Source of the DNA: a virus
Length of the DNA stretch: 64,000 nt
Reading direction: 5' to 3' (one strand)
Virus record (IMG/VR): IMGVR_UViG_3300025018_000006
Span: 1-64,000 of that record
Below, in pieces: positions 1 through 64,000 of this stretch (positions are counted from its first letter, which is position 1; each line of letters begins with the position of its first letter). The position numbers and the translations under genes were made by a program. A model generated the notes under the pieces. The model did no database searches and was not told the origin of the DNA. It worked only from the letters and a program-made list of their open reading frames with translations.

Positions 1-3000
1 ACTTTACCAGCTTTTATTTTTCTCATTTTAGTAGCATCTTTTAACATTTGATCATAATCACCAAGATCACCTTGATCATATAATCTTTGAAGTGTCATCA
101 TTTTTAAAGCATCTTCAAGCCTACTACTTTCTTCACGAAGAAGACTTTCTCCTATCTGAGCATCAAGATAAGTTCCTGGATCAATACCTTTATTTTTCAA
201 GACATTATATTCTGATGATAATTTCATATCCTTATAAACTTTTTTGTATTTATAAGAATTTTCAATAATATCAAATTCACTTAAATTAGAATTAATTCCC
301 ATTTCTTTTAAATCTTCATCATCTAAATCAAACTTTTTCAAATCAGGATAATTATTTCTCATCGAATGTATTCTCCACCTTTTCGTCATATACCTTATAG
401 CGGATCCAGAAGGAAGTACATAAGTAGAAGAAATTGGAAATTTATAAGTACCCTGAGTAGCAAGCATTGTATCTTTATTATATCTTGCTTTCTTTTCATA
501 AGTTGGGTCAAACATTGATTTTATAGCATAAGCAATATCCAGTAAAAATTGACTTCCATTTATTAAAAGACCAAGCGCCGGGACTAAATTCTCCTGAAAA
601 TACTTCCAATTATCCATTGAAAAAACGAAGAAAACATCACCGGAATAACGATTAAATATTTGCATAAACTGTCTTTTCCAGAATGGCTGATAACGATCAT
701 TATCATCACCACCCAAAAGCATTGTCGAACCAATAGTTATAGCAATATAACTAACTACTTGAGCAATTGCACTGATAAGATTCCTTTTGTCACTATCTGA
801 TAAATCTTTAATCTTTATTTTACCACCGTTCACAGCTTCAATTAATGTATCAAAATATTCATCAGTGTAAGCGAACCAGGCATCACTATAACCTTCGCCA
901 GATTCATTTGCTTCAAATATTTCATCCTGAAGTTCTTTTTGTCTTTTAGCAGTATTCTGAGCATTATAAACAATCATTTTTCCTAAAATATGTAAAGTAG
1001 GTAAAATACCACTTCTAACTTGCATATTTCTATCAAGATGATAAGGAGCAAACTGAGCCCATAATAATGCCGGCAACCACTTTCTAAATTGAAGAAGACC
1101 TTTACCGGTATTCGTTGCCCAGAAAGGTGCTGCTGATAACTTACCATAATCTCCATGAATATCTTTAACCCTACCCTCGATTAAAGAAAGCCTATGGTAA
1201 GTTAATTTATTATTTCTTTGACCAGGCTTGGTATTTCCTTTTTTGTCATAAGCATTCCATTCTTCATCAGTCATAAGACCTATGAAGATAACAAATTGAT
1301 TTACCTTTTCAACAAATTCCATTGGCATATAACCATACTTCTCAATATCCTGCACATCAACTGCACCGAATAATATCCTATATTCTTTCTCAAGTTGATC
1401 AAATAAAGCGTCCTGAGTAATATTAGCCAGCTGATATCTTCTAAGAATATTTTTTATTTTTTCAGTATTGTAAACAAAACCATCTCCGCCAAATAATCTT
1501 TTAATACCAGTCTTTACAGCATGAGGTTCGCGAATAAGGTCAAATGTTTGCCCGATAAGTAAATTGTTTACCTGAGTAATTGGAGAGAACATAATTTTAT
1601 TCAAACTATTTACCCTATTGGCAAAATCAACTATATCAGATATTGTTTTTCCTTTTAAGAATAATTGATCTTCTGGCTTTATATTGTATAGCTGATATTC
1701 ACCCCAGGCTTTTAAATAAGCAGCAATACTATTTAATCCTCGTGATTCAGGATTAACACCTTCTTCTATATAACGGGAAAGTATCCAGTCTAAAGGAGCC
1801 ATTAATCTCTTTAAATAATGAGATCTGATCATACTATCAATAGCAGTAGCTTCAGCCTCAACTAATTTACTTGTTGAGTAAAGTGTATTACCTCTACCGA
1901 TAATCGGAATAGATCTTTGTTGTTTAGTAATGTTTTCAGGAAGATTAAGTTCATCCCTACCTTTTCTGGAAATTTTTTCTGCTTCTTTTATATGATAAGT
2001 TAAAATACCATTTGCTTTACCTTTACCCATCTCGGTAACAACACCTGGTATTCTAAGAAACATATGCCGCCAATTTTTCCCGAAAAATTTAACTTTTTCA
2101 TCATCATTCATTTCAGAAAGGATATACATCTCTTTTATCTGACCAAGAGTTCTAATCATTACACTACCATCGGTTTCTCTTGCATAATCAGGCTTACCCC
2201 TTCTTGTCCACCCTTTAACAACTTTCATCTTTATAGAATCCAATGAAGATGGCTTTAACTTCTTCTCCATTAACGGGCCAAATCTTCTACCATATTTATT
2301 GATAAATTCACTTCTTGTCATAAAAATCTGGCTTATCTCAATTCTTGGATTTCTATTGGCATTAACCATTTCCCTATGTTCAGGATCAAATTTCTCATAA
2401 TATTTATAAAGAATTTCAAGATATTCACGTTCTATTGGATGATCTTCTGCATTAACTTCATTAGGTCTTTTCCAATACCTAACACCTTGAGATTCCGTTG
2501 TGGCTATATCGAAATCAATCTTACCGGTAAATCTTTCAAGCTCTCTATTCATTAAGAATGATTCCTGCATATACTTCTTAGTTTCACCCTCAGTCTGAGT
2601 TGTAAATAAGTTAAGTGGAACAAAACGTTGTTCAATCATTCTCGGAGTCATATTTCCTCTAATACCTTGAACTCTGTCAAAGTCATTCCATACCTGATCT
2701 TTATGATTTGTAAGTATGTAATAAAGATTTAATGTTTGAGGAAGTATATGTTTAGGATTAGCTCCAACCTCTCTGTTTTCACGAGAAATAGATCCTGCCA
2801 TAAAATGATTCATAGCTTCTTCTCTCATGAATTTAATAAACTGAGCAACCGGTTCTATTTTTTCACTAAGAACACTAAATTCTTTATAAAGATTAGTTAC
2901 ATTTTCTTCTTCATTTAAAAACTCCTGAATAGTAGCCCATGATGGATTGTTTTTAAAGAACTTCCATACCTTTTTAATATGTCTTGTCTTTACTTCGTTA

Positions 3001-6000
3001 TCAATTTCACCTTCTCTTGTTTCAGATATATCACCAACTCTAAATCCAGGATTCCAATGGCGTTCAAGAATTGATTCCTTTTCATAATTATATCTTGGAA
3101 CAAAATCGACTGGTTTTACACCTTTAGGAGTTTCTGATTCATATTTATAAAGTCCATTTCTGACACTTTCAAGTGATAATTCATTAATATCTCCGGTATC
3201 TTCATTTTCAACAGTTACTTTTCTTCTTTTAATATCAATACTTTTGACTATGTAATGATAAGTATCTATTGGTTCTCTACCGGATCTTCTTCTTATTTGA
3301 TAAACCCTCATCACCTCATCTCCAACTTCTAAATCTCTAAGCCCAACTTCGTGAACTATTTTATCATCAAGTTTAAACCATTTTGTTGCCGGGGCATTTT
3401 CATTAGGAAATGCTTTATATCTTGCTGAAACTTCAATCTCTTTAAATAATTCATTTCGTTTCTCATCAGTATATGCTGACTTAGCGATATTGTTTATTGC
3501 TAAGAAAAATAACTCCTCTGAAGTCATAGATGTTTTACCGTTAAGATCTTCTAAACTATAACCTAAACCTCCTGCATCCTCAGAAGTAGTAAGTTTTGCA
3601 TATAAAGATTTTTCTCCTTCATTACGGATATCACCAATTTCATCTTTATTGAAATTCATAATATCTTTAGTGTAAAGATTCATGAAATGATAAGCAGTAA
3701 GCATATCACGAATAAGATATTCCGGAGTATTCTGATCCCTTAAAGTCTTTTCAAAGTCAGGATATATCTTTTCAACATTCTGACGTTTAAGATAATTCAT
3801 CTGCATTAAACGATCAGTTATATTTTCAGTTTTATCGTTACGAGGAATCTTTACCCAATTACCAATTCTTGCATTTTCTATGATATTGTCTTTACCTCTT
3901 TTAACAATGATTGGAACAATACGAGTTTTTAATACTTTATTTTTCTGCTTAACAGTAATTTCTTTCTGAACCATTTTAGGTGTAAAGCTTTCTGCAGCAT
4001 TATTATTAGAATCCCTGGTTATTTTACCTTCATTCTGTAATTTTTTTACAAGTGTATAGCGTTTATCCTGAACAAACTGTTCTTGTGATTGCTCACTGGC
4101 ATTTAATGAATTTACCCATTCAACAGCAGCTCTTTCATCAGGAGTTAATTCATCTGTTTCTATCGTTTTTTTAATAGGTTCAGCTTTAGGATCTTCCTGT
4201 TCTTCAAGCATATTGCTATACATATTAAGCTGAAGCATATGTTGAGAATATTTTGAATTTGGTATATTTTGAAACGGAGCTTTTAAAGTACCAAATTGCT
4301 TTTTATACTCTGGTAAAGGAGTCATGTCATCCATAGCAAATTCTTTTTCAGTTGTTTTAAAGTCAAAAACTAACAACTGATTATTCCCTATATCAACAAC
4401 AAGATCAGCAAATCCACCGATTCTATATTTTTTACTGATAAGATGAGGTTCTGTAATAAACTTAGCATTAGGATAAGCATCAAGAATATCATCTTTCATA
4501 TCATAAAAATCATTCTTTAATAACCTATACTCCTCAGTAGCAAGTTCACCTTTACCAAAATTAGATTCAATATCTTCTTGAGTAATTACAATTGGCTCTT
4601 TACTAAATACACTTTCCGCAACAGAATGTATAAAGGTTCCATTCTCAGGAACATCTTCACTCCATAATTTTTGGATTGCATCTGATTCAGTCCTGGCTTC
4701 TTCTGCAGACCATTTTTCCTTAGAAAGACCTCTATAAATTTTAAGATCTTTAGCCATGGCAGCTTTAGCTTTAATTATAGGATCAAACTGTTCGCTTAAA
4801 GAAGCTTTAATAACAGAAGTTGCCGATGGAATAGGTTTACTTCCAATATAATGAGTATGAGTATCACCTTCAAAGTTAGGAATCTCTTCTTTTTTGAAAT
4901 TATAAGATATCATATTCTTAACAATAGCCTCTCCATGATTTGTTGATGGATTAATATTGTCAGAATTATTCCAAATAGAATATGCCATATCTTGAACAAG
5001 ATCAGTTTTAGATGAAGCTCCGAATATTTGCTTAACTGCTCTCCAGAACTCTTTAAGTAACTCAACAAACTTTTGTAAAGCACTACCATTCATCTTAACA
5101 TCAGCAAGTTTGTATCCGGCCCTACCTATATCACCAATTATCATTTCTTCAATCTCCGCATCAGTAGATTCAGGAAATTTTTCTTTATAAAGATTTGATA
5201 ACTTAACTTTAACTGGATGATCTGAAGGTAAAGCATCCCAATAAATATGAGCATGTTCATGGAATACAGTAGATTGAACAGCCTTATTTGTATCTACAAA
5301 TACTGCATTCTTAAAAGCATGACCTAAAGCATGAGGATTAATCTCTCTACCATTTCCGCCATTCTTATGAACAAAATCCATAAATTCTTCACGGGAAGAA
5401 AAGAATACAACTCCCGGATACATCTTTCTTAATTTGTCGAATATAAATTTTTGAAGTTCAGGATCTTCAGTAGCTAATGCCTCTCCCATTGTATCAGAAT
5501 CAAGCATACTTTTCGGACTCTCATTACTTTTAGGATATACAGGAAAAGTTGCTTTAGCTTCTCTTTCTAAATCTGACATAAGTCTATTTGCCGCCGGAAC
5601 TAATTCTTTTGTTACACTTTTAATATTTAATCCATAACGACTATTAAGTTCATCTCTTAATGACTGAGCACTGAATTGATGATTTTCCGCATATTCAATA
5701 TATTCATTAGCATTTGTTACCCCCGTTACACCCTCTAGTGTGTCATAAGATATTGGAGTTGCAATATTGGCCAATGATTGATAATCATAATAATTGGCAT
5801 ATGAAGGATTCGCTATCTGCGATTTATCTTTAAACTCTTGAACTCTTGACGCTCTTAATACCCAATTCATCATTTGTAATTTATCAATAGATGAAATGTT
5901 ATTTACTTGCCAATCATATAATTCATTTTGAGCTTTTCGAGATAAACTAATCCTAAAATCTGTACCTAAGAGACTGTAGTAAGATCCGCCGTAAGTACTG

Positions 6001-9000
6001 GTAGTTGTACCAAACTGATAAACAGTATGAGCAGCAAATTTGTCTTGTAATTCACCAGGTAAAGAATCAAAGTCTTCCCTTATTTGTTTAAGATTTTTTT
6101 CTCCAATTTTTGCTTGTCGATAATCTGGAGCTATTTCAAGTCGAAATTTACCATTTCTATAAACTTTCTGAATGGTTTGAAGAAATTTGTTATCAGGATA
6201 TTTTTTTCTGTACTTATCAATATTAGCAAGTAATTCTTTTTCAAGATTAGAAGCACTTTGTCTTACTCCAATAGCTCTTAATGTTGCTATATTACTTAAA
6301 GCATAATCAATGCTTTTTAATTCATTAACGAAAAATCTTTTCTTTTTATTAAACTTATTTAATAAAGCTGATCTAATTTCTAAACCGACCGGAGTGTGAA
6401 TCCATGAATCCTGATAAATATACATATCAGATATTTCAAGCGCTGTTTTAGCTGATTTAAATTCAGTAATAGGTTCACCTCTCTCGTTAAACAAAGGCTT
6501 AACATCAATAAGTTTGAATTTTTCCTTACTGTTTACTCTTATATCGTCATATAAAGCTTTATCTGTTTGAATCTCTACAGAACTCCCAGATGCTCTTTGT
6601 GTTAAATTGTAAAATCTTCTAAGTTCAGGAAGTTCTTGAGATAATTTATAGAACTCAATAATCTGACCTGGTAGATCGCCTTCAAAATCTCTTTTGAATT
6701 TTATTTCCAAATCTTTCATATTAACACTATACATCCCACCATTTTGCCTTCTCATAGCTGAAGTAAAGGCTCTCATTTCAGGAGAAGTAAAGTATTTAAC
6801 AACTTGTTCAATATGCTTTATAATAGCTTTATCATTTTTAGTATCAAGATTTTTATTACCAAGTAAAGCTATAACAAACATATTTGAAGTAATCTCATTA
6901 ATGCCAATATCCTCTATCTTAGGATCAGCAGCATTATCAAATGCAAGATTAAGAAAATTAGCCAAATGAAGTTTTAATTTTCCTTGAGGATCTGCAGCAA
7001 AACCTGTAAGTGAAATTTTACTCTTGCCAGTCTGAAGAACTATTGATCTATTGAATTTGATATTTAAATGAGCGAGAAGTCCGTAAATAGTTACTGCATC
7101 AGTAAGCATTCCTTTCATTTTAACACCAGTCATATTCTCTCTACGAGCTTTATCGAATCCTCTTGGGTCCATAAATGAGAATTGATTTTCTGTTATACCT
7201 TCACGTTCCCTTACTCGTTTAACAATATCATCATAAAGTTTAGTATTAATAGCAGCTTTAATCTTTGCATCAAATTTAGGTTTGGTATAATCTATTGCTA
7301 TCATTTGCATAATCTGATTAGCAATACCTTCTTTTGAATTATCAAGGATAATCTTACCATTCTTATCTTTAAAGAAAACTTGATTAAAACGCTGATCACC
7401 ATCAAAGTCAGATCCTGAAGCTAACTGACTCTCATTATCAAGCATGGTAAAATTACCACCAGATATTTTATGTTTTAATCGACCAACTGTATGTGAATGT
7501 AAATCATCAGCAGGAACTCTTGTTGATATTATATATTCCCCGGGTATAACTCCATTTCTTGCAACTATCTCCCACCACATAATATTCCCATACTCATCAA
7601 ATAAATCTGAGTAATATTCTCTACGTTGAAGCACTTGATTTAAAGCTCCGTCAATATCTCCTTCAAATTGAGCGTCTTCATATCTCGCACCAGTAACATT
7701 AGCAGCTATGTCTGGAAGTAAAATAACATCAGCTTTCCATTCTTTTTCTCCTGTACTATAAGTTCCTGACCAGGATCTTCTACCTTCAAGTAACCCATCA
7801 GGATCAGGTATTTCTTGAGTGGTAAGTCTGTTGATTGGCATCTCAAGAGCTTTTCTGGTTAATGTACCAGCAAGCATTTTTCTTAAGAAATTAGCTAAAG
7901 CAGGTTCATATGGAGTAATCCCTGCTTCAAGCATATCAAATATTTCGGGTTGGGAATGTTGATTAACAGCTTCTTTTAACCATTCAAGTTTAACATCATC
8001 CATGGCCTTACCTTCGAACTCTTTGACCATTTCAATCATCACTTTATTCTGAAGCTTATTAATCAAGTTACTTACAGCCGGCCCATTATCAAGTATAAGT
8101 GTATTGGATAATGTCTGAATAGGCATTTTTGTAGAAGTAGGAATTGAAGAATGTCTAAGATCTTGTTGAATATAGACATGCTTAGTTAATCTGGTAACTA
8201 TTCCATTTTCAGGAATATCAATTTTTTTCTTCAATGAACCATCATCTTCCCACATCTTTATAGATGCATCAATGCGTTCTTTATTATTTTTAGCTTTCTC
8301 GAATTTTTTAGTACCTGAAGTAAATGAAGCTACATCAACTCCTTTTTCATTCATTAAATCCCTTAACTGTTCAAATTTACTTCCTGGAAATGCGTTAGCT
8401 AAAATATCAATATTTAAACGATTTGTTTTCGTCAATCCCCTTAACCCAGTTTCCGGATCAATAAATGAAGTTAATGCTTTTACTGAAGAAAGAACTTTAT
8501 ATTCATCCTGATTAGCTTTACTTAAAATGGTTCCCATTGAAACTTGCATCCTCTCAGCATACTCTCCAGTCATAAATTCTACACCGTCAAACATTTCCCA
8601 ATTGCCCAATTTATCATCTATAAGTGCAAATTGGAATGTTTCTCCAACGCCATTAGCTACAAATTCATTCATCTTAATGCCCGGAGAATTTGACGATCCT
8701 CCACGCTTAACCATGTCTATAAGTGATGTATAAGAATCTTTTTTTCCAAAGAATATTTCATTTGTAGCAGCTATATTATTAGCAAAATTGTAAATAAATT
8801 CCTGAATCTTTTCGTGAGAAAGAGAAGGGAGAAAAGAAGAAAGAAAAGGTTTATACTCAGTTTCAAACCATTTTACTGCATTATCAAATTCAGGGAATCG
8901 TTTTCTCATTGATTGCAGTTGTTCTTCAGTGAGATTAGAAATTTTAGGTGCATCAACAATGGTTAATGAAGGTTTATCTCCAAATTGGCCTATCCAATGT

Positions 9001-12000
9001 GGATAAACTTCCTCTCCCTCAAGAAAAGCTTGAAGTTGAACAAGCCATAAATCTTCATTTGACATTCCTACAGTCTGAGTTCCTTTCTTTCCTTTATTTT
9101 CATCAAGATTATGAATACCATTGATGTAGGAAAGCTCCATTTCTATTCCTTTACTTCTGTAATAATCAACAATATGATTTTTAACCTGACTTTGGGTTAT
9201 ACTTTTTGCAATATCACTTATGTTACTTGACTGCATAAATGAATTAAATCGATCTCCTTTAATATCATTTCCGCTCAAACCTATTTCATCAACTGAAGTT
9301 ATTGCTGTACTTAATTTATAAAGATTAGATAATGCTCCAGTTTGTTCATTACCGATAGTAAAGAAATTATTGAAAGCTAATTCAAAATTAGGTGACTTTA
9401 TTGTTTGATACCATAAATTAAATGCAATATTACTTTGAATACGACGATGATTACCTCGCCAAGTATCATATTTTAATAAATTATCATATGTTGTAAACTC
9501 TGCTTCATTTGCTGATTCTCTTGAGGATTTAGCTTTAGTTTCTGCTGTTTGAGAACTGAAATATTGACTCCATATATCTTTTGAAATACCTGTTATTTCA
9601 CTTAATAAAGAAATATCAGAATTGTGTTGCTCTCTACGAAGTTCTTCACGCTTTTCAGTAGATTGATTATCGTAATATTCCCAGTCTTGATTTTTATTTC
9701 TGAAACGATTATTCATTTCTTCAACATGAACATATATTCTTCTTTTTATAGCATCATAACCGGTATATCCATTCCATGTATAATTTTTTGCATTGTTAAA
9801 AAATGATTCTCTAAACTCATCATATTTTTGAGATGGATTTAATAAAGTCCTTGTAAGCTTTCCTTTATTAAAGATATAACCATACTGTTTTGCTAAATAC
9901 ATATTATTATAATTAGCAAATAAGCTCACTGCTGATCCAATAGTACTCTTCCTGAGCATATCTACTATCTGATCAGTAACTTCATCACGGCCAAGTAAAG
10001 AGCCTAAATATTGGCTAAAAAGTGCTTCATTTTCAAAATTTGATAAAACACCTTCCTGTTTTGCTAATAAATAGAACTTTCTTTCTACAATTTCTTTTGT
10101 TGTATTTGTATTTTCAGCTATAGCTACCCATAATGGAGCAAAACCCTGAAGCAAAGCATCAGTCTTATTTGAACCGCTTAATGCAACACCATGCATTTCT
10201 GGAATTTCAAGATCATCGACTTTTAATTCTTTAGCTTCTTTTGCAAATCCTTTAGCTTTTAACTGCTGTTCAGCAATAGCCTTTTCAACTTTATCACGAT
10301 TATCGTGTGCAAGAGCAATTAAGAATCCTTTCTGCTCATCATCAATAGTATCTAATGATCTTATAAAATCAAGTAGTTTTTCAAAAGCTTTTTCGATCTG
10401 TATTCCACCCCAATCACCTGCATCTTTGACCATCTGAATAAACTTCTTGCCAAGTTCATCTTTTTCACCTTGATCAACTACTCTGTTAATACCACCAGAA
10501 AATATTGCTGCCCCAGTAAAAAACTCAGAAGCACTTTTCTTTAAATTTTCAACAATCTCTTTTTCTTTTCTTTCTAAATCTCTATCCTTTCTTCTTTTTT
10601 CATTAAAGTCTGTTATCTGAACAGATCCTATCACAGTTCCGTCTTCAAGTTTTACATTTATTTTATCGAAATAAGGTATTATTATTCCTTCAATCTTTTT
10701 ACCTATTTCAAGATTTGGATTCCAACTTTCCCATTCTTCAAGTTCTAAACTTAATTTCTGATTTTGTAATACAGCTTGATTAGCCTTTTCATTATCTTTC
10801 TGATCTAAATTTACATTATAAAAAGCATCAACTATTCTACCATCAGAAAGTTTTACCTGAAATTTTCTATTAGTAACATGGCTTGCAGTTCCGGATAATT
10901 TTTCACCTCGATCTAAATCAATTTCAAGTCTTTTATGTTTGTCTTCAATACTTAAATCTTTGAAATTTGTTTTTTGGTTATGAAATTTATTTTGATATTT
11001 ATGAAGTACATCAACTTGTCTTTGAAGTTTTTCAATATCCGGAGTAACATTTACTCTATTACCATACTTATCAAGTTCTACTTTTTCACTTAATTGTTTA
11101 GCAACTTCAGCATGTAAATAATCAATGGATTCTTTATCCGGTTCAAGATACTGACCATTTTGATTTTCCTTAACCAAGAGTCCATTATCAGCAAGATCTT
11201 TATATTTTTCAGTTATTCTTTTATTCTCCTCATCTCTTATTTTTATTTCTTCTTCAGTTAATTCAGATTTTTCATCTTCAAAAATATTAGGATCAAAGTC
11301 ATCTTTCCAATCTTCTTCTCTGTTAAATCCTTGTTTTTTAGTTTCTTCTAAAATTCTGTTTTTACCTTCATTAATAGTTAAACTCGTAACAAGATCAAAT
11401 TGTTCCTGACTCATTCCTTCACCATGCTTATCTATGAATTTCTGGAAAGCATCACTATCAATATAAACACCATCACGTTTTTCAAGAACATCCATCAGAT
11501 CTTGATATACAGGCCTGGATAAAGTAACCTCTTTTTCCTCATTACTCTCAGTATCAGTCATTGTAAACTTGACATCCTTTCCTTGAGTAAAAGCATTTGT
11601 AACATTAGCAGCATACATAGGAACACCAAATAAACCAACAGTCATGAATGTGGTTAATTGATCATCCCAAAAATCTTTACTTTGTGCTGATTTTCCCTGA
11701 ATTACTCTATCTGTAAAATAACCACCAAGTTCTTCAAGATATTCCTCAAAGACACCATCCCAACCAAGTTTATTTCTGGTAATATATTGATTCATATCAG
11801 TAATAGCCTTAATGCCTTTCATTTTCATAAAATCATCAAGAATCTTACGTTCAATAAAATCTTTACCGGTTAATTTTCTTTTAGCGAAATTCGCAGCTTT
11901 ACCAGCACCGGGAATTGCTTTCATTAAATACTGACCACTTCTCTCAAAAGCCATTTCTGTAAAAGCTGACATATATCCTTTAGCTAATCCTTTTCCAAAT

Positions 12001-13835
12001 GAATCTCCTGTATTTTTCTGCAATTCAAAAGTGGCATCATCCATCCCTGGAGCTAATACTATATTAGGCCTGATATTCTCAGCTGTACTTTGGATATACA
12101 TCTGTGGTAATAATGCAGCTTGAGCGGCAGCTCCACTTACTCTTGCGATATTAAGTGTTGTTAAGTCAGCTATTTTAGTTGCAAATTTTCCACTTTTCTT
12201 AGCTAATATTTTTCTCATAACCGGTTTTAACCCGGCACCAAAAGCTTCTTTAGTTGCTGTAAATGCGCCACCAGTATAAGCAAACTCGGCCATATAAGGA
12301 ATCATTTGCATTGCCCCGGCCGTTGCTTTAAACCAGTTTCCTTGAGTATCATAATTATTAGCATATCCTAATGTAGCATATGCCTTCAATGCTAATTCTT
12401 CAGGTAAGGTAATCGATTCTCCTTTTTCAAGTCTTTTAGCAATACCTGTTATATTTAAAGCATCAGCCATTTGTGGAAGCCCAATAAGCATATCACGAGC
12501 ATCAACACTTTTAAATCCTTTTCCAACATCTCTTATACCTCTACGTGCTAAAGGAATTTCGGAAATCTCGCTTAACTGTTCTCTTACTTTAAAGAGCTGA
12601 TTCAAATCTCTTGTTGTATTTGTTAACCAAGCATTAACATTTTCTTTACCATATTTTTTATTTTTCTCACTTAAAGGAAGTGAAGCTGGTGAATTTTTAT
12701 AAAAATCTTGATCATAAGGACTTTTTCCATTTAATTGTCTTTTTTGATCTGCTACATTTCTCCATGGATCAGTAGTATCCATATTAAATATTACACCTGG
12801 TCCAATAGCTGATTCATAATAATCAATTAAATCATTTACCTGATTTAACATATATTCATTAAAAAGCTGAACTCCTTCAATAGTCATATTACCATCTTCA
12901 GAAAATGCAAATTTTTTCAAAAGACTTCCTGCTATTTTATGAGCTAAAGCATCTTTATCTTCAACATCTTCTTTAGTAGCGGCAATTTTCTTTGCTTCCT
13001 GAAATATCATTTGCCTTCTTTTATTTACATCACCATTTAGATATTCCTTTTTATTAGTTGCATTAGACCATACTTTATCTAAATCTTCTTTAGGAATATC
13101 AGCTTCTTTCTTACTTGTTTTCTTTTCATCCTTTCCTGCATATTTAATAGCGGCCCAGGATAAATCAGTTTCAGGACTTTTCTCTTCAAGTCTTTTTTTG
13201 TCAAGTATTTCAAGTTTATCATTGATAACTGAATTATATGCTTTATTAAGAAAATGATCTCCGTATTTTTCTTTTAAATCAGCATCTTTTAATCCATTGA
13301 ATATACCGTAACCTTCTTCAATTTCCTTTTTTATCTCAGGAGTAACTTCTCTTACTTCTGCTTTAAGAGCTTTCTTTTCATTAGATAAATTTTGAATAGC
13401 TTCTTTAGCACCACGAATACCACCAATTGCTTTTGTTTTCCTACCAAGTCTTAAATCAACATTTCTTAAATCAGATTCATATGAATCCATTTCTCTTTTT
13501 AAGTTTTTGATAGTAGCATCAATCTCAGTTACCCGGTCCGTTTTTTCCTTATCGGTAATATACATATCACCGGTTACTTTCTTATAATCATCAACATATT
13601 TTTCAGCTATTTGCTTTACTTCAGCTATATAATCATCTTTAGTTTTATCAAATTTAAAATGATTATCACTTACTCTAACTGCATCTTTAAGAATATCAGG
13701 AGTATCTTGATCTTTTTCATTTGTTGTTGGTGAAGAATATAAATTTCCTGAAAGTTGAGAATCTTTCTGAATAGAAGTAGCACCTTGTAAACCACCAGGT
13801 ACTTTTACTGCATTTTTTAATATCGGATCTGGCAT
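1..13835 (-). CDS. Giant virion protein (>4600 aa, runs off the left edge of the window): crAss-like virion RNA polymerase polyprotein with zincin and PD-(D/E)xK domains
   Basis: ATG at 13835 (MPDPILKNAVKVPGG...). The frame is open at every point I translated, and the ORF track lists no closed minus-strand ORF here. In-frame motifs: STRVPADD...SGSDFDGDQ (DFDGD at 7395-7409), FHEHAHIY...EE (HExxH at 5247-5261), GTFIH..GGFADLVV..FDFKT..LQLNMY (~4200-4650). Confidence 0.85.
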   Translation of the reverse strand, partial: MPDPILKNAVKVPGGLQGATSIQKDSQLSGNLYSSPTTNEKDQDTPDILKDAVRVSDNHFKFDKTKDDYIAEVKQIAEKYVDDYKKVTGDMYITDKEKTDRVTEIDATIKNLKREMDSYESDLRNVDLRLGRKTKAIGGIRGAKEAIQNLSNEKKALKAEVREVTPEIKKEIEEGYGIFNGLKDADLKEKYGDHFLNKAYNSVINDKLEILDKKRLEEKSPETDLSWAAIKYAGKDEKKTSKKEADIPKEDLDKVWSNATNKKEYLNGDVNKRRQMIFQEAKKIAATKEDVEDKDALAHKIAGSLLKKFAFSEDGNMTIEGVQLFNEYMLNQVNDLIDYYESAIGPGVIFNMDTTDPWRNVADQKRQLNGKSPYDQDFYKNSPASLPLSEKNKKYGKENVNAWLTNTTRDLNQLFKVREQLSEISEIPLARRGIRDVGKGFKSVDARDMLIGLPQMADALNITGIAKRLEKGESITLPEELALKAYATLGYANNYDTQGNWFKATAGAMQMIPYMAEFAYTGGAFTATKEAFGAGLKPVMRKILAKKSGKFATKIADLTTLNIARVSGAAAQAALLPQMYIQSTAENIRPNIVLAPGMDDATFELQKNTGDSFGKGLAKGYMSAFTEMAFERSGQYLMKAIPGAGKAANFAKRKLTGKDFIERKILDDFMKMKGIKAITDMNQYITRNKLGWDGVFEEYLEELGGYFTDRVIQGKSAQSKDFWDDQLTTFMTVGLFGVPMYAANVTNAFTQGKDVKFTMTDTESNEEKEVTLSRPVYQDLMDVLEKRDGVYIDSDAFQKFIDKHGEGMSQEQFDLVTSLTINEGKNRILEETKKQGFNREEDWKDDFDPNIFEDEKSELTEEEIKIRDEENKRITEKYKDLADNGLLVKENQNGQYLEPDKESIDYLHAEVAKQLSEKVELDKYGNRVNVTPDIEKLQRQVDVLHKYQNKFHNQKTNFKDLSIEDKHKRLEIDLDRGEKLSGTASHVTNRKFQVKLSDGRIVDAFYNVNLDQKDNEKANQAVLQNQKLSLELEEWESWNPNLEIGKKIEGIIIPYFDKINVKLEDGTVIGSVQITDFNEKRRKDRDLERKEKEIVENLKKSASEFFTGAAIFSGGINRVVDQGEKDELGKKFIQMVKDAGDWGGIQIEKAFEKLLDFIRSLDTIDDEQKGFLIALAHDNRDKVEKAIAEQQLKAKGFAKEAKELKVDDLEIPEMHGVALSGSNKTDALLQGFAPLWVAIAENTNTTKEIVERKFYLLAKQEGVLSNFENEALFSQYLGSLLGRDEVTDQIVDMLRKSTIGSAVSLFANYNNMYLAKQYGYIFNKGKLTRTLLNPSQKYDEFRESFFNNAKNYTWNGYTGYDAIKRRIYVHVEEMNNRFRNKNQDWEYYDNQSTEKREELRREQHNSDISLLSEITGISKDIWSQYFSSQTAETKAKSSRESANEAEFTTYDNLLKYDTWRGNHRRIQSNIAFNLWYQTIKSPNFELAFNNFFTIGNEQTGALSNLYKLSTAITSVDEIGLSGNDIKGDRFNSFMQSSNISDIAKSITQSQVKNHIVDYYRSKGIEMELSYINGIHNLDENKGKKGTQTVGMSNEDLWLVQLQAFLEGEEVYPHWIGQFGDKPSLTIVDAPKISNLTEEQLQSMRKRFPEFDNAVKWFETEYKPFLSSFLPSLSHEKIQEFIYNFANNIAATNEIFFGKKDSYTSLIDMVKRGGSSNSPGIKMNEFVANGVGETFQFALIDDKLGNWEMFDGVEFMTGEYAERMQVSMGTILSKANQDEYKVLSSVKALTSFIDPETGLRGLTKTNRLNIDILANAFPGSKFEQLRDLMNEKGVDVASFTSGTKKFEKAKNNKERIDASIKMWEDDGSLKKKIDIPENGIVTRLTKHVYIQQDLRHSSIPTSTKMPIQTLSNTLILDNGPAVSNLINKLQNKVMIEMVKEFEGKAMDDVKLEWLKEAVNQHSQPEIFDMLEAGITPYEPALANFLRKMLAGTLTRKALEMPINRLTTQEIPDPDGLLEGRRSWSGTYSTGEKEWKADVILLPDIAANVTGARYEDAQFEGDIDGALNQVLQRREYYSDLFDEYGNIMWWEIVARNGVIPGEYIISTRVPADDLHSHTVGRLKHKISGGNFTMLDNESQLASGSDFDGDQRFNQVFFKDKNGKIILDNSKEGIANQIMQMIAIDYTKPKFDAKIKAAINTKLYDDIVKRVREREGITENQFSFMDPRGFDKARRENMTGVKMKGMLTDAVTIYGLLAHLNIKFNRSIVLQTGKSKISLTGFAADPQGKLKLHLANFLNLAFDNAADPKIEDIGINEITSNMFVIALLGNKNLDTKNDKAIIKHIEQVVKYFTSPEMRAFTSAMRRQNGGMYSVNMKDLEIKFKRDFEGDLPGQIIEFYKLSQELPELRRFYNLTQRASGSSVEIQTDKALYDDIRVNSKEKFKLIDVKPLFNERGEPITEFKSAKTALEISDMYIYQDSWIHTPVGLEIRSALLNKFNKKKRFFVNELKSIDYALSNIATLRAIGVRQSASNLEKELLANIDKYRKKYPDNKFLQTIQKVYRNGKFRLEIAPDYRQAKIGEKNLKQIREDFDSLPGELQDKFAAHTVYQFGTTTSTYGGSYYSLLGTDFRISLSRKAQNELYDWQVNNISSIDKLQMMNWVLRASRVQEFKDKSQIANPSYANYYDYQSLANIATPISYDTLEGVTGVTNANEYIEYAENHQFSAQSLRDELNSRYGLNIKSVTKELVPAANRLMSDLEREAKATFPVYPKSNESPKSMLDSDTMGEALATEDPELQKFIFDKLRKMYPGVVFFSSREEFMDFVHKNGGNGREINPHALGHAFKNAVFVDTNKAVQSTVFHEHAHIYWDALPSDHPVKVKLSNLYKEKFPESTDAEIEEMIIGDIGRAGYKLADVKMNGSALQKFVELLKEFWRAVKQIFGASSKTDLVQDMAYSIWNNSDNINPSTNHGEAIVKNMISYNFKKEEIPNFEGDTHTHYIGSKPIPSATSVIKASLSEQFDPIIKAKAAMAKDLKIYRGLSKEKWSAEEARTESDAIQKLWSEDVPENGTFIHSVAESVFSKEPIVITQEDIESNFGKGELATEEYRLLKNDFYDMKDDILDAYPNAKFITEPHLISKKYRIGGFADLVVDIGNNQLLVFDFKTTEKEFAMDDMTPLPEYKKQFGTLKAPFQNIPNSKYSQHMLQLNMYSNMLEEQEDPKAEPIKKTIETDELTPDERAAVEWVNSLNASEQSQEQFVQDKRYTLVKKLQNEGKITRDSNNNAAESFTPKMVQKEITVKQKNKVLKTRIVPIIVKRGKDNIIENARIGNWVKIPRNDKTENITDRLMQMNYLKRQNVEKIYPDFEKTLRDQNTPEYLIRDMLTAYHFMNLYTKDIMNFNKDEIGDIRNEGEKSLYAKLTTSEDAGGLGYSLEDLNGKTSMTSEELFFLAINNIAKSAYTDEKRNELFKEIEVSARYKAFPNENAPATKWFKLDDKIVHEVGLRDLEVGDEVMRVYQIRRRSGREPIDTYHYIVKSIDIKRRKVTVENEDTGDINELSLESVRNGLYKYESETPKGVKPVDFVPRYNYEKESILERHWNPGFRVGDISETREGEIDNEVKTRHIKKVWKFFKNNPSWATIQEFLNEEENVTNLYKEFSVLSEKIEPVAQFIKFMREEAMNHFMAGSISRENREVGANPKHILPQTLNLYYILTNHKDQVWNDFDRVQGIRGNMTPRMIEQRFVPLNLFTTQTEGETKKYMQESFLMNRELERFTGKIDFDIATTESQGVRYWKRPNEVNAEDHPIEREYLEILYKYYEKFDPEHREMVNANRNPRIEISQIFMTRSEFINKYGRRFGPLMEKKLKPSSLDSIKMKVVKGWTRRGKPDYARETDGSVMIRTLGQIKEMYILSEMNDDEKVKFFGKNWRHMFLRIPGVVTEMGKGKANGILTYHIKEAEKISRKGRDELNLPENITKQQRSIPIIGRGNTLYSTSKLVEAEATAIDSMIRSHYLKRLMAPLDWILSRYIEEGVNPESRGLNSIAAYLKAWGEYQLYNIKPEDQLFLKGKTISDIVDFANRVNSLNKIMFSPITQVNNLLIGQTFDLIREPHAVKTGIKRLFGGDGFVYNTEKIKNILRRYQLANITQDALFDQLEKEYRILFGAVDVQDIEKYGYMPMEFVEKVNQFVIFIGLMTDEEWNAYDKKGNTKPGQRNNKLTYHRLSLIEGRVKDIHGDYGKLSAAPFWATNTGKGLLQFRKWLPALLWAQFAPYHLDRNMQVRSGILPTLHILGKMIVYNAQNTAKRQKELQDEIFEANESGEGYSDAWFAYTDEYFDTLIEAVNGGKIKIKDLSDSDKRNLISAIAQVVSYIAITIGSTMLLGGDDNDRYQPFWKRQFMQIFNRYSGDVFFVFSMDNWKYFQENLVPALGLLINGSQFLLDIAYAIKSMFDPTYEKKARYNKDTMLATQGTYKFPISSTYVLPSGSAIRYMTKRWRIHSMRNNYPDLKKFDLDDEDLKEMGINSNLSEFDIIENSYKYKKVYKDMKLSSEYNVLKNKGIDPGTYLDAQIGESLLREESSRLEDALKMMTLQRLYDQGDLGDYDQMLKDATKMRKIKAGK

Positions 13836-13838
13836 ATC

Positions 13839-15608
13839 TTAATTAGAATAAAAATATTCACCTGTCTGTGTATTGTAAATTCTTTTCTTGTAACTTTTTC
13901 CATCAAGCATAAATGGCCCACCTTTATCATTAACAACTAAACTTGAATTAGCTTCATATAACTTCCATCCATCACCATATTTTTGATTCATAAAGTTTAA
14001 TCCAAATTCATAATTACCATCAGCAAATGAGCGGGCTATAACTTGAGTAGATTGATTCGTTCCATACTCTACTTGAAGATTTGTCTTGGCTTGTCCGCCC
14101 CATTCTGCCTCATATGATTGAAGTGTTTCTGGACTAATATTTGCTTTAATCCAAATACTACCTTCATATACTGGAAATTTAGCACTTTCTCCACCAATAC
14201 TTATCATATTAGGTGAATATGTTCCAGTGGCATTAAATCCTGCGTTTTGATATTGTTGCCCCCAAGTAGATTTTTGATCTATCTGAGTTACTGTTATTGC
14301 ATCTATACGGCCAGAATTATTCGGATCACGAGCTATAATTTTTTGAGTTCCATCAGCATTATTAATTATTTGTAATTCTTCATCACTTAAACCATTTAAA
14401 GTTGATTTCCACTGAGCAAATTGCGCAGAAGTCATAGTTTTATCAACACCGTCAATTGTAACTTTATATAAAGCAGCTTGAGCTACATCCTGTTCATTTA
14501 TACGAGTTTCTACATTAACCTTCATATAAGATCCATCTGGCATAATTTTCATCTCTTCAATTCCTTTCATCACAAAAGTACCGCTAAGATTAGCCTCTTT
14601 AAAATCACCACCTTCAAGTTGGTATTTAACAGCAGTTCCTTTATTAAAATACATTGGAGCACCTATCTTTCCGGCAGGAGTAAATACTTCCATTCCTTTA
14701 TGATAAGCTATTACAGCACCTTCATTCCATTGACTGGCTATATTTCTTGCCCAGGCAGGTGATGTTTTCACCATTTCCTCTTGCTGCTTAGCCTGACTTT
14801 CAATTTTTGCTTTATAAGAAGGGTCCCAGGTCATACTTGTTATCTTTTCTTCTTCGCCGATAGAAAGATTAGCCATATGATAATCAAGAGCATTTTTATA
14901 AAATCCTTTATTCTGTTCATTGAATTTTTCAAAATTTCTTTGAATAACTTTTCCATATTGAGGATCTTGTAAATCCCATAATGCCCTTGTGCTTATTCTT
15001 TCTTGAGGAGTTTTTTCAACAATATTCATCATATTACCATTTCGCTCAATAGCAGAGACACCTTGTAATGCTTCATTTCCTGCCATTAAAATTTCTTTAT
15101 ATGATGGTAATTTATTTCCATTAAATATATATCCACTTGCATATTCCTGACCAGCTTCAGTACCATTCCGCATCCAATTATCATATTTTTCACTTTCCTC
15201 TAACCATTGATCTTCGTCAATTTCTCCATTATTAAATGTTTCAGTCATTTTTGCATACTGATCTTTTGACTGCTTATCCATCCTGACTAAATCATTATTT
15301 AAATATTTATCAGTTTTAGATAAAAATTCACTCATTTTATTTACATCAGTTTCAAAATTAGGATTTTCAATAGCAAAATCAGCAATTTCACCATTTAACT
15401 TTTTATATTCTTCTTCTAATTTCGCTCTTATCCATGGAGATTCAGCATCATGCTCTTTCATTAGTTCAGCATAATACTTAGTTTTTTGCTCTTTTTGAGC
15501 ATTTATCTGACTTCGATAAGATTCCCTTTTGTACAGACGGTCAATGTCCTTCTGAAAATCGTGCTGAACGGAAAGTCCTTTAGCACTACCATAAGATAGA
15601 AACCCCAT
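13839..15608 (-). CDS. Putative virion cargo/ejection protein
   Basis: 589-aa ORF between the ejection-like gene and the RNAP polyprotein, a position typical of crAss-like cargo genes; helical N-terminus. Confidence 0.55.
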   Translation of the reverse strand: MGFLSYGSAKGLSVQHDFQKDIDRLYKRESYRSQINAQKEQKTKYYAELMKEHDAESPWIRAKLEEEYKKLNGEIADFAIENPNFETDVNKMSEFLSKTDKYLNNDLVRMDKQSKDQYAKMTETFNNGEIDEDQWLEESEKYDNWMRNGTEAGQEYASGYIFNGNKLPSYKEILMAGNEALQGVSAIERNGNMMNIVEKTPQERISTRALWDLQDPQYGKVIQRNFEKFNEQNKGFYKNALDYHMANLSIGEEEKITSMTWDPSYKAKIESQAKQQEEMVKTSPAWARNIASQWNEGAVIAYHKGMEVFTPAGKIGAPMYFNKGTAVKYQLEGGDFKEANLSGTFVMKGIEEMKIMPDGSYMKVNVETRINEQDVAQAALYKVTIDGVDKTMTSAQFAQWKSTLNGLSDEELQIINNADGTQKIIARDPNNSGRIDAITVTQIDQKSTWGQQYQNAGFNATGTYSPNMISIGGESAKFPVYEGSIWIKANISPETLQSYEAEWGGQAKTNLQVEYGTNQSTQVIARSFADGNYEFGLNFMNQKYGDGWKLYEANSSLVVNDKGGPFMLDGKSYKKRIYNTQTGEYFYSN

Positions 15609-15620
15609 AATTTTTTATTT

Positions 15621-17579
15621 TTATCTATTAAAAGTAGGATTTGTTCCACCAATCTCTCTAATTGTATCTTGCTCATTTTTCAACTGTCTTGCTCCTACAA
15701 TGTTGGAGATTCCAGCTGAAAGCATTCCTGCAAAAACATCTTGAGTTTTATAATATTGATCAACATTTATTTTAGAAATATCAAATTCCTGACCGGCAAT
15801 AGCTGAGTCAACCTTTAAAACGTCTGCCCATTTACGAGCTTTTTCCTGGGCATCGGCAAATTTAATTTTAGTTTTTTGGTCTAATGTAGTTTCGAGTAAT
15901 TTTTGTTGAGAAGCAAGAACCTCCTGAGCAGATCCACCTTTTGCTGATATAGCATTATTTGCATCTCTTCGCTTTCTTTCAATCTGAGAATCCAAAGCAT
16001 TTAATACTTGATTTTCGTATCCGTATTGAGCATTACGCCTTACTTCACCACTAAGTTTCTTTAATGTTCTGCTAACATTAAGATCAGGAGCTTCTCCGGC
16101 TCTCATTAATCCTGCGGCACTACCAGCTGCCTGGACAATACCAGCAGCCTCAGGAGCGTAATCATACCATTTTCTTTCAAAATCTTCTTTAGTATTAACT
16201 TCAGGACTTTCCGTATTATCTACCGGAGCATGAGTACTGTAAATACTTTTTCCCCACATAGTCTTTTCTTTATCAGGAGTTGTTGATAATTTACCTGTTG
16301 CTGACTGCACATTATATTCATTACCGTCTTTATCGTAAGCCACACGACCATCAGGAGACATTACTAATCCTTTTTCTTTATCGTATATCCAGCCGCCATC
16401 TTCAAAATTATTTTTCTTTTTCATACCTCCATCTTTCATTTGAATTTTACTTTTAGCTTTTGGAGCAAGACTATCAAGATTAACACCGTAATATTTAAGT
16501 ACACCAACTTCTTCTGGGGTATAGAAAACTTCCTTTGGACTTACTTTAATGTCAGTTCCTCCATTATCTTTTTTAGCATGAGTTTGATCATCCCATCCAA
16601 GATAAGTTTTTCCTATTTCCATTCCAATATCTGAATTTTCAGCAGGAACGATAAATGATCCATTTTCAGCTTTCATGTTTACATTATCTGATTTAGGCCC
16701 ACCTTTACCGGTTATTTTACCACCTTCTTTATATCCTGATGCAGTTATATAATCAGCGTGCTCTTTAGTCTTTCCTGCAGACCATTTAGCTGTTGCTGCT
16801 TCAATTTCTTTATCTTTTGCTTTTTTATTGAACATACTACCTATTCCTGATACGATAGCACCAACACCTGCTCCAATAGCAGCTCCAACCGGACCACCCG
16901 CGGCACCGATAGCGGCTCCTTTACCTGCTCCTGAAAGTATTGAAGATCCAGTATCTAAGGAATTTGCTTTTTTTAATGTTGAGGCAGGATCGTAACGGCT
17001 ATCTTGATTATTTAAAAGAGTATTTTTCCTACTATCAAGTATTCCTGATCCTAAATCAGTAACCATCCCTATACCACCATCAACAAAACCTGAAACTAAC
17101 TTATCTTTATCTTTTGAAGCAGCAATTTCTTCTTCAGTCATTACCTCGGCAACCGGTCCGCCATCAACATATTTTGGCCGAGAAATAAGATTTGGAAATT
17201 TATTCTTAGCTTCATCTGAAGTCATTGTTTTTAAATTTCCTTTAGCATCTCTTTTTGTTGGATGCACCCATGTATCTGAATCCTTATAATATTCCCAACC
17301 TCCTGAATTTAAAGGAGTATATCTCTTATCACCTGTTGCTGTAATTTCATTCTCTTTTAGAGCATTCATCTTTTCATATTCAGCTAATGCTCTTTTAGTT
17401 TTAGGCCCAATTATACCATCGACTTGTCCATCCTGATATAATCCATAAGATTTAAGTTTTTTCTGAAGATTTTTATTCTCAATATCAGCAGATGACATTA
17501 CCGTAAGCTCAGGTATATTATACATAGTAGGTTTCCTACTTGTAGTTTTTTTAGTTGTTGGTTTTTCTTTTGTTGCCAT
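15621..17579 (-). CDS. Putative ejection/cargo protein with an N-terminal peptidoglycan-binding (PG_binding_1-like) domain and a Gly/Ala-rich membrane-like segment
   Basis: LQKKLKSYGLYQDGQVDGIIGPKTKRALAEY matches the PG-binding signature; GAAIGAAGGPVGAAIGAGVGAIVSGIG glycine zipper; repeated [FYM]x[DE]GG motifs. Confidence 0.65.
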   Translation of the reverse strand: MATKEKPTTKKTTSRKPTMYNIPELTVMSSADIENKNLQKKLKSYGLYQDGQVDGIIGPKTKRALAEYEKMNALKENEITATGDKRYTPLNSGGWEYYKDSDTWVHPTKRDAKGNLKTMTSDEAKNKFPNLISRPKYVDGGPVAEVMTEEEIAASKDKDKLVSGFVDGGIGMVTDLGSGILDSRKNTLLNNQDSRYDPASTLKKANSLDTGSSILSGAGKGAAIGAAGGPVGAAIGAGVGAIVSGIGSMFNKKAKDKEIEAATAKWSAGKTKEHADYITASGYKEGGKITGKGGPKSDNVNMKAENGSFIVPAENSDIGMEIGKTYLGWDDQTHAKKDNGGTDIKVSPKEVFYTPEEVGVLKYYGVNLDSLAPKAKSKIQMKDGGMKKKNNFEDGGWIYDKEKGLVMSPDGRVAYDKDGNEYNVQSATGKLSTTPDKEKTMWGKSIYSTHAPVDNTESPEVNTKEDFERKWYDYAPEAAGIVQAAGSAAGLMRAGEAPDLNVSRTLKKLSGEVRRNAQYGYENQVLNALDSQIERKRRDANNAISAKGGSAQEVLASQQKLLETTLDQKTKIKFADAQEKARKWADVLKVDSAIAGQEFDISKINVDQYYKTQDVFAGMLSAGISNIVGARQLKNEQDTIREIGGTNPTFNR

Positions 17580-17580
17580 T

Positions 17581-20500
17581 TTATATCATTTTTCTGAAAT
17601 ACGTTTTCAATTCCTCAAACCATATAGAAGTTGTACTGTAATTAATAAACTTCATTTTTATATATCCACCAGACAATCTTTCTCTTTCTATCCTTGGAAA
17701 GTTACCATAATATCTTTTATTTCTAAACTTAATATTTCGCGAATTGTTTATTAAATCAGATACAGAAGCTCCTAATTGATCTTCATACACAAGTTGTTTA
17801 AATGTATCCTGACTTGATATAAATTCAAAATTATCATAAATAATAGGAAGATTAGACTGCTCCTTAACAATGATTTCAAAGTATTGATTATAAAAAACTC
17901 CATGATACATACCTGGACTTCCTATTCCGTGTTGATGAATATTATTTAAATTATCATCGATTGAATAAAGGTAGTCTTTCCAATTGAAATAACGCCTTAC
18001 TTTAAAATCAAAGAATCCTATAAATTTATTCTTCTTAATATTATAACAAATAGTTTCAAATAACTCACCCGGCATTCTAAAGGTAACAAAAATTAATTTA
18101 TTACGAATATCAAACCCTCCTACTATACCAAAATTAATATTTGGAGAAGTGAAGTCATATTGATCCATATTATTTGGAATATCATTTACAAAGAAGCTGT
18201 CAAGTCCTTTTGCAATAGAATCATGTGAGAATTGAAGATTATTTGCTATACTAACAAATACTTTTCTTACAGCATCATACCAATGAAATCCTGCATTAGA
18301 TTCTACTAAACCAAATTGATTACTATTTCCAAGTTTATCAATCATCTCATCATATCTTTCAAAAATACCACCAACACCTAATTGTACCGGATCTCCAAAT
18401 TGATTTGTAGATAAAGCTCTTTCATTTATAGGAATATAACCAACAGCATCTCTTTGCCAGTATATTACTTTACTGAATTTACTTTTAATATTTGTAATTG
18501 ATCCATATTCAGTAGACACATCCATATAATTTAATGCGCTGAATTTTCTAAAATTATCTTCCAGCTCACCATATGATTTAGCTGCAGAATATCTCATCCT
18601 TGCATCAAACTTATTTTCAAGCCTGAAATTATATGGTAACGCTAAATAATAATCATCAATATTATCTGATGAATAACCATCATTGTAATTAAAATCATCC
18701 CAATTATGACCTTTAGTAGAATTTCTCCTCATACCATCAGTATTGCTAGTGTCATAACTTCTATTTTTAGCAATATGATCTCCTTCACGATAATCAAGAT
18801 TGATGCGTGTTTCTATCGGAACAATAACAGAATGATTAAAACCACTATAAACACCTAATCTATCTTCATTTTTAAGCATATGCATAAAATCAAACATACA
18901 CACATAAGTATCTCCACCATAAATATCAATGTCATTGAAGATATAATTAGCTCCATCATAAATATCATTCAAAACATCATCATTTATTTCTTGATAATGA
19001 CCGGTTCCAATATAAAGAGTATTTGCTAAAGCAGAATCACCAAGGCCGCCGTATGGATTGCTATTCTCTCTAAAAACACTACACATTAAAAGTTGAGGAT
19101 TTGACCAGGATAAATTATGCTTTCCTTTAATATTTGTTCCAGAAGCCTCGAGTTCATCAAAAATAATTATACCTTGACGAGTAGCATGAGATCTAAGTCC
19201 TGCAAATGTTGTTTCATCAAAAAATAATTTATTAGCATTTGATGGATCAATAACTATTCCATCTACAGCAGAAGCATCACCAATTTGATATTTAGTATAA
19301 ACGCTTACTTCATGCTCTTCAAGCAATTCTCCGTTTGTTCCGGCACCAGTATCATCAGTGTAATATAAAAATTTCTGATACAAACAATAACTATCAGATT
19401 CTTCTCTGCCCATTCCATTAAAATTAACTTGTTCAGATTCATCTGCAACACATGGAGTTAAATAATATTCATTTCTTATTTTATCTCCGGGCTGAATAGA
19501 GAATCCTGTAAAATTAAACATATCTTCCGGACACCAAAAAGAGTAACCTTTATCATAAAGATCAGCATCAGAATCTACATTTCTAAAAGGAGCTTTTACT
19601 TTTATATCATTAGATGAAGCACCTTCTGCTATCATTCCATTAAGAACACCATAAGCAACTCGCTGCCTTTCTATTGGGGCTCTAACGATAGAGAATCCTC
19701 CTATCTTATCTTTAATATCAGTAATATCAATCCCACTTACTCTTATTCCTAATGAACTTCCAACTATTGCTTTAGGTATATCACTAACTAAACTTTCCCA
19801 TATAGCATAATGAGTTTGTGATAATCCGCCATAAGTTGATCCATCACCTGGAGGAGAACTTGTAAAATCTCCCGGGCCAATATTGTATAATCCACCAAAA
19901 GAAGTTTCAGTATTATATAAATGTCTGGTAAAAAAAGGCCTTCCGGTTTTATCAAAGAAAGTAACTCCTAAACGTACTGTTTCACCTCTTGGATAACCTC
20001 TGAAATTATTGACAAAATATGGATTTTTGAAATTATAATAATCATTATAAATTTCTTTTGTCTCAGAAACATTTGTGTTTAAATCAAAAGCACCAGCTGA
20101 TGCCGGTCTGTATTTTGACTTAAATGTTATTGGCTTTGCTGATCCAGTAGTTAAATCAACTACATCAAGCACCATTTCAAGTTTAAATATATTTCCAGCA
20201 GGTATTGTTCTGGTACCCATTGCACCATCGTCAAAAGTACATTCTGTTACTGCTTTATAATAAATAAACGGATAAAGATCTCCAACAGAAGCCATTTCGG
20301 TCATTCCGTTTTTGATTGCAGATAAAGCTTTGTTTCCGGTTGACCACGAGTTGCCAGGATAACCAGTTGAATCAAGCATTAAACCATGCCTTATTGGTTC
20401 CATAGTAACTTCCATCTCATTGTTTTTACCCTCACTATGAACTCCGGAAACATCAATTTCTTCTCTTTCTTTTATATTAGCGAATATGTTTCTTTTTTTA

Positions 20501-21456
20501 ATATGAGCCATATCCTTGCAAGTCTCAATAACGACAGTTGTTTCAAGTAAATCGTCAATAGTTACTGTGCCAAGATTCTCATTCCCGAGATAATCTAAAG
20601 TCATTGAAGTTCCAGATATATCTCCATCATAAAAAATAACTCCTGCCTGAGCTGAATTATAATCATTTGAATAAAAAGCTGCTACCTGAATTGAATCATA
20701 ATCTGTATCAAGATCAGATAATACTATTCTTATTTTCTTTGAAGTTACTTCATTCGGAGCAGCTCCTTGCATTTCCTGATAAGCATCATAAGTTATCATT
20801 ACAGCAGTTTCTAATACAGGAACTCCTGAAGATAAATATGACCAATCAGTATAATATCCTTCTTTAAATAATCTCCATGCAAAAAAATGAATACCTGCTT
20901 TACAATTACCGCCAGCTACTAATGAATCGAAAGTAAATGTTCCATACCCGGGATCTATTATTGGAAAGAAATTTGCAAATTTTTCTTCGATAGTTACCCT
21001 GTTATCATCTTTTACGTTAATAACTCTTGGTGGATTAAAATTGTCTGTCCAATAGATTCTCTGCACCTTATCATTTTCGTAAAACCCGAATATTGCTCTT
21101 ATTGGATGATCAAGGCTTAAGTTTAATTCAGTGTTAGATCCTTCCCATCTATTTTCCAAAGAAGTGAAATCACCAGTTTCATCATATAAAGCTTCGTAAA
21201 TAACTACATAATCTTCAACTATATTAAGAACAATTAAAAAAAGTCTTTCTCTGATCCAACAATTAGCCATTATATTATCGTTTGGATCTAATTCAAAAAT
21301 TAAACTCGTTCCATTAAGATTGGCCCACACATGACTTCCATCTTCAAGATCAGTAATAATACCATTACGATTATCACGCATAGTATTTACCGGCTGATTG
21401 AATGGATTGAAATCTAAATGCAATCCTTCACTGACTTTATTTTTGATTGGTTCCAT
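17581..21456 (-). CDS. Tail stabilisation/muzzle protein (crAss-like, P22 gp10-like)
   Basis: 1291 aa, beta-rich; IYWTDNFNPPRVIN, YPRGETVRLG, IYGGDTY and YGSIT motifs; located downstream of the ring proteins. Confidence 0.7.
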   Translation of the reverse strand: MEPIKNKVSEGLHLDFNPFNQPVNTMRDNRNGIITDLEDGSHVWANLNGTSLIFELDPNDNIMANCWIRERLFLIVLNIVEDYVVIYEALYDETGDFTSLENRWEGSNTELNLSLDHPIRAIFGFYENDKVQRIYWTDNFNPPRVINVKDDNRVTIEEKFANFFPIIDPGYGTFTFDSLVAGGNCKAGIHFFAWRLFKEGYYTDWSYLSSGVPVLETAVMITYDAYQEMQGAAPNEVTSKKIRIVLSDLDTDYDSIQVAAFYSNDYNSAQAGVIFYDGDISGTSMTLDYLGNENLGTVTIDDLLETTVVIETCKDMAHIKKRNIFANIKEREEIDVSGVHSEGKNNEMEVTMEPIRHGLMLDSTGYPGNSWSTGNKALSAIKNGMTEMASVGDLYPFIYYKAVTECTFDDGAMGTRTIPAGNIFKLEMVLDVVDLTTGSAKPITFKSKYRPASAGAFDLNTNVSETKEIYNDYYNFKNPYFVNNFRGYPRGETVRLGVTFFDKTGRPFFTRHLYNTETSFGGLYNIGPGDFTSSPPGDGSTYGGLSQTHYAIWESLVSDIPKAIVGSSLGIRVSGIDITDIKDKIGGFSIVRAPIERQRVAYGVLNGMIAEGASSNDIKVKAPFRNVDSDADLYDKGYSFWCPEDMFNFTGFSIQPGDKIRNEYYLTPCVADESEQVNFNGMGREESDSYCLYQKFLYYTDDTGAGTNGELLEEHEVSVYTKYQIGDASAVDGIVIDPSNANKLFFDETTFAGLRSHATRQGIIIFDELEASGTNIKGKHNLSWSNPQLLMCSVFRENSNPYGGLGDSALANTLYIGTGHYQEINDDVLNDIYDGANYIFNDIDIYGGDTYVCMFDFMHMLKNEDRLGVYSGFNHSVIVPIETRINLDYREGDHIAKNRSYDTSNTDGMRRNSTKGHNWDDFNYNDGYSSDNIDDYYLALPYNFRLENKFDARMRYSAAKSYGELEDNFRKFSALNYMDVSTEYGSITNIKSKFSKVIYWQRDAVGYIPINERALSTNQFGDPVQLGVGGIFERYDEMIDKLGNSNQFGLVESNAGFHWYDAVRKVFVSIANNLQFSHDSIAKGLDSFFVNDIPNNMDQYDFTSPNINFGIVGGFDIRNKLIFVTFRMPGELFETICYNIKKNKFIGFFDFKVRRYFNWKDYLYSIDDNLNNIHQHGIGSPGMYHGVFYNQYFEIIVKEQSNLPIIYDNFEFISSQDTFKQLVYEDQLGASVSDLINNSRNIKFRNKRYYGNFPRIERERLSGGYIKMKFINYSTTSIWFEELKTYFRKMI

Positions 21457-22139
21457 TAATATTGAGTCTTTTCAAAAGGTGTCTCTTTTCCATCTTCTGC
21501 CCTGGCACTTCTTACAGCTATTGAATAATCTCTTTTTAAATCTTCAATAGTAGCTAAATGACCTTGACGTAACATTTTATCACTTTTAAATAATTTCCAA
21601 CGAAACTTCCGAGCATACATATATTGAATGTATTTTGATATTGCATCAATATGAGATTCATTGACTTTCCAAAATCCTTTCTCATCAGTTTCAATATAAT
21701 TGTAAACAAGTGTCAATTCCTGATTTTCATACTCTTTTATTAAATGAAGTTCATCAGTAATTTCTTCATAAATTATTGGACTTACCCATGTAGTATTTAA
21801 AGGAATCCACAGATAAGATAAATCACGACCATATACATCTGCACCAATAATATCTTCTTCCTGAATAACCGGAGTTGTAATATCGCGATATTGAGTATTA
21901 CATTCATCTTCATGATCACCCGGGAACATTCCTATAACGCGATAACAATCCTCTGGTAATATAATTTTACATCCGGTAACAGTAAATAGCTTAGATTTGA
22001 CTTTATAGCCATTTAATGATCCAATCTCTCTCTCAATATACTTTGCCCACTTGAGCATCTGATTAGGATACCTACCAAGAACTTCATCAGTTTCCTCGAT
22101 GGCATTAATCATTGCTTGTCTTATAGATAGTCTTTTCAT
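21456..22139 (-). CDS. Tail tubular/ring protein
   Basis: 227 aa, immediately upstream of the muzzle gene; 'ILPEDCYRVI' motif typical of ring/tubular proteins. Confidence 0.55.
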   Translation of the reverse strand: MKRLSIRQAMINAIEETDEVLGRYPNQMLKWAKYIEREIGSLNGYKVKSKLFTVTGCKIILPEDCYRVIGMFPGDHEDECNTQYRDITTPVIQEEDIIGADVYGRDLSYLWIPLNTTWVSPIIYEEITDELHLIKEYENQELTLVYNYIETDEKGFWKVNESHIDAISKYIQYMYARKFRWKLFKSDKMLRQGHLATIEDLKRDYSIAVRSARAEDGKETPFEKTQY

Positions 22140-22522
22140 GATTTATTAAGTTCGTAAACGGTATCTGAATCTAAAATATATCCTAATTTTCTAATTATTT
22201 TCTGATTTGGATAAAAATAAAAATGATCAGGAAACTTCTTACCTGTAAATTTAAGTGTAAACATAGGTCCAAACAACCTATTACTTAAAAAATATCTTTT
22301 CTTTTCATCTTCACTTAATCCTCTCACCGGTTCTTTATGCAGGGCAAACATTCCAACTGTTCGTATTTTAATAGGATAACCATTAATAGCTGCTCTAATC
22401 ATCCAATAAATATATATCCAAATAACTAACCTAAATTCTTTTGCTGTCCAGGTAATTTTATCTGGCTTATTACTGAGCTTTTTCTCGCATCTATCTTTGA
22501 TTTCTTTGAACTCCCTGCTCAT
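22136..22522 (-). CDS. IHF/HU-like DNA-binding protein
   Basis: Basic 128 aa with 'AAINGYPIKIRTVGMFAL' (HU/IHF beta-arm pattern); crAss-like phages carry IHF-like genes between ring genes. Confidence 0.5.
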   Translation of the reverse strand: MSREFKEIKDRCEKKLSNKPDKITWTAKEFRLVIWIYIYWMIRAAINGYPIKIRTVGMFALHKEPVRGLSEDEKKRYFLSNRLFGPMFTLKFTGKKFPDHFYFYPNQKIIRKLGYILDSDTVYELNKS

Positions 22523-23186
22523 TTTTCATTAATTTAAAATCTCTTTGTGAATCATTTACAACATCCATAATAGCATTTTCACTAATTTGAAGATCTTTAG
22601 TGAGTAGATCAATTACAGCTTTTTGAGCTAAAATAGGATCAAGAGGATATTGATCTGCAAAAGTCATATCTCTTAAAACTCCACCATCATTTATCTTGAT
22701 ATCCATTGGATTATCTGCAATTATTATTGCTGATCCTTCCATTATATAAGGAGTGATATATACTGCATTTCCAACTCTTGAATAATAACCATAACCTTCA
22801 TTTTTTTCTTCTCCTATTTCAGATTTCATCATTAACCGGTTAAAGTCGCAAGGTTCAAATTGCATAATAGCCGATGACCCGGCAAGACGATAAAGACCAA
22901 TATCATCTGGTAAATTTACTAAAGATGGAAGGATAGCCTTTCCAAGATCAATACTGTTGTAAGTTATATTAGGATCATCAGCAGCACTTGTTTTTTCAAA
23001 AGCAAATTTATATACTCTCTGAAGCCAAGATGGATCAATCTGATTAGTCATAGAGTATTCGCTAGAAATATGGAATGCCCGATAACGATTCATTTTATGA
23101 AGTATCCACATTTCTTCAATATCAGAATCATCTTCAATAGCTCCCTTGATTTCTAAAATATCGTATATTATTTCTTCGAAGGTCAT
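22491..23186 (-). CDS. Ring/neck structural protein
   Basis: 231 aa; MTFEEIIYDILE N-terminus and YP..DVVND C-terminus resemble crAss ring proteins. Confidence 0.55.
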   Translation of the reverse strand: MTFEEIIYDILEIKGAIEDDSDIEEMWILHKMNRYRAFHISSEYSMTNQIDPSWLQRVYKFAFEKTSAADDPNITYNSIDLGKAILPSLVNLPDDIGLYRLAGSSAIMQFEPCDFNRLMMKSEIGEEKNEGYGYYSRVGNAVYITPYIMEGSAIIIADNPMDIKINDGGVLRDMTFADQYPLDPILAQKAVIDLLTKDLQISENAIMDVVNDSQRDFKLMKNEQGVQRNQR

Positions 23187-23932
23187 AATGCTAAAATTAA
23201 AACTATTATTATTCCAATTGCTGTCATTGTTTTATAAACAATAAGCCTACGCTTCAACTGTTTATTATTATCCTTATAAATATCTTCTTTTTTAGCATAA
23301 TTTTCAATTATTTTCTCACTATTCATGCTTTTATTTTGATAAATCATCATACTTGATTGAAGACTGTTGTAAATAGAATCTTTAACCGAAACTATTTGTT
23401 CACAATTTGCAAGTTGAGAGTTCATAGTATCTATTAAAAATTCATAAACTTTATTCTCTTCATATGATTTACGGATACCTTTCACCTGAGGTTCATTAAA
23501 TGGAAATTTTAATTCTCCTGAATATGGATAAGCTGTATCTTTTAAAAATTCATAACTTTTCTCAGTAGGTATTTTCAGTAACCATGTTGGTATATCAGCT
23601 AATTTTTTTTTCAAATTCTTATTTTCAATAGCTAATGTCTTTTTTTCAAACAATAATGAATCTAATGATTTTTTATAAGTATTACGTAAATCTTGTTCTG
23701 CTAAAAGTTTTTCAGTTAATTCTTTATTGTCTTTTAGAAGAATATCATTACGAACATTTAATCCGGTAATCCTTTCAACCATATTATTCATCTTATTACT
23801 GTCAATACCATTTTGAATAGCAGATATAATAAACATTAAAACTAACACAATTATACCAATGGTTTTAATTCGACTAAGATTTGAATTAATCCAATCAAGA
23901 CCTTTACCTATATTTATGTTTAATCTATTCAT
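23183..23932 (-). CDS. Membrane-anchored coiled-coil protein (spanin-like)
   Basis: N-terminal TM segment, long coiled coil and C-terminal TM segment. Confidence 0.4.
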   Translation of the reverse strand: MNRLNINIGKGLDWINSNLSRIKTIGIIVLVLMFIISAIQNGIDSNKMNNMVERITGLNVRNDILLKDNKELTEKLLAEQDLRNTYKKSLDSLLFEKKTLAIENKNLKKKLADIPTWLLKIPTEKSYEFLKDTAYPYSGELKFPFNEPQVKGIRKSYEENKVYEFLIDTMNSQLANCEQIVSVKDSIYNSLQSSMMIYQNKSMNSEKIIENYAKKEDIYKDNNKQLKRRLIVYKTMTAIGIIIVLILAL

Positions 23933-24016
23933 ATCGTTTTAATTTAATACTTTCTCATGAAAGTGATGTATAATCCGAGTATTGCTAATAACCATATCAT
24001 AGTTTTAAGTTTTTAA

Positions 24017-24373
24017 TTATAAATCGTCAAATTCCATTTTATTAAACCAGCAGTCTGTTGTAGCTGTAATAGCAATTGAAAATTCCTCAATCCAATTATT
24101 CTCATCAAAAAACACAGGTATTTTTAAATATGTATAATCTGCTAATGTATATCGTGTTGCTGCTGAACCAGTAAACCCATAAGCATAATTTCTTTGTATG
24201 TAAACATCAAATGTTCCTTTTGCGTACATTCTTAAATACTTTTTCCCACTTTTTCTTAATCGTATATTTGGCGATATTGTTCCTTTAACTTTATATGAAT
24301 CAAAAACACCCATAATATCAGTGATTGAATTTTCTACTATTGCAACATAGGGATTATCTATTCTTATACTCAT
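24017..24373 (-). CDS. Hypothetical protein
   Basis: 118-aa ORF whose ATG overlaps the upstream TGA. Confidence 0.5.
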   Translation of the reverse strand: MSIRIDNPYVAIVENSITDIMGVFDSYKVKGTISPNIRLRKSGKKYLRMYAKGTFDVYIQRNYAYGFTGSAATRYTLADYTYLKIPVFFDENNWIEEFSIAITATTDCWFNKMEFDDL

Positions 24374-24696
24374 TGCCCCAGACTTTCACGCCAAAAAATA
24401 ACGACATCACCGGGCTTAGGATTAAAAATACGTTCTCCAATATTTAGCCAGCTTCTGGCATCCAGAGCATTACTCATTGAGCAGCCTACCTGAAAGGCCA
24501 CCCAGTTAATAAAGCAGCTGCACCATGAAGTTTCATCATCTTTAATCCATTCAAATCCAATATCTTTGAACATTTGAACGATAATTGGATTGTGCTTATC
24601 TCCTACGATTTCCTGCAAACCTATATATTGAGATGCAAATCTAATCATTGCCTCTGGAGGTAGTAATTTCCTGGTATTGTATTGAAGAGCGTTCAT
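24370..24696 (-). pseudogene. Truncated TIGR02594-type NlpC/P60 (CHAP-like) peptidoglycan hydrolase
   Basis: DDETSWCSCF...ARSW...PGDVVIFWR then an early stop; lacks the GHVG catalytic His region present in the paralogue at 30264-30794. Confidence 0.7.
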
Positions 24697-24699
24697 AGT

Positions 24700-25296
24700 T
24701 TATTTAATTTTTATACTGTTTAACAGATTCAAAATATTATTATGCTCTGCGTTTACAATAGCTTTCTGCTCTGCGTTAAGCGATGTTTTGTTTATAAAGT
24801 TCACACTTATGAAAGCTTCTTCCTCTCCGTTTAGCTGCCTTATAATAAATAAATAAACACTTTTATGACCATACCTTTTAGCATCCACCTTGAACTTTTC
24901 ATCGCTGCAATAATCAATGTCAGAAACAAAAAATTCACCCATATACATTAATTGGCTCATAGCATCTGAATACCTCTCGATAAGTACCCCTGTGCATTCG
25001 TCTTGTATGGATTTAGTCCTGTTCGGATTATAGAGTTCGTTAACACAAGTAAATCGGTTCATGTCGAATTTATTCCGGTAGTGTCCACCGTTATGAAATC
25101 TGAACAGGCTTACATTATCAGCCTTCAACTCTGTTTTTATAGAGAAAAGGATCTTGTTAATGTTCCTCGAAAGGATCGCATTGTCAAGGATTGACATTTT
25201 TTTTGTAAGTGCCTTTGCACTTTTAGTTTTGTGAAAATATATCAATCCTACGGTTAACAGGACTATTATTATCAGTTGAAGGTACATAATTGTCAT
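24700..25296 (-). CDS. Membrane protein with N-terminal TM and GAF-like domain (T4 holin T-like architecture, tentative)
   Basis: TM followed by 'ELKADNVSLFRFHNGG...YGHKSVYLFII...FISVNF'; adjacent to an endolysin-like gene. Confidence 0.45.
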   Translation of the reverse strand: MTIMYLQLIIIVLLTVGLIYFHKTKSAKALTKKMSILDNAILSRNINKILFSIKTELKADNVSLFRFHNGGHYRNKFDMNRFTCVNELYNPNRTKSIQDECTGVLIERYSDAMSQLMYMGEFFVSDIDYCSDEKFKVDAKRYGHKSVYLFIIRQLNGEEEAFISVNFINKTSLNAEQKAIVNAEHNNILNLLNSIKIK

Positions 25297-25730
25297 TAGT
25301 TATTATTTTTTGCGAACCCCAATTTTAATGGAGTCAAGTTTTTTTTTTCGATTAACTGTACTTCGTATCTCTCCTGATACCATTCTCTCCATTCATTAAT
25401 AGCTTTTAAAGCTTCTCCCGACTTATCCTGCTTGATTAATATATCAATCTCTTTTTGAATAAGAGAATACCTGTCCTTATCGTTTACCTCTGAACTTTGC
25501 ACAATGACAATCATACTGTCCATTCTGCATTCCATTCGATTAAAGGAGCCTTTCAATCCACCCACTTCGGTTTCGGTGTACTGCCTCAGCTCTTTCACCT
25601 CTTTGAGTATTACCTCATCAGTAACCTTCCCTGAGCCATCCTTCTGACCAGCTTTGTAGATGATTGTCCCTACCGTAATGATAACAGGGATAGAGACGTA
25701 GGATAGTATTTTTATTAGAGATTGATTCAT
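25296..25730 (-). CDS. Membrane-anchored coiled-coil hypothetical protein
   Basis: N-terminal TM, helical body; coupled to its neighbours. Confidence 0.5.
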   Translation of the reverse strand: MNQSLIKILSYVSIPVIITVGTIIYKAGQKDGSGKVTDEVILKEVKELRQYTETEVGGLKGSFNRMECRMDSMIVIVQSSEVNDKDRYSLIQKEIDILIKQDKSGEALKAINEWREWYQERYEVQLIEKKNLTPLKLGFAKNNN

Positions 25731-25958
25731 TTATTCTTTTGCTTTAATCTTAAAAAATCCCATAAACAATCCTTCAAGCAAACTATCCTTAGCCATAAGA
25801 AACACCCAGCCTAAAAGCATCGTTCCAACCATTTCGAGCCATGAAAAATCAATGTTCGTGTCTGGAATTCTGTTTGCTACTAACATGGCTATTGCGGTTA
25901 GCATTAGTAACGTACCAATTATGGTAGTGATAATGTTTCTAATTAATCTTGTTTTCAT
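25731..25958 (-). CDS. Small two-TM holin-like protein
   Basis: 75 aa, two hydrophobic helices and a basic C-terminus. Confidence 0.45.
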   Translation of the reverse strand: MKTRLIRNIITTIIGTLLMLTAIAMLVANRIPDTNIDFSWLEMVGTMLLGWVFLMAKDSLLEGLFMGFFKIKAKE

Positions 25959-26034
25959 GATTTTAAATTTTAATTGTTTCTGTATAATAATTTAAAAGTC
26001 TTAGTATAAGATATTTTTCTATGTTTTTCATCGC

Positions 26035-26640
26035 TTATAATTTCCTCCATCCAGCAGGATAAGTTGCCGGACTCCAAACATTATTATCAATTAAACTTTC
26101 ATAAGTGTTCTCATTAAACAGAACCTTATCTCCTTTCATATACGGATTAGTTGAGCCAGGTTGTACCCATTCTTCAATCACATCTGATTTTACTTTTTTC
26201 CATAATGCCAATACCATATCAGGCTCCCAACCTATCTGAGTGATATGGCTTTGCAGACATTCATAATCTATTTCATTGTATGTTCTTACCTGACCTGCTT
26301 TCAGAACCTCGTTGCCCATCCATTCAAGCCCAGCCACATCTTCTCTGGTAACTGATCTGTAATAGTCATTCGTATAACTTACTACTTGCGATAAGTCATC
26401 CTGCAATGTAGATGCTTCCTCAATACTATATACTGTATCTGGCTCTCCCTTATCGGTAATCGGCGATGTTATCGCTGATTTAATCTTTTGCTCATCCGGT
26501 TCTCCTTTCATTACTACCGTATCAGAAGTATAACTAATGCCATCATCATCTATTTGTATGCCATGATTAAAATGATAGTACCACCTGTCTGTACCAAGAT
26601 TTTGAAAAACCGGGATCTCTATGTCAGAATGTGTTTTCAT
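26035..26640 (-). CDS. Tail-associated protein with two CBM5/12-like carbohydrate-binding modules
   Basis: YECLQSH....WEP...ALW and WVQP...Y.KGDKV.FN...YESLIDNNVWSP..YPAGW repeats. Confidence 0.7.
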   Translation of the reverse strand: MKTHSDIEIPVFQNLGTDRWYYHFNHGIQIDDDGISYTSDTVVMKGEPDEQKIKSAITSPITDKGEPDTVYSIEEASTLQDDLSQVVSYTNDYYRSVTREDVAGLEWMGNEVLKAGQVRTYNEIDYECLQSHITQIGWEPDMVLALWKKVKSDVIEEWVQPGSTNPYMKGDKVLFNENTYESLIDNNVWSPATYPAGWRKL

Positions 26641-26685
26641 GTGAACTCAAAGTATTCGTTATTTTTTTGTATAATAGTAATGGTG

Positions 26686-28005
26686 CTACGCACCCAAAAA
26701 GCAAATCCGAGACCCGACATTCGCAGCCGCAGTCGAGGCCGAAGTATACGAATACGAACAGGCGAAACCCGCAAGACCGCCAAAATACGCAGGACCGCCA
26801 GCGAGAAGAGCCCGAAAAAACGAGCTACTACCTGAATACCCGGTATTAAAATAATCAGAAAAGAATGTACTTGAACCTGCCCCAGATTTTCCAGCTGCTA
26901 CAGCTATTCTATCATTTACTGACTGTTCACTTATATATCCACTCGATTGTGATAAGTCCGCAGCTTCTCTTGTATTATCAAGCGTGTCATCAGCGAAATT
27001 AGCAGGATTATCAATGATATATGCTTTGAAAGTTCCAGCAATATGATCATTATAAATATTGATACCTTCTCTACACTCCCATATATGCCCGAACGGTTGC
27101 TCAATGCCACGATACTTATTCACCTTAACAGTAATATCACCACCTGTCCATCCACTAACAACATAATCTACCTCACCAGTACCGTTACCAAGCGCATTTG
27201 CCACTCCGTTATTAACAAAAGGATAATAAACTGAAAAAGTATTCCAATCACCAACACTCACAGTCGTTACTCCATCCCCGAGCCCTCCTTGTCGATAGCC
27301 TTCTACTGTTAGCGTAGCATTAACAGCTTTTTGTGAATTACGTGTAGCGTGTTCAACAATGAATAATCTATATATAACACTTGCTTGTACTTGCGGAAGT
27401 TGATACCAACCAGACCCTCTATTAGCTGCATAAGTCCTGAAATTTGTTCTGTTAATATAAGTAGCTGGTTTTCCAAGTAATGAATTATCAGCAGCATCCC
27501 AAGCTGCATTGTTATTACCACCACGCCAATCTGTTGAGAAATTAACAACTGAACCTAATTTGTTATTAGTACGATTAAGAGATGCTTTATAAGCACCGTG
27601 ATAAAACTTATTAACTTTTGTTGCATCTGGGAAATTAGTAAGAGAGACGGCTACATACTTATATCCATCACTAATCCACTCCCTATAATAATGCTCTGGA
27701 ATCTCAACCATCACCTGTCCATCTGCCCCATCAAGCACACTTGCAGTAACACCATCTTCTTTTAATGACCAATTTTCTGAATCAAGATAATAATTAACTG
27801 TTCCGTCATCGTTGAGTAAACATCCTCTCATTAGTGATTGAACGGGTAAAGAAGCATGAAGAGTCATATTATAATCTGTAGAAGCTATTCGCTCGCCATC
27901 TGGATCGGATTGAGTTGTTGTAAATCTTACACCGTACCAACCCCCTCCTCTGCGGTTGGTACCTTCATCCAAATTAAATATTGTATTTCTTATTGTACTA
28001 TTCAT
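26686..28005 (-). CDS. Tail fibre/receptor-binding protein with C-terminal CLec-like (DGR target-type) domain
   Basis: GQVMVEIP, YRGIEQPFGHIWE and C-terminal GG.A..G..AGF....S....A.ANVGSRICF motif. Confidence 0.75.
   Translation of the reverse strand: MNSTIRNTIFNLDEGTNRRGGGWYGVRFTTTQSDPDGERIASTDYNMTLHASLPVQSLMRGCLLNDDGTVNYYLDSENWSLKEDGVTASVLDGADGQVMVEIPEHYYREWISDGYKYVAVSLTNFPDATKVNKFYHGAYKASLNRTNNKLGSVVNFSTDWRGGNNNAAWDAADNSLLGKPATYINRTNFRTYAANRGSGWYQLPQVQASVIYRLFIVEHATRNSQKAVNATLTVEGYRQGGLGDGVTTVSVGDWNTFSVYYPFVNNGVANALGNGTGEVDYVVSGWTGGDITVKVNKYRGIEQPFGHIWECREGINIYNDHIAGTFKAYIIDNPANFADDTLDNTREAADLSQSSGYISEQSVNDRIAVAAGKSGAGSSTFFSDYFNTGYSGSSSFFRALLAGGPAYFGGLAGFACSYSYTSASTAAANVGSRICFLGA
26689..26830 (-). 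repeat. Putative DGR variable repeat (VR)
   Basis: Abrupt GC-rich, A-poor segment on the coding strand; fixed TCG/GCG/GGC codons alternate with NNT codons (cct, tat, ttt, ctt, tgt, tat, act, gct, aat). Confidence 0.7.
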
Positions 28006-28009
28006 GATA

Positions 28010-28441
28010 TTAAGCTAAAACTGTTATTGAATAAAAAGCATCTTCTCCATCATAATAAAAAACAACCTTATTCACAACATTTTCAGTATTATCATAATCA
28101 TCACTCGATGAACTCTTGGTAAAAGCTGCATCAAATACTGGATCATGAGATCCATCACCAACAAACCTTATCTCTGCTGCTCCACCAATGATCTTTTCAG
28201 ACTTTAGCGTTACATCAACATCTGTTATCACAGAATAGTTATTGTAATGAGTAAGATCATTCGATAAATCAATCTCTCCGGTAAAGGTTTGATTTACAAT
28301 TTTTCCATCAAGATTAAATTCAGTTTCATTTTTATAGATAAACAATCGTTTACCTTCAAGGCCAAATCTTATATTTAAAAGATTTCCTATAAATTCAATG
28401 AAAGACTGTTCACGATTACTTCCAAACCTTGGATTTTTCAT
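28010..28441 (-). CDS. Putative tail-fibre-associated protein
   Basis: 143 aa, beta-rich, ends 'VVFYYDGEDAFYSI' like short tail-fibre C-terminal domains. Confidence 0.45.
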   Translation of the reverse strand: MKNPRFGSNREQSFIEFIGNLLNIRFGLEGKRLFIYKNETEFNLDGKIVNQTFTGEIDLSNDLTHYNNYSVITDVDVTLKSEKIIGGAAEIRFVGDGSHDPVFDAAFTKSSSSDDYDNTENVVNKVVFYYDGEDAFYSITVLA

Positions 28442-28445
28442 AATT

Positions 28446-28762
28446 TTAAGTTTTATTATTTTCAGTTTTCTTTTCAGTTGCTAAAGCTATAAGCTCTTTA
28501 ATTTCCTCAACCTTAGCCATCTGCTTAGGTGCAAATATCATTATTCCAAGTAATGCATTAAACACCAACCATACGGCACTAATTCCCATCATCATTGATA
28601 TTGCATTTGTTTCAGTCTTTAAAACAAAGGCAAATACTCCTAGTAAAGGTAGTGAAAGAGCATTAAACCACATAAAAAATTTCAATAATAAATAACTAAA
28701 ATACCTTGTACTAAGGCATTCCCTTTAGCATCTGTTAAATATTTTTCAACATCAGTTTTCAT
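28446..28762 (-). pseudogene. Membrane protein with an apparent 1-nt frameshift
   Basis: ATG 28762 gives MKTDVEKYLTDAKGNALVQGILVIYY*; restoring one T near 28690 joins it to ORF 28446-28685 (..VILLLKFFMWF..). Confidence 0.5.
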
Positions 28763-28815
28763 TTCTTTAAATTTTAATTAAAACTTTTATTTTCTTTAAT
28801 AATACACTTAATAAA

Positions 28816-29343
28816 TTAAGCATCTATTATTCTATTATCTTTTAAAAATCCATTATCATTCAACTCATCTGAAAAATAGTACATCCATAACTGAAAGTAT
28901 ATTGATAAAGCATTTTTATCCTCATCGGTCAAAATCTCTCCTTCCTTTAATATTCCAATTGCAGAAACTTCATAAGGAGCATAATTAGAATATTTAATAA
29001 AAGTTCTTGCATTGTCAGTAGCTATTAGTTAAGCAAATGTTTTTTGCTGAAGAACATCACTTCCATTAAACCAAAAATCATCATCACCATCAGCTGCAAT
29101 GTAAGTAGCATTATCTGAAACAGAAAAAGTAGCTGATGTTGTTGAAGGAATTTTATTTGTTGCGAAATCTTTGTCTGTAACCGTAATAACGTCTGAACTT
29201 AAATTACTTAATAAATTATCACCATCAAAACTTCCTGTCCATAGAAAAAGAAATTTACTGAATAAATTATTTTTCAATTTAATTCTTGGTAGATAACTTC
29301 CTTCATTAAGATTGAATATTATATTTCTTATTTCTTTATTCAT
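28816..29343 (-). pseudogene. Tail-fibre-related gene interrupted by an in-frame TAA (29029-29031)
   Basis: The frame continues 70 codons past the stop (LIATDNARTFIKYSNYAPYEV...DNRIIDA*); N-terminus MNKEIRNIIFNLNEG resembles MNSTIRNTIFNLDEG of the 26686-28005 protein. Confidence 0.6.
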
Positions 29344-29364
29344 AATTTATAATATCAAATAAGA

Positions 29365-29754
29365 TTAAGGATATCTTTCTTTGTTTTGATGCTTATAATA
29401 TTCATTAAGAAAAATGTCATGATCTTTTATTTTTTTTTCATTATTATCAATTCTTTTTTTATTATAACTAAAACGATCTAAAATTTGATCATGTTTAGCT
29501 TCATGTACCCTAAATGATGCATCTACTTTTTCTTGTTGAGTTAATAATATTGCATTTAATCCACTTATTGAATCAGATAATTTAGCTGTACTTAATTCTA
29601 ACTTCTCTATTTGACCATAAACTCTTTCATCTTTCTGCTTATGATCATCCCATATCTTAGAAACAAACCAGCCTAAAACAATTACAAATAAAGATAATGC
29701 ACCTACTATTACACTAAATACTGCTGTATCATTCATTTTATTTAAATTTAACAC
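29365..29754 (-). CDS. Single-TM coiled-coil protein (holin/lysis-associated, tentative)
   Basis: N-terminal TM plus coiled coil, near the endolysin gene. Confidence 0.45.
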   Translation of the reverse strand: MLNLNKMNDTAVFSVIVGALSLFVIVLGWFVSKIWDDHKQKDERVYGQIEKLELSTAKLSDSISGLNAILLTQQEKVDASFRVHEAKHDQILDRFSYNKKRIDNNEKKIKDHDIFLNEYYKHQNKERYP

Positions 29755-30316
29755 CTGTTAACGAATCTACAATATCTACAAATTCAATTGGACTAATTTT
29801 ATAAGGATCAGGAAACACTTCCTCTCCCCAGGCATAATTTAAAGCTGAAGCAATTAAAGAAAAGCATGTCCATCTTTTTCTATCGAGAGGTTTTTTACCA
29901 CCAAACCATTTATGTATTAATGACATTATTGGGTATTTTATCAAAATATCAAAATAAGCATAACCTTCATGAACTTGAGCTTTTACAAAACCCCATGCTT
30001 TGGCATTTTGTCGCTTAGTTAATATTGGTTTAATTATGTAATAATAAGGATTTTTATCATCACTATAATGATCCTCAAAATCATTTCCATCAATGCCAAA
30101 TTTTAATGCTCCAATAGCATATCCATCCTTTACCATATCTGCATGATTAGGACTAAGTTCTGTATGATGTTCACCAGAAGTCCATTGGAATAATCTTTGA
30201 AAACCTTGTATAGTTTTTGCTAAAAATGATTGAGATCTGGTTAAAACAATAAACAATCCATTCTTAGGTATATCTTTCCAGGTTTCTGTCGATTGAAATG
30301 TTTTTAATACTGGCAT
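29738..30316 (-). CDS. Permuted papain-like NlpC/P60 (YiiX/YebB-like) hydrolase
   Basis: His (PNHA) precedes Y...(W)TC.SL...SP, the circularly permuted catalytic order. Confidence 0.55.
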   Translation of the reverse strand: MPVLKTFQSTETWKDIPKNGLFIVLTRSQSFLAKTIQGFQRLFQWTSGEHHTELSPNHADMVKDGYAIGALKFGIDGNDFEDHYSDDKNPYYYIIKPILTKRQNAKAWGFVKAQVHEGYAYFDILIKYPIMSLIHKWFGGKKPLDRKRWTCFSLIASALNYAWGEEVFPDPYKISPIEFVDIVDSLTGVKFK

Positions 30317-30794
30317 CTACTTTTTCTTTTGACGATAATTTTACCGGTTCAGGCAATTCTCTATATCCAAGCAGTCCATATGAAGATGATTCTTTAGGGT
30401 ATCCTTTAATACATATCATGTTTCCCTGATTACCTCCAAATACAAATATAATGTTTCCATCTTCACTTTCTCCTGCATACAAGCCAACGTGACCTCTCCA
30501 TCCATCTTTAGAAATTCTCCAGAATATAACTATATGACCAATTTTAGGAACGGTAACTTCATTACCTATTTCCAACCAACTTCTTGCATCAAGCTTACCT
30601 GAATAATCAAGATTTAATCTTTTCGCCATTATATTAATGGTTAAACTACACCAGGCAGTTTCATCATCTTTAATCCATTCAAATCCAAGTTCTTTAAACC
30701 ATCCAACAATAATTGGATTATCAACAGGTCCTACAACTTCTTTTAAACCATAAAATTTCATAAGTTCTAACCACATCAGCTCTCTTGTGTCCAT
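30264..30794 (-). CDS. TIGR02594-family NlpC/P60 peptidoglycan hydrolase (probable endolysin)
   Basis: DDETAWCS, ARSW, GHIVIFWR, GHVGLY and GGNQGN motifs. Confidence 0.85.
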   Translation of the reverse strand: MDTRELMWLELMKFYGLKEVVGPVDNPIIVGWFKELGFEWIKDDETAWCSLTINIMAKRLNLDYSGKLDARSWLEIGNEVTVPKIGHIVIFWRISKDGWRGHVGLYAGESEDGNIIFVFGGNQGNMICIKGYPKESSSYGLLGYRELPEPVKLSSKEKVDASIKNISIDRNLERYT

Positions 30795-30805
30795 ATTGAT
30801 TTTTT

Positions 30806-30840
30806 TTAAAAAGGGAGAGAACCTAACCTCTCCCTTTTTT
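30806..30840 (-). terminator. Rho-independent terminator
   Basis: GGGAGAG-loop-CTCTCCC flanked by A and T tracts, just after gene 30858-31940. Confidence 0.75.
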
Positions 30841-30857
30841 ATTATTAATCTATACTA

Positions 30858-31940
30858 CTAAAGATTTCCGATGGCAGTATTTAAGTCAGCCAAGTTACCT
30901 GAAGCGTAATCGGCATAAAGGACGACCTGAGATTCTGCTTTCTCAAGATCTCCGCCCATAGCTTCCTCTGACCCATCAAGAATAGTGAAAACATATTTAC
31001 GATATGTCTTAGAAGTGTCAAATGCAGCACCATTTTGAAGTTCAAGATCAAGATTTCCTTCAATTGCATCCTGCTTAGAATGATTATATCTTGGAACTAA
31101 AGCTGCAAGAACAGATCCAATACCCATTGGATAAACAGGAGCTTCTATAACTTCAAACTGAGAAGTTACAAATCCTTGAGTTGCACCATACCAGTTTGCA
31201 CCGGAACGACCAATGCTTGAAGTGAAATAACCAGCATCATCAACACATGCAATACCGGTTCCGGCAACCAATGTGCTAATAGTTTGCGTTAAAGTAAATG
31301 TTCCTACAGTCCATGCACGAGCAACAGCATCATCAATGGTTCCGCTTACATTATAAACCCAGATAGTACCAGCGGCATCATTACCTGCCCAAGTTCCACT
31401 TGAAAGTGAAGCTTTAGCTACATAAGCAGTTGCACCGGAATTTGCCTGAGTAATTTTAACACCAGCAGTAATTGTAGTTCCGCCAGCTGAATCTCCACCA
31501 AGAGTGTAATCAAACTCATGCAATAAATAAGCAGTACAGTTGTTTCCACCATAACCATTGATTTTATTAACCAATGCAGTGTAAACATTAAGCCTATCAG
31601 TATCAGCATCACCACTCAAAACGGCAGCAGATGTATAAGCATGAACAACCGGCCATCTTTTTCCGGATTCATATTTATCATCAGGATTTCCTATCTCAAT
31701 CTTATACCGGGTATCTGCAATAATAGTTTCCTTAGTTGCCGAAGCACCCAAAGTAACAACTTGCTGATTTTCCGCTACAGGATCAAAACTTTGAACAGTA
31801 GGACTACCAGGAAATGATCCTAATAGTAATTCTCCAGATCCTCCAATGATTGACCAAAGGCCACTTGAAGCATCATTTAAAACGTTTCCACCGGCTGCAG
31901 CAATTGTGTTCAACACGGCGGCTCTTACTCTTTTTTTCAT
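30858..31940 (-). CDS. Virion structural protein (auxiliary capsid/decoration-like)
   Basis: 360 aa, Ala/Gly/Thr-rich, followed by its own terminator. Confidence 0.5.
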   Translation of the reverse strand: MKKRVRAAVLNTIAAAGGNVLNDASSGLWSIIGGSGELLLGSFPGSPTVQSFDPVAENQQVVTLGASATKETIIADTRYKIEIGNPDDKYESGKRWPVVHAYTSAAVLSGDADTDRLNVYTALVNKINGYGGNNCTAYLLHEFDYTLGGDSAGGTTITAGVKITQANSGATAYVAKASLSSGTWAGNDAAGTIWVYNVSGTIDDAVARAWTVGTFTLTQTISTLVAGTGIACVDDAGYFTSSIGRSGANWYGATQGFVTSQFEVIEAPVYPMGIGSVLAALVPRYNHSKQDAIEGNLDLELQNGAAFDTSKTYRKYVFTILDGSEEAMGGDLEKAESQVVLYADYASGNLADLNTAIGNL

Positions 31941-31986
31941 AATTAATTGTTTTGTGAGCTATATTCGCTCGATTTATAAATAAGCC

Positions 31987-32790
31987 CTATGAGGCCATAA
32001 TTTCATCTCTTAATGCTTTTGCTTTATCATATTGATTGGCAGTTAAAAGACAGTTAATAGCTGCTCGTCTTGCTATTTCTTCATGTGCTGTTTGCCTTAT
32101 ATCGCAATCAGTCCATTGAGTAACTACTTTTCCATCTACAACATATCCATCTCCGGTATTTATTGTAATTTTCTGACCAATTGTATAAGTGTTTCCACCA
32201 TATACAGTTTCTTCAACAGCGTAAACAACATCGCCATTTGATAAAGTATCACCATTATCTTTTTCAATACCGTAATTTACTATCGCGGGAACGGCCAAGT
32301 AATACAATTCTGCATCATTGATATCCGCATCATTTAACATAGAAATTTCGATCTTACCATCATATTCATTATAATAGATTTTACTTGATGGTGTATTACG
32401 AACTCTACGAAAAGGATTCTTTTCAACTACATTCTTTCGATCATAAGTAATAGGATAAGCTGGATACCAAACAGAATCAGATTCAGCTTTTACTTTTAAT
32501 GAAAGTAACCAACCATAATCTTCAGCTGTAATTGTAATTTCATGCCCGGATACAGATATGCCACTTGCATTAATAGCTTTCTTCACCAATGGGCCAAGCT
32601 CATCACGTATTCTTTGAACTCGCTGAAATGCATCCGAACGATTCATTGGACGATTCTGATCATAACTCTCTCTAACTTTTTGATCAATAGTAGCGTTAAG
32701 AGCATTATCAATATCCTCTGATTCAAATCTGGTTGATCCTACTACATCTATCCAGAAACGGACTCTTTCATGTAATTGAATTATATTCAT
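31987..32790 (-). CDS. Ring/head-tail connector protein
   Basis: FESEDIDNALN N-terminus and HEEIARRA C-terminus, as in crAss ring proteins downstream of the MCP. Confidence 0.6.
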   Translation of the reverse strand: MNIIQLHERVRFWIDVVGSTRFESEDIDNALNATIDQKVRESYDQNRPMNRSDAFQRVQRIRDELGPLVKKAINASGISVSGHEITITAEDYGWLLSLKVKAESDSVWYPAYPITYDRKNVVEKNPFRRVRNTPSSKIYYNEYDGKIEISMLNDADINDAELYYLAVPAIVNYGIEKDNGDTLSNGDVVYAVEETVYGGNTYTIGQKITINTGDGYVVDGKVVTQWTDCDIRQTAHEEIARRAAINCLLTANQYDKAKALRDEIMAS

Positions 32791-32792
32791 TT

Positions 32793-33710
32793 TTAATCAA
32801 ATTCATTTTCATTATCAGCTCCTCCTGGCTTTGAAATATTCTTATGAACAGTCTTTGCAACACTCTTAATTACAATGTCTTTTTCTGAAAGTTCATTGCT
32901 TATACCTGTCATTATTGCAGTGTCCTGTCCAAGATACTTAATAGCATCCTGTCTACTCATTCCAAGAGAAACACCTTTGTACACAAATCCCCGATCAGCT
33001 TCATTAAGAATTATACCCAGAGCTCTTGCTGATTCAAAATATTCAGCATAACTTCTGTTTTTACTCTCCCACTTTTTATTAAAATCAAGTGGATAATTCT
33101 TTGCTGACCGAAGCAGACTACCACGAACGATTTCATAATTTGCATTATCCCGAAGTTCAATACCTAAATACCTGGCAAAATTTACCATAGATTTTGGATC
33201 GTCAAGAATTTTATTGACTCTATCAAAAGCAACTTTCATTGATTCAATTTCATCATTTTCAACCCTTGCTTCTTCTACAGGATCATAAATCTTGTAGTAC
33301 GGATTTTGATTTTGCCATGGAGATCCTTGAATGTCAGGATGGAAACGAATAGCTGCCCAAATTCTAGCATCATCTCTTTTATCAAGATTTAACGAAAGAT
33401 GATCATTTAATTGAATTTTTTGCCATTTAATGTTTCCGTAATCGTCCTGGTCAATTGCAATACCATAAAGAACACCTGTTAGCGGATCTTTCTGAAAGGT
33501 AGCAACCCGATTAGGGGTTTTATGCATATCTTCCGAGATAGGCTGGATTTCTACCCATGGAGTCATAGCCAGATTTTTTCTTTCATTCATAATCTTTTCA
33601 GCTACTTTATCAACATCCATTACATCATAGAGAATCTTTTTTCCCATCTCTTTTTTGGCGTGTTCCGCTATCCAACGCCTTTCTTCGATTGTGACTAATT
33701 GTTTAATCAT
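32793..33710 (-). CDS. Conserved crAss-like protein downstream of the MCP
   Basis: 305 aa; position, plus LNLD..D and YKGVSLG motifs. Confidence 0.55.
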   Translation of the reverse strand: MIKQLVTIEERRWIAEHAKKEMGKKILYDVMDVDKVAEKIMNERKNLAMTPWVEIQPISEDMHKTPNRVATFQKDPLTGVLYGIAIDQDDYGNIKWQKIQLNDHLSLNLDKRDDARIWAAIRFHPDIQGSPWQNQNPYYKIYDPVEEARVENDEIESMKVAFDRVNKILDDPKSMVNFARYLGIELRDNANYEIVRGSLLRSAKNYPLDFNKKWESKNRSYAEYFESARALGIILNEADRGFVYKGVSLGMSRQDAIKYLGQDTAIMTGISNELSEKDIVIKSVAKTVHKNISKPGGADNENEFD

Positions 33711-33749
33711 AATAAGTAAATATAATAACGATTTATAATATAAAAAAAT

Positions 33750-33783
33750 AAAAAATAGGTAGAGAAGTTTCCCTCTCTACCTT
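33750..33783 (-). terminator. Rho-independent terminator after the MCP gene
   Basis: AGGTAGAGA stem followed by a T tract on the minus strand. Confidence 0.75.
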
Positions 33784-33791
33784 AATAAGAT

Positions 33792-35300
33792 TTATGCAGT
33801 TGCAGAAGGAGTGAGAATACCGCAAGTCTTAGTATTAAAGACTGCAAGTAAATTTTCCTTCAGCATATGAAATGCCTTAGCATCAACCGGACTTTGTGGA
33901 GTTCCTTCTCCAGTCATACCGTTTTCCCAGTAATATACAATATTTCTGTTTACACCAGCACGGCCTCTGGCACGAATCTCAACATTCCTTCTTCCTTTTT
34001 CATCAGTATCAAGGTCCATGAAATAGAAAGTGTTGGACATTCTGAGTTTTCCGTTTGATAATTTAGCAGGGAATTTCTCATCGTCATCCATCATCGGATT
34101 TTCAACAAAGATCATTTGTTCACCGGCAATGTTTAAAACTTTGAAATTATACCCAACATAAGGCTCAGCTCCACCAGCGGCAGTTCCCTGATTAACAACC
34201 TGAACAAGAGGATTACCTGCTGAATATCTTGATGCAGCAATATCATTAGCTGACTGCATTCCATCAGCACCGGTTACAACTACCCAAGTATTTCCAGAAA
34301 TACGATTTTTCTTTTTCTTCACTGTACGGATCATGTCAGCAAAATCATCGTAAGTAGGAGAACCATCAGAACCAGAAGTTTCAAGATCATTGGCACCTTT
34401 AATTTGCTGTACCCAACCATCTCCAGCTACGATATCTTGTCCATACTCATCTTGCATAGAAGCTCTTGAAAGCAAATTACCATAAGAATCTCTCATGGTT
34501 GATTCTGCCCACCATAAACGATACTCATCCTCAAGAAGGAATTGAGCTCTCATTTGTGCTTCAGCTTCATAAACAAATCCTTTGGATTGGTTTACTTCAT
34601 ACCAGATAACTTCGTTTGCATTTACATCACCAGAAAGAGAGATTGATTTTCTCTGCTTAGTAGTGTGTTGAATATAACGATCCGGATAATGGAAGTTACC
34701 ATAACCTCTACGTGAGCGTTCTCCGAAAGTAGTATAACCACCAAATACAGTCTTACGACCAATCTGTGATCCTACCCAAGAATCCCATGCAAAAGTTTTT
34801 CCAGGAAAGCATTCGAAAGCATACAGATATTTTCCATCAGAACCAGTCGGACGACCCATAACACGAGCATGCTCACCATTAGGGAATACACAGTTCATAC
34901 CAATAGTCATGTATGAATCTTTCAAATAGAGAGAGAAAGTTCCACCTTTAGTAGTGGTACCAGAGGTAATCGTTCCAACTGCTGCTGTTCCAACTATCTC
35001 AGAAGCCTTTTGGATTCTACCCATAATCTTGTATGACCAAGCATTACTGGAAACCATTTCTCCCTGAGGAATAGGCTTAATTTTAGTTTGAACAGTCATA
35101 CCTTTACTAGGAGTTACCCCGGGTGCGGTATAACGAGAGTTGCGGGCTCCGGAAGTCAAGAGAGTCATTAAATGACGCTGCTCAGCGTACATAATTACCC
35201 TATCAATATTCTTACTGGGATCAAGAAGATGGTTTTGTACCAAGTGATATTCTTGAGCATCACCTTCACTTACTGATCCATGAGTTATTTTAATTTTCAT
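33792..35300 (-). CDS. Major capsid protein
   Basis: 502 aa; portal-scaffold-MCP order; GDGWVQQI, VVTGADG and NPMMDD motifs; terminator downstream. Confidence 0.8.
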   Translation of the reverse strand: MKIKITHGSVSEGDAQEYHLVQNHLLDPSKNIDRVIMYAEQRHLMTLLTSGARNSRYTAPGVTPSKGMTVQTKIKPIPQGEMVSSNAWSYKIMGRIQKASEIVGTAAVGTITSGTTTKGGTFSLYLKDSYMTIGMNCVFPNGEHARVMGRPTGSDGKYLYAFECFPGKTFAWDSWVGSQIGRKTVFGGYTTFGERSRRGYGNFHYPDRYIQHTTKQRKSISLSGDVNANEVIWYEVNQSKGFVYEAEAQMRAQFLLEDEYRLWWAESTMRDSYGNLLSRASMQDEYGQDIVAGDGWVQQIKGANDLETSGSDGSPTYDDFADMIRTVKKKKNRISGNTWVVVTGADGMQSANDIAASRYSAGNPLVQVVNQGTAAGGAEPYVGYNFKVLNIAGEQMIFVENPMMDDDEKFPAKLSNGKLRMSNTFYFMDLDTDEKGRRNVEIRARGRAGVNRNIVYYWENGMTGEGTPQSPVDAKAFHMLKENLLAVFNTKTCGILTPSATA

Positions 35301-35363
35301 TTTTCTGTAATTTTTAGAAATTATTATTAATACTTAATTTCCAAAGCATACAGTTACTTCCCC

Positions 35364-36668
35364 TTACCCTGCATCTTCTTCCCACAGTGTAGGATCTGCC
35401 CAAGATTCGAAATTTTTAGTTTCTCCACTTTCAGATTTTTGTCTTCCTGTTTTTTTGGACTGTGCCTCATCTTTTGTCTTGTGCAATGCACTTACTGACT
35501 TATCAATAGCAGCATTATGTCCTTTCCTGTTTTGTTCAGATGCCTGTTTTTTATATGTGTCAAGGATTTTAGGCCCAAACTTAGCAAGCATATAAGCTGT
35601 AAATTTTGATTTTTCAGGAGATTCATTTGCTATTTCATCAAATGTTCCGGATTCAATTTCTCGAACAATGTTCTGTTTTGCTACCGGACTTAATTTGATT
35701 CCCATAAATTCATCCTGTGAATTTACAAAATTCTTAAGGTTATCAACCTCTTGCTTAACTACAGCTTCCTTCTTGGCTCTTTCCTTGGCAATTAAAGCTT
35801 CTCTGTCTCCGACAATTTTTTTGACTTCAACATTGATAAGCTCTTTGGCCTGATTGTCAATTCCATCAGCTCGATCTTTGATTTCTCTTGTAGATAATTC
35901 GGACAATTCCTCTTCAGCTTGTTCAGCTGCTTTATCTGCAGATAATCCTGATCTTATTAATTCGTTAGTTCGTACATAAAGAACTTTTTCATTTGGGTTT
36001 AACCCCACTACGCTTTGTAAACTTACGATTTCCTTATTATTAAAAAAATCATCAATTTTTCCATCATTATCATTAAGATGCTTTATGATACTTTGCGCAT
36101 CCGGAGAATAGCCATCTAATTTTATCTCCTTTTTAGCACTTTCAATTTTTTCTTTGATAGCAGTTTTTAACTGCTCCGGAGTCTCTGCTTCAACTTCAAA
36201 TTCAGTAGCTAAAGATTTAAGATCAAAAGAACCTTTTTCACTTTCAGAATCTTTATTTACTTCTTTAAATTCTGATGCGAATAAATCTTCATCATCTCCT
36301 TCTCCCTCTTTAGAGCTTTCTCCATCATCTCCATCATCTTTTGAACTTCCTTTTTCTGATTTTCCAGCTTTCTTATCAGCATCAGATTCTGACGATCCTT
36401 CGCCATCTCCTTCTTCAGACTCATCTCCAGTTTCGTCATCTCCAGTTTCAGTTTCCTCACCTTCATCGGATTCATCTGAATCACTCTTGCTGCTTTTGCC
36501 TTCTTTTCCTTTCTCTGCTGAATCTCCATCGCTTTTATCTTCTCCGTCGTTTCCGACTTCGCCACCTTCTTCGGAACTTTCATCTGTTGTGTTTCCGAAG
36601 TCAAAATCGTCTTCTTCTTCTTCGATTCCTGGGGCATTGTTTTTTGTTTTTGTTTTTTCATCAGTCAT
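35364..36668 (-). CDS. Acidic scaffold-like protein
   Basis: D/E/G/S low-complexity N-terminal half and helical C-terminal half; between portal and MCP. Confidence 0.65.
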   Translation of the reverse strand: MTDEKTKTKNNAPGIEEEEDDFDFGNTTDESSEEGGEVGNDGEDKSDGDSAEKGKEGKSSKSDSDESDEGEETETGDDETGDESEEGDGEGSSESDADKKAGKSEKGSSKDDGDDGESSKEGEGDDEDLFASEFKEVNKDSESEKGSFDLKSLATEFEVEAETPEQLKTAIKEKIESAKKEIKLDGYSPDAQSIIKHLNDNDGKIDDFFNNKEIVSLQSVVGLNPNEKVLYVRTNELIRSGLSADKAAEQAEEELSELSTREIKDRADGIDNQAKELINVEVKKIVGDREALIAKERAKKEAVVKQEVDNLKNFVNSQDEFMGIKLSPVAKQNIVREIESGTFDEIANESPEKSKFTAYMLAKFGPKILDTYKKQASEQNRKGHNAAIDKSVSALHKTKDEAQSKKTGRQKSESGETKNFESWADPTLWEEDAG

Positions 36669-36696
36669 AATAATAACAATTTATTTAAAAAAAAAA

Positions 36697-38910
36697 TTAT
36701 ACTTCAAAAGGATTTGCAGATTGAGGTTTCCTGGACTGCATAGATCCTTTAGCTATATTATTCTGAAAATCCTGAGTCGCTTTCATTGCACCTTTAAGTT
36801 GTTCGATCTCTTTTTTTCCTTCAGTTCTTAAAACTTCCATATCTTTATCATGTGATTGACGATCTTCGCGATCTTCTTTAGCTATCTGAAGGTTTGCTTC
36901 AATCTCTTTATTCTTACTTTCTTGAGAAACCCTGCTCTCTTGTTGACGTATAGCAGCAAGTTCATCATGAGCTTCATCAAGTATTTTAATAGCTTTTGCG
37001 AAATTATCTTCCATAAAGAACTTAGCAACATCTTTTGTTCTAAGCAATCCACCATTTATTTCCTGAGCAAATAATCCCTCTATCTTTTGTAATGTTAATT
37101 GTTCTTTCCTACCATCAGTTATACTTACAGCATAATTACTAAAAATAAGATTTTTAGTTGAAATAAGATACTGAATTTCCTCATCAGAAAGAACAAATCT
37201 TCTTGAATCTAAACCTTCATTAACTTCATTAAGTTTTGTTTTTTCAGCTAATTTCATCAATACTCTTTCGATATATTCTTTTATGAAATAGAACATATCA
37301 TGTGTCATAGATCTTGATGCTTCAATATTATTCGTATTAGTAGTTGCTGTAGTAGCTGCCTGTCCTAATCCTTGCCTTGATTCATTCATGCCCGTAATAC
37401 GATCCATCACCCTTTCTATATCCATAGCCTGATTTAGCAAAACAACAAGATTCTGGCTTTGCCCAAGATTTAAAGCTCCAATACCGACTTTTCCACTTTC
37501 ACCATCAGATGCACTTCTATTACCTTCCGCAGATGAATTATATCTAACCACACCATCTTCACTTACAGAATGCAAAATATCAATAAATCTTTTTCCTTTC
37601 GGAATAAATGCATCATCATAAATAAGTGTGTCTCCGCGAATTTTACGAATCTCTTTATTGATCATGAATCTAATATCATCATAGATTCTTTCAAGTTCAT
37701 AAATGATTTCCTGTATAGATACCCTAAATCCATTAACGGTACTAAACAACATTCCTGTATAATCAAAATCAGCTTTAAATTTACCATTTTCATTTAAACG
37801 CTGAATAATGTATTCTTCTTTTTTTGCCGAAGTATAGATGTCTTTATTTATCCTTGAAGCAGTCCAGATGATTTCTCGATAGTATTTATCAACTTTATAC
37901 TTACCGGCTTTAACATCTTTCTTTATTTTAGATGCGTTTTCATTATAATACTCTTCACTAAGTATTCTTTTATATGGAACGTCAGATCCTTTAGCCGGTG
38001 ATGTCTTTAAATAAACCGTTTCCAATCCTTTCCATTGAATAGTATAAACAGGGAAAGCTGGATGTCCGTTGATCACATCTATTGATCCATATCTTTCATC
38101 TGTTGAAAATTCATCTTTTTGCTTTTTTAATTCTTCTTTTTGAGCTTTCGATAATTTAAACTCTGGATTTGCAACTATTTCGTGATAATACATAGGCCTT
38201 ACTTCCCCTAAATAAGGAGTTCTATCAAGGAAAGCATCAAATACAGATTCTTCATATATAGCATATTTCGCGGGAATAGCTCGGTAAGTATCCGTTCCGT
38301 CAGCATTTCTTTCATTCTTCCCAAAAACCTCAGCTGCTATAGTAAGATCAACAAAATTCTGATAAAATTGAGCTTTAAGTCTTTCGTTTTTCAACTTATC
38401 CTGAATAATGGTTCCCATAACCATCTCATTAGCAAGTTTGAAGTTATTCATTGTCCAATAACTCTTATCGTTTTTATCAGGTATTTTAATTCCTTCAAAA
38501 ACATTATATCCCTGAGCTCTAGCTGATTCAATATAAGGTTTAGCCAAAGCCATGCCAAGCATATTTTTATACTTCTGCATTTTTTCATTTTGAGCATCTC
38601 TATTTACGCTCGATACCTGTGCTACTATTGGAATTTGGAGGAACTCTCCATGAAGTTGTTTTAATTTTGATCTACCTAATCGGTACTTAATATACTTTGT
38701 CTTTGATTGTTTTCCGGTTGTTTTAATAATGCTATCAATTTCTGCTTTATCAACAACACCATTATACGAATTATAGAGTTTATCTAACCTGGCACGCCTG
38801 CCTGAACGAGCTTCCCATTGAAAAACTGCATAGTCAAGCATCTCTTTAACTTGCTGGTTATTAGATCCTTCTTTCGAAAAATCAACATCTGTTATGTCTG
38901 GAAATGCCAT
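36697..38910 (-). CDS. Portal protein
   Basis: About 737 aa from ATG 38910 (MAFPDITD); ITGMNESRQG motif and coiled-coil tail; directly after the terminase gene. Confidence 0.8.
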   Translation of the reverse strand: MAFPDITDVDFSKEGSNNQQVKEMLDYAVFQWEARSGRRARLDKLYNSYNGVVDKAEIDSIIKTTGKQSKTKYIKYRLGRSKLKQLHGEFLQIPIVAQVSSVNRDAQNEKMQKYKNMLGMALAKPYIESARAQGYNVFEGIKIPDKNDKSYWTMNNFKLANEMVMGTIIQDKLKNERLKAQFYQNFVDLTIAAEVFGKNERNADGTDTYRAIPAKYAIYEESVFDAFLDRTPYLGEVRPMYYHEIVANPEFKLSKAQKEELKKQKDEFSTDERYGSIDVINGHPAFPVYTIQWKGLETVYLKTSPAKGSDVPYKRILSEEYYNENASKIKKDVKAGKYKVDKYYREIIWTASRINKDIYTSAKKEEYIIQRLNENGKFKADFDYTGMLFSTVNGFRVSIQEIIYELERIYDDIRFMINKEIRKIRGDTLIYDDAFIPKGKRFIDILHSVSEDGVVRYNSSAEGNRSASDGESGKVGIGALNLGQSQNLVVLLNQAMDIERVMDRITGMNESRQGLGQAATTATTNTNNIEASRSMTHDMFYFIKEYIERVLMKLAEKTKLNEVNEGLDSRRFVLSDEEIQYLISTKNLIFSNYAVSITDGRKEQLTLQKIEGLFAQEINGGLLRTKDVAKFFMEDNFAKAIKILDEAHDELAAIRQQESRVSQESKNKEIEANLQIAKEDREDRQSHDKDMEVLRTEGKKEIEQLKGAMKATQDFQNNIAKGSMQSRKPQSANPFEV

Positions 38911-38959
38911 GCTATCAAGGTTTCTCAAAAATATAAAAAAATAATTAACAAATAAAAAT

Positions 38960-41077
38960 TTATAATGTTTTTTTTATGTCCGGATCTGAATTTTCATTTT
39001 CATAAGAATAGCCGGGCCTCCACCTACCTTGACCTTCAGACAATTCTGATGGTGAAAATTTTTTTGTTCCTTTGCTATTTTTATCACTTTTAAGTATAGC
39101 ATTTCCATTTTGATCATGAGTCCATTCCGGATCATCATATTTTGGTGCCATTATTTCTGATGATTTTCTTGGCCTTGTTTTCATGTCATTAATACGCATA
39201 ATTGCATAAGCCAATGCATCAACGCTATCCCAGTCTGTACCTATATATTCTTCATCGTATGCTAATAAATCTCTTAGTAATTGAGGAAAATTACAGAACT
39301 GCACAAAATCCTCTACCCATGATTGAACAACTCCAAGTATTAAAGGTTTAGAATACCCAGTCATTTTTGCTCCAAATTTATGTAATTGCTGACTCTTTGG
39401 AGAATCAAAAGCTTTTGGCCTTGGGGATAAATAAATCCTTCCATCATTTTTCAGATAATGGTCGATGACAAAATCCTGCTCGGCATTACACATGGTATTT
39501 CGTTTAAGTCCGTACCATACCGATATTTTAAGACAGTTGTCATAAAACATTTCTTTCCTTGCCGGTCTCTGATAGTATAAGCATATCGGATATTCAGCTC
39601 TATGTATCCCTTCATTTTCTAAATTTACTTTATTTCCTTGTCTAGCAACAATCATTGCACCCAATGAAGAACCTGATTGTGTCTGATCTTGGTTATATCC
39701 GTCAATACCACCAATATCAAGATCAAGTATATCTTTTCTTGGTTCTTGATAAACCCAAACAATATGTCCTTCAGGATCACCTTTTTTAGCCGGACGTGCC
39801 GTTACTTCCAAAGGCATTTTTCTTCTTTTTATTCCATCCTCATCTATATCATAAACCCAGTCAAGAATCATAGGTTTGTATGAAGTTTTATCACCTTCTA
39901 TATCAAAAAGACGAGAATATATTTTTTCATCATTAAAATTATTGCTTCCACCTGACGTAAAAGCTTCTTCAATTGTTAATGGATAGTTCTGATTATGTTC
40001 TTTTAATTTTTTCTTATTTGGCAACTTTGAATATTCTACCCTTTTTCTTAAAATAAAATCCTGAGCTGCTTCAATATCTTCACATCCTAATCTTTGCCAC
40101 GTTTTATATTTTCTCAAATTTGGAATAGCATCTACTTTTTTCCCATCGTCAGGATCAATTAGATATTCACTTTGCTTGTTTCCAAAAAATGGAAAATAAA
40201 GACGAGTACCAGGTACCCAGAATTTTTCTAATCCATAAGATTCAGCATTATCCCAAAATTCTTTAAAATCTTTTGAAGTTGATAATATATTTCCACCGGT
40301 ACCATAAATATAGAAAGTACCTAATATCTGAGAACCAAATTCAAGTGCAGGTTTAATAGATTCAAATGCCTGGCCAAGAAGTTTAAATTGTCCAGATTCC
40401 TCAAAAACAACATCATGAAAATATTCACCCTCGAGTTTCTTTGGATCGTCATACATTGTTTCAAAGGATAGCCTACCCCCATATCCGTCTTCAACATACC
40501 CGCCGATAGGATCTTTTCTTTCATAACCGACATGAAACATTTTATCATTATCCTTAAGAAAATTTAAACGAAGCTCATCATGAAATTTAGCTTGTGCTGC
40601 ATCAAACTTTTTTCTTAAACCAACCTGATAAGTTTCAAGACCTGCTGCAATAGCACCTCTATATCCTTCAATAAATCTAATACCATGACTAAGAATTGTC
40701 TGAGCTTTTTCAGACGCTCCTTTACGCCTGGCTTTAGGCATTACTATACCAGTCTTTTGATATTTCTTTACATAATCGACTAACTTGTAATATTCTAAAT
40801 CAAGATCTACATACATTGGATATGTCGGGCCTCGAAGACCCTGAAGAATCACAAAGTTTAAAAAAAAATAATACCGGCCAGGAATATGTATCCCTCCGGT
40901 ATCGTAACCATTTAAACAACGGTCAAACTGCTCATCCCAAAATTGTTCATAATCCCGGGTACCGATAACTTTTATATTACTTTTTCCATCGGCATAGATA
41001 GGTATATTACCCGCTACTGGCGATGGATCAAATCCTCTTCTTTTGATTAACGGTGTATATGGTTTCTGAAATCCCAT
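38960..41077 (-). CDS. terL: Terminase large subunit
   Basis: KARRKGAS Walker A, VVFEESG Walker B, YGTGG coupling motif, GIDGY...SLGA and WDSVDA nuclease motifs. Confidence 0.92.
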   Translation of the reverse strand: MGFQKPYTPLIKRRGFDPSPVAGNIPIYADGKSNIKVIGTRDYEQFWDEQFDRCLNGYDTGGIHIPGRYYFFLNFVILQGLRGPTYPMYVDLDLEYYKLVDYVKKYQKTGIVMPKARRKGASEKAQTILSHGIRFIEGYRGAIAAGLETYQVGLRKKFDAAQAKFHDELRLNFLKDNDKMFHVGYERKDPIGGYVEDGYGGRLSFETMYDDPKKLEGEYFHDVVFEESGQFKLLGQAFESIKPALEFGSQILGTFYIYGTGGNILSTSKDFKEFWDNAESYGLEKFWVPGTRLYFPFFGNKQSEYLIDPDDGKKVDAIPNLRKYKTWQRLGCEDIEAAQDFILRKRVEYSKLPNKKKLKEHNQNYPLTIEEAFTSGGSNNFNDEKIYSRLFDIEGDKTSYKPMILDWVYDIDEDGIKRRKMPLEVTARPAKKGDPEGHIVWVYQEPRKDILDLDIGGIDGYNQDQTQSGSSLGAMIVARQGNKVNLENEGIHRAEYPICLYYQRPARKEMFYDNCLKISVWYGLKRNTMCNAEQDFVIDHYLKNDGRIYLSPRPKAFDSPKSQQLHKFGAKMTGYSKPLILGVVQSWVEDFVQFCNFPQLLRDLLAYDEEYIGTDWDSVDALAYAIMRINDMKTRPRKSSEIMAPKYDDPEWTHDQNGNAILKSDKNSKGTKKFSPSELSEGQGRWRPGYSYENENSDPDIKKTL

Positions 41078-41607
41078 TAAGTATTTTTCTTAAAGTCAGC
41101 ATAATCTTTTTGCCTTCTTTGCCACATCTCAATATAACTTAATTTCTTTTGCCCTTTTAACTGAATGTTATCTCCTTCTTCAATATCTAATTCATGCTGC
41201 ATTGACGATACTCTATCCTGCATAAAATTGATCGTTGAATCAATTTCTTTCATTCTTGAAAAAGTAGTATCTGGAGCAATAGATTCTTTTTGAAGCTTTC
41301 GGATCTTTTCAATATAAATATCAATAGTTTCCCTTCTTATATCAAAAACCAATGATTTATAAACATCCATGGCCAGCTGTATTTTCTCTGTCTCTGGATT
41401 CTTTTTCGAATCTCCATAAACATTTTTTCTGGCCATTAACCGGCGTTCCGATATAGGCTTCTTTCTATATGGACCGTCTACATAATCAACAACAAGAATT
41501 ACATAGCGAAGTTCATCGTTATTAAGGTTACTCAATTCCGGAACTAATTTAACAGCATCCGGATTGAGTATAACCTCAAAGTTTTTATCCATTTGAAAAA
41601 CTGCCAT
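41077..41607 (-). CDS. Conserved helical protein upstream of terL (small-terminase candidate)
   Basis: 176 aa, coupled to terL. Confidence 0.45.
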   Translation of the reverse strand: MAVFQMDKNFEVILNPDAVKLVPELSNLNNDELRYVILVVDYVDGPYRKKPISERRLMARKNVYGDSKKNPETEKIQLAMDVYKSLVFDIRRETIDIYIEKIRKLQKESIAPDTTFSRMKEIDSTINFMQDRVSSMQHELDIEEGDNIQLKGQKKLSYIEMWQRRQKDYADFKKNT

Positions 41608-42410
41608 TACCAGTCGTCCTCCTCATAGGTTTCATCTTCCTTTACATTCATTTCAGGTAAAGGTTTCAAAGATTTATGATGTTCAAGCAATGCCTGAGCT
41701 TCATATTTCATGTAAGGAACGGGTATTTTATGTAATTTCAAATGATTATCTACAAACAAAATAGCCATTCTTCCAATTTTTATACCCCACGTTATCTGAG
41801 ACATAAAAGCATAAACGCTTAACTGCAAAGCATAATGATTAAAGTTACAATCTTCCAAATGATCTAATGGCGGTAATAGAAATCTGTTATAGTGCTTGTA
41901 AGGAATTTTCTTTCTTGATACACTATCATATTCTATTCCTTTTGATTCATTGGTTTTGTAATCATAAAAATCAAATACAGTATCTTTACTTCTCTGTCTT
42001 TGAACAACAAGATCACTCATTCCGCTTACCATATATTCCATTGAGTGGATTAAAGCTTCAGGATAATAACGGTATCCCTCTTTAAATATTGGATTTAACT
42101 GAGTTACTACATCATTTAACTTAGGGTCAATCTCTCCGGTTAATAAGTATTTCTCAAGATTATCATGTATCCAGTTACCTCTGTCGATAGATGAATCTCT
42201 TTTTTCATCCCATTGAGCTAATATTTTCTTTTGCTCTGACTTGTCTCCTTTTGCCATAGCAAGAGATATTCCTTGACGATCAAAATGCATTTTTACTTTT
42301 CCAATAACCCTTGTCGTACTAGCTAATTCTTCCCCGAATTTTGTAAAGTATTGGTGAGTATCTTCTTTAAAATAAACGGAGTCGTCTTTATTAAAGATGT
42401 TATCTACCAT
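41607..42410 (-). CDS. PD-(D/E)xK (RecB/Cas4-like) nuclease
   Basis: RGNWIH, SGMSDL, YDYKTN and YALQLSVY motifs. Confidence 0.85.
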   Translation of the reverse strand: MVDNIFNKDDSVYFKEDTHQYFTKFGEELASTTRVIGKVKMHFDRQGISLAMAKGDKSEQKKILAQWDEKRDSSIDRGNWIHDNLEKYLLTGEIDPKLNDVVTQLNPIFKEGYRYYPEALIHSMEYMVSGMSDLVVQRQRSKDTVFDFYDYKTNESKGIEYDSVSRKKIPYKHYNRFLLPPLDHLEDCNFNHYALQLSVYAFMSQITWGIKIGRMAILFVDNHLKLHKIPVPYMKYEAQALLEHHKSLKPLPEMNVKEDETYEEDDW

Positions 42411-43459
42411 TCGTCTGTTCCCTCCTCTTGTTCTTCATCAGGAAGTTCAACACCCATATTCTCTGAATGCTCAAGTAATGTTAAATCAATATTAGCAGCT
42501 TGTTCAGCTTTTGTTTTGTTACGAGGAACATCACCTGTTATGTCTGCCGGTATGTCCGCTGCTGGTGGCCCATAAGGGTTTTTCTTTTCATCGACTGTAA
42601 TATTTTCGGATTCCCCATTGCTATCCTCCTGTTCATAATCAGGTTTATTCTCCTGTAACCCTTTATTCCCACCATTATCGGGATCTGGTTCTGATTGCTC
42701 TTGATCTGATTCTTCTTCTTCAGAATCATCGTTTTTTGCTTCCTGCTGAAGTTTCGCGTCAATAGTGCGAGTACTTTTGTGTAAAACTGATTCATCTTCA
42801 TTGTTATTTTCATTAAGCATTGTATCAGAAGCCTCATTGTCCATCATGATAATGGCTCCACGTTTCATCATATATTCAAAAACTGCTTCAACAATTTCAT
42901 CTTTATTCTTTCCACTTTTAAGCTCTTCCGGAAGTTCTTTTATTGCCTGATCAATAGGAATAGCCTGAGCACGTAAATATCCTGATATTTCTTTAGCAAT
43001 ATTATCAAGCACTGTTTGAGCTTCTGAAAAGAAACCTATATCATCATCAGCTGTGATAAACGGAGTGCTGAATCCCATTTTCTTACCTTCAACTGCTTCA
43101 ATAGTTCCGGTTAATAAAAACCCTTTCTTGGTAGCTTTGGCACCCGTAACACTTATGATGTTCCACAAATACTTTAGCAGAAGATGGACTTTAGATGGTT
43201 CCGCATCTGTAATTGGAAGTATTGAATATGACTGATTATCGTAAAACTTTGAATATGGGGCTATCCAATGTCCGGTTAAATTAAGTAAGAAATATTTGAG
43301 TTTATTGACTTCCTTTTTAAGTTCATCGGAAACCATTACTTTCCTTGTTCTTTTTACATCATCAACAATTTTAAAATGTCCTGATGCAAGGTATTCTTTA
43401 GCCTCAACTACAATACCATCATTACCCTCATTTAAGAGTTTAAATTTCATAATATTCAT
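42404..43459 (-). CDS. Hypothetical protein with acidic disordered C-terminus
   Basis: 351-aa ORF in the operon; ends EEGTDEW. Confidence 0.6.
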   Translation of the reverse strand: MNIMKFKLLNEGNDGIVVEAKEYLASGHFKIVDDVKRTRKVMVSDELKKEVNKLKYFLLNLTGHWIAPYSKFYDNQSYSILPITDAEPSKVHLLLKYLWNIISVTGAKATKKGFLLTGTIEAVEGKKMGFSTPFITADDDIGFFSEAQTVLDNIAKEISGYLRAQAIPIDQAIKELPEELKSGKNKDEIVEAVFEYMMKRGAIIMMDNEASDTMLNENNNEDESVLHKSTRTIDAKLQQEAKNDDSEEEESDQEQSEPDPDNGGNKGLQENKPDYEQEDSNGESENITVDEKKNPYGPPAADIPADITGDVPRNKTKAEQAANIDLTLLEHSENMGVELPDEEQEEGTDEW

Positions 43460-43543
43460 AACGATAACGTTTTATTAATAAAAAAATATAAATACAAATA
43501 TAAAAAAATCCTGGCAATATTTATATATCACCAGGATTAAGGA

Positions 43544-43720
43544 TTAGGAATGTACAAAAATCTTTGATTTTTTAACCGGAGCTTTCTTGAGTTTTTTCTT
43601 CTGCTTAGCGATAATCTTACCGGCATCATTCAATGCTTTGTTTAGATTTTTGTTCTCAGATACAAGATCAAGAATCTTCTCTTCAAGATCTGCTTTTGTC
43701 AATTCTTTTTTTGCTGTCAT
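43544..43720 (-). CDS. Small basic coiled-coil protein (58 aa)
   Basis: MTAKKELTKADLEEKILDLVSENKNL...; AT-rich leader; hairpin downstream. Confidence 0.55.
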   Translation of the reverse strand: MTAKKELTKADLEEKILDLVSENKNLNKALNDAGKIIAKQKKKLKKAPVKKSKIFVHS

Positions 43721-43800
43721 GTTTTAAAACTTTAATTTTTACAATCGATTGTCGATGTAAATTTATTTAAAAATAAATCAATAAACAATAAATCAGTAGT

Positions 43801-44430
43801 TTAAAGTTTCAAATCATCTGCAGTAGGCTCTATCTTATCCTCTGTTTCCGGTACCTTACTTGATGGATATGGATTAGGAGTATTAAGTCTCTTTAAATCC
43901 ATTCCAAGCCACATAATCCCTTCCTGCAATTTGGTAACCGATAAAGATTTTTCACGAGAAGGAAATCTGTCTGCACATTTCTTAACTTCTTGAAGCATAT
44001 TATCAATTCCTTTTCTTAATCCTTTTATCTGAACAATCTCAGATGGTTCGGTAATTTTCTTTTCGGGAGTAAACACATCTACAATGGCTTTGAAAAGAGC
44101 ATCTTTCTTTCTTTGAAATTCCGGTAAGTCATCATAAGGAACAAGGCATGGATGAGTCTTTACTTCAGGATCTTTTTCCTCACCAAGAATCCAACCGTCT
44201 TCAATTTTTTCAATCATCCAATTATCATGCATCTTCTTATCTGTAACAAACGGATTATTCAAACGAAAAGCAACTCCATTATATGCAGATTGCTGCTGCC
44301 ATTTTGGTGCATTATCCCAATCAAACTGTGAAAAATCTCCATTGTTTTCACAATATGCTTTATTTGCCTGATGACAAATTTTAGCTATTTCCAATATAGG
44401 CTCAGGACTAAATACCTCTCTTTTTTCCAT
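43801..44430 (-). CDS. RyR-domain protein fused to an Acb2/Tad1-like helical hairpin
   Basis: HDNWM.EK..DGW..G..KD...KTHPCLVPYDDLP..QR.KD (RyR) plus SREKSLSVTKLQEGIMWL. Confidence 0.7.
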   Translation of the reverse strand: MEKREVFSPEPILEIAKICHQANKAYCENNGDFSQFDWDNAPKWQQQSAYNGVAFRLNNPFVTDKKMHDNWMIEKIEDGWILGEEKDPEVKTHPCLVPYDDLPEFQRKKDALFKAIVDVFTPEKKITEPSEIVQIKGLRKGIDNMLQEVKKCADRFPSREKSLSVTKLQEGIMWLGMDLKRLNTPNPYPSSKVPETEDKIEPTADDLKL

Positions 44431-44434
44431 AATT

Positions 44435-44632
44435 CTATCTTTTATTAGTTAATAATACTGCTAATCCCCATAAAATCACGTCAAATACAGCTGTTGCAAT
44501 ATGCCAGATAAGAATCCACAACAAAGCCGTTCCAAATGTATCAGGTTTAGTTTTGTTAAAAGTAACAATACCTATCACTATCCACATTACTAACATTAAC
44601 GCTGTAAATATACATGATGAATATTCTTTCAT
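44435..44632 (-). CDS. Small two-TM membrane protein
   Basis: 65 aa, hydrophobic. Confidence 0.5.
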   Translation of the reverse strand: MKEYSSCIFTALMLVMWIVIGIVTFNKTKPDTFGTALLWILIWHIATAVFDVILWGLAVLLTNKR

Positions 44633-44641
44633 AATTTTTAT

Positions 44642-44893
44642 TTAATTAATTTTCTCAATAAGTAATTCTGATTTATGCACGTTAGGAGGTCTGAATCCGT
44701 GCTTTCGGAAGTTTACAACAATATCATTCCATTGATCATGCGATAAAACATCTCTCCATTCAGGTTTGTTATGTATTGAACAAAAATGTTTCTTCACACC
44801 TGTCTTTTGTAAGAAAGTTTCATTCTCATCTTTTAATACTAACCTGACTGTAATCGTTGCCAGATTATCGCAGTATCTCTGATCGCATGTCAT
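44642..44893 (-). CDS. Small Zn-binding hypothetical protein
   Basis: CxxxxC ... CxxH. Confidence 0.5.
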   Translation of the reverse strand: MTCDQRYCDNLATITVRLVLKDENETFLQKTGVKKHFCSIHNKPEWRDVLSHDQWNDIVVNFRKHGFRPPNVHKSELLIEKIN

Positions 44894-45270
44894 AAGCTTA
44901 TAATTGAATCGTGAATAGATTTATCGTAATATTTTGTTGCTCCAAACAGATTCATAATCACAGCTTCTTCACACCTCTCTACAAAACCTCTATATCTCCA
45001 CTTGAAGTTTTTAACTCCATACTGTTCTTCTACCTGAAAATTTGTTTTGGAAAGCTGACCTTCTTTAGTCAGATTGGTTATCGCCCGACGAACAGAAGTA
45101 ATCGGTGCCCCGGGAAGAACCTGCTTCTGAATCTCAAACGGAATGAATGATTTACCTTTATTGATATAAAAGAACCACAATATCTTCTCCTGTTGAGCCT
45201 CAGCATTCCGCCGAAGCTTAGTAAGCGACGTACCACTCTCATAAATAGTGTTGTAAAAATCTTCATTCAT
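44890..45270 (-). CDS. Winged-helix DNA-binding protein
   Basis: PITSVRRAITNLTKEGQL recognition helix followed by a wing. Confidence 0.6.
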   Translation of the reverse strand: MNEDFYNTIYESGTSLTKLRRNAEAQQEKILWFFYINKGKSFIPFEIQKQVLPGAPITSVRRAITNLTKEGQLSKTNFQVEEQYGVKNFKWRYRGFVERCEEAVIMNLFGATKYYDKSIHDSIISL

Positions 45271-45395
45271 TTTTTTTGTTCCCCTTTTAAATTTAGCTAA
45301 GATTTACCAGAGAGTAACATAGGAAATGTCACGAACCTACGCTTAGGCAACTCTCTGGAAAATCATTAACCTGTCCTTATGGAAGTAGACATATC

Positions 45396-45794
45396 TTAAT
45401 TCAATAAATGTTCTAATCCCTGATAACCACCCATGTGCTTTTTCTGCACATAAGTATCCTGATTCTTCATGGCAAACATATTCCAACTCCATATATCTTC
45501 AAAGACAATTACACTAACTATCTTTAATGGATTGTTTTTACCACCTGAAAAAGTCCTGATAGACGTTTCAATAACAGTTATCTCACCAAACTCAGGCTTG
45601 AATACACTATTGGCAAAACCCCTAATGTAATCATCTCCCATATTCTCAATCTCACCAACTGCATTGAATATACCCTTTATCCTAAAAGAACGCATCTGTT
45701 CTTTAGTAAATTCTACATCACGAGCCTTTATAGTCCGTAACTCCCTATCAAAATCTTCTTTACCGTAAGTCATACTTTCTTTGTATTTTTCCAT
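45396..45794 (-). CDS. Hypothetical protein
   Basis: 132-aa ORF with ATG and AT-rich leader. Confidence 0.55.
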   Translation of the reverse strand: MEKYKESMTYGKEDFDRELRTIKARDVEFTKEQMRSFRIKGIFNAVGEIENMGDDYIRGFANSVFKPEFGEITVIETSIRTFSGGKNNPLKIVSVIVFEDIWSWNMFAMKNQDTYVQKKHMGGYQGLEHLLN

Positions 45795-45852
45795 TTATAA
45801 ATTGATTTAAAAGTTCGAAAAAGTGAATAACTTCGTTAGTAACAATCACCTT

Positions 45853-46077
45853 TTAATCAACCTCCAAATCATCAAAGTCATCATCATTCCACTTATTAAC
45901 ATCATTCAATCCCTTCAGTAATATCATCCTCTCATAAGCATGATCAGCTAACACATTCCTTATAAATACAGAAAACGGCCTCCTCTTACCTTCCTCATTT
46001 ACCGGACCCTCCTTCTTATGTAAGTAACGAAGCTTGTCCAATAACTCCTGGTCAAAATTAATTAACAGTTTCTTCAT
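45853..46077 (-). CDS. Ribbon-helix-helix (CopG-like) regulator
   Basis: MKKLLINFDQELLDKL...SVFIRNVL pattern. Confidence 0.6.
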   Translation of the reverse strand: MKKLLINFDQELLDKLRYLHKKEGPVNEEGKRRPFSVFIRNVLADHAYERMILLKGLNDVNKWNDDDFDDLEVD

Positions 46078-46081
46078 TAAG

Positions 46082-46113
46082 CAAATATAAACCTCTTTTT
46101 ACTACAAAACAAA
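46082..46113 (-). promoter_or_regulatory. Bacteroidota sigmaA-type promoter (TAnnTTTG -7, TTTG -33)
   Basis: TATATTTG at 46082-46089 on the minus strand with TTTG upstream, just before the RHH gene. Confidence 0.55.
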
Positions 46114-46124
46114 TATTTTAACCT

Positions 46125-46140
46125 AAAAGTATATACTTTT
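46125..46140. promoter_or_regulatory. Perfect 16-bp palindrome AAAAGTATATACTTTT (operator candidate)
   Basis: Direct reading; partial copies at 46166-46177 and 60387-60398. Confidence 0.55.
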
Positions 46141-46313
46141 ACCCCCTTTTCAAATAAGGGCAATTGTATATACTTTTGCCCAGAGAGTAAATACAAGTGC
46201 GCGGGGTAATATTGCTAAATCTCAGCTATTTTGTTCTAAAGATGGGTAGGGGGGGCTTTGTATATATAGAGATGGGGCCCCAAATGAAAAAGAAGAAAAA
46301 TGCTCATTCGTTC

Positions 46314-46440
46314 GATCTAAAAGGTTTTTTTCGCATTTACTCGCTTCGTTTAGTTTAATCAACGAGCTAGTGATGCCATGTTACGTTCTTAACCAACATG
46401 ATTAAACTAAACTCGCTCGTAAATCGCTTGACCTTTTATC
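46314..46440. other. Long imperfect hairpin with TCGCT-containing internal loops
   Basis: GTTTAGTTTAATCA (46348-46361) pairs with TGATTAAACTAAAC (46399-46412); outer stems ATTTAC/GTAAAT and AAAAGGT/ACCTTTT. Confidence 0.75.
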
Positions 46441-46481
46441 TCTCACTCATTCGCTATGGCTGTGCCAGCCATTAGTATAAT

Positions 46482-46501
46482 GGTGTGCTTCGCACGTATA
46501 T
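46482..46501 (+). repeat. 20-bp direct repeat, copy 1, with GTGC-TTC-GCAC mini-hairpin
   Basis: GGTGTGCTTCGCACGTATAT, identical to 47654-47673. Confidence 0.9.
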
Positions 46502-46547
46502 AATTAAGTTATTTATTTCTTTGATTATTCATTTAAACTATATCGTT

Positions 46548-46736
46548 ATGACAACACTTACTAAAGTAGAGAAAAGAGAGCATGATGCTATCATTGCTGA
46601 TGCCACTAATGCCAAGCTTGAGCAGCTAAAGACAAAGCTCAGAGTTACGCCTAAGAATACTACCATGTATAATAGTATTGAAAGGCTAATTAGAGCGAAT
46701 GAAATTCGCTTAATGAAACTAACGCCATGGCAGTAG
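46548..46736 (+). CDS. Small early hypothetical protein
   Basis: ATG 46548 (MTTLTKVEKREHDA...) after an AT-rich leader. Confidence 0.55.
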   Translation: MTTLTKVEKREHDAIIADATNAKLEQLKTKLRVTPKNTTMYNSIERLIRANEIRLMKLTPWQ

Positions 46737-46906
46737 ATAGTAGCAAGATAATCTGGGTTTGTGGAGGCAAATCATTCAATGTGGATGAAATGTACGATAA
46801 ACCCAGGAATCTTTGCTTGTGGTATATAAAGAAACACAAGCAAGACCCACGCTACGTGGGAGGAAAATTGTGTGCCGTCTCAATGATAAATGGTAGGACT
46901 TCATGA
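46727..46906 (+). CDS. Small early hypothetical protein (59 aa)
   Basis: MAVDSSKIIWVCGG...; overlaps the previous stop; ends in a hairpin. Confidence 0.45.
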   Translation: MAVDSSKIIWVCGGKSFNVDEMYDKPRNLCLWYIKKHKQDPRYVGGKLCAVSMINGRTS

Positions 46907-47008
46907 GTTCTACCATTTAATATAAAAAAGTTATTATTTTTCTTGATAATGACTACGAGGGCTTTAGGCAGCTTTGGTAGTCTACGTTTAATTTAAATTA
47001 AATGCCTT

Positions 47009-47584
47009 ATGGATTTTACAAGTTACAAGGTTGCAAAACCTGAATTTCAATCACTCGTCGAGGGCGAACAGATTGTAAGATTGTTAAGAGTTGAAGCTCT
47101 TAATTCTTTCCAACAGTATAATGGCGAGGCTAAGGATAGTCTCCCTGAGTGGGCAAATGCTACTCCTCAGCTTGCTATCACCGTTGTGGCTGCTGAAGAC
47201 GGAAAGAATGGCGGTTTAACACACCGTTTCAATGGTTGTGGTTATCGCAAGTATTCAGAACTTTCCGAGAAAGAACTGAAGAGCGGGAAATATGAGAATA
47301 TTTCTGGTTATGCTTGTTATAAGGATGATGACGGCGACCTCGTTCGTGAAGAAGATGCCATTCGCACCAAATCATGCGAAAATATCGTCAATCAGTTTGC
47401 TGCTGCTCTTCATATCAAAGAAGGAGCTGATCTTATGGATGCTTTGCAAGAGGCAATCCAGGATCAGGTGCGGTTCAGGGCAACTGTCGTAAATGAACCT
47501 TATGAAGGTAAGGATCAAATGCGTATCAGCAGATTCAAAGCTGTAGCCTCTACAGTTACTGCTGAAGCTGAATTTGAAGATTAA
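47009..47584 (+). CDS. Putative ssDNA-binding (OB-fold, DUF669-like) protein
   Basis: Beta-rich 191 aa, acidic aromatic tail AEAEFED, strong terminator downstream. Confidence 0.5.
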   Translation: MDFTSYKVAKPEFQSLVEGEQIVRLLRVEALNSFQQYNGEAKDSLPEWANATPQLAITVVAAEDGKNGGLTHRFNGCGYRKYSELSEKELKSGKYENISGYACYKDDDGDLVREEDAIRTKSCENIVNQFAAALHIKEGADLMDALQEAIQDQVRFRATVVNEPYEGKDQMRISRFKAVASTVTAEAEFED

Positions 47585-47592
47585 GTTCTTCG

Positions 47593-47627
47593 AGCCGTCA
47601 GGTAAAAGCCTGACGGCTTTTTTTTTT
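47593..47627 (+). terminator. Rho-independent terminator
   Basis: AGCCGTCAGG-taaaag-CCTGACGGCT followed by poly-T. Confidence 0.9.
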
Positions 47628-47653
47628 ATAAATAGACGAATGAAGAAAAGAAA

Positions 47654-47673
47654 GGTGTGCTTCGCACGTATAT
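47654..47673 (+). repeat. 20-bp direct repeat, copy 2
   Basis: Identical to 46482-46501. Confidence 0.9.
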
Positions 47674-48522
47674 TGACAAACTCGCTGCCGCTCGTTTGCA
47701 CGACCTGATGGCCCCTACACCGGATTACGCACAATCCTACAAAAACAGAGCCCAGCTGATAGTCAATGACGTTTAGCTAAGCTCTGAGTACAACATTAGT
47801 TGCCAATTCGGGGAACGAACTGAATGAACTTTGGATGTTCACTTGCAAATATACTGTAAAAGTTTAACCCCTGCAATGTATTGAGCAAAATCCTGCATAA
47901 ATTCATTCCTATTCATACTCACCAGCATGCCATGCCATGGTCATCTCAGGTGAAGGCGCATTGAATGCAAACCCGCATGGGTAGGGGCTTGGAGAGACAG
48001 GGCAACCCCTTTCTTGGGGGTTTTGGCATGGTATCTCTTTGTTGTTAGTAATGAAATAGTTATTAATTACGATTTATGAGATGTATAATATTTGTTTAGT
48101 TGTTGGTATATGGTATCTGTTGGATTCTGTTGTTTGTTAGATTACGATAAGTTTTTTGTTTTAGTAGATTATTTTTTTCTTTCATTAGATTATTCATTTA
48201 TTTTCATTTAAGTCATTGATTAATCTTTTGGAACAAATTGTTTATTTTCCGATTACTTTTTGTTGTGTAGTAATTTAGTAAATAAGTAAATTTTGGTAGG
48301 TATTCATTAGGAGCAGTTTTCTCTCTTTTTAAGGTCTCTTTTAAGAATAAAGAAGAGGAATGGCTATAAACCACGGTATCACTCAATCGTTAGGTACAAT
48401 TACTATAACTCCCAGTGTAGTGCTGGTTAACTTTGAGTGTAATATTTAATACTCATTTATACACAACATGTGTAATCGGATTACATTCAAATTGTATTTT
48501 ATGTTGATAACTATTACAATTA

Positions 48523-48558
48523 TTTTGTAGTGGTTAATATATTTATGCTGTATATTTG
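48523..48558 (+). promoter_or_regulatory. Bacteroidota sigmaA-type promoter for the RepL-like gene
   Basis: TTTG near 48524 and TATATTTG at 48551-48558. Confidence 0.55.
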
Positions 48559-48602
48559 TTTCATAGATTATTAAAAACTTAAATATTAATAGGGGGAAAG
48601 AC

Positions 48603-49277
48603 ATGAAAGCAACTTTGGAAAATGGTAATAGTAATGCATTAAGTGTAAATCATAATAACAAATTAGATTTAGATCTTCAACGATACCTTGATGAGGTGAA
48701 GAATATTGAGAAGTTTAGTGAGGCACCTGTAGTAAATAGTAATCCATTTACTGCATCATTAAAAGCTTCCATGACTGTTCAACATAAGGTATTACATGCT
48801 GTTAATGGTTTTGGTTCAGTAGAGATGATAGATAAAGAGTCTGGAGAGGTTATCAGCGACCTGTCAGAGAATAGAGTATTTACCAAAAGGCAGTATGTTG
48901 ATTCTGATAAATTCACAAAGATATACCTTGATCGTTTTAAACAACTCTTTGACTTAAGCAGTTCAACGGTAAAAGTATTTGGATATATCCTCAATGAGAT
49001 GCAAAAGGTCGAGAATGTAAATAGTGATATTATATACTTTGATATGGAAGATTGTAAAGACTATTTAGGGTTTAGTCAGAGTAATATGATTTACCGCGGA
49101 TTGACCGAGCTTCTTCAACACGGATTTATCGCCAAAGCAAAAAAACCTTCTCACTTTTATATAGATAGCAAAACAGCATTTAATGGTAACCGGATAGTTA
49201 TCATGGAAGAATATGAACGCAAAGAAAATGAGTTCTTTCAGGATAGACGGCATAATAAAAATGAATTAGGCAGGTAA
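48603..49277 (+). CDS. RepL/RepA-like winged-helix replication protein
   Basis: YVDSDKFTKIY...LSSSTVKVFGYI...IYRGLTELL..GFIAK.....FYID....FNGNR, a pattern of RepL-like plasmid proteins. Confidence 0.65.
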   Translation: MKATLENGNSNALSVNHNNKLDLDLQRYLDEVKNIEKFSEAPVVNSNPFTASLKASMTVQHKVLHAVNGFGSVEMIDKESGEVISDLSENRVFTKRQYVDSDKFTKIYLDRFKQLFDLSSSTVKVFGYILNEMQKVENVNSDIIYFDMEDCKDYLGFSQSNMIYRGLTELLQHGFIAKAKKPSHFYIDSKTAFNGNRIVIMEEYERKENEFFQDRRHNKNELGR

Positions 49278-49322
49278 CAAGCATTTATTTCTTTTTTAAA
49301 TCTTATTTAAATCTGAAATATT

Positions 49323-49787
49323 ATGAATGCTGAAATCTTAAACACTGAGATATTAAATGAAGTGGCATTGACATATCGTAATAAGTACGATATTACTAAA
49401 CGGCCAAGGATAACCACATCTCAATCAAGCTACGAGCTGTTACTGGCCAATTGGAATAAAGATACCATTTCATTGAAAGAAGAATTTAAAATACTTCTTT
49501 TAAACCGGTCAAATTTTGCCCTGGCAATATCTGTTATCAGCTCCGGAGGAACAATGGGAACAGTTGTGGATAAAAAACTAATCATTCTTACTGCATTAAA
49601 AATGAATGCGTCAGGAATAATAATGGCACACAATCATCCATCAGGTAATAATATACCAAGTGAAAGTGATAAGATTATTACAAAAGAAGTTGAAGCTGCA
49701 GCTAAAATAATAGGCATAGATATACTTGATCATATCATTGTCTGTCAGCATAAATATTTTTCATTTGCAGATAGTGGATTAATTTAA
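49323..49787 (+). CDS. radC: RadC-like JAB/MPN domain protein
   Basis: EEFKILLLNRSN, HNHPSG..PSESD and LDHII motifs. Confidence 0.92.
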   Translation: MNAEILNTEILNEVALTYRNKYDITKRPRITTSQSSYELLLANWNKDTISLKEEFKILLLNRSNFALAISVISSGGTMGTVVDKKLIILTALKMNASGIIMAHNHPSGNNIPSESDKIITKEVEAAAKIIGIDILDHIIVCQHKYFSFADSGLI

Positions 49788-49895
49788 ATTATAATTATGA
49801 ACAATAGAATATTTCTTCGAAAATACAATAAATGGATAAATAGTGGATTAAAATGGATTATAGATAATCTTTTAAACTATTAAATAAATAAATAA

Positions 49896-50387
49896 ATGAA
49901 AAACATATTATCATTTTTCCCAATCGTTGAAAGAGCATTTGAAATATCACAGGTTAGCGATACATCAATAATACTGTATTACGATGAATCTTTGTATAAA
50001 AATGGTCATAAAGATTGTCAATTACTTAGCAATGAACTTATGTTATCAAAGACTTATTCCGGATCATCAATTTATGCAAAAGTCATCAAACCTGATATTA
50101 ATATGATTCTTGGTGAGACTAAAGGACATCAAACTATGGAAGGAATTATGCGTAAAGCTATTGAAATACGTAAGTGTAAACTCGACAACACCAGTCTTAA
50201 TTTATCATCTAAAAGTTTATTGAAAAGAGCATATGAAAAATTTGATTTAAATGTTTCTCAAATCATATTAATTGAACGATTAGCAATTGCTATAGCTAAA
50301 TTAGATAACAATAAACTTATTGAAGCTCAACATATCGTTGAAGCAATAAATTACTCAATATTACCTAAAGACATGAAAATCTATTAA
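49896..50387 (+). CDS. Protein with a ComM/YifB (Mg-chelatase C-terminal) domain, no ATPase core
   Basis: SLLKRAYEKFDL......IERLAIAIAKLD....IEAQHIVEAINY. Confidence 0.6.
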   Translation: MKNILSFFPIVERAFEISQVSDTSIILYYDESLYKNGHKDCQLLSNELMLSKTYSGSSIYAKVIKPDINMILGETKGHQTMEGIMRKAIEIRKCKLDNTSLNLSSKSLLKRAYEKFDLNVSQIILIERLAIAIAKLDNNKLIEAQHIVEAINYSILPKDMKIY

Positions 50388-50399
50388 ATATAAAATATC

Positions 50400-50555
50400 A
50401 TGGAAAGACCTGGAATAGCAAAAATAACATTTTGGTGGGTTGATGATAATGGTAATGAAAGACTCGCTGAATTTACCGAATCAAGCCTTGAACAAGCAGA
50501 AGAACTAATCGGACTGATGACCGGGAATATCTGTGAAGATGACCTTAATTCATAA
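50400..50555 (+). CDS. Small acidic hypothetical protein (51 aa)
   Basis: MERPGIAKITFWWVDDNGNER...; AT-rich leader. Confidence 0.45.
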   Translation: MERPGIAKITFWWVDDNGNERLAEFTESSLEQAEELIGLMTGNICEDDLNS

Positions 50556-50624
50556 AATCATGAAGATTACAGAATTTTACAATAGTCAAAAGTTGCAATG
50601 AGCGTAGGACGTTCTTACGCTTGT

Positions 50625-50717
50625 TGCTAACGGTGGTAATATGAAAAGTTGGTTTTGCAGTCGCTTTCAATTTACCACAGCAGTTTGATAGCCAATTTTT
50701 TATATTACGTGTTAGCG
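50625..50717. mobile_element. attC-like recombination hairpin
   Basis: TGCTAAC...GTTAGCG ends; inner arms GTAATATGAAAAGTTGG / CCAATTTTTTATATTAC. Confidence 0.55.
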
Positions 50718-50932
50718 TTTCGTGCTTTATTTCAGATTATTAACTTTAAAAATATAATATTATGAGTGATGGAATTTCAGACAGGTGGCTCAAAGAAGGA
50801 TAAAGAATAGGAAAATACCTCTGGTAATTCAGGGGTTTTTTTTTATCATTATGCTTAAATAAAAAAAAATCCGAAGGAAGATGTTATTCTTCCTTCAGAT
50901 CTCTTTACAACTAATAAACCAATAAAACCAAC

Positions 50933-51148
50933 TTACAATCGTAGAAAATCTTTATCTTTAGTATATTTCAAATACCGAGCTTCACTTTCTGTTAATCCGA
51001 TAAATTCACTTTCAGTAAATGATATTTCATCTGGATAATATTCAAAGAGAGTTTTTAAACTTCCATCTTCAAAAGTAACAATTACTCTTGGCATTGGATC
51101 TTCGAATCTTTCCGGCTGCTTAGTTATAATGCAGTTAGTTATTTTCAT
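50933..51148 (-). CDS. Small hypothetical protein
   Basis: 71 aa; LFEYYPDEISF..EFIGLT. Confidence 0.6.
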   Translation of the reverse strand: MKITNCIITKQPERFEDPMPRVIVTFEDGSLKTLFEYYPDEISFTESEFIGLTESEARYLKYTKDKDFLRL

Positions 51149-51157
51149 GGCTTTGTT

Positions 51158-51775
51158 TTAAATATTAATTAAATCCAATTGATTTCTATTATATAATGGA
51201 ACTTTATTACGAATATATGCTTTTAATTGTTGAAAATGAGCTTTAAGAGTTTCTTCAATTTTAGAATCTATAACTTGTTTAGCTTCTCTAATCATTTCAT
51301 CTTCACCATCATCACCATAAAATCCCCAGCAGCTATCAAGCTCAGTGCAATATCCATAAACTTGTCCAGAAAGATATAAATTCCATTGTTCAATCAATGC
51401 TTCCGCGACTATTGTTGCTTGTTCTTTTTTCCAAGTCCATTTAGCTTGTTTTTGAACAAGGACAAAACCTTTAAAAGACACATCAAACTTATCAGTAAAT
51501 GGATATTCAGTTTTACTTAAAGACAGGGATACTCCTCCGTGAATATAGGCGGAGACTGGAAATATCCAATATCCTTTATAAGTTTTGAATCCTTCTGAAA
51601 ATTTGTGAAATATATCCAATGGTTCAAATCCATCTACTTTTACATTGAAATCTCGATGATCATATACTAAGAAGCAATCATCATTACCCCAAGCATCTGG
51701 ACTTTCAGCATTGGTATCATACAATACCTGGATATCATATCCTTTGTAATTGATTGTCTCGATTAAATTATCCAT
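51158..51775 (-). CDS. Hypothetical protein of an MGE early-region family (antirestriction-like, tentative)
   Basis: YIHGGVSL, YLSGQVYGY and DSCWGFYG motifs; probable start MDNLIET. Confidence 0.55.
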   Translation of the reverse strand: MDNLIETINYKGYDIQVLYDTNAESPDAWGNDDCFLVYDHRDFNVKVDGFEPLDIFHKFSEGFKTYKGYWIFPVSAYIHGGVSLSLSKTEYPFTDKFDVSFKGFVLVQKQAKWTWKKEQATIVAEALIEQWNLYLSGQVYGYCTELDSCWGFYGDDGEDEMIREAKQVIDSKIEETLKAHFQQLKAYIRNKVPLYNRNQLDLINI

Positions 51776-52142
51776 TTTCTTTTTGTTTTTCAGGTTCCCA
51801 AATCTTAATAGCAGTAAATTCGTTAATAGATGCATTAAGCTCAGAAAAAGCTAAAGCATAAGGATTTCTCAGCTGACCATAAGGAGCTTCTTTATTGTAC
51901 TGATACACATGCTGATTAGGAGTTATGTCTTGACACTTTTCAACCATGCTATCGGTTATACCATAAGGAAATGCAGTATCGATGCTTCCATCAATTCCTG
52001 TATATTCACAAGCAGTTCTTTTATTGCCAAATAATACATTAGCGATAAATCCATGAAGCATGGTGGCTTGACTTGCATCAAGATTATCTATCCATGCTTT
52101 AATAATCTGCTTTGTTTCGATATTTAGTTCACTTTTTTTCAT
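51768..52142 (-). CDS. Hypothetical protein
   Basis: 124-aa ORF in a coupled minus-strand cluster. Confidence 0.55.
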   Translation of the reverse strand: MKKSELNIETKQIIKAWIDNLDASQATMLHGFIANVLFGNKRTACEYTGIDGSIDTAFPYGITDSMVEKCQDITPNQHVYQYNKEAPYGQLRNPYALAFSELNASINEFTAIKIWEPEKQKENG

Positions 52143-52596
52143 AAAAATTCTTTGTAAAGATTATATATTTTATCCAAGCAAAAGGCCTTCTTAATTTGTA
52201 ATACGCATTAATGTTAGCCTTATTATAAGCTTCTCTTTCAAAGCTAATGAGCCGGTAAGCATAATATCTCGGATATATAAACAAATTAATTATCCAGTTA
52301 ATAAAATACAAATAGTAAAATAACGGTAAGATAAACAATGTCCAAAGCCATAATCCGGACAATATAGCAACGGTAAGATAGATCAGTAATCCTACTGCAG
52401 CGCATTCCATTTGCTGCGCAATATGAATCATCTCATGGTTCCTTGTAATGATATTCATTTTTTTATACTTGTTCTGATATATCACAAAAGGAAACAGGGT
52501 AATAGCATACGCTGATCCAAATGTCAAAATGAGCATCAACAAAGGACTGATAATATGCCAACCTTTAAACGCGGGTAAAAATCTTGGTATTTTCAT
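52129..52596 (-). CDS. Membrane protein with HExxH zincin-like motif
   Basis: NHEMIHIAQQME...ISFEREAY plus TM helices. Confidence 0.65.
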   Translation of the reverse strand: MKIPRFLPAFKGWHIISPLLMLILTFGSAYAITLFPFVIYQNKYKKMNIITRNHEMIHIAQQMECAAVGLLIYLTVAILSGLWLWTLFILPLFYYLYFINWIINLFIYPRYYAYRLISFEREAYNKANINAYYKLRRPFAWIKYIIFTKNFYEKK

Positions 52597-52615
52597 TTTT
52601 TTTATTTTTAGATTA

Positions 52616-53140
52616 TTAGAAAGGACAAGTTAATTCACCTGTTTTAAATTTATGAGAATCCTTAATAACATCTTCCCAGAACTTATCTAGGTCTAAAGGA
52701 GGCTCAATTAACTCAATGTCAATAAGTGCATCTTTTAGACTCTGGATAATGGTTCCTCGGAAAGCATAACTATTTTCAATAGAGATTATGGAATCTTTAA
52801 GTGAGAAATTTATATTGTCCATTTTAAATAGATTAGGGAAATGTACTAAACGTTCGTTATAGTCCATTTTATTCAGTTCTTTAAGGAAATCCTTTACTCC
52901 AAACGGATACCTCACCTTAAGGTCTTCGTAAATATACAAATAATCCCTTACTTTTTCCTCAACTTCAGCAATCGTTAAATCATTATCAAATTCAATAGGA
53001 TATCCTAAAAATTGAGCAATAGTATTACACTGTTTCATAAATGCACTGCCATTAAACTCACTTTCTAATGTACCAAAATTCTCAATAAGCCATGATTTAA
53101 GCTCAAATTTAGCTCTGTGATGAAGGTTTAATAGATCCAT
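52616..53140 (-). CDS. Hypothetical protein
   Basis: 174-aa ORF. Confidence 0.55.
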   Translation of the reverse strand: MDLLNLHHRAKFELKSWLIENFGTLESEFNGSAFMKQCNTIAQFLGYPIEFDNDLTIAEVEEKVRDYLYIYEDLKVRYPFGVKDFLKELNKMDYNERLVHFPNLFKMDNINFSLKDSIISIENSYAFRGTIIQSLKDALIDIELIEPPLDLDKFWEDVIKDSHKFKTGELTCPF

Positions 53141-53328
53141 ATTGTAGATATTATTATAATTACAAGAAAGATGATAATTGCTATCAATATTATTTTAGGA
53201 CCTGCAAAATCTGTTCTTGGAGTAAAGCTTTCATAAATATCATGACCAGTCTTCGTTTCGTCTGTCTGCAGATTGTGGTATTCCCTTTGAATCTTCCTGA
53301 CTATTTGATTTATATCTATTTTCTCCAT
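53128..53328 (-). CDS. Small protein with a C-terminal membrane anchor
   Basis: 66 aa with C-terminal TM. Confidence 0.5.
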   Translation of the reverse strand: MEKIDINQIVRKIQREYHNLQTDETKTGHDIYESFTPRTDFAGPKIILIAIIIFLVIIIISTIWIY

Positions 53329-53638
53329 TTGGGTATTCTCTTAAATAAAGTTCGTATCCAATATAATGTAAATGATAGTTACAGGCTGTAACTAACCTCC
53401 TCATTTGTGAGGTGAGAGCTTTATGTTTACTTATTTCTCTGGCAAACAAGATTGTATTGACAAGCATGTTGTATGTATTAAGCAAATGCCAGTCATCAAA
53501 ATCTTTTATTGCAGTTAATCTTCCATCCTGACTTTCCCAAATATAGCTTTCAAAGCGATCTGGTTTAGTTTTGAATTTATCAGGGATTTTAGTTCTTGTT
53601 ACCTTAAAATCTACAAATGTATTGTTTGTTGCTTTCAT
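53240..53638 (-). CDS. Hypothetical protein
   Basis: WESQDGR...IKDFDDWHLLN motif common in phage proteins. Confidence 0.55.
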   Translation of the reverse strand: MKATNNTFVDFKVTRTKIPDKFKTKPDRFESYIWESQDGRLTAIKDFDDWHLLNTYNMLVNTILFAREISKHKALTSQMRRLVTACNYHLHYIGYELYLREYPNGENRYKSNSQEDSKGIPQSADRRNEDWS

Positions 53639-53835
53639 GGTTTTACTGTTTCTATTTCTTCTACTTTAAGTTTTCGTAAATTATTACCGAATAATTCATC
53701 AACAATGATTATCTCATCATCAAAATCAACTTCTCTGATATATACGGTAATCCCGGTTGATTTCTCTTTCAACCATAAAGAGTTTCCAGATAAAAGGTTT
53801 GATACCTTATCCTCAAATTTTACTATTTTATCCAT
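53635..53835 (-). CDS. Small hypothetical protein
   Basis: 66 aa, coupled overlaps with neighbours. Confidence 0.5.
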   Translation of the reverse strand: MDKIVKFEDKVSNLLSGNSLWLKEKSTGITVYIREVDFDDEIIIVDELFGNNLRKLKVEEIETVKP

Positions 53836-54386
53836 AAATCTTCAAGTTTCATTAATGTTTCACTTTTTGGTAATGGGCAATTCTTAATCCATTTCATGTT
53901 TGACTTTATCTGCCAAATGTTTTCGATAAATTCAGTTACATCAGGATCTAATGTAATGCCTTCAAATATATTAAGTCTTGGACTTATCCCAATTAATGGA
54001 TTAAACTTTTTAGTTTCTTTTAACTTTTTCATTATATCACAAAATTCATCTGCTGAACGTTGATCATGCAGTGTTAAAGTAATACCATCAACTCTGGCTA
54101 CAAGAAATAGAAAATCCTCTATACTCCAATCTGTTTTGGCAGTATAAACGATAATCTCTTTGCACCCAGCAATAAGGATAACCGATATTAATGTATGTAG
54201 CTCAGGTAAGAATAAACATGGCTCACCTCCAGTGATGATTACCTGCTTATAATTATCTATCTCATGCAGAAATTTCTCCCTGGCTAAGGTAGGTATATTA
54301 TCCTGAGTGAAACTACTTTGCTTGTTGCAACATCCTTTGCAACTTCTATTGCACTCATAGGTGCAGATAAGCCTTAATTTTTTCAT
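53823..54386 (-). CDS. Radical SAM protein
   Basis: CNRSCKGC (CxxxCxxC) and ITGGEP; probable start MKKLRLICT. Confidence 0.85.
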   Translation of the reverse strand: MKKLRLICTYECNRSCKGCCNKQSSFTQDNIPTLAREKFLHEIDNYKQVIITGGEPCLFLPELHTLISVILIAGCKEIIVYTAKTDWSIEDFLFLVARVDGITLTLHDQRSADEFCDIMKKLKETKKFNPLIGISPRLNIFEGITLDPDVTEFIENIWQIKSNMKWIKNCPLPKSETLMKLEDLWIK

Positions 54387-54497
54387 AATACTTGGTTTAA
54401 AATTGTTATAAAAGTTAGAAAAAAAGATAAATGCTATGTACCCGGCAAGTAACAAGTAATTATTTTTTTTTTAAATCTTTAATAATAATGCTTAAAT

Positions 54498-54788
54498 ATG
54501 GAACAGGTAAAAAATCAACCTAACCTTCAAATTAAGATGCAGAAATTTGATGGTGATTTAGTAAAATGGCCAGATGATGTTTTCTCAAAATGGGCTGAGG
54601 ATCTCACCGATTCAGAGAAGAAAGAATTAATGGCTCTGCATAGAAATGCTCGTGATTTTTATAAGCGTATTTTGTCTGAAGAGTATCGGAAGAAAGTTCC
54701 AAACAGTTGGAGGTATAAAGATGCCGAAGAAAAGATACGTAAGTATAATTTTCAGGGAAAACTCTTGAAAGAATTAATTGATAAATAA
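54498..54788 (+). CDS. Hypothetical protein
   Basis: 96 aa, first gene of the plus-strand operon. Confidence 0.55.
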   Translation: MEQVKNQPNLQIKMQKFDGDLVKWPDDVFSKWAEDLTDSEKKELMALHRNARDFYKRILSEEYRKKVPNSWRYKDAEEKIRKYNFQGKLLKELIDK

Positions 54789-55782
54789 CCCTTTAATACA
54801 TTTAAAAATGAATTTACATTCAATCAAACCTGGTAAAGAAATTAACAAATCCGATGCTCCTGTTATCTTTGAATTTGAAGGTAAAGGACAAGATGTTCAA
54901 CCAATAAGCCTTGACCTGCTTAAAAGTAGTATCCGTAGAGAATCTGGTCTTGCAGGTATTAGAAGTATCCCGGCTCAGTACTGGAATGCTTATAACACAA
55001 TCTCAAACATGGTCGAGGAAAGTAAATTGAATTTTCAACATAAAGAAATTTATGTTCAGAACAATTCATCAAAAGCATACCTTACTGATGATGAAAAAGA
55101 AGCAGGATTTACTCAAAAGAATGCTCCTATCAATCGTTGGAGATTTGATAAAATCATATCTACTATTCAGCTTCCAAATATAGTTGCTGATAAAAATATT
55201 TCCGATCTGGCTCGTAATGCTGCCATAGGAATATCTTTAAATAAAGAAGGTTTAAGCATTGCATTTGGAATGAATGTGTATGCCTGTACTAATTTCAATG
55301 TTATGGGTGGTACCATTATGCATTCCTATGGACAGGGAAGTAGAGATTCAATGCCCTGGGATCTGATGAAGCATAGACTTCAATCATGGATTTCTCAAAT
55401 TGATCAAATATGGTCTGTGCAGAATGATATCATGAAAGAAATGATGAATTATCAGTTGCCAGCCATAGGAAATGAAGCCATTGATGAAATTATTGGTGGT
55501 CTGTATATTGGTGCTTTAAAGAACGCTTATTTCAAAGGAGATCCTGTTCCATTTAATACTCATGAGCTAAGTGATTTTGTTCAGGAGTCTATTCGTCAGC
55601 AAAGAGTACAGGAAACTGTTGCTAATGTCTGGGATTTATACAACTGGGGAACCAGTATCATGAAGCCCGGCCGTATGGATATTGGTGAAATTTCTACCAA
55701 TTCAAATATGTGGTCAGACTATCTGATTGATCATTTCAATATTGACGCTCCAAAAGAAATATTTGCGGAGGAGGTTGAATAA
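54778..55782 (+). CDS. DUF932-like protein
   Basis: IAFGMNVYACTN and NVWDLYNWGT motifs. Confidence 0.6.
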   Translation: MINNPLIHLKMNLHSIKPGKEINKSDAPVIFEFEGKGQDVQPISLDLLKSSIRRESGLAGIRSIPAQYWNAYNTISNMVEESKLNFQHKEIYVQNNSSKAYLTDDEKEAGFTQKNAPINRWRFDKIISTIQLPNIVADKNISDLARNAAIGISLNKEGLSIAFGMNVYACTNFNVMGGTIMHSYGQGSRDSMPWDLMKHRLQSWISQIDQIWSVQNDIMKEMMNYQLPAIGNEAIDEIIGGLYIGALKNAYFKGDPVPFNTHELSDFVQESIRQQRVQETVANVWDLYNWGTSIMKPGRMDIGEISTNSNMWSDYLIDHFNIDAPKEIFAEEVE

Positions 55783-56066
55783 TGGCTACAAAAAAATGGA
55801 CTTATCATATTACACATAGTTATGAAGATGTTGAGTCGGGGCTTAAAGTAAGCTCCCTTACTCAACTATATCAGACAGGTGTGTATATGATCGTTAATAA
55901 TGATGCGGCTGCACAGTTTAACTTTAAGCCAAGTCAGATGGTTAATCTGGAAAGAAAGCTTATAAAAGCTCAAGATAGTGAATTTATAAAAAATCTTATC
56001 TTTGGAAGAAAAATAACAGTCATTGAAAATGAAGATGGCCTTTATGAAGATGAAGATAAGAATTAA
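55782..56066 (+). CDS. Hypothetical protein
   Basis: 94 aa; start overlaps the previous stop. Confidence 0.55.
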   Translation: MATKKWTYHITHSYEDVESGLKVSSLTQLYQTGVYMIVNNDAAAQFNFKPSQMVNLERKLIKAQDSEFIKNLIFGRKITVIENEDGLYEDEDKN

Positions 56067-56107
56067 GAAATTATTTTCTTTTTAAATTTTAATAAAAAAA
56101 AAGTAAA

Positions 56108-56683
56108 ATGGGATTTTTTAGAAAATTAAATGATCTAATTGACGGTTATACCGTTCAATTAATTATCCGAAAGGATAATGATAAAATGATCGTTATGCTT
56201 ACTCCTAAATTGGATGTGAGTAAAGACGATGTACAAAAACAAATTGTTCCTTTGACAATCTCGGGAACCCCGGATCAGCTTGATCAAGGATTTATCCTTG
56301 CCGTATCAGATGGATTAAGACAAGCTTCTGGACTCCAGAGTAACATTAAGGAATATGAGGCTTCTATTAAAAAAGCTAACACTAAAGCTGCTGATAAAGG
56401 TAAGGTAAAGGATATTGTTCCACCTGAAAAGAAAGCTGATACAAGTCAAGCAAGTATGTTTGATGATAATGAATCAAAACCGGATACTGAACCAAAAGCA
56501 GAATTGGAAGAGAAAGCTGAAAAGCCTAAAACAAGTTCTATAAAGCCAGGTAAGACAAAGAAGGAAGATCCTCAACCGGGGCTTGAACCTGAGGATACTG
56601 AGGAAGAAAAACAGTTAGGTAATGATTTAAACCAAGATCCACCTTTCGAGGCGGATGACGATTTTGGAGATGACGAATGGTAG
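56108..56683 (+). CDS. PRTRC system protein E
   Basis: MxFF..L...PLTISGTPDQLDQGF motif followed by a low-complexity charged tail. Confidence 0.85.
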   Translation: MGFFRKLNDLIDGYTVQLIIRKDNDKMIVMLTPKLDVSKDDVQKQIVPLTISGTPDQLDQGFILAVSDGLRQASGLQSNIKEYEASIKKANTKAADKGKVKDIVPPEKKADTSQASMFDDNESKPDTEPKAELEEKAEKPKTSSIKPGKTKKEDPQPGLEPEDTEEEKQLGNDLNQDPPFEADDDFGDDEW

Positions 56684-56895
56684 CATTAAAAGTAGAAACC
56701 TTAAATAGGGAATTTGTTGACGGTAAGACCGGCATGATATTTCCCGATGTGAATCCTGCTTATACAACTGAGCAGGTTAGAGACTTCTTATCTAATCAAT
56801 ATCCTCACCTGGTAAATGCCAGGATAGAGGGTCCTGATATTCTTAAGACTAAAGTGAAATACACTTTTGTAACAAATGTAGGAACTAAGGGATGA
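56677..56895 (+). CDS. PRTRC system protein C (prokaryotic ubiquitin-like protein)
   Basis: REF...PD.NP..T.EQVRDF.S..YP.L.NA.IEGP...YTF...VGTKG with a free C-terminal Gly. Confidence 0.9.
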   Translation: MVALKVETLNREFVDGKTGMIFPDVNPAYTTEQVRDFLSNQYPHLVNARIEGPDILKTKVKYTFVTNVGTKG

Positions 56896-57071
56896 CAATG
56901 ACATTGAAGGATTATTGCGACGGGTTGAGGTTATTAAAATCTCAGCCCGTTTCTTTTGAATTGCATTGTGAGTTAGGTCATATCCTCGATGCTGATAATG
57001 AACCTATCTCCGAGATGGAACACACTGATAAAATCCTCTTAGAACCTGAAGAAATTCCTTTTATATTATGA
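56892..57071 (+). CDS. Small acidic protein (59 aa) inside the PRTRC operon
   Basis: MTMTLKDYCDGLRLL...EEIPFIL*; ATGA overlaps at both ends. Confidence 0.6.
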   Translation: MTMTLKDYCDGLRLLKSQPVSFELHCELGHILDADNEPISEMEHTDKILLEPEEIPFIL

Positions 57072-58171
57072 AAATAACACTTCCAACACAAAGTTTCTGG
57101 ACTGTTGCCCAGAAGGCTGATGTTGATCCTTTATTCCCGGGCAAAAACTCTATGATACAAGCCGTAAAAGATATATCCGAGATAATAGATCCTTCACTTA
57201 ACGCTAAGCTGACAGAGCTATTCCTAAAGAAAGGAAGCTTTGCTAAGAAGTTTTCATTATTTCTTACAGCTATTCGTGAATCACTGCAAACACCAATTCA
57301 GGGATTTGAAATTGCTTATGATGGTAGTTATTACATAAAAGCTTACTGCTATCATAATTTGAAGGATCAGCATTTGTATTTATTTCCTCTAAGCTGGCTT
57401 CCGCAGATGAGAAAAGTTAATAAAAAGCTTTTCGAGATTATGATAGCATCTATCGCTTTACTTTATCGTAGAGATGTTACTTGCTTTGAAGAGCAGATGT
57501 GGGATGATTATTTGAGAGAAACTATTCAAGATGATATTGAATATAATAAAGAAACTTATACCAAAGATGAAGTGAGTAAAATAATAAGAGAACTTGCTTT
57601 ATGGGATGAGTATGGAAGTAAATATCAGGATATGTTTTACCAAAGAAAATTCTCGGTAGAAAAGCTTGAGAAAATGATCTCAAACTATAAACCAGGCCTT
57701 TCTGCAGAACTTATTATACTGAACTTTGCTAAAATGCTTCTAAAAGCAATCAAGCAACCTCAGGATATGAGTTACTTTGAAGGAGAATCATTAAATCAGT
57801 TTGCAAGATATAATGAACTTGAAATGGATGAGGATGATGAACCTCAGTTTCTTGATGGATACCCTCTAACTATAAAATCTAAAATACAATTCTGTTGGTT
57901 TGCCGAAGGTAATGTAAGAGAGCAAATCGTTTCTTATGCATCTGAAACTGCAGATAATTTTGGAGAAGCAGAATATTCAAAGGAATATGAGTGTAGAACT
58001 CGTGATGAACTTAAAGAGGCATACACTAATTTTGTTGATGAGATAGGAAACTTCCCGGAGTATCTTGCAGAAGCTATCGAGTATGCAAATGAGCATGAAG
58101 AAGTATTTTATGATTATGTAAATCAATGTTTAACACAAACTTTATTTCCAATCCATGAATTTAGAACGTAA
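57068..58171 (+). CDS. PRTRC system protein F-like
   Basis: 367-aa helical acidic protein in the usual position between C and B; call rests mainly on synteny. Confidence 0.55.
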   Translation: MKITLPTQSFWTVAQKADVDPLFPGKNSMIQAVKDISEIIDPSLNAKLTELFLKKGSFAKKFSLFLTAIRESLQTPIQGFEIAYDGSYYIKAYCYHNLKDQHLYLFPLSWLPQMRKVNKKLFEIMIASIALLYRRDVTCFEEQMWDDYLRETIQDDIEYNKETYTKDEVSKIIRELALWDEYGSKYQDMFYQRKFSVEKLEKMISNYKPGLSAELIILNFAKMLLKAIKQPQDMSYFEGESLNQFARYNELEMDEDDEPQFLDGYPLTIKSKIQFCWFAEGNVREQIVSYASETADNFGEAEYSKEYECRTRDELKEAYTNFVDEIGNFPEYLAEAIEYANEHEEVFYDYVNQCLTQTLFPIHEFRT

Positions 58172-58874
58172 CGATTTCGTACCGTGCAAAATAATTAAAG
58201 TCTATCAACAGCAAAACAAAGACAATTATTATTTGGAACTGCACAATGTTATTAGAGATAAAAACACCAACAAATTAATGGTTGGAAGTGGAAGACCTCT
58301 GCAGAGAAAAACTATGGGCCGGCTATTAAGTGCAGTGCATAGTAATGAGGTAAATTCTTATTTCAAAAAACCATTAATAGATATCAGGCTTTTATCTTGT
58401 GAACCACTAAAGTATAAAAGGCATATATTATGGTATGATAAGCCAATGCTTCATCCAATGATATTTTCAGATAGATTTGGACTTGAAGATGGTAAATATC
58501 ATTTCCCTGCAATGCTTTACTTTGTTAGTATGGATACAATAAGATTCTTTGCAATGAAAACCGGAAATAAAAGACCGGTATTAAGCACAAAGCTGTATCA
58601 TGCACCAATGTTTAATACGATAAATGATAATACTATTTGCTGGGGATCAGTAAAGAAAGACACTTCAGGTATTACTGAAATAGATTCTGAAATGGATGCC
58701 TGGGATACATTCATATGGCAAAGTAAATTCTCTCATGGCGGTAACGGTGTAACTACAAAGGAAGATTTAGTTAAGATTTTCAAGAAAACTAAAGATGGAA
58801 ACAGAAAATTTCCTTTAACAAGCCTTATTGATACAAAGATGGTTTTAGGTGATTTATTTGATAAATATTTATGA
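58155..58874 (+). CDS. PRTRC system protein B (prokaryotic E2-like)
   Basis: FP.MLY, LYHAPMFN...ICWGS (candidate catalytic Cys) and W.SKFSH motifs. Confidence 0.85.
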   Translation: MNLERNDFVPCKIIKVYQQQNKDNYYLELHNVIRDKNTNKLMVGSGRPLQRKTMGRLLSAVHSNEVNSYFKKPLIDIRLLSCEPLKYKRHILWYDKPMLHPMIFSDRFGLEDGKYHFPAMLYFVSMDTIRFFAMKTGNKRPVLSTKLYHAPMFNTINDNTICWGSVKKDTSGITEIDSEMDAWDTFIWQSKFSHGGNGVTTKEDLVKIFKKTKDGNRKFPLTSLIDTKMVLGDLFDKYL

Positions 58875-59668
58875 CAACACATTTTATTGCTCAAAGATTA
58901 GCCAGCACTCAGCATAAGATTACTTTTAATCTTATAGGGTGCGGAGGAACCGGTAGTCATATTTTAAGTAATTTGGCTATGATGAGTCATTCAATGGTTA
59001 AGCTGGGAAGACAGCCATTCTTTGTAAGGGTATGGGATTCTGATACTGTATCTGAGCATAACATTGGTAGGCAGCTATTCTCTCCTGCTGATGAAGGAAG
59101 ATTCAAAGCAGAAGTATTGATAGAAAGGATTAATCGATTCTATGGACTTCAATGGTACAGCATGAATGCTGATTTCCAATTAACAGGATTTCGTGATGAT
59201 GACCTAAACTCAAATATCACTATATCTGCAGTTGATTCTGTTCATTCAAGAAGAATGATTCAGGATGTTGTTCAAAGAAAGGTTAATCCTTATCAACCAT
59301 ATAGAGTACCTTATTATTGGTTTGACGTAGGCAATAGCTATAACTCTGGACAGATATTAATGGCAACATTAAGGGATATACCTCAACCTTCCGCCGGCAC
59401 AAGGAAATCACTTCCTGACTTTTTTGATGAATTTGGAGATGTTCAAGAAACACCTAATGAACCGAGCTGCTCTACTGCAGAATCATTAGCCAGGCAAGAT
59501 TTGTTTGTGAATAAACTAATGGCAACCTATACAACTCATATGATATGGGATTTTCTTAAAAACTTCCGTATTGCATATCGAGGATTATATGTTAATTTAG
59601 AATCTTATAAAGTTTCACAAATACCAATATATTATGTCAAAAAAGATAGTAAAGCAAACGCAAAGTAA
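58871..59668 (+). CDS. PRTRC system ThiF-family (E1-like) adenylyltransferase
   Basis: IGCGGTGS, DSDTVSEHNIGRQLF, AVDS, DVGN...GQ and PSCSTAESLARQDLFVN motifs. Confidence 0.92.
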   Translation: MTTHFIAQRLASTQHKITFNLIGCGGTGSHILSNLAMMSHSMVKLGRQPFFVRVWDSDTVSEHNIGRQLFSPADEGRFKAEVLIERINRFYGLQWYSMNADFQLTGFRDDDLNSNITISAVDSVHSRRMIQDVVQRKVNPYQPYRVPYYWFDVGNSYNSGQILMATLRDIPQPSAGTRKSLPDFFDEFGDVQETPNEPSCSTAESLARQDLFVNKLMATYTTHMIWDFLKNFRIAYRGLYVNLESYKVSQIPIYYVKKDSKANAK

Positions 59669-59813
59669 AGACTATAAATTAGTCAAAGTAGATGATCGTA
59701 CATGGATTGAAGTAACTGTGGATACTAATGAAGATGTCGCAAGGCATATGTATCTTCAAAGGATAGAAGACTCAAGGAAAAAAGTTATTCAACAAAATCG
59801 CAAAAACGATTAA
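59634..59813 (+). CDS. Small hypothetical protein (59 aa)
   Basis: MSKKIVKQ...KLVKVDDRTWIEV; overlaps the end of the ThiF gene. Confidence 0.5.
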   Translation: MSKKIVKQTQSKDYKLVKVDDRTWIEVTVDTNEDVARHMYLQRIEDSRKKVIQQNRKND

Positions 59814-59869
59814 TGGATATATTTACAAGCAATTATTTTCTTTTTCGAATTTAAAAAATTTATAAAATC

Positions 59870-60244
59870 ATGAGAAAAAACAAAATTAGTTTAACAGATA
59901 GGATACGAATCCTTCGTAATGTAAATAGTTCTTTAAAGCGTAAAGGGCCTATTCTCATTATGTCTCAGGCTAAAACTGACACCGTATTAATGATGGCAGG
60001 AAAGCCTGCAGACCTTATCCCTCTTTGCGGAGAGGCGATGAGTAAAGATTCGGATATAAAGAAAATTATGAAAGAATCTTTAGAACTTACTGATCAGTTT
60101 GAAAGATTTAAAGCTTCGTTAAAAGGTGACTTAATAAAAAGTCTTTTAGATTTTCTTACAACTGAAGATAAGAAAGAGAAAGGTGATTCACAAACTAAGA
60201 AAACTGCTAAAGAATCTGAAAAAGATTTAACTAAAGAAAATTAA
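59870..60244 (+). CDS. Hypothetical protein
   Basis: 124-aa ORF. Confidence 0.55.
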   Translation: MRKNKISLTDRIRILRNVNSSLKRKGPILIMSQAKTDTVLMMAGKPADLIPLCGEAMSKDSDIKKIMKESLELTDQFERFKASLKGDLIKSLLDFLTTEDKKEKGDSQTKKTAKESEKDLTKEN

Positions 60245-60260
60245 AAATCCCTGCTTGGGT

Positions 60261-60369
60261 AGGGTGATACCGCTGCTGCACGAAATTATATAACGAAAGT
60301 GCCGAGAGGTTGTTTGCCGACAATCTAAGTCCGTTCGCGAAATAAGTCAAGACGTATCACCCTTTTTTA
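60261..60369 (+). ncRNA. Candidate structured RNA / cis-element
   Basis: AGGGTGATAC (60261-60270) pairs with GTATCACCCT (60354-60363) followed by a T tract; internal stems GCAC/GTGC and AGGTTGT/ACAATCT. Confidence 0.45.
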
Positions 60370-60425
60370 TTGGATGTAATTACATCAGTATATACTTTAT
60401 TTTAATTTAAAAATTGTAATCGATT

Positions 60426-61124
60426 ATGGAAGAATTGAATGTAACCGTAAAAGACGGTGTTTCGAATTTGGATGTTCGTACCGGTGCCGCCGCTCCCATT
60501 AGGGAAACGCAAGATTTAATAATATCAGGATCATTGAAGGCTCCAGGTGATTTTCTGCAGATAAGAAGACAACAGTTTCCACCATCAGCTTCTCATGTTA
60601 CTGTTAACGAAGATGCTGGAAGAATTACTCTGTTTGGTCTTGATCAAAGTGAAATAGGAAGTATTAAAGTTCATGGAAACCTTACTGTTCATCATGATTT
60701 TGAAAGACTTGGAGTAAATAATACCAGTATTGTTCGCCAGCCTGTTGATTTAGCTAAATGGATTAAGATGAACCGTAGCATATTCGAGTCTAAGGATGTT
60801 GCTAATAACTTAATCAGTGAATTAAGAAACTTCAAAGCTAAGATCAACAAAGAACTGGAACAAACCAGTGATGATCGTGCTAATTATACTCAAAGACAAC
60901 AACAAGCTGTTGAGAGTAATTTGCCCGATACATTTAAGATAAAAGTACCTTTATTTGTTGGTGAGGCTCCTCATACTTTTGTTTGTGAGGTAATTATTGA
61001 CCCTGATGATTTTAGTTGTGCATTAATTTCTCCCGATGCTGCTGATCTGGTAAGACGCGAAAAAGCCGCAATGATAGCCGAGCAAGTTGCTCGTTTTGAC
61101 GGTTACGCGATCATATATCAGTAA
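60426..61124 (+). CDS. DUF2303/YfdQ-like protein
   Basis: LPDTFKIKVPLFVGE C-terminal motif and overall layout. Confidence 0.5.
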   Translation: MEELNVTVKDGVSNLDVRTGAAAPIRETQDLIISGSLKAPGDFLQIRRQQFPPSASHVTVNEDAGRITLFGLDQSEIGSIKVHGNLTVHHDFERLGVNNTSIVRQPVDLAKWIKMNRSIFESKDVANNLISELRNFKAKINKELEQTSDDRANYTQRQQQAVESNLPDTFKIKVPLFVGEAPHTFVCEVIIDPDDFSCALISPDAADLVRREKAAMIAEQVARFDGYAIIYQ

Positions 61125-61574
61125 ATGAAGCAGCAAATGTTTAAAGACAAGTCTCCTGAAGATAGAATTGTAATTCTTCGGGATACTTGTGATAAAGCTG
61201 AGGTTTTTAAGTATGAAAAAGCCTACACCAATCAAGATGTAGAAATGTTCCGGGAGAGATTGTCGGAGATTATGATTGAAATTGGCAAAATAGAATCGGA
61301 ATTAGCCAAAGTAAAGAAAATCTATAGCGACAAAATGAAGCCGCTAAAGAAGGAAATCAATGAACTTTTAAGTAATATTGAGTTCAGATCTCAGGCAGTT
61401 GAAGAACAAGTTTACATTTTTATTGATCATGAAGCTAATCAAGTTGGGTACTATAATTCCGAGGGCTTACTGGTACATACCAGGATGCTTAAGATTGATG
61501 AACATCAACGTTCTATAATAGGAGCGTCGCGTGTTCATGATGAGGAATTTATATATGCCGAAGTCGAGTCATAA
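61125..61574 (+). CDS. Coiled-coil hypothetical protein, partner of the preceding gene
   Basis: 149 aa, abuts the previous gene; VGYYNSEG.L..TR motif. Confidence 0.55.
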   Translation: MKQQMFKDKSPEDRIVILRDTCDKAEVFKYEKAYTNQDVEMFRERLSEIMIEIGKIESELAKVKKIYSDKMKPLKKEINELLSNIEFRSQAVEEQVYIFIDHEANQVGYYNSEGLLVHTRMLKIDEHQRSIIGASRVHDEEFIYAEVES

Positions 61575-61581
61575 CGACAAT

Positions 61582-61611
61582 AGGAGAGTTTAAAAGCTCT
61601 CCTTTTTTTTT
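61582..61611 (+). terminator. Rho-independent terminator
   Basis: AGGAGAG...CTCTCCT followed by poly-T. Confidence 0.8.
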
Positions 61612-61632
61612 GAATCATTATATTTGTATGTT

Positions 61633-62034
61633 ATGACTAAAGAAAATTTGGGCATTGCCCTAACAAAAGAAGCCTGTCCTTTATGCGGAGCATTACAGGA
61701 TGGCTCAATCGTTATCAATACACAATTAACGAAAAGTGAAGCTGAAAAAGTTGAACAACTTCACGGAAAAACTGTTGGTTACTCTAAAGCTCCTTGCGAG
61801 GAATGCCAGAATATTATGAATCAGGCAATTCTTCTAATTGGAGTTGTAGAAGCGAAAACAGATGATACTAAAAACCCTTATCGCTCCGGAAACAAATGGG
61901 GCGTTACAGAAGATTTTATTAAAAAAGCCTTTGATCCAGAAATGGCTGAACAAGTCTTGGAAAAAAGAGCATCATCCATCTCAGTTGAGGCAGCTTCGCA
62001 GATGGGATTTCCCGACTGCAATCTGGATGCTTAG
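61633..62034 (+). CDS. Zn-finger (CxxC...CxxC) hypothetical protein
   Basis: CPLC and CEEC; TATATTTG promoter motif at 61619-61626. Confidence 0.6.
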   Translation: MTKENLGIALTKEACPLCGALQDGSIVINTQLTKSEAEKVEQLHGKTVGYSKAPCEECQNIMNQAILLIGVVEAKTDDTKNPYRSGNKWGVTEDFIKKAFDPEMAEQVLEKRASSISVEAASQMGFPDCNLDA

Positions 62035-62054
62035 TATTAATTCAATCAAATCTT

Positions 62055-62501
62055 ATGAAAAAAACAACTTTGACATTATTATTAGTAATGATTTTTGCCA
62101 TTTCATTTGCCCCGGTAGGTGAAGCTAAAAATCAAAATGATTGCTCTCATGAGACTAACAAGAGAGTTAATGATTTCAAAGAATTAATTTACGCTATTGG
62201 ATATGTAGAGACCCGACTGGATACATTTGCCTATTGCGAAGAAGAAAATGCAGTAGGATATTTCCAAATACGTCAGATTAGAATTGACGATTATAATTGG
62301 AGAACCGGAAAGTCTTACGAATTATCTGAAATGTATGATTATGACAAAGCAGAAGAAGTATTCCTTTATTATGCAAAACGAATTGGTAAAGATCGACCTG
62401 ACCTTATAGCTAAGAGATGGAATGGATCGGGTCCAATGACTGTTACTTACTGGGAAAAAGTAAGTGCAGTTTTAAATGAAAATAATCTTCAAAAATTGTA
62501 G
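62055..62501 (+). CDS. Secreted lysozyme-like/transglycosylase protein
   Basis: Signal peptide; I..VE, G.FQI and A.RWNG motifs. Confidence 0.7.
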   Translation: MKKTTLTLLLVMIFAISFAPVGEAKNQNDCSHETNKRVNDFKELIYAIGYVETRLDTFAYCEEENAVGYFQIRQIRIDDYNWRTGKSYELSEMYDYDKAEEVFLYYAKRIGKDRPDLIAKRWNGSGPMTVTYWEKVSAVLNENNLQKL

Positions 62502-62595
62502 ATTTCTCATTAAATGTTTTTAACTTTATCAACAATTTATTAATCGAAACAAATGGTATTGGGGATTAGCATTTGTTGATAAACTAAACGAACGA

Positions 62596-63195
62596 ATGGA
62601 TTTTGCAAGTAAAGAAGAAGAATATTTCTACTGGTTTCTGCTTGAATTACAATCATTAGGCTTTATTAAGAAGATCATATATCAGCCAAAAGGCTTTGTA
62701 TTATCACAGCCATTGGTTGTAGAATTTGCAGAACAAAAAAAAACAAAACAAGTTAAAAAATCAGTTACGTTACTTCAAGAACATGAGTATCGTGCTGATT
62801 TTTTATTTTATTGGGATGAAAGATTGAAGCATAAAATGTATGCTGACTATAATGAAATCTTAAATAAAAGCATAAAGAAATACCCTTTTGTGGTAAACCA
62901 TTCTGCAGAGAAAGATATTTATTTTTCAGTAGTCGATGTAAAGGGTACTTATAACCAAAATGATGCTTGGAGAAGGTTTTCAATAGATCAAAAATGGGTA
63001 TTCCAGAACTTTGGAATATATATTCAGAAAATAATCCCGGCCCCGGACTCAAAAGGCTATCCAAAATCAGCTTTATTCTCAAGCGTATTCATGCCTAAAA
63101 GATATCAGATTACTGATAAATCAGGAAAGAAAAGAAAGCTTTCCTTTAAACCTATATTGATAGATCAATGGATGCAAGAAAATAATATTGTATAA
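62596..63195 (+). CDS. PD-(D/E)xK nuclease (DUF1064-like)
   Basis: FASKEE, YRADF and VVDVKG motifs. Confidence 0.7.
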   Translation: MDFASKEEEYFYWFLLELQSLGFIKKIIYQPKGFVLSQPLVVEFAEQKKTKQVKKSVTLLQEHEYRADFLFYWDERLKHKMYADYNEILNKSIKKYPFVVNHSAEKDIYFSVVDVKGTYNQNDAWRRFSIDQKWVFQNFGIYIQKIIPAPDSKGYPKSALFSSVFMPKRYQITDKSGKKRKLSFKPILIDQWMQENNIV

Positions 63196-63240
63196 GCAGC
63201 CATCAAATTATCCTTTTTTTTAATCACAAAATTTAAAGAA

Positions 63241-63894
63241 ATGAAAAATATTTTTGTCGAATATCCTAAGCAACCAATAGCTTTTGTAGAGACTATAATG
63301 CAAGTTGTAGCTGAACAAAGAGGTATTGAAAAAGAGTCTATTAGGCTAAAATCAAGAAAAAAGGAAATAGTTGAAGCCAGGCAATTATGTATGGCATTTA
63401 CTAAAGTTTTCACAAGTGCTTCTTTAGCTATAATAGGACTTGAATTGGGCGGTAAAGATCATGCTACTGTTCTTCATGCTTGTAAAACAGTTAAAAACTT
63501 AAGAGAAACCGACAAAGGTTTTAATGGAGAATACGAATCGTTGTATAGTCGTATTGGGCATAAACTGATAGATTATCATGACAATTCATTGGTGTGTTCG
63601 CAATGTGGTCATACGAATATACTTGTACGAGGATGGGTAGCTCTAAATAATAATAAAACAATTATTAGAGATGATCCTGAGAAAGCTCATACTTACTGTC
63701 GTAAATGTGAAGAATCCGTTTCCGTAATATTAAGATCAGATTATTTTAAGCTAAACAATATAAATATTGCTGAAGATATAGAAAAACAGGAAATGGAGAA
63801 TCGAAAGAAAGCGGTAAAAGAAGCTTTAGAATTTCAGCAAAAAGAATATAAAAAACAGTTATTAAAACTTGAAAAAGAATTTGGAATATCATGA
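63241..63894 (+). CDS. DnaA C-terminal (domain IV) HTH protein with Zn ribbon
   Basis: SRKKEIVEARQLCM...SLAIIG..LGGKDHATVLHA; CSQC...CRKC. Confidence 0.85.
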   Translation: MKNIFVEYPKQPIAFVETIMQVVAEQRGIEKESIRLKSRKKEIVEARQLCMAFTKVFTSASLAIIGLELGGKDHATVLHACKTVKNLRETDKGFNGEYESLYSRIGHKLIDYHDNSLVCSQCGHTNILVRGWVALNNNKTIIRDDPEKAHTYCRKCEESVSVILRSDYFKLNNINIAEDIEKQEMENRKKAVKEALEFQQKEYKKQLLKLEKEFGIS

Positions 63895-64000
63895 AGATAA
63901 AATGGAGACCTTATCAAATAGCTTGTAAGCATGCTATCAAAAATGCTTATGATAAAGGAGTAAACAAACAACTTATTGTTTCAGCAACAGGTACCGGAAA
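63891..64000 (+). CDS. SF2 helicase, N-terminal fragment (runs off the right edge of the window)
   Basis: MKIKWRPYQ (Q motif)...LIVSATGTGK (Walker A). Confidence 0.8.
   Translation, partial: MKIKWRPYQIACKHAIKNAYDKGVNKQLIVSATGTG

Follow-up and report, generated by a model that had tools for sequence, protein, structure and literature searches.

An RyR domain fused to an Acb2/Tad1-type hairpin: a candidate two-module counter-defence protein of a crAss-like phage

A single unbroken open reading frame on the minus strand of the window (the whole 64,000-nt stretch of DNA that was analysed), running from an ATG start at 44430 to a stop codon at 43801-43803, encodes a 209-aa protein joining an N-terminal RyR domain to a C-terminal Acb2/Tad1-type hairpin. 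The architecture of this fusion gene (43801..44430) was defined from the ORF list, its translation, Pfam and an alignment (A1) of 37 sequences of the same architecture, the 209-aa protein counted in. The genome that carries it is complete, measures 80.5 kb and is that of a crAss-like phage. We regard it as fairly probable that the product is a two-module counter-defence protein, with an RyR head for cADPR isomers and a hairpin-plus-tail module for cyclic trinucleotides, which probably weakens the immunity of Thoeris and CBASS at once. A dual anti-signalling protein had been proposed in a sequence-only reading of this DNA; both of its domain calls hold, and the two-module reading is the best supported. 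The present analysis yielded domain identities, residue conservation, stand-alone versions of both halves and a modelled self-association, and from these we infer the ligands, the hexamer, simultaneous binding and the role of the fusion protein in vivo.

In the mechanism that we favour, the head would bind 3'cADPR and 2'cADPR, both Thoeris signals, in a putative pocket made of H68, W71, K86, H93, K109 and D110. It most probably works as a sponge like RyR Tad; a RyDEP-like glycosidase is less likely. The hairpin and tail would form a complete, self-associating Acb2/Tad1-type module, presumably assembled as a Tad1/Acb2-like trimer of dimers, in which the phosphates of a cyclic trinucleotide would be gripped between R159 and T166 contributed by different chains; cA3 and cAAG, signals of type III CBASS, are the candidates. 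As Tad1 does, one protein would remove signals used by two defence systems, but with an unrelated RyR head.

The hairpin occupies residues 131-181 (43888..44040, minus strand), forms two helices (131-155 and 159-181) and was assigned from Pfam family PF24729, a profile match to CmTad1 and the self-association model. Pfam places Acb2_Tad1_hairpin (PF24729) at residues 128-175 with an E-value of 1.5e-6 and 28.7 bits against a cut-off of 27, a score merely 1.7 bits over that cut-off, close relatives of the fusion protein reaching 31-41 bits. A profile built from the module together with 20 stand-alone relatives matches CmTad1 (PDB 8KBB) with an E-value of 2.8e-6 over the motif, so that the Acb2/Tad1-like hairpin claimed for the C-terminus is borne out; the helix string on which that claim was built, SREKSLSVTKLQEGIMWL, is present at residues 158-175. 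A six-frame search of the genome recovered both domains again in one frame, the RyR domain at 47.1 bits and the hairpin at 30.8 bits. Given the Pfam scores, the CmTad1 profile match and the identity of the module to short PF24729 proteins described below, both Pfam signals are well beyond chance.

When the profile is aligned with 8KBB, R159 and T166 fall on the trinucleotide-binding R88 and T95 of CmTad1, and K167, Q169, E170, M173 and W174 fall on its hexamer-interface residues K96, Q98, E99, M102 and W103; N92 of the Tad1 gcADPR pocket is replaced by K161. R67 and T74 of Acb2 show a 7-residue spacing identical to that of R159 and T166, with S162 and L163 at the positions of A70 and I71. Alignment of the module (alignment A2) with JBD67 Acb2 by hhalign was not significant (probability 1.2%, E-value 0.042), although R and T are in register in the 19 columns aligned, and no Acb2 chain was found in a PDB profile search with the module at E-values up to 10. 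Only about 39 residues lie ahead of the Arg in the module, versus 66 in PaMx33 Acb2, and no counterpart of the N-terminal Acb2 helix with the dinucleotide site Y11/K26 is evident in the module, a region that no alignment spans. With a significant profile match to CmTad1 against the low hhalign probability for JBD67, the module is, by sequence, nearer to the Tad1 hairpin than to Pseudomonas Acb2.

Comparison of folds, which had been suggested earlier as a check against Tad1 and Acb2, was rejected as a test of hairpin identity for lack of discrimination because a two-helix hairpin is too widespread a shape. CmTad1 did come first in a Foldseek search of the hairpin against the PDB, at a non-discriminating E-value of about 1, and no match reached 0.001. 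Re-scoring with VIA-align gave Z of at least 5 in 169 of 217 chains, with designed bundles and coiled coils as the best scorers and Tad1 absent among the 50 entries listed. The best BFVD match was a crAssphage protein named 'Acb2/Tad1 hairpin' (52% identity, E-value 1.9e-3), a name borne by 11 of the 50 BFVD matches listed, none of them at an E-value of 0.001 or below. The assignment of the hairpin rests on sequence, not fold.

In the oligomer modelling, also proposed earlier, the self-association model of the module passed as a dimer, with an ipSAE of 0.77 versus 0.00 for the best of three controls, at least 60% of contacts in common between runs and a partner pLDDT of at least 68. Among proteins of solved structure, 20 of 30 that pair two copies of one chain attained this ipSAE mark, as did 1 of 23 that are single chains, counts that hold roughly only since the model used a custom alignment and three copies; similar complexes have already been solved, and the pass may therefore reflect model memory. 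In the three-copy model two chains paired and the third was attached through one residue, and the three-fold (C3) ring around the trinucleotide pocket did not form. We do not take the missing ring in such a model as evidence against a hexamer.

The module is widespread outside the fusion. Residues 121-209 (89 aa) share 60-80% identity with the best 120 of 788 short PF24729 proteins, and its stand-alone form comprises hundreds of Acb2/Tad1-hairpin proteins of about 81 aa that abound in Bacteroidales prophages and crAss-like phages, one cluster of which is present on at least 1000 contigs. This abundance of short relatives indicates that the hairpin-tail module functions by itself, as far as its distribution can tell. 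The module is also found C-terminal to at least 20 further unrelated N-terminal extension clusters, the largest of which are a helical domain of about 54 aa (69 proteins) and a domain of about 62 aa (10 proteins). That so many unrelated extensions precede it is what one would expect of a general oligomerisation chassis, and a ligand-free hairpin-tail that only oligomerises the protein, raising the valency of the RyR head in a single-target anti-Thoeris sponge, has two further points in its favour: the model backs self-association alone, and the R and T of Tad1 also help to form its hexamer (PMC10680739), so that conservation of R159 and T166 is no proof of ligand binding. We nevertheless consider such a scaffold unlikely. 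A bare scaffold would be functionless as the stand-alone gene that the 788 matches represent, the C-terminal tail and the helix-1 residues K136, R139, D143 and Q147, all invariant or close to it, exceed what packing needs, and the characterised relatives Tad1 and Acb2 bind trinucleotides through these very R and T residues.

The tail (residues 182-209; 43804..43887, minus strand) was delimited by conserved columns and pLDDT. Its pattern, NPYPSSK...IEPTAD.LKL, consists of columns that are invariant or nearly so among 21 sequences; it is disordered in monomer models (pLDDT 42-54) and may possibly act as a pocket lid. The Acb2 homologue with both R and T binds cA3, and T4 Acb2, which has the Thr only, does not (PMC10312549). 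Among Acb2 homologues there are some that bind 3'cADPR but fail to bind cGAMP, and of 84 sponges tested, 19 inhibited none of seven systems; ligand specificity in sponge families is unpredictable from family membership. These wide differences among homologues, together with a tail whose conservation equals that of the R/T motif and that has no counterpart in the aligned Tad1 segment, could speak for sequestration of a signal other than a trinucleotide in a pocket built by the tail, be it 3'cADPR (as for Acb2_43), a cyclic dinucleotide or the signal of an undescribed system. We think this rather improbable, given that R159 and T166, with the small S162 and the hydrophobic L163 at +3 and +4, fit the C87, A91 and M92 pocket pattern of CmTad1 as well as the R67, A70 and I71 pattern of Acb2, and we note that a different ligand may be compatible with additional binding of trinucleotides.

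The RyR (R12-like) head spans residues 9-120 (44071..44406, minus strand; AF2, Pfam, BLASTP, Foldseek), with its Pfam core at 44101-44238. The RyR signature previously read at the N-terminus was confirmed by a match of residues 65-110 to PF02026 (E-value 4.3e-12, 46.6 bits against a cut-off of 27.4). The AF2 model shows helices at 9-29, 43-58, 64-77 and 104-120 with pLDDT above 90, their number being that of the castanet-like fold of phage RyR anti-Thoeris proteins, and Foldseek matched the head to RyR repeat structures (6UHI, 3NRT). It is joined to the hairpin by a linker (residues 121-130; 44041..44070, minus strand; pLDDT 65) whose length differs among homologues, as many as about 45 columns being inserted there in alignment A1. 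The role of RyR domains in phages was earlier described as unclear, a view now outdated: according to two 2026 preprints (PMC13232231, 10.64898/2026.06.04.730250), phage RyR proteins cleave or sequester 2'/3'cADPR. With that role already known, the fusion joins two known modules and no longer reveals the function of the RyR domain.

The head is 49% identical over 106 aa (BLASTP, E-value 1e-34) to RyR Tad, gp68 of Pectobacterium phage vB_PatP_CB1 (10.64898/2026.06.04.730250), and all six RyR Tad residues whose mutation weakens gcADPR binding are identical in the fusion protein (H129/W132, K147/H154 and K170/D171, corresponding to H68/W71, K86/H93 and K109/D110). As described in its preprint, RyR Tad is likewise a two-domain protein whose RyR part acts on Thoeris signals, and it forms a homodimer via helices alpha1 and alpha4; unlike in the fusion protein, its RyR domain is C-terminal and follows a beta-sheet domain that is reported to show no detected activity. 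In the fusion protein the RyR domain is N-terminal and its partner is the Acb2/Tad1 hairpin module.

RyDEP, gp78 of Mycobacterium phage DyoEdafos (PDB 35TM; PMC13232231), shares with the head the Pfam family PF02026 and, by the AF2 model, a four-helix build, and is, unlike the fusion protein, a single-domain glycosidase within a NARP1 operon. Identity to it is 32% over 75 aa (E-value 3e-12), and four of its five mutated residues are kept (H75, W78, H100 and D117, corresponding to H68, W71, H93 and D110), the exception being Q54, which aligns with A49 and is also Ala in RyR Tad. Since the counterparts of its catalytic dyad, H75/D117, are present as H68/D110 and invariant within the clade, the head might be an inverting glycosidase that converts 2'/3'cADPR to ADPR next to a sponge. 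We hold this to be improbable: the non-catalytic sponge RyR Tad has the same dyad residues, the identity of the head to RyR Tad is the higher of the two, Q54 is replaced by Ala as in the sponge, and the ten neighbours scanned around the fusion gene included no NARP1-like NAD+ salvage gene. In the RyDEP preprint (PMC13232231), moreover, 2'/3'cADPR was bound by six of eight phage RyR homologues tested, and those tested beside RyDEP were non-catalytic, conserved residues notwithstanding. A protein that merely has sponge-like folds and regulates phage or host metabolism by binding ATP or adenine nucleotides, suggested by the binding of ATP and drugs to animal RyR R12 domains, is very improbable, as the phage RyR proteins characterised to date in these preprints all act on Thoeris signals and the partners to which RyR is fused (Tad2, gp5.9 and the Acb2/Tad1 hairpin) are anti-defence modules.

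The favoured two-module protein belongs to a group of about 39 proteins with the RyR-hairpin fusion, one of them from a cultured roseophage. RyR was also found fused to Tad2 (P0039) and to a T7 gp5.9 RecBCD-inhibitor domain (P0074), and one protein carries RyR and the hairpin in reverse order (P0078). A Ruegeria phage homologue considered as a further fusion was rejected, being a stand-alone RyR protein of 122 aa. No separate hairpin ORF was detected with the A2 profile within about 4 kb of any of 80 IMG/VR RyR loci. In a tree of the RyR domain built by quick IQ-TREE under LG+G4 from 120 rows and 109 columns, 11 changes are required for the 39 fusion rows, counted with the rows labelled LONG omitted, P0035 excepted; repeated origin of the same-order fusions is not claimed, as the AU test is compatible with one clade (p 0.333).

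Of the systems compared, Tad1 (CmTad1, PDB 8KBB-8KBD; CbTad1, 7UAV/7UAW; PMC10680739) is alike in its C-terminal two-helix hairpin with the motif R..(A/S)(M/L)..TKLQE..MW, and in its logic, a gcADPR-binding head (putative in the fusion protein) sitting atop a hairpin core. Tad1 is a D3 hexamer, a trimer of dimers, that binds six gcADPR and two trinucleotides per hexamer, and its gcADPR/dinucleotide pocket is formed in part by hairpin residues (F82, N92, R109 and R113 in CbTad1), with a contribution from the N-terminal beta-sheet domain. Unlike in Tad1, an all-helical RyR head replaces that antiparallel beta-sheet domain, and the module of the fusion protein has an extra conserved 28-residue tail and M177 in place of CmTad1 K106. 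With the Acb2 proteins compared (PaMx33, JBD67 and T4 Vs.4, PMC10312549; wider family, 10.1101/2025.08.24.671296) it shares the hairpin Pfam family, an R67/T74-type pair and stand-alone forms that are small phage proteins; it differs in its tail, and its similarity to JBD67 Acb2 is not significant either pairwise or by profile.

Sponge-sponge fusions have been published (Tad2-Acb4, Sequestin-Tad2/Acb4 and Acb4-Sequestin of phage Ab09), and some of them have been shown to inhibit both Thoeris and CBASS. The fusion protein would resemble them in carrying two signal-binding modules per polypeptide and differs in its pair of modules. The pairing of RyR with the hairpin was not mentioned in the literature searched, which included the main texts on sponge fusions. 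The two modules, like the idea of joining sponges in one protein, being already published, only this pairing appears to be unreported, and the advance is incremental: known modules and a known fusion principle in a new combination. If the two-module reading is correct, a small protein would cover a crAss-like phage simultaneously against Thoeris (cADPR isomers) and trinucleotide CBASS, and would represent a third dual-sponge design after the Tad1 architecture and the Tad2/Acb4/Sequestin fusions. The finding of RyR fused to three different anti-defence modules also lends independent genomic support to the two 2026 preprints that assign phage RyR domains to the control of immune signals.

More tentatively, the hairpin and tail could be a general hexameric chassis with trinucleotide pockets and interchangeable heads, in which case the RyR fusion would be a convergent re-creation of Tad1 and the approximately 20 other extensions undescribed sponge or anti-defence domains. 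Such a chassis, with its unrelated head, would offer six sites for cADPR and two for trinucleotides in each hexamer, and would make the domains of the extension clusters discoverable through guilt by fusion. The hairpin-tail subfamily of about 81 aa and its many fusion partners are sponge candidates.

The fusion gene lies in a leftward block whose small genes match no family. Neither NCBIfam nor PADLOC had a match for the protein, and its PHROGs matches are of no known function. No match to the Tad2 Pfam model was found in the 80.5-kb genome; the Acb4 and Sequestin models matched neither this genome nor the control genomes, so that absence of these two is not established. A terminator-like hairpin with a 14-pair stem followed by a T run (43507..43538, minus strand), found by a consensus scan, ends the block, two such sites having been found against 1.4 expected from shuffles, which makes the site weak evidence when taken alone. 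At five of the six fusion loci from IMG/VR, no more than one additional ORF in the vicinity matches the window, as would be expected of a mobile accessory gene.

The RyR-hairpin fusion gene is a single minus-strand ORF (44430 to 43801) encoding a protein of 209 residues. Pfam placed RyR (PF02026) at residues 65-110 of this protein (E 4.3e-12, 46.6 bits for a cut-off of 27.4) and Acb2_Tad1_hairpin (PF24729) at residues 128-175 (E 1.5e-6, 28.7 bits for a cut-off of 27), bearing out both the N-terminal RyR signature and the Acb2/Tad1-like C-terminal hairpin that a sequence-only reading of 43801-44430 had proposed; the C-terminal string singled out there, SREKSLSVTKLQEGIMWL, corresponds to residues 158-175 of the translation. 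The N-terminal part matched PHROGs families of unknown function, and neither NCBIfam nor PADLOC gave a match to the protein. In the whole phage genome RyR and the hairpin are each matched only once, both times within this ORF; no match was obtained with the Pfam model of Tad2, nor with those of Acb4 and Sequestin, which found none in control genomes either. As judged from sequence, the assignment of the ORF as a real two-module phage counter-defence gene is well supported. It is a new combination of already known modules with putative ligands, and its significance is modest. The fusion is unreported in the main texts searched: the two Acb2 passages of the preprint on the RyR sponge RyR Tad (10.64898/2026.06.04.730250) do not concern a fusion, the preprint on the RyR glycosidase RyDEP (PMC13232231) does not mention "Acb2", "Tad1" or "fused", and preprints on sponge fusions and sponge diversity do not mention "RyR" or "ryanodine".

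The C-terminal module (hairpin plus tail, residues 121-209) was searched alone against shorter proteins and gave 788 matches at E <= 0.01; the best 120 of these were 79-91 aa long, 60-80% identical to the query and carried PF24729 in all cases, and the module is therefore a complete copy of a widespread stand-alone gene. One stand-alone cluster lies on at least 1000 contigs, and some of the relatives listed, from Bacteroidales or Caudoviricetes, are named "Acb2/Tad1 domain-containing protein". The AF2 model has two long helices here (131-155 and 159-181), then a low-confidence tail, whose sequence (NPYPSSK...IEPTAD.LKL) is almost invariant in the module and 20 stand-alone relatives. We note that a fold search was rejected as a test of the isolated module, its results being non-discriminating. 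A profile of the module and the 20 relatives matched the Tad1 structures CmTad1 (8KBB; E 2.8e-6) and CbTad1 (E 0.16), and up to E 10 that search brought up no chain of Acb2; comparison of the profile with JBD67 Acb2 by hhalign was not significant (probability 1.2%), with R and T falling in register. Of the Tad1 and Acb2 likenesses claimed earlier for the hairpin motif, the one to Tad1 is the closer by sequence. In the CmTad1 alignment, mapped to residues named in PMC10680739, the trinucleotide-phosphate binders R88 and T95 of Tad1 fall at R159 and T166, the hexamer-interface residues K96, Q98, E99, M102 and W103 at K167, Q169, E170, M173 and W174, and the base-lining C87, A91 and M92 at S158, S162 and L163, whereas K106 is replaced by M177. 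Passages of PMC10312549 describe PaMx33 Acb2 as using R67/T74, spaced as are R159/T166, plus A70/I71; JBD67 Acb2, with the R and the T both present, as binding cA3 at 3.5 nM; and T4 Acb2, with the Thr only, as not binding cA3. In the proposed mechanism, cyclic trinucleotides would be trapped between R159 and T166 of adjacent chains. Less probably, the module binds a different signal: 3'cADPR is reported as a ligand of some Acb2 homologues, and of 84 sponges tested, 19 inhibited none of seven systems (10.1101/2025.08.24.671296), so that family membership does not predict specificity.

Three copies of the module, modelled with a custom alignment, gave a median ipSAE over three runs of 0.77, while the best-scoring of three controls stayed at 0.00, with at least 60% contact agreement between runs and a partner pLDDT of at least 68. 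The benchmark mark for ipSAE was reached by 20 of 30 one-chain-pair structures and 1 of 23 single-chain structures, counts that are rough here because of the custom alignment and the three copies. As Tad1/Acb2 assemblies have already been solved, the pass may reflect the model's memory of them. The confident contacts pair two chains symmetrically along both helices, the third chain touching via one residue; neither a hexamer nor a three-fold pocket appears in this three-copy model, which supports self-association of the module as a dimer and would fit a trimer of dimers.

The role of phage RyR domains, previously held to be unclear, has been settled by two preprints of 2026. RyDEP (DyoEdafos gp78) has the catalytic dyad H75/D117 and the ligand contacts W78 and H100 (PMC13232231); RyR Tad (Pectobacterium phage CB1 gp68) is a dimeric gcADPR sponge whose binding is ~100-fold weaker in the H129A/W132A, H154A/K147A and K170A/D171A double mutants (10.64898/2026.06.04.730250). 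Both sequences were taken from GenBank records and aligned to the fusion protein. Against RyR Tad the identity is 49% over 106 residues (E 1e-34), with all six of its named residues retained (H68, W71, K86, H93, K109, D110); against RyDEP it is 32% over 75 residues (E 3e-12), with four RyDEP residues kept as H68, W71, H93 and D110 and Q54 standing opposite A49. The putative ligand residues of the head (the RyR part, residues 9-120) are invariant across 23 close relatives. The AF2 model (pLDDT 85.6 overall, > 90 across the head) predicts four head helices (9-29, 43-58, 64-77 and 104-120), and Foldseek matched the RyR repeat structures 6UHI (E 4.9e-4) and 3NRT. Alignment and model place the head in the RyDEP/RyR Tad family, nearer to the sponge than to the enzyme. 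Less probably, the head is an enzyme; sequence does not separate the two, because non-catalytic homologues also carry the dyad. Six of eight other phage RyR homologues bound signals without cleavage, two of the six acting as nanomolar sponges in vivo (PMC13232231). If a sponge, as we favor, the head would sequester 3'/2'cADPR, while the module would assemble the protein, probably as a Tad1/Acb2-like hexamer. A D3 core ringed by three RyR dimers is geometrically plausible, since RyDEP and RyR Tad are described as dimerizing via alpha1 and alpha4 (PMC13232231, 10.64898/2026.06.04.730250) and the Tad1 core as a trimer of dimers (PMC10680739). That the module provides such a scaffold and nothing else is argued against by the abundance of the stand-alone gene.

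A search with the whole protein returned 621 matches at E <= 0.001, on contigs of up to 75-83 kb, and precomputed annotation places both Pfam domains in 32 of the best 120. The RyR-linker-hairpin-tail architecture is common to 37 aligned sequences, the query included (44-68% identity, variable linkers); exceptions are P0072, with a different hairpin, and the metagenomic protein P0078, with the hairpin (E 1.5e-20) before RyR. In other metagenomic proteins RyR is joined to a Tad2-like domain (P0039; PF11195, E 1.4e-18) or to a T7 gp5.9 RecBCD-inhibitor domain (P0074; PF25708, E 2.4e-16). Fusions make up six of the 80 retained IMG/VR RyR loci; at one (L006) synteny with the window extends as far as the terminase, and at the other five at most one further nearby ORF matches the window. 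The fusions as a whole are scattered on the RyR-domain tree, where an AU test leaves a single clade unrejected (p 0.333). Among 50,697 phage records the fusion occurs only in two records of the N4-like Sulfitobacter phage phiCB2047-B, as SUFG_00048 (188 aa, annotated hypothetical; 3980-4546 of locus L001). Its RyR and hairpin matches reach 40.5 and 33.4 bits, it shares 50% identity with the window protein, and the long tail is absent. This phage would be a tractable isolate for testing the fusion; it is a cultured roseophage in which SUFG_00048 adjoins thymidylate synthase.

The hairpin-plus-tail module is also C-terminal in 105 longer metagenomic proteins (among P0242-P0352). Clustering of their N-terminal extensions of at least 35 aa by BLAST gave 21 clusters, only one being RyR; a ~54-aa helical domain forms the largest (69 proteins), followed by a ~62-aa domain (10 proteins). 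Pfam gave no match for any of the eight that were scanned. These extensions are candidates for new heads carried by a sponge chassis; mis-called starts or low-complexity sequence may account for some singletons. In the metagenomic proteins P0100 (148 aa) and P0341 the module is tandemly duplicated within one polypeptide.

The virus record (80,514 bp, direct terminal repeats) is rated 100% complete. The large terminase near the fusion gene (38960-41077) finds its closest relatives among crAss-like phage terminases (23-25% identity), and a minus-strand frame at 3-13835, open for > 4,611 codons and running past the window edge, fits, together with this terminase, a giant virion RNA-polymerase-type protein. 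The fusion gene belongs to a row of small leftward genes spanning roughly 46.1-43.5 kb; eight other ORFs between 42.4 and 46.1 kb were scanned, and none matches a family of known function. A scan for terminator-like sites found a hairpin at the end of the row (43507-43538), whose role as a terminator is only suggestive because two sites were found for 1.4 expected from shuffles. Directly upstream of the fusion gene, across a 4-bp gap, a 65-aa hydrophobic protein (44435-44632, minus strand) has a weak, sub-threshold DUF420 hit as its sole match (E 0.0015). Between the fusion gene's block and an exonuclease lies a 351-aa protein (42404-43459, minus strand) that matches nothing in Pfam or PHROG and whose C-terminal half is very acidic and of low complexity; a homologue in L006 is 31% identical and occupies the equivalent position.

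What the first reader, a model, noticed from the sequence alone, without database searches (positions are those of the whole stretch)
56108..59668. Ubiquitin-like conjugation (PRTRC) operon carried by a crAss-like phage
Seen: six overlapping, translationally coupled genes: E, a 72-aa Ubl ending in a free -VGTKG, a 59-aa ORF, an F-like gene, an E2-like gene with ICWG, and an E1/ThiF with an intact nucleotide-binding loop and SCS. Known: PRTRC cassettes are of unknown function and, to my knowledge, are mainly described on plasmids/ICEs, usually with ParB and JAB genes. Bacterial E1-E2 systems (CBASS Cap2, Bil) act in phage conflict. Inference: this phage encodes its own protein-tagging pathway, without a ParB gene in the operon, and expresses it early. 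It could modify host defence or replication proteins, or those of competing elements. The Ubl already exposes its Gly, so it needs no maturation protease.
Basis: partly seen in the sequence, partly recalled or inferred. Interest (0 to 1): 0.92.

Follow-up and report, generated by a model that had tools for sequence, protein, structure and literature searches.

The report
Phage-borne ubiquitin-like tagging cassette (PRTRC variant)
An uncultured groundwater phage carries a complete, intact set of genes for attaching a small ubiquitin-like protein to other proteins; the same cassette turns out to be common in phages, sits among their DNA-replication genes, and its target is still unknown.

Summary
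Window 56108-59668 encodes six overlapping genes. Four pass curated models: PRTRC E, PRTRC C (a Prok_Ub ubiquitin-like protein ending in Gly), a Prok-E2_D E2, and the PRTRC ThiF E1. The genome is a complete 80.5-kb phage with terminal repeats, and independent assemblies bridge the cassette borders, so it is not a chimera.

Three corrections:
- **"F-like" is positional only.** The 367-aa protein belongs to a separate family (F') with no detectable link to PRTRC F and no known fold.
- **Phage carriage is not unique.** 321 IMG/VR stretches encode this ThiF, RefSeq annotates PRTRC in Ralstonia phage Dina, and two 2026 papers mention prophage copies.
- **"crAss-like" is weak.** It rests on 23-25% TerL identity. 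The phage recurs in aquifer and spring metagenomes.

New points:
- Cassettes split into type 1 (JAB present, Ubl with a 62-67-aa tail) and type 2 (no JAB, Ubl ending at Gly). The window is type 2.
- The 59-aa ORF is conserved in 7 related contigs and overlaps a covarying terminator-like hairpin just after the Ubl gene.
- Type-2 cassettes lie in phage replication modules. A beta-clamp gene directly precedes E in 13 of 73 loci, and the window's E carries a clamp-binding-like QASMF.

Function is inferred, not shown.

The parts
54498..54788 (+). U96: 96-aa gene that travels with the cassette in the window's phage lineage. Function unknown.
   Evidence: Own HMM hits in L008, L088, L091 and L093 at the same position. 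No family hit.
54778..55782 (+). U334: 334-aa conserved gene directly upstream of the cassette. It is DUF932/DUF3871-like by language-model features only.
   Evidence: 54-62% identical homologs at the same position in L008, L088, L090 and L091, and also in L015. Atlas score 0.96 to DUF932/DUF3871 clusters. Pfam finds DUF932 in 0 of 5 homologs at E<=1.
55782..56066 (+). 94-aa ORF specific to the window. Relatives have U334 directly followed by E.
   Evidence: ORF. In L008, L088, L090 and L091, E starts within a few bases of the end of U334. No family hit.
56108..56683 (+). PRTRC protein E: a conserved N-terminal domain of about 100 aa, a Lys-rich low-complexity linker, and an acidic tail ending DDDFGDDEW.
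   Evidence: PF19556 1.4e-21; TIGR03741 54.5 bits, above its cut-off. Alignment A9. C-termini and Lys content.
56447..56461 (+). QASMF (E residues 114-118): a beta-clamp-binding-like short linear motif in the disordered linker.
   Evidence: It fits the published consensus Q-aliphatic-x-[L/M]-[F/L] and differs by one residue from Pol III alpha QADMF (passage).
56677..56895 (+). PRTRC protein C: a 72-aa ubiquitin-like protein (Prok_Ub) whose last residue is Gly72 (..VGTKG, then stop).
   Evidence: PF14454 3e-16; TIGR03738 71.6 bits, above its cut-off. Gly72 is invariant in 41 of 41 type-2 C proteins (A6).
56919..56961 (+). Terminator-like RNA hairpin (14-bp stem, 5-nt loop) followed by a T-tract. 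It starts 24 nt after the Ubl stop, inside the S reading frame.
   Evidence: Scan. MFE -28.2 kcal/mol, z -5.0. A hairpin sits at the same place in L090, L091, L088 and L008. RNAalifold on 6 sequences predicts 14 pairs, 4 with changes on both sides, then an invariant GTTTCTTT.
56892..57071 (+). S: a 59-aa ORF, ATGA-coupled to C and to F'. It is conserved only in the window's phage lineage.
   Evidence: 57-67-aa ORFs at the same position in L008, L088, L089, L090, L091 and L092, 26-59% identical, with P19 V20 S21 F22 I31 I55 invariant (A5). No homology to type-1 C tails or to type-2 F' leaders. PVSF is encoded by the 3' stem arm plus the T-tract.
57068..58171 (+). F': a 367-aa mostly helical protein in the slot where canonical cassettes have PRTRC F. 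It belongs to a distinct family of unknown fold.
   Evidence: 40 relatives among 1.84 billion representatives. hhalign against the F-slot protein of a Parabacteroides plasmid cassette: 93%, E 3.4e-7. An independent type-2 F' HMM scores E 2.2e-18. No link to PRTRC F. AF2 pLDDT 89. No fold match.
58155..58874 (+). PRTRC B-like E2 (Prok-E2_D). The candidate catalytic Cys162 (nt 58638-58640) lies in the motif AP..N...C.G.
   Evidence: PF14460 2.7e-24. P151, N154, C162 and G164 are invariant in 82 of 82 distinct homologs. AF2 pLDDT 87.9. The top 15 rows of the wide fold search are all E2/UEV chains, but only at Z 3.7-4.4.
58871..59668 (+). PRTRC ThiF-family E1. It has the nucleotide loop G23xGGxG28 and a candidate catalytic Cys200 (nt 59468-59470) in P-S-C-S.
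   Evidence: TIGR03736 200.2 bits, above its cut-off. G23, G25, G26, G28, D56, N64, R67, Q68, K79, D122, R127, S199 and C200 are invariant in 83 of 83 distinct homologs. The profile hits the adenylation domains of UBA6, UBA3, UBA1, MccB, ThiF, SAE2 and Cap2.
59634..59813 (+). D59: a 59-aa gene that overlaps the end of ThiF by 35 nt and is conserved downstream of ThiF in the lineage.
   Evidence: Own HMM hits in L008, L090 and L093 at the same position.

Best explanation
This is an intact 'type-2' PRTRC cassette, a JAB-less and ParB-less variant of the operon that Iyer et al. 2006 listed as class 6d. A lineage of environmental phages, distantly crAss-like, carries it inside the replication gene block.

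Inferred mechanism, by homology:
1. The ThiF E1 binds ATP and adenylates Gly72 of the 72-aa Ubl. The Ubl is translated already mature, so no protease is needed.
2. The Ubl passes as a thioester, possibly through E1 Cys200, to E2 Cys162.
3. It is then attached to a lysine of a target protein.

F', S and E are accessory proteins that probably set specificity.

Second layer of inference: the system acts at the replisome. E has a folded N-domain, a Lys-rich disordered linker with a clamp-binding-like QASMF, and an acidic tail. I propose that E docks on the host sliding clamp or its partners, and that E either recruits the E2~Ubl or is itself the acceptor.

The conserved terminator-like hairpin right after the Ubl gene would make E and Ubl transcripts more abundant than those of the enzymes.

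Shown here: gene identities, intact catalytic motifs, the link between JAB and the Ubl tail, vertical inheritance, the replication-module context, and hairpin covariation. Inferred: every biochemical step, the target, and the timing of expression.
For: **Identity.** Curated model hits for E, C, E2 and ThiF.

**Intact chemistry.**
- The E1 nucleotide-site residues and Cys200 are invariant in 83 of 83 distinct ThiF homologs.
- E2 P151, N154, C162 and G164 are invariant in 82 of 82.
- Ubl Gly72 is invariant in 41 of 41.

**No maturation needed.** 68 of 69 JAB-less C proteins end in Gly. All 11 JAB-bearing loci have a 62-67-aa tail module after G[TR]KG.

**A real phage gene set, not a chimera.**
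- The record has direct terminal repeats and is 100% complete by CheckV.
- A 9,198-bp contig in run X3 covers 51000-59914 with 3 differences, and X7 bridges 59345-60210.
- S is seen on 12 contigs.

**Vertical inheritance.**
- The same block occurs in L008 (TerL 70% identical) and in 6 metagenome loci.
- The lineage's ThiFs form one clade, SH-aLRT 99.

**Replication context.**
- Flanks of 15 sampled type-2 carriers hold DnaB, beta-clamp, ERF/Rad52, helicases, methylases and SPP1 portals, and no conjugation genes.
- In the window, helicase, primase-helicase, a DnaA-like HTH and UDG follow on the same strand.
- DnaN ends 3-109 nt upstream of E in 13 of 73 type-2 loci, spread over about 9 ThiF groups. 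In L079 it occupies the F' slot.

**E motif.**
- Q..[LMI]F occurs in 26 of 79 distinct E proteins, against a shuffle mean of 4.3 (max 11).
- The motif is specific to E and is found in 12 of 28 E clusters.
- The window's QASMF fits the published clamp-binding consensus.

**Hairpin.** z -5.0, conserved in 5 lineage members, 4 of 14 pairs with compensatory changes.
Against: - No biochemical evidence exists for any PRTRC system. A 2026 paper states that the function has not been studied.
- With the published clamp-motif consensus, only 10 of 79 E proteins match, against a shuffle mean of 4.3 (max 12). That is not significant.
- I chose the looser pattern after seeing the data, and related sequences inflate the counts.
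- Within the window's own lineage the motif is only partly kept: QASMF, KNDLF, KAGLF, and none found in L008 or L088.
- The window phage has no DnaN next to the cassette. 56 of 73 type-2 loci have none in the fetched stretch.
- The E2 fold match to UBC enzymes is weak: Z 4.4 at best, and Foldseek finds none.
- TIGR03737 scores below its cut-off.
- F' has no recognisable fold or catalytic signature.
- ThiF-family enzymes can also serve sulfur transfer rather than conjugation.
Confidence: 0.55

Rival explanations
1. Counter-defence. The phage tags host immune proteins, or interferes with host ubiquitin-like defences such as Bil or CBASS Cap2, to neutralise them early in infection.
For: - Bacterial E1-E2 systems act in phage conflict. 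Passages cited in a 2026 virome preprint interpret a gut-phage UBA5-like family in that light.
- The genome also carries a candidate nucleotide-sponge gene: an Acb2/Tad1 hairpin domain at 43801-44430, 28.7 bits against a cut-off of 27.
- The ThiF domain weakly matches CBASS E1-E2 models in PADLOC, best 4.3e-6.
Against: - The same cassette type sits on plasmids and conjugative elements: 367 plasmid records, typically next to ParB in the canonical form. That argues for a function common to replicating mobile DNA rather than a phage-specific anti-immune role.
- No defence or anti-defence gene is consistently linked to it. The consistent neighbours are replication genes.
Confidence: 0.15
2. A defence or exclusion module carried by the phage. 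It tags proteins of competing phages or plasmids, as Bil tags phage tail proteins, and so protects the infected or lysogenic cell.
For: - Many IMG/VR carriers are classed as proviruses.
- Iyer et al. 2006 speculated on an addiction-like or protective role for these mobile operons (passage).
- A 2026 preprint reports PRTRC protein B of a Phocaeicola prophage as a recurrent mutation hotspot beside a diversity-generating retroelement (passage). That pattern would suit a protein that recognises a target.
Against: - No cassette protein except the generic E1 domain matches any PADLOC model.
- The window phage shows no integrase among the ORFs scanned with Pfam, which were 48 ORFs and not the whole genome. 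Its architecture looks lytic.
- The cassette sits inside the replication operon, not in a typical accessory 'moron' position.
Confidence: 0.12
3. Not protein tagging. The Ubl is a sulfur or acyl carrier of the ThiS/MoaD type, activated by the ThiF enzyme for a nucleic-acid or cofactor modification pathway.
For: - ThiF, MoeB and MccB are among the profile's PDB matches.
- PAPS-reductase-family genes lie near the cassette in L027 and L028, and DNA-modification genes (DAM-like plus GNAT, amidoligase) near it in L043, L060, L074 and L085.
- A radical-SAM gene lies at 53823-54455 on the other strand.
Against: - An E2-family protein with an invariant Cys is always present, 82 of 82.
- No rhodanese or cysteine desulfurase was seen in the cassette or among the ORFs scanned.
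- Type-1 systems pair the Ubl with a JAB peptidase and a cleavable tail, which is the logic of protein-modifier systems.
Confidence: 0.08
4. Assembly artefact: the cassette was joined to a phage contig from a plasmid or conjugative element.
For: None was found. The nearest ThiF relatives by tblastn in the plasmid collection are from Bacteroidota plasmids, 33-39% identical.
Against: - Independent assemblies bridge both borders.
- GC content is uniform across the region, 0.33-0.36.
- The same flanking genes accompany the cassette in 7 related contigs.
- The record has terminal repeats.
Confidence: 0.01

Closest known systems
Canonical PRTRC cassette (TIGR03734-03742). Examples: the Rhodoferax ferrireducens T118 plasmid and Ralstonia phage Dina.
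   Same: - Same gene order: E, C, F-slot, B, ThiF.
- E, C and ThiF pass the same curated models.
- E1 and E2 catalytic residues are shared by both types.
   Different: - The window has no ParB, no protein A (JAB) and no PRTRC F. Positive controls for A and F found both in 2 of 2 type-1 records.
- Its Ubl ends at Gly. The canonical C carries a 62-67-aa tail ending VLP or VLA.
- The F slot holds an unrelated-looking family: hhalign 0.1-1%.
- ThiF sequences of the two types separate with SH-aLRT 100.
Bacteroidota-type cassettes on plasmids: Parabacteroides distasonis NZ_OY725769 and Tunicatimonas pelagia NZ_CP120684.
   Same: - Five-gene layout: E, a short C (73 or 67 aa), an F'-slot 'hypothetical' (375 or 338 aa), an E2 family D protein, and ThiF. 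No JAB.
- The F' family is homologous: hhalign 93%.
- These are the best ThiF matches in the plasmid collection, 33-39% identical.
   Different: - The window lineage has the extra S gene and the hairpin between C and F'. The plasmids have 35- and 43-nt gaps there.
- Most type-2 F' proteins carry a basic leader of about 48 aa ending in an 'FL' motif. The window's F' lacks it and starts just after that point.
Operon class 6d of Iyer, Burroughs and Aravind 2006 (PMC1779556, passages read).
   Same: Their description covers a Ubl with a C-terminal Gly, an E1-like protein, an E2-like protein that lacks the classical His but has a conserved Cys, and a 'rapidly diverging alpha-helical protein'. Bacteroides is listed among the hosts.
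   Different: Their description includes a JAB protein as a constant member. The window and 61 of the 79 fetched IMG/VR loci have none.
Bil, Bub and CBASS Cap2 bacterial ubiquitination-like defence systems.
   Same: The chemistry is E1 plus E2 plus (for Bil and Bub) a Ubl. Cap2 and a BubCD chain appear among weak sequence or fold matches.
   Different: - No PADLOC model matches any cassette protein apart from the E1 domain, at 13-24 bits.
- The E2 family is different (Prok-E2_D).
- The window has no deubiquitinase.
- It is carried by phages inside replication operons.
Eukaryotic PCNA ubiquitylation and SUMOylation. This is an analogy only, recalled from general knowledge.
   Same: A Ubl-conjugation system genomically tied to a sliding clamp, together with a clamp-binding-like motif on an accessory protein.
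   Different: There is no homology beyond the E1/E2/Ubl folds, and no evidence here that the clamp is modified.

Membership tests
PRTRC cassette (NCBIfam/TIGRFAM definition) | ThiF-family E1 matching TIGR03736 | tested here: met
   200.2 bits against a cut-off of 144.75. The six-frame search gave 199.9 bits.
PRTRC cassette (NCBIfam/TIGRFAM definition) | Protein C (TIGR03738 / Prok_Ub) | tested here: met
   71.6 bits against a cut-off of 45.95. PF14454 3e-16.
PRTRC cassette (NCBIfam/TIGRFAM definition) | Protein E (TIGR03741 / PF19556) | tested here: met
   54.5 bits against a cut-off of 37.95. PF19556 77.5 bits.
PRTRC cassette (NCBIfam/TIGRFAM definition) | Protein B (TIGR03737) | tested here: inconclusive
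   96.9 bits, below the cut-off of 131.45, over nearly the full model. Pfam Prok-E2_D passes at 86.2 bits against 25. The plasmid type-2 B proteins are also below the cut-off.
PRTRC cassette (NCBIfam/TIGRFAM definition) | Protein F (TIGR03742) | tested here: not met
   - No hit at E<=0.1.
- 0 of 33 family members hit.
- The six-frame genome search gave 0 hits, and the positive control found F in 2 of 2 type-1 records.
- hhalign 0.1% and 1%.
PRTRC cassette (NCBIfam/TIGRFAM definition) | Protein A (JAB, TIGR03735) | tested here: not met
   The six-frame genome search gave 0 hits, and the positive control found A in 2 of 2 records. The only JAB-fold gene in the genome is a RadC-like one at 49323-49787.
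PRTRC cassette (NCBIfam/TIGRFAM definition) | ParB homolog (TIGR03734) | tested here: not met
   The six-frame genome search gave 0 hits at E<=0.01, while the control rang in 8 of 14 genomes. No ParB Pfam hit in the 48 ORFs scanned.
Iyer 2006 operon class 6d | [quoted passage not shown] | tested here: met
   Gly72, Cys162 and Cys200 are invariant. The His after the F-S of the 'FSH' motif is present in 4 of 5 aligned E2s, including the window.
Iyer 2006 operon class 6d | Adjacent JAB peptidase | tested here: not met
UBC-fold E2 enzymes | UBC-like core fold around the catalytic Cys | tested here: inconclusive
   - AF2 model pLDDT 87.9.
- Foldseek found no match at E<=0.001.
- In the VIA wide search, ranks 1-15 are all E2/UEV chains aligned to residues ~67-227, but only at Z 3.7-4.4, rmsd 2.9-5.3, 70-131 residues aligned.
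Crassvirales / crAss-like phages | Hallmark structural genes related to those of crAss-like phages | tested here: inconclusive
   - TerL: 40 records hit, all below 60% identity. The best are crAss-like phages at 23-25%.
- Portal and TerL hit PHROGs families.
- The major capsid protein has no tblastn match in 50,697 phage records.
- The giant 4,611+ aa ORF has no PHROG hit.
Known anti-phage defence systems (PADLOC 2.0) | Component proteins match the system's models | tested here: not met
   Only the ThiF domain gives weak hits to CBASS E1-E2 models, at most 23.7 bits. The other 12 proteins tested give none or noise.
Beta-clamp-binding proteins | A clamp-binding motif Q-aliphatic-x-[L/M]-[F/L] in an accessible region | tested here: met
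   The window's E has QASMF at residues 114-118 in its low-complexity linker. The consensus comes from a passage read. Across the family, however, this pattern is not enriched: 10 of 79 against a shuffle mean of 4.3.
Beta-clamp-binding proteins | Physical binding to the clamp's hydrophobic pocket | not testable with these tools

The most novel reading that the evidence does not exclude
Phages and other mobile elements use the PRTRC E1-E2-Ubl cassette to tag the bacterial sliding clamp or a clamp-bound replisome protein. Protein E serves as the clamp-docking adaptor. This would be a prokaryotic counterpart of PCNA ubiquitylation, used to take over or retune host DNA replication. The JAB-less type 2, with a ready-made Ubl and a transcriptional attenuator after the Ubl gene, would be a streamlined one-way version suited to lytic infection.
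Probability: 0.15. Interest if true: 0.9.

Novelty: new variant of a known kind. Interest (0 to 1): 0.62.

Why it matters
Ubiquitin-like conjugation in bacteria has so far been tied to anti-phage defence (CBASS Cap2, Bil, Bub). PRTRC has been recognised since 2006, is annotated in hundreds of plasmids, and appears here in 321 viral-contig stretches. Yet it has no known function, and a 2026 paper says so explicitly.

This work does three things:
1. It shows that phages themselves commonly carry a complete E1-E2-Ubl set.
2. It splits the family into a JAB-plus-tailed-Ubl form and a JAB-less ready-made-Ubl form.
3. It gives a testable direction (the replisome and sliding clamp) and named residues to mutate: Gly72, E2 Cys162, E1 Cys200, and the QASMF motif of E.

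If the target is a replication protein, this would be a new way for mobile DNA to control host replication. It would also be a striking parallel to PCNA modification in eukaryotes.

Tried and rejected
**S as a detached C tail or F' leader.**
- BLASTP found nothing.
- hhalign with 2 and then 7 S sequences gave probabilities of 0.3% or less against type-1 tails, type-2 leaders, F' and F.
- What remains is a shared position and a similar junction motif. S ends IPFIL or IPFLP, the window's F' starts where the 'FL' motif ends in other F' proteins, and type-1 tails end VLP or VLA. I kept this as a positional remark, not a claim.

**Complex prediction.** F' + Ubl + S, with S as the partner, scored 0.01 against a mark of 0.32. 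The tool returned no verdict, so this is not evidence either way.

**Fold of F'.** Foldseek against the PDB gave 0 hits at E<=0.001. The VIA wide search gave a best Z of 4.4. The Atlas gave no usable hit.

**F' homologs.**
- The word-index search found only a near-identical copy.
I repeated it with 6 close sequences.
- The search for related loci with the single ThiF protein found no relative.

**U334 as DUF932.** This is an Atlas lead only. Pfam matched 0 of 5 homologs.

**E N-domain against PDB sequences.** Nothing below E 0.09.

**E2 profile against PDB sequences.** 0 hits at E<=1.

**Window DNA against GenBank phages.** blastn of 54001-62000 found no match.

**RNA evidence.** No RNA holder is listed among the sequencing runs, so nothing can be said about expression.

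**Hairpin after C in other type-2 cassettes.**
- My crude scan found 15 of 63 stretches with z<=-2.
- Its T-tract test was faulty: it missed the window's own tract.
- No conclusion follows from this scan.

**RadC-like JAB as a trans-acting protease.** It lies near the cassette in only 7 other loci, so I dropped the idea.

**TerL survey.** Only 40 of the 79 carrier records were searched.

**ThiF tree.** The tree is the quick version, because the careful search did not finish.

Full report
**1. Observation**

All junctions inside the block are overlaps of 4-17 nt. Curated models identify four of them:
- PRTRC E: PF19556 1.4e-21; TIGR03741 above its cut-off.
- PRTRC C: Prok_Ub 3e-16; TIGR03738 above its cut-off. 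It is 72 aa and ends ..VGTKG followed by a stop.
- Prok-E2_D: 2.7e-24. TIGR03737 scores 96.9 bits, below its 131.45 cut-off.
- PRTRC ThiF: TIGR03736 200 bits against a cut-off of 144.75.

The 367-aa "F-like" protein and the 59-aa ORF hit nothing in NCBIfam, Pfam, PHROGs or PADLOC.

**2. The carrier**

The window is bases 1-64000 of an 80,514-bp virus record with direct terminal repeats, rated 100% complete. It encodes terminase, portal, a major head protein, tail proteins and an open 4,611+ aa ORF on the minus strand. The plus strand carries a block with the cassette, followed by helicase, primase-helicase, a DnaA-like HTH protein and a UDG-family protein.

The crAss-like label is weak:
- The best TerL matches are crAss-like phages, but at only 23-25% identity.
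- The capsid protein has no tblastn match in 50,697 GenBank phage records.
- The giant ORF has no PHROG hit.
- Earlier notes of this scan also call the genome crAss-like.

The 5.9-kb stretch around the cassette is held by 22 DNA runs labelled aquifer, hot-spring or cold-spring metagenomes. Ten of them hold at least half of the sampled words, and two are flagged as possible sources. So this is an environmental phage, not a gut phage.

**3. Not a chimera**

- In run X3, one 9,198-bp contig at depth ~345 covers 51000-59914 with three differences.
- X5 tiles the cassette without differences.
- X7 bridges 59345-60210.
- GC content is even across the region.
- The 59-aa protein is recorded on 12 contigs, the longest 80,531 bp.
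- The same flanking genes accompany the cassette in related contigs (section 5).

**4. Two cassette types**

Ralstonia phage Dina is annotated in RefSeq with PRTRC E-C-F-B-A-ThiF. A conjugative Rhodoferax plasmid has ParB-hyp-E-C-F-B-A-ThiF. Two Bacteroidota plasmids instead have E, a short C, a "hypothetical", an E2-D and ThiF, with no A.

A ThiF alignment recovered 321 confirmed stretches in IMG/VR. The best 80 gave 79 loci. I classified these with HMMs that I built iteratively from the annotated examples:
- 61 of 79 have the JAB-less layout with the F' family.
- 10 of 79 have the canonical layout with F and A.
- 8 are incomplete or lack a detectable F-slot protein.

The Ubl C-terminus follows this split. 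Of 69 C proteins in JAB-less loci, 68 end in Gly (mostly ..G.KG). The exception is L026, ending ..GTKA. All 11 JAB-bearing loci have a 62-67-aa module after G[TR]KG that ends ..VLP or ..VLA. In 9 of them it is fused to the Ubl, and in L069 and L075 it is a separate 74- or 66-aa ORF.

This supports the idea that protein A removes the tail in type 1, and that type 2 needs no protease. ThiF sequences of the two types separate with SH-aLRT 100 in a quick IQ-TREE of 83 rows. The careful search did not finish.

In the window's genome, six-frame searches find no PRTRC A, ParB or F. The same searches find A and F in 2 of 2 type-1 records.

**5. The window's lineage**

One IMG/VR contig (L008, TerL 70% identical) and six metagenome loci (L088-L093) carry the same block, as far as each contig reaches: U96, U334, E, C, S, F', B, ThiF, D59. 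Their ThiFs form one clade with SH-aLRT 99.

This fits a single acquisition followed by descent. TerL is 70% identical between the window and L008, ThiF is 49%, and F' is only 23%.

**6. The F-slot protein**

- An exhaustive phmmer search found 40 relatives, 30 of them below 1e-10.
- None of 33 full-length members hits PRTRC F.
- The family profile matches the F-slot protein of the Parabacteroides plasmid: hhalign 93%, E 3.4e-7 over 191 columns.
- It does not match Dina's F (0.1%). A comparison of 58 F' sequences with 11 F sequences gives 1%.
- The AlphaFold model is confident (pLDDT 89, pTM 0.86). It has no Foldseek match in the PDB, and the wide search gives a best Z of 4.4.
- Iyer et al. 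2006 described this component of their class 6d as a "rapidly diverging alpha-helical protein" that might be an enzyme (passage).

I call it F' and regard homology with F as open.

**7. The 59-aa ORF and the hairpin**

S is open at the same place in 7 of 7 lineage sequences. It is 57-67 aa, 26-59% identical, with P19, V20, S21, F22, I31 and I55 invariant.

A terminator-like hairpin lies at 56919-56951, followed by a T-tract, 24 nt after the Ubl stop and inside S:
- It folds far better than shuffles, with z -5.0.
- It recurs at the same place in L090, L091, L088 and L008, with z from -3.0 to -4.5.
- RNAalifold on six sequences predicts 14 pairs. Four of them have changes on both sides that keep the pair.
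- An invariant GTTTCTTT follows the stem. L089 and L090 are nearly the same in this stretch.

The invariant PVSF of S is encoded by the 3' arm and the T-tract. Part of the apparent protein conservation may therefore be an RNA constraint. The open frame, the ATGA coupling at both ends, and conservation outside the hairpin still argue that S is translated.

I read the hairpin as an attenuator that gives more E and Ubl message than enzyme message. This is an inference.

Tests of S against type-1 tails and type-2 F' leaders were negative. Only position and a junction motif link them.

**8. Catalytic residues**

- Across 83 distinct ThiF homologs, these are invariant: G23, G25, G26, G28, D56, N64, R67, Q68, K79, D122, R127, S199 and C200.
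- Across 82 distinct E2 homologs, these are invariant: P151, N154, C162 and G164.
- The ThiF profile matches the adenylation domains of UBA6, UBA3, UBA1, MccB, ThiF, SAE2 and Cap2 in the PDB.
- The E2 model has pLDDT 87.9 and no Foldseek match. In the wide search, ranks 1-15 are all E2 or UEV chains aligned to residues ~67-227, at Z of only 3.7-4.4. That is suggestive but inconclusive.

**9. Context and a lead on function**

I scanned 144 flanking ORFs from 15 type-2 carriers with Pfam. They hold DnaB, beta-clamp, ERF, Rad52, SNF2/ResIII helicases, DNA methylases, ParB_N proteins in three loci, SPP1-type portals in two, and ArdC in one. No conjugation genes appeared. The carriers look like phages, and the cassette sits in their replication and recombination module.

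With an HMM built from five Pfam-confirmed clamps:
- DnaN occurs in 17 of 73 type-2 loci.
- In 13 of them it ends 3-109 nt upstream of E on the same strand. These fall in about nine ThiF groups.
- In L079 it sits between C and B, where F' would be.

E proteins share a folded N-domain, a Lys-rich linker and a variable tail. Type-1 tails end ..TLDLF..TLNLF or ..GLDLPI. Many type-2 E proteins contain Q-x-x-[L/M/I]-F.

The motif counts are as follows:
- My looser pattern occurs in 26 of 79 distinct E proteins, against a shuffle mean of 4.3 (max 11 in 500 shuffles).
- It is at or below chance in F', B, ThiF and C.
- It is present in 12 of 28 E clusters.
- I chose that pattern after seeing the data.
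- With the published consensus (passage), only 10 of 79 match, against a shuffle mean of 4.3 (max 12). That is not significant.
- The window's own QASMF fits the published consensus and differs by one residue from Pol III alpha QADMF.
- The window phage has no DnaN beside the cassette.

I therefore hold the replisome or clamp reading as the best lead, not as a result.

**10. What is known**

- The term PRTRC occurs in 45 papers of the library. I saw the listing of 30.
- Passages I read report it in a Burkholderia prophage and state that the function has not been studied.
- Another passage reports protein B of a Phocaeicola prophage as a mutation hotspot.
- No paper holds both "crAss-like" and "ThiF".
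- Four papers hold "crAss-like" and "ubiquitin-like". I read passages of two. Neither describes such a cassette in a crAss-like phage, and I did not open the other two.
- PADLOC has no model for the cassette proteins.
- Supplements were not consulted.

**11. Verdict**

The cassette is real, intact and phage-borne. It is a JAB-less, ParB-less variant of a long-known but functionally uncharacterised family, and that variant is common in phages. What is specific to this lineage is the S gene with its embedded hairpin.

It still marks a widespread phage-encoded ubiquitin-like system of unknown target, and there are now concrete hypotheses to test.

Noticed in passing
window 43801-44430 (-): A 209-aa protein with a RyR domain (4e-12) and an Acb2/Tad1 hairpin domain (28.7 bits, cut-off 27). 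It is a candidate sponge for immune signalling nucleotides. PADLOC found no hit.
   Followed up: no
window 49323-49787 (+): A RadC-like JAB-domain protein (PF04002, 3e-34). It is the only JAB-fold gene in the genome. Similar genes lie within the fetched stretch of 7 other cassette-bearing loci.
   Followed up: partly
window 59915-61976: In run X3, a contig joins 59914 to 61977 at depth ~160, and depth over 60223-61425 falls from ~345 to ~12. Most of that population therefore lacks a 2-kb segment with three genes just downstream of the cassette.
   Followed up: no
window ~57015-57076: In all four runs laid, a contig matches the window up to 57076 and then continues with letters that look like the reverse complement of a tRNA T-arm. 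The local depth rises there too. This is probably a short match to another element.
   Followed up: no
L079:6335-7429: A beta-clamp gene sits between the Ubl gene and the E2 gene, in the slot normally held by F'. No F' is detected in that locus.
   Followed up: partly
L007 (NZ_OY725769) and L057: The 41-kb Parabacteroides 'plasmid 24' has a ThiF nearly identical to that of an IMG/VR viral contig; their tree branches are 0.023 and 0.011. The record may be a circular phage genome or a phage-plasmid.
   Followed up: no
L061: One IMG/VR locus carries two copies of an E-C-B-ThiF cassette about 10 kb apart. My HMM detects no F or F' in either copy.
   Followed up: no
L043, L060, L074, L085: Phage DAM-like plus GNAT-like fusion proteins lie a few kb downstream of the cassette. 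In L060 and L074 they come with an amidoligase domain and an ATP-grasp neighbour. These look like DNA hypermodification genes.
   Followed up: no
window 3-13835 (-): An ORF of at least 4,611 aa, open at the window edge, has no PHROG hit at 1e-5.
   Followed up: no
L006:12616-14410: On the Tunicatimonas plasmid, umuD and a Y-family polymerase lie ~4.8 kb downstream of the type-2 cassette. A DUF6527 gene, a family I recall from Bub-type operons, lies at the edge of the stretch.
   Followed up: no
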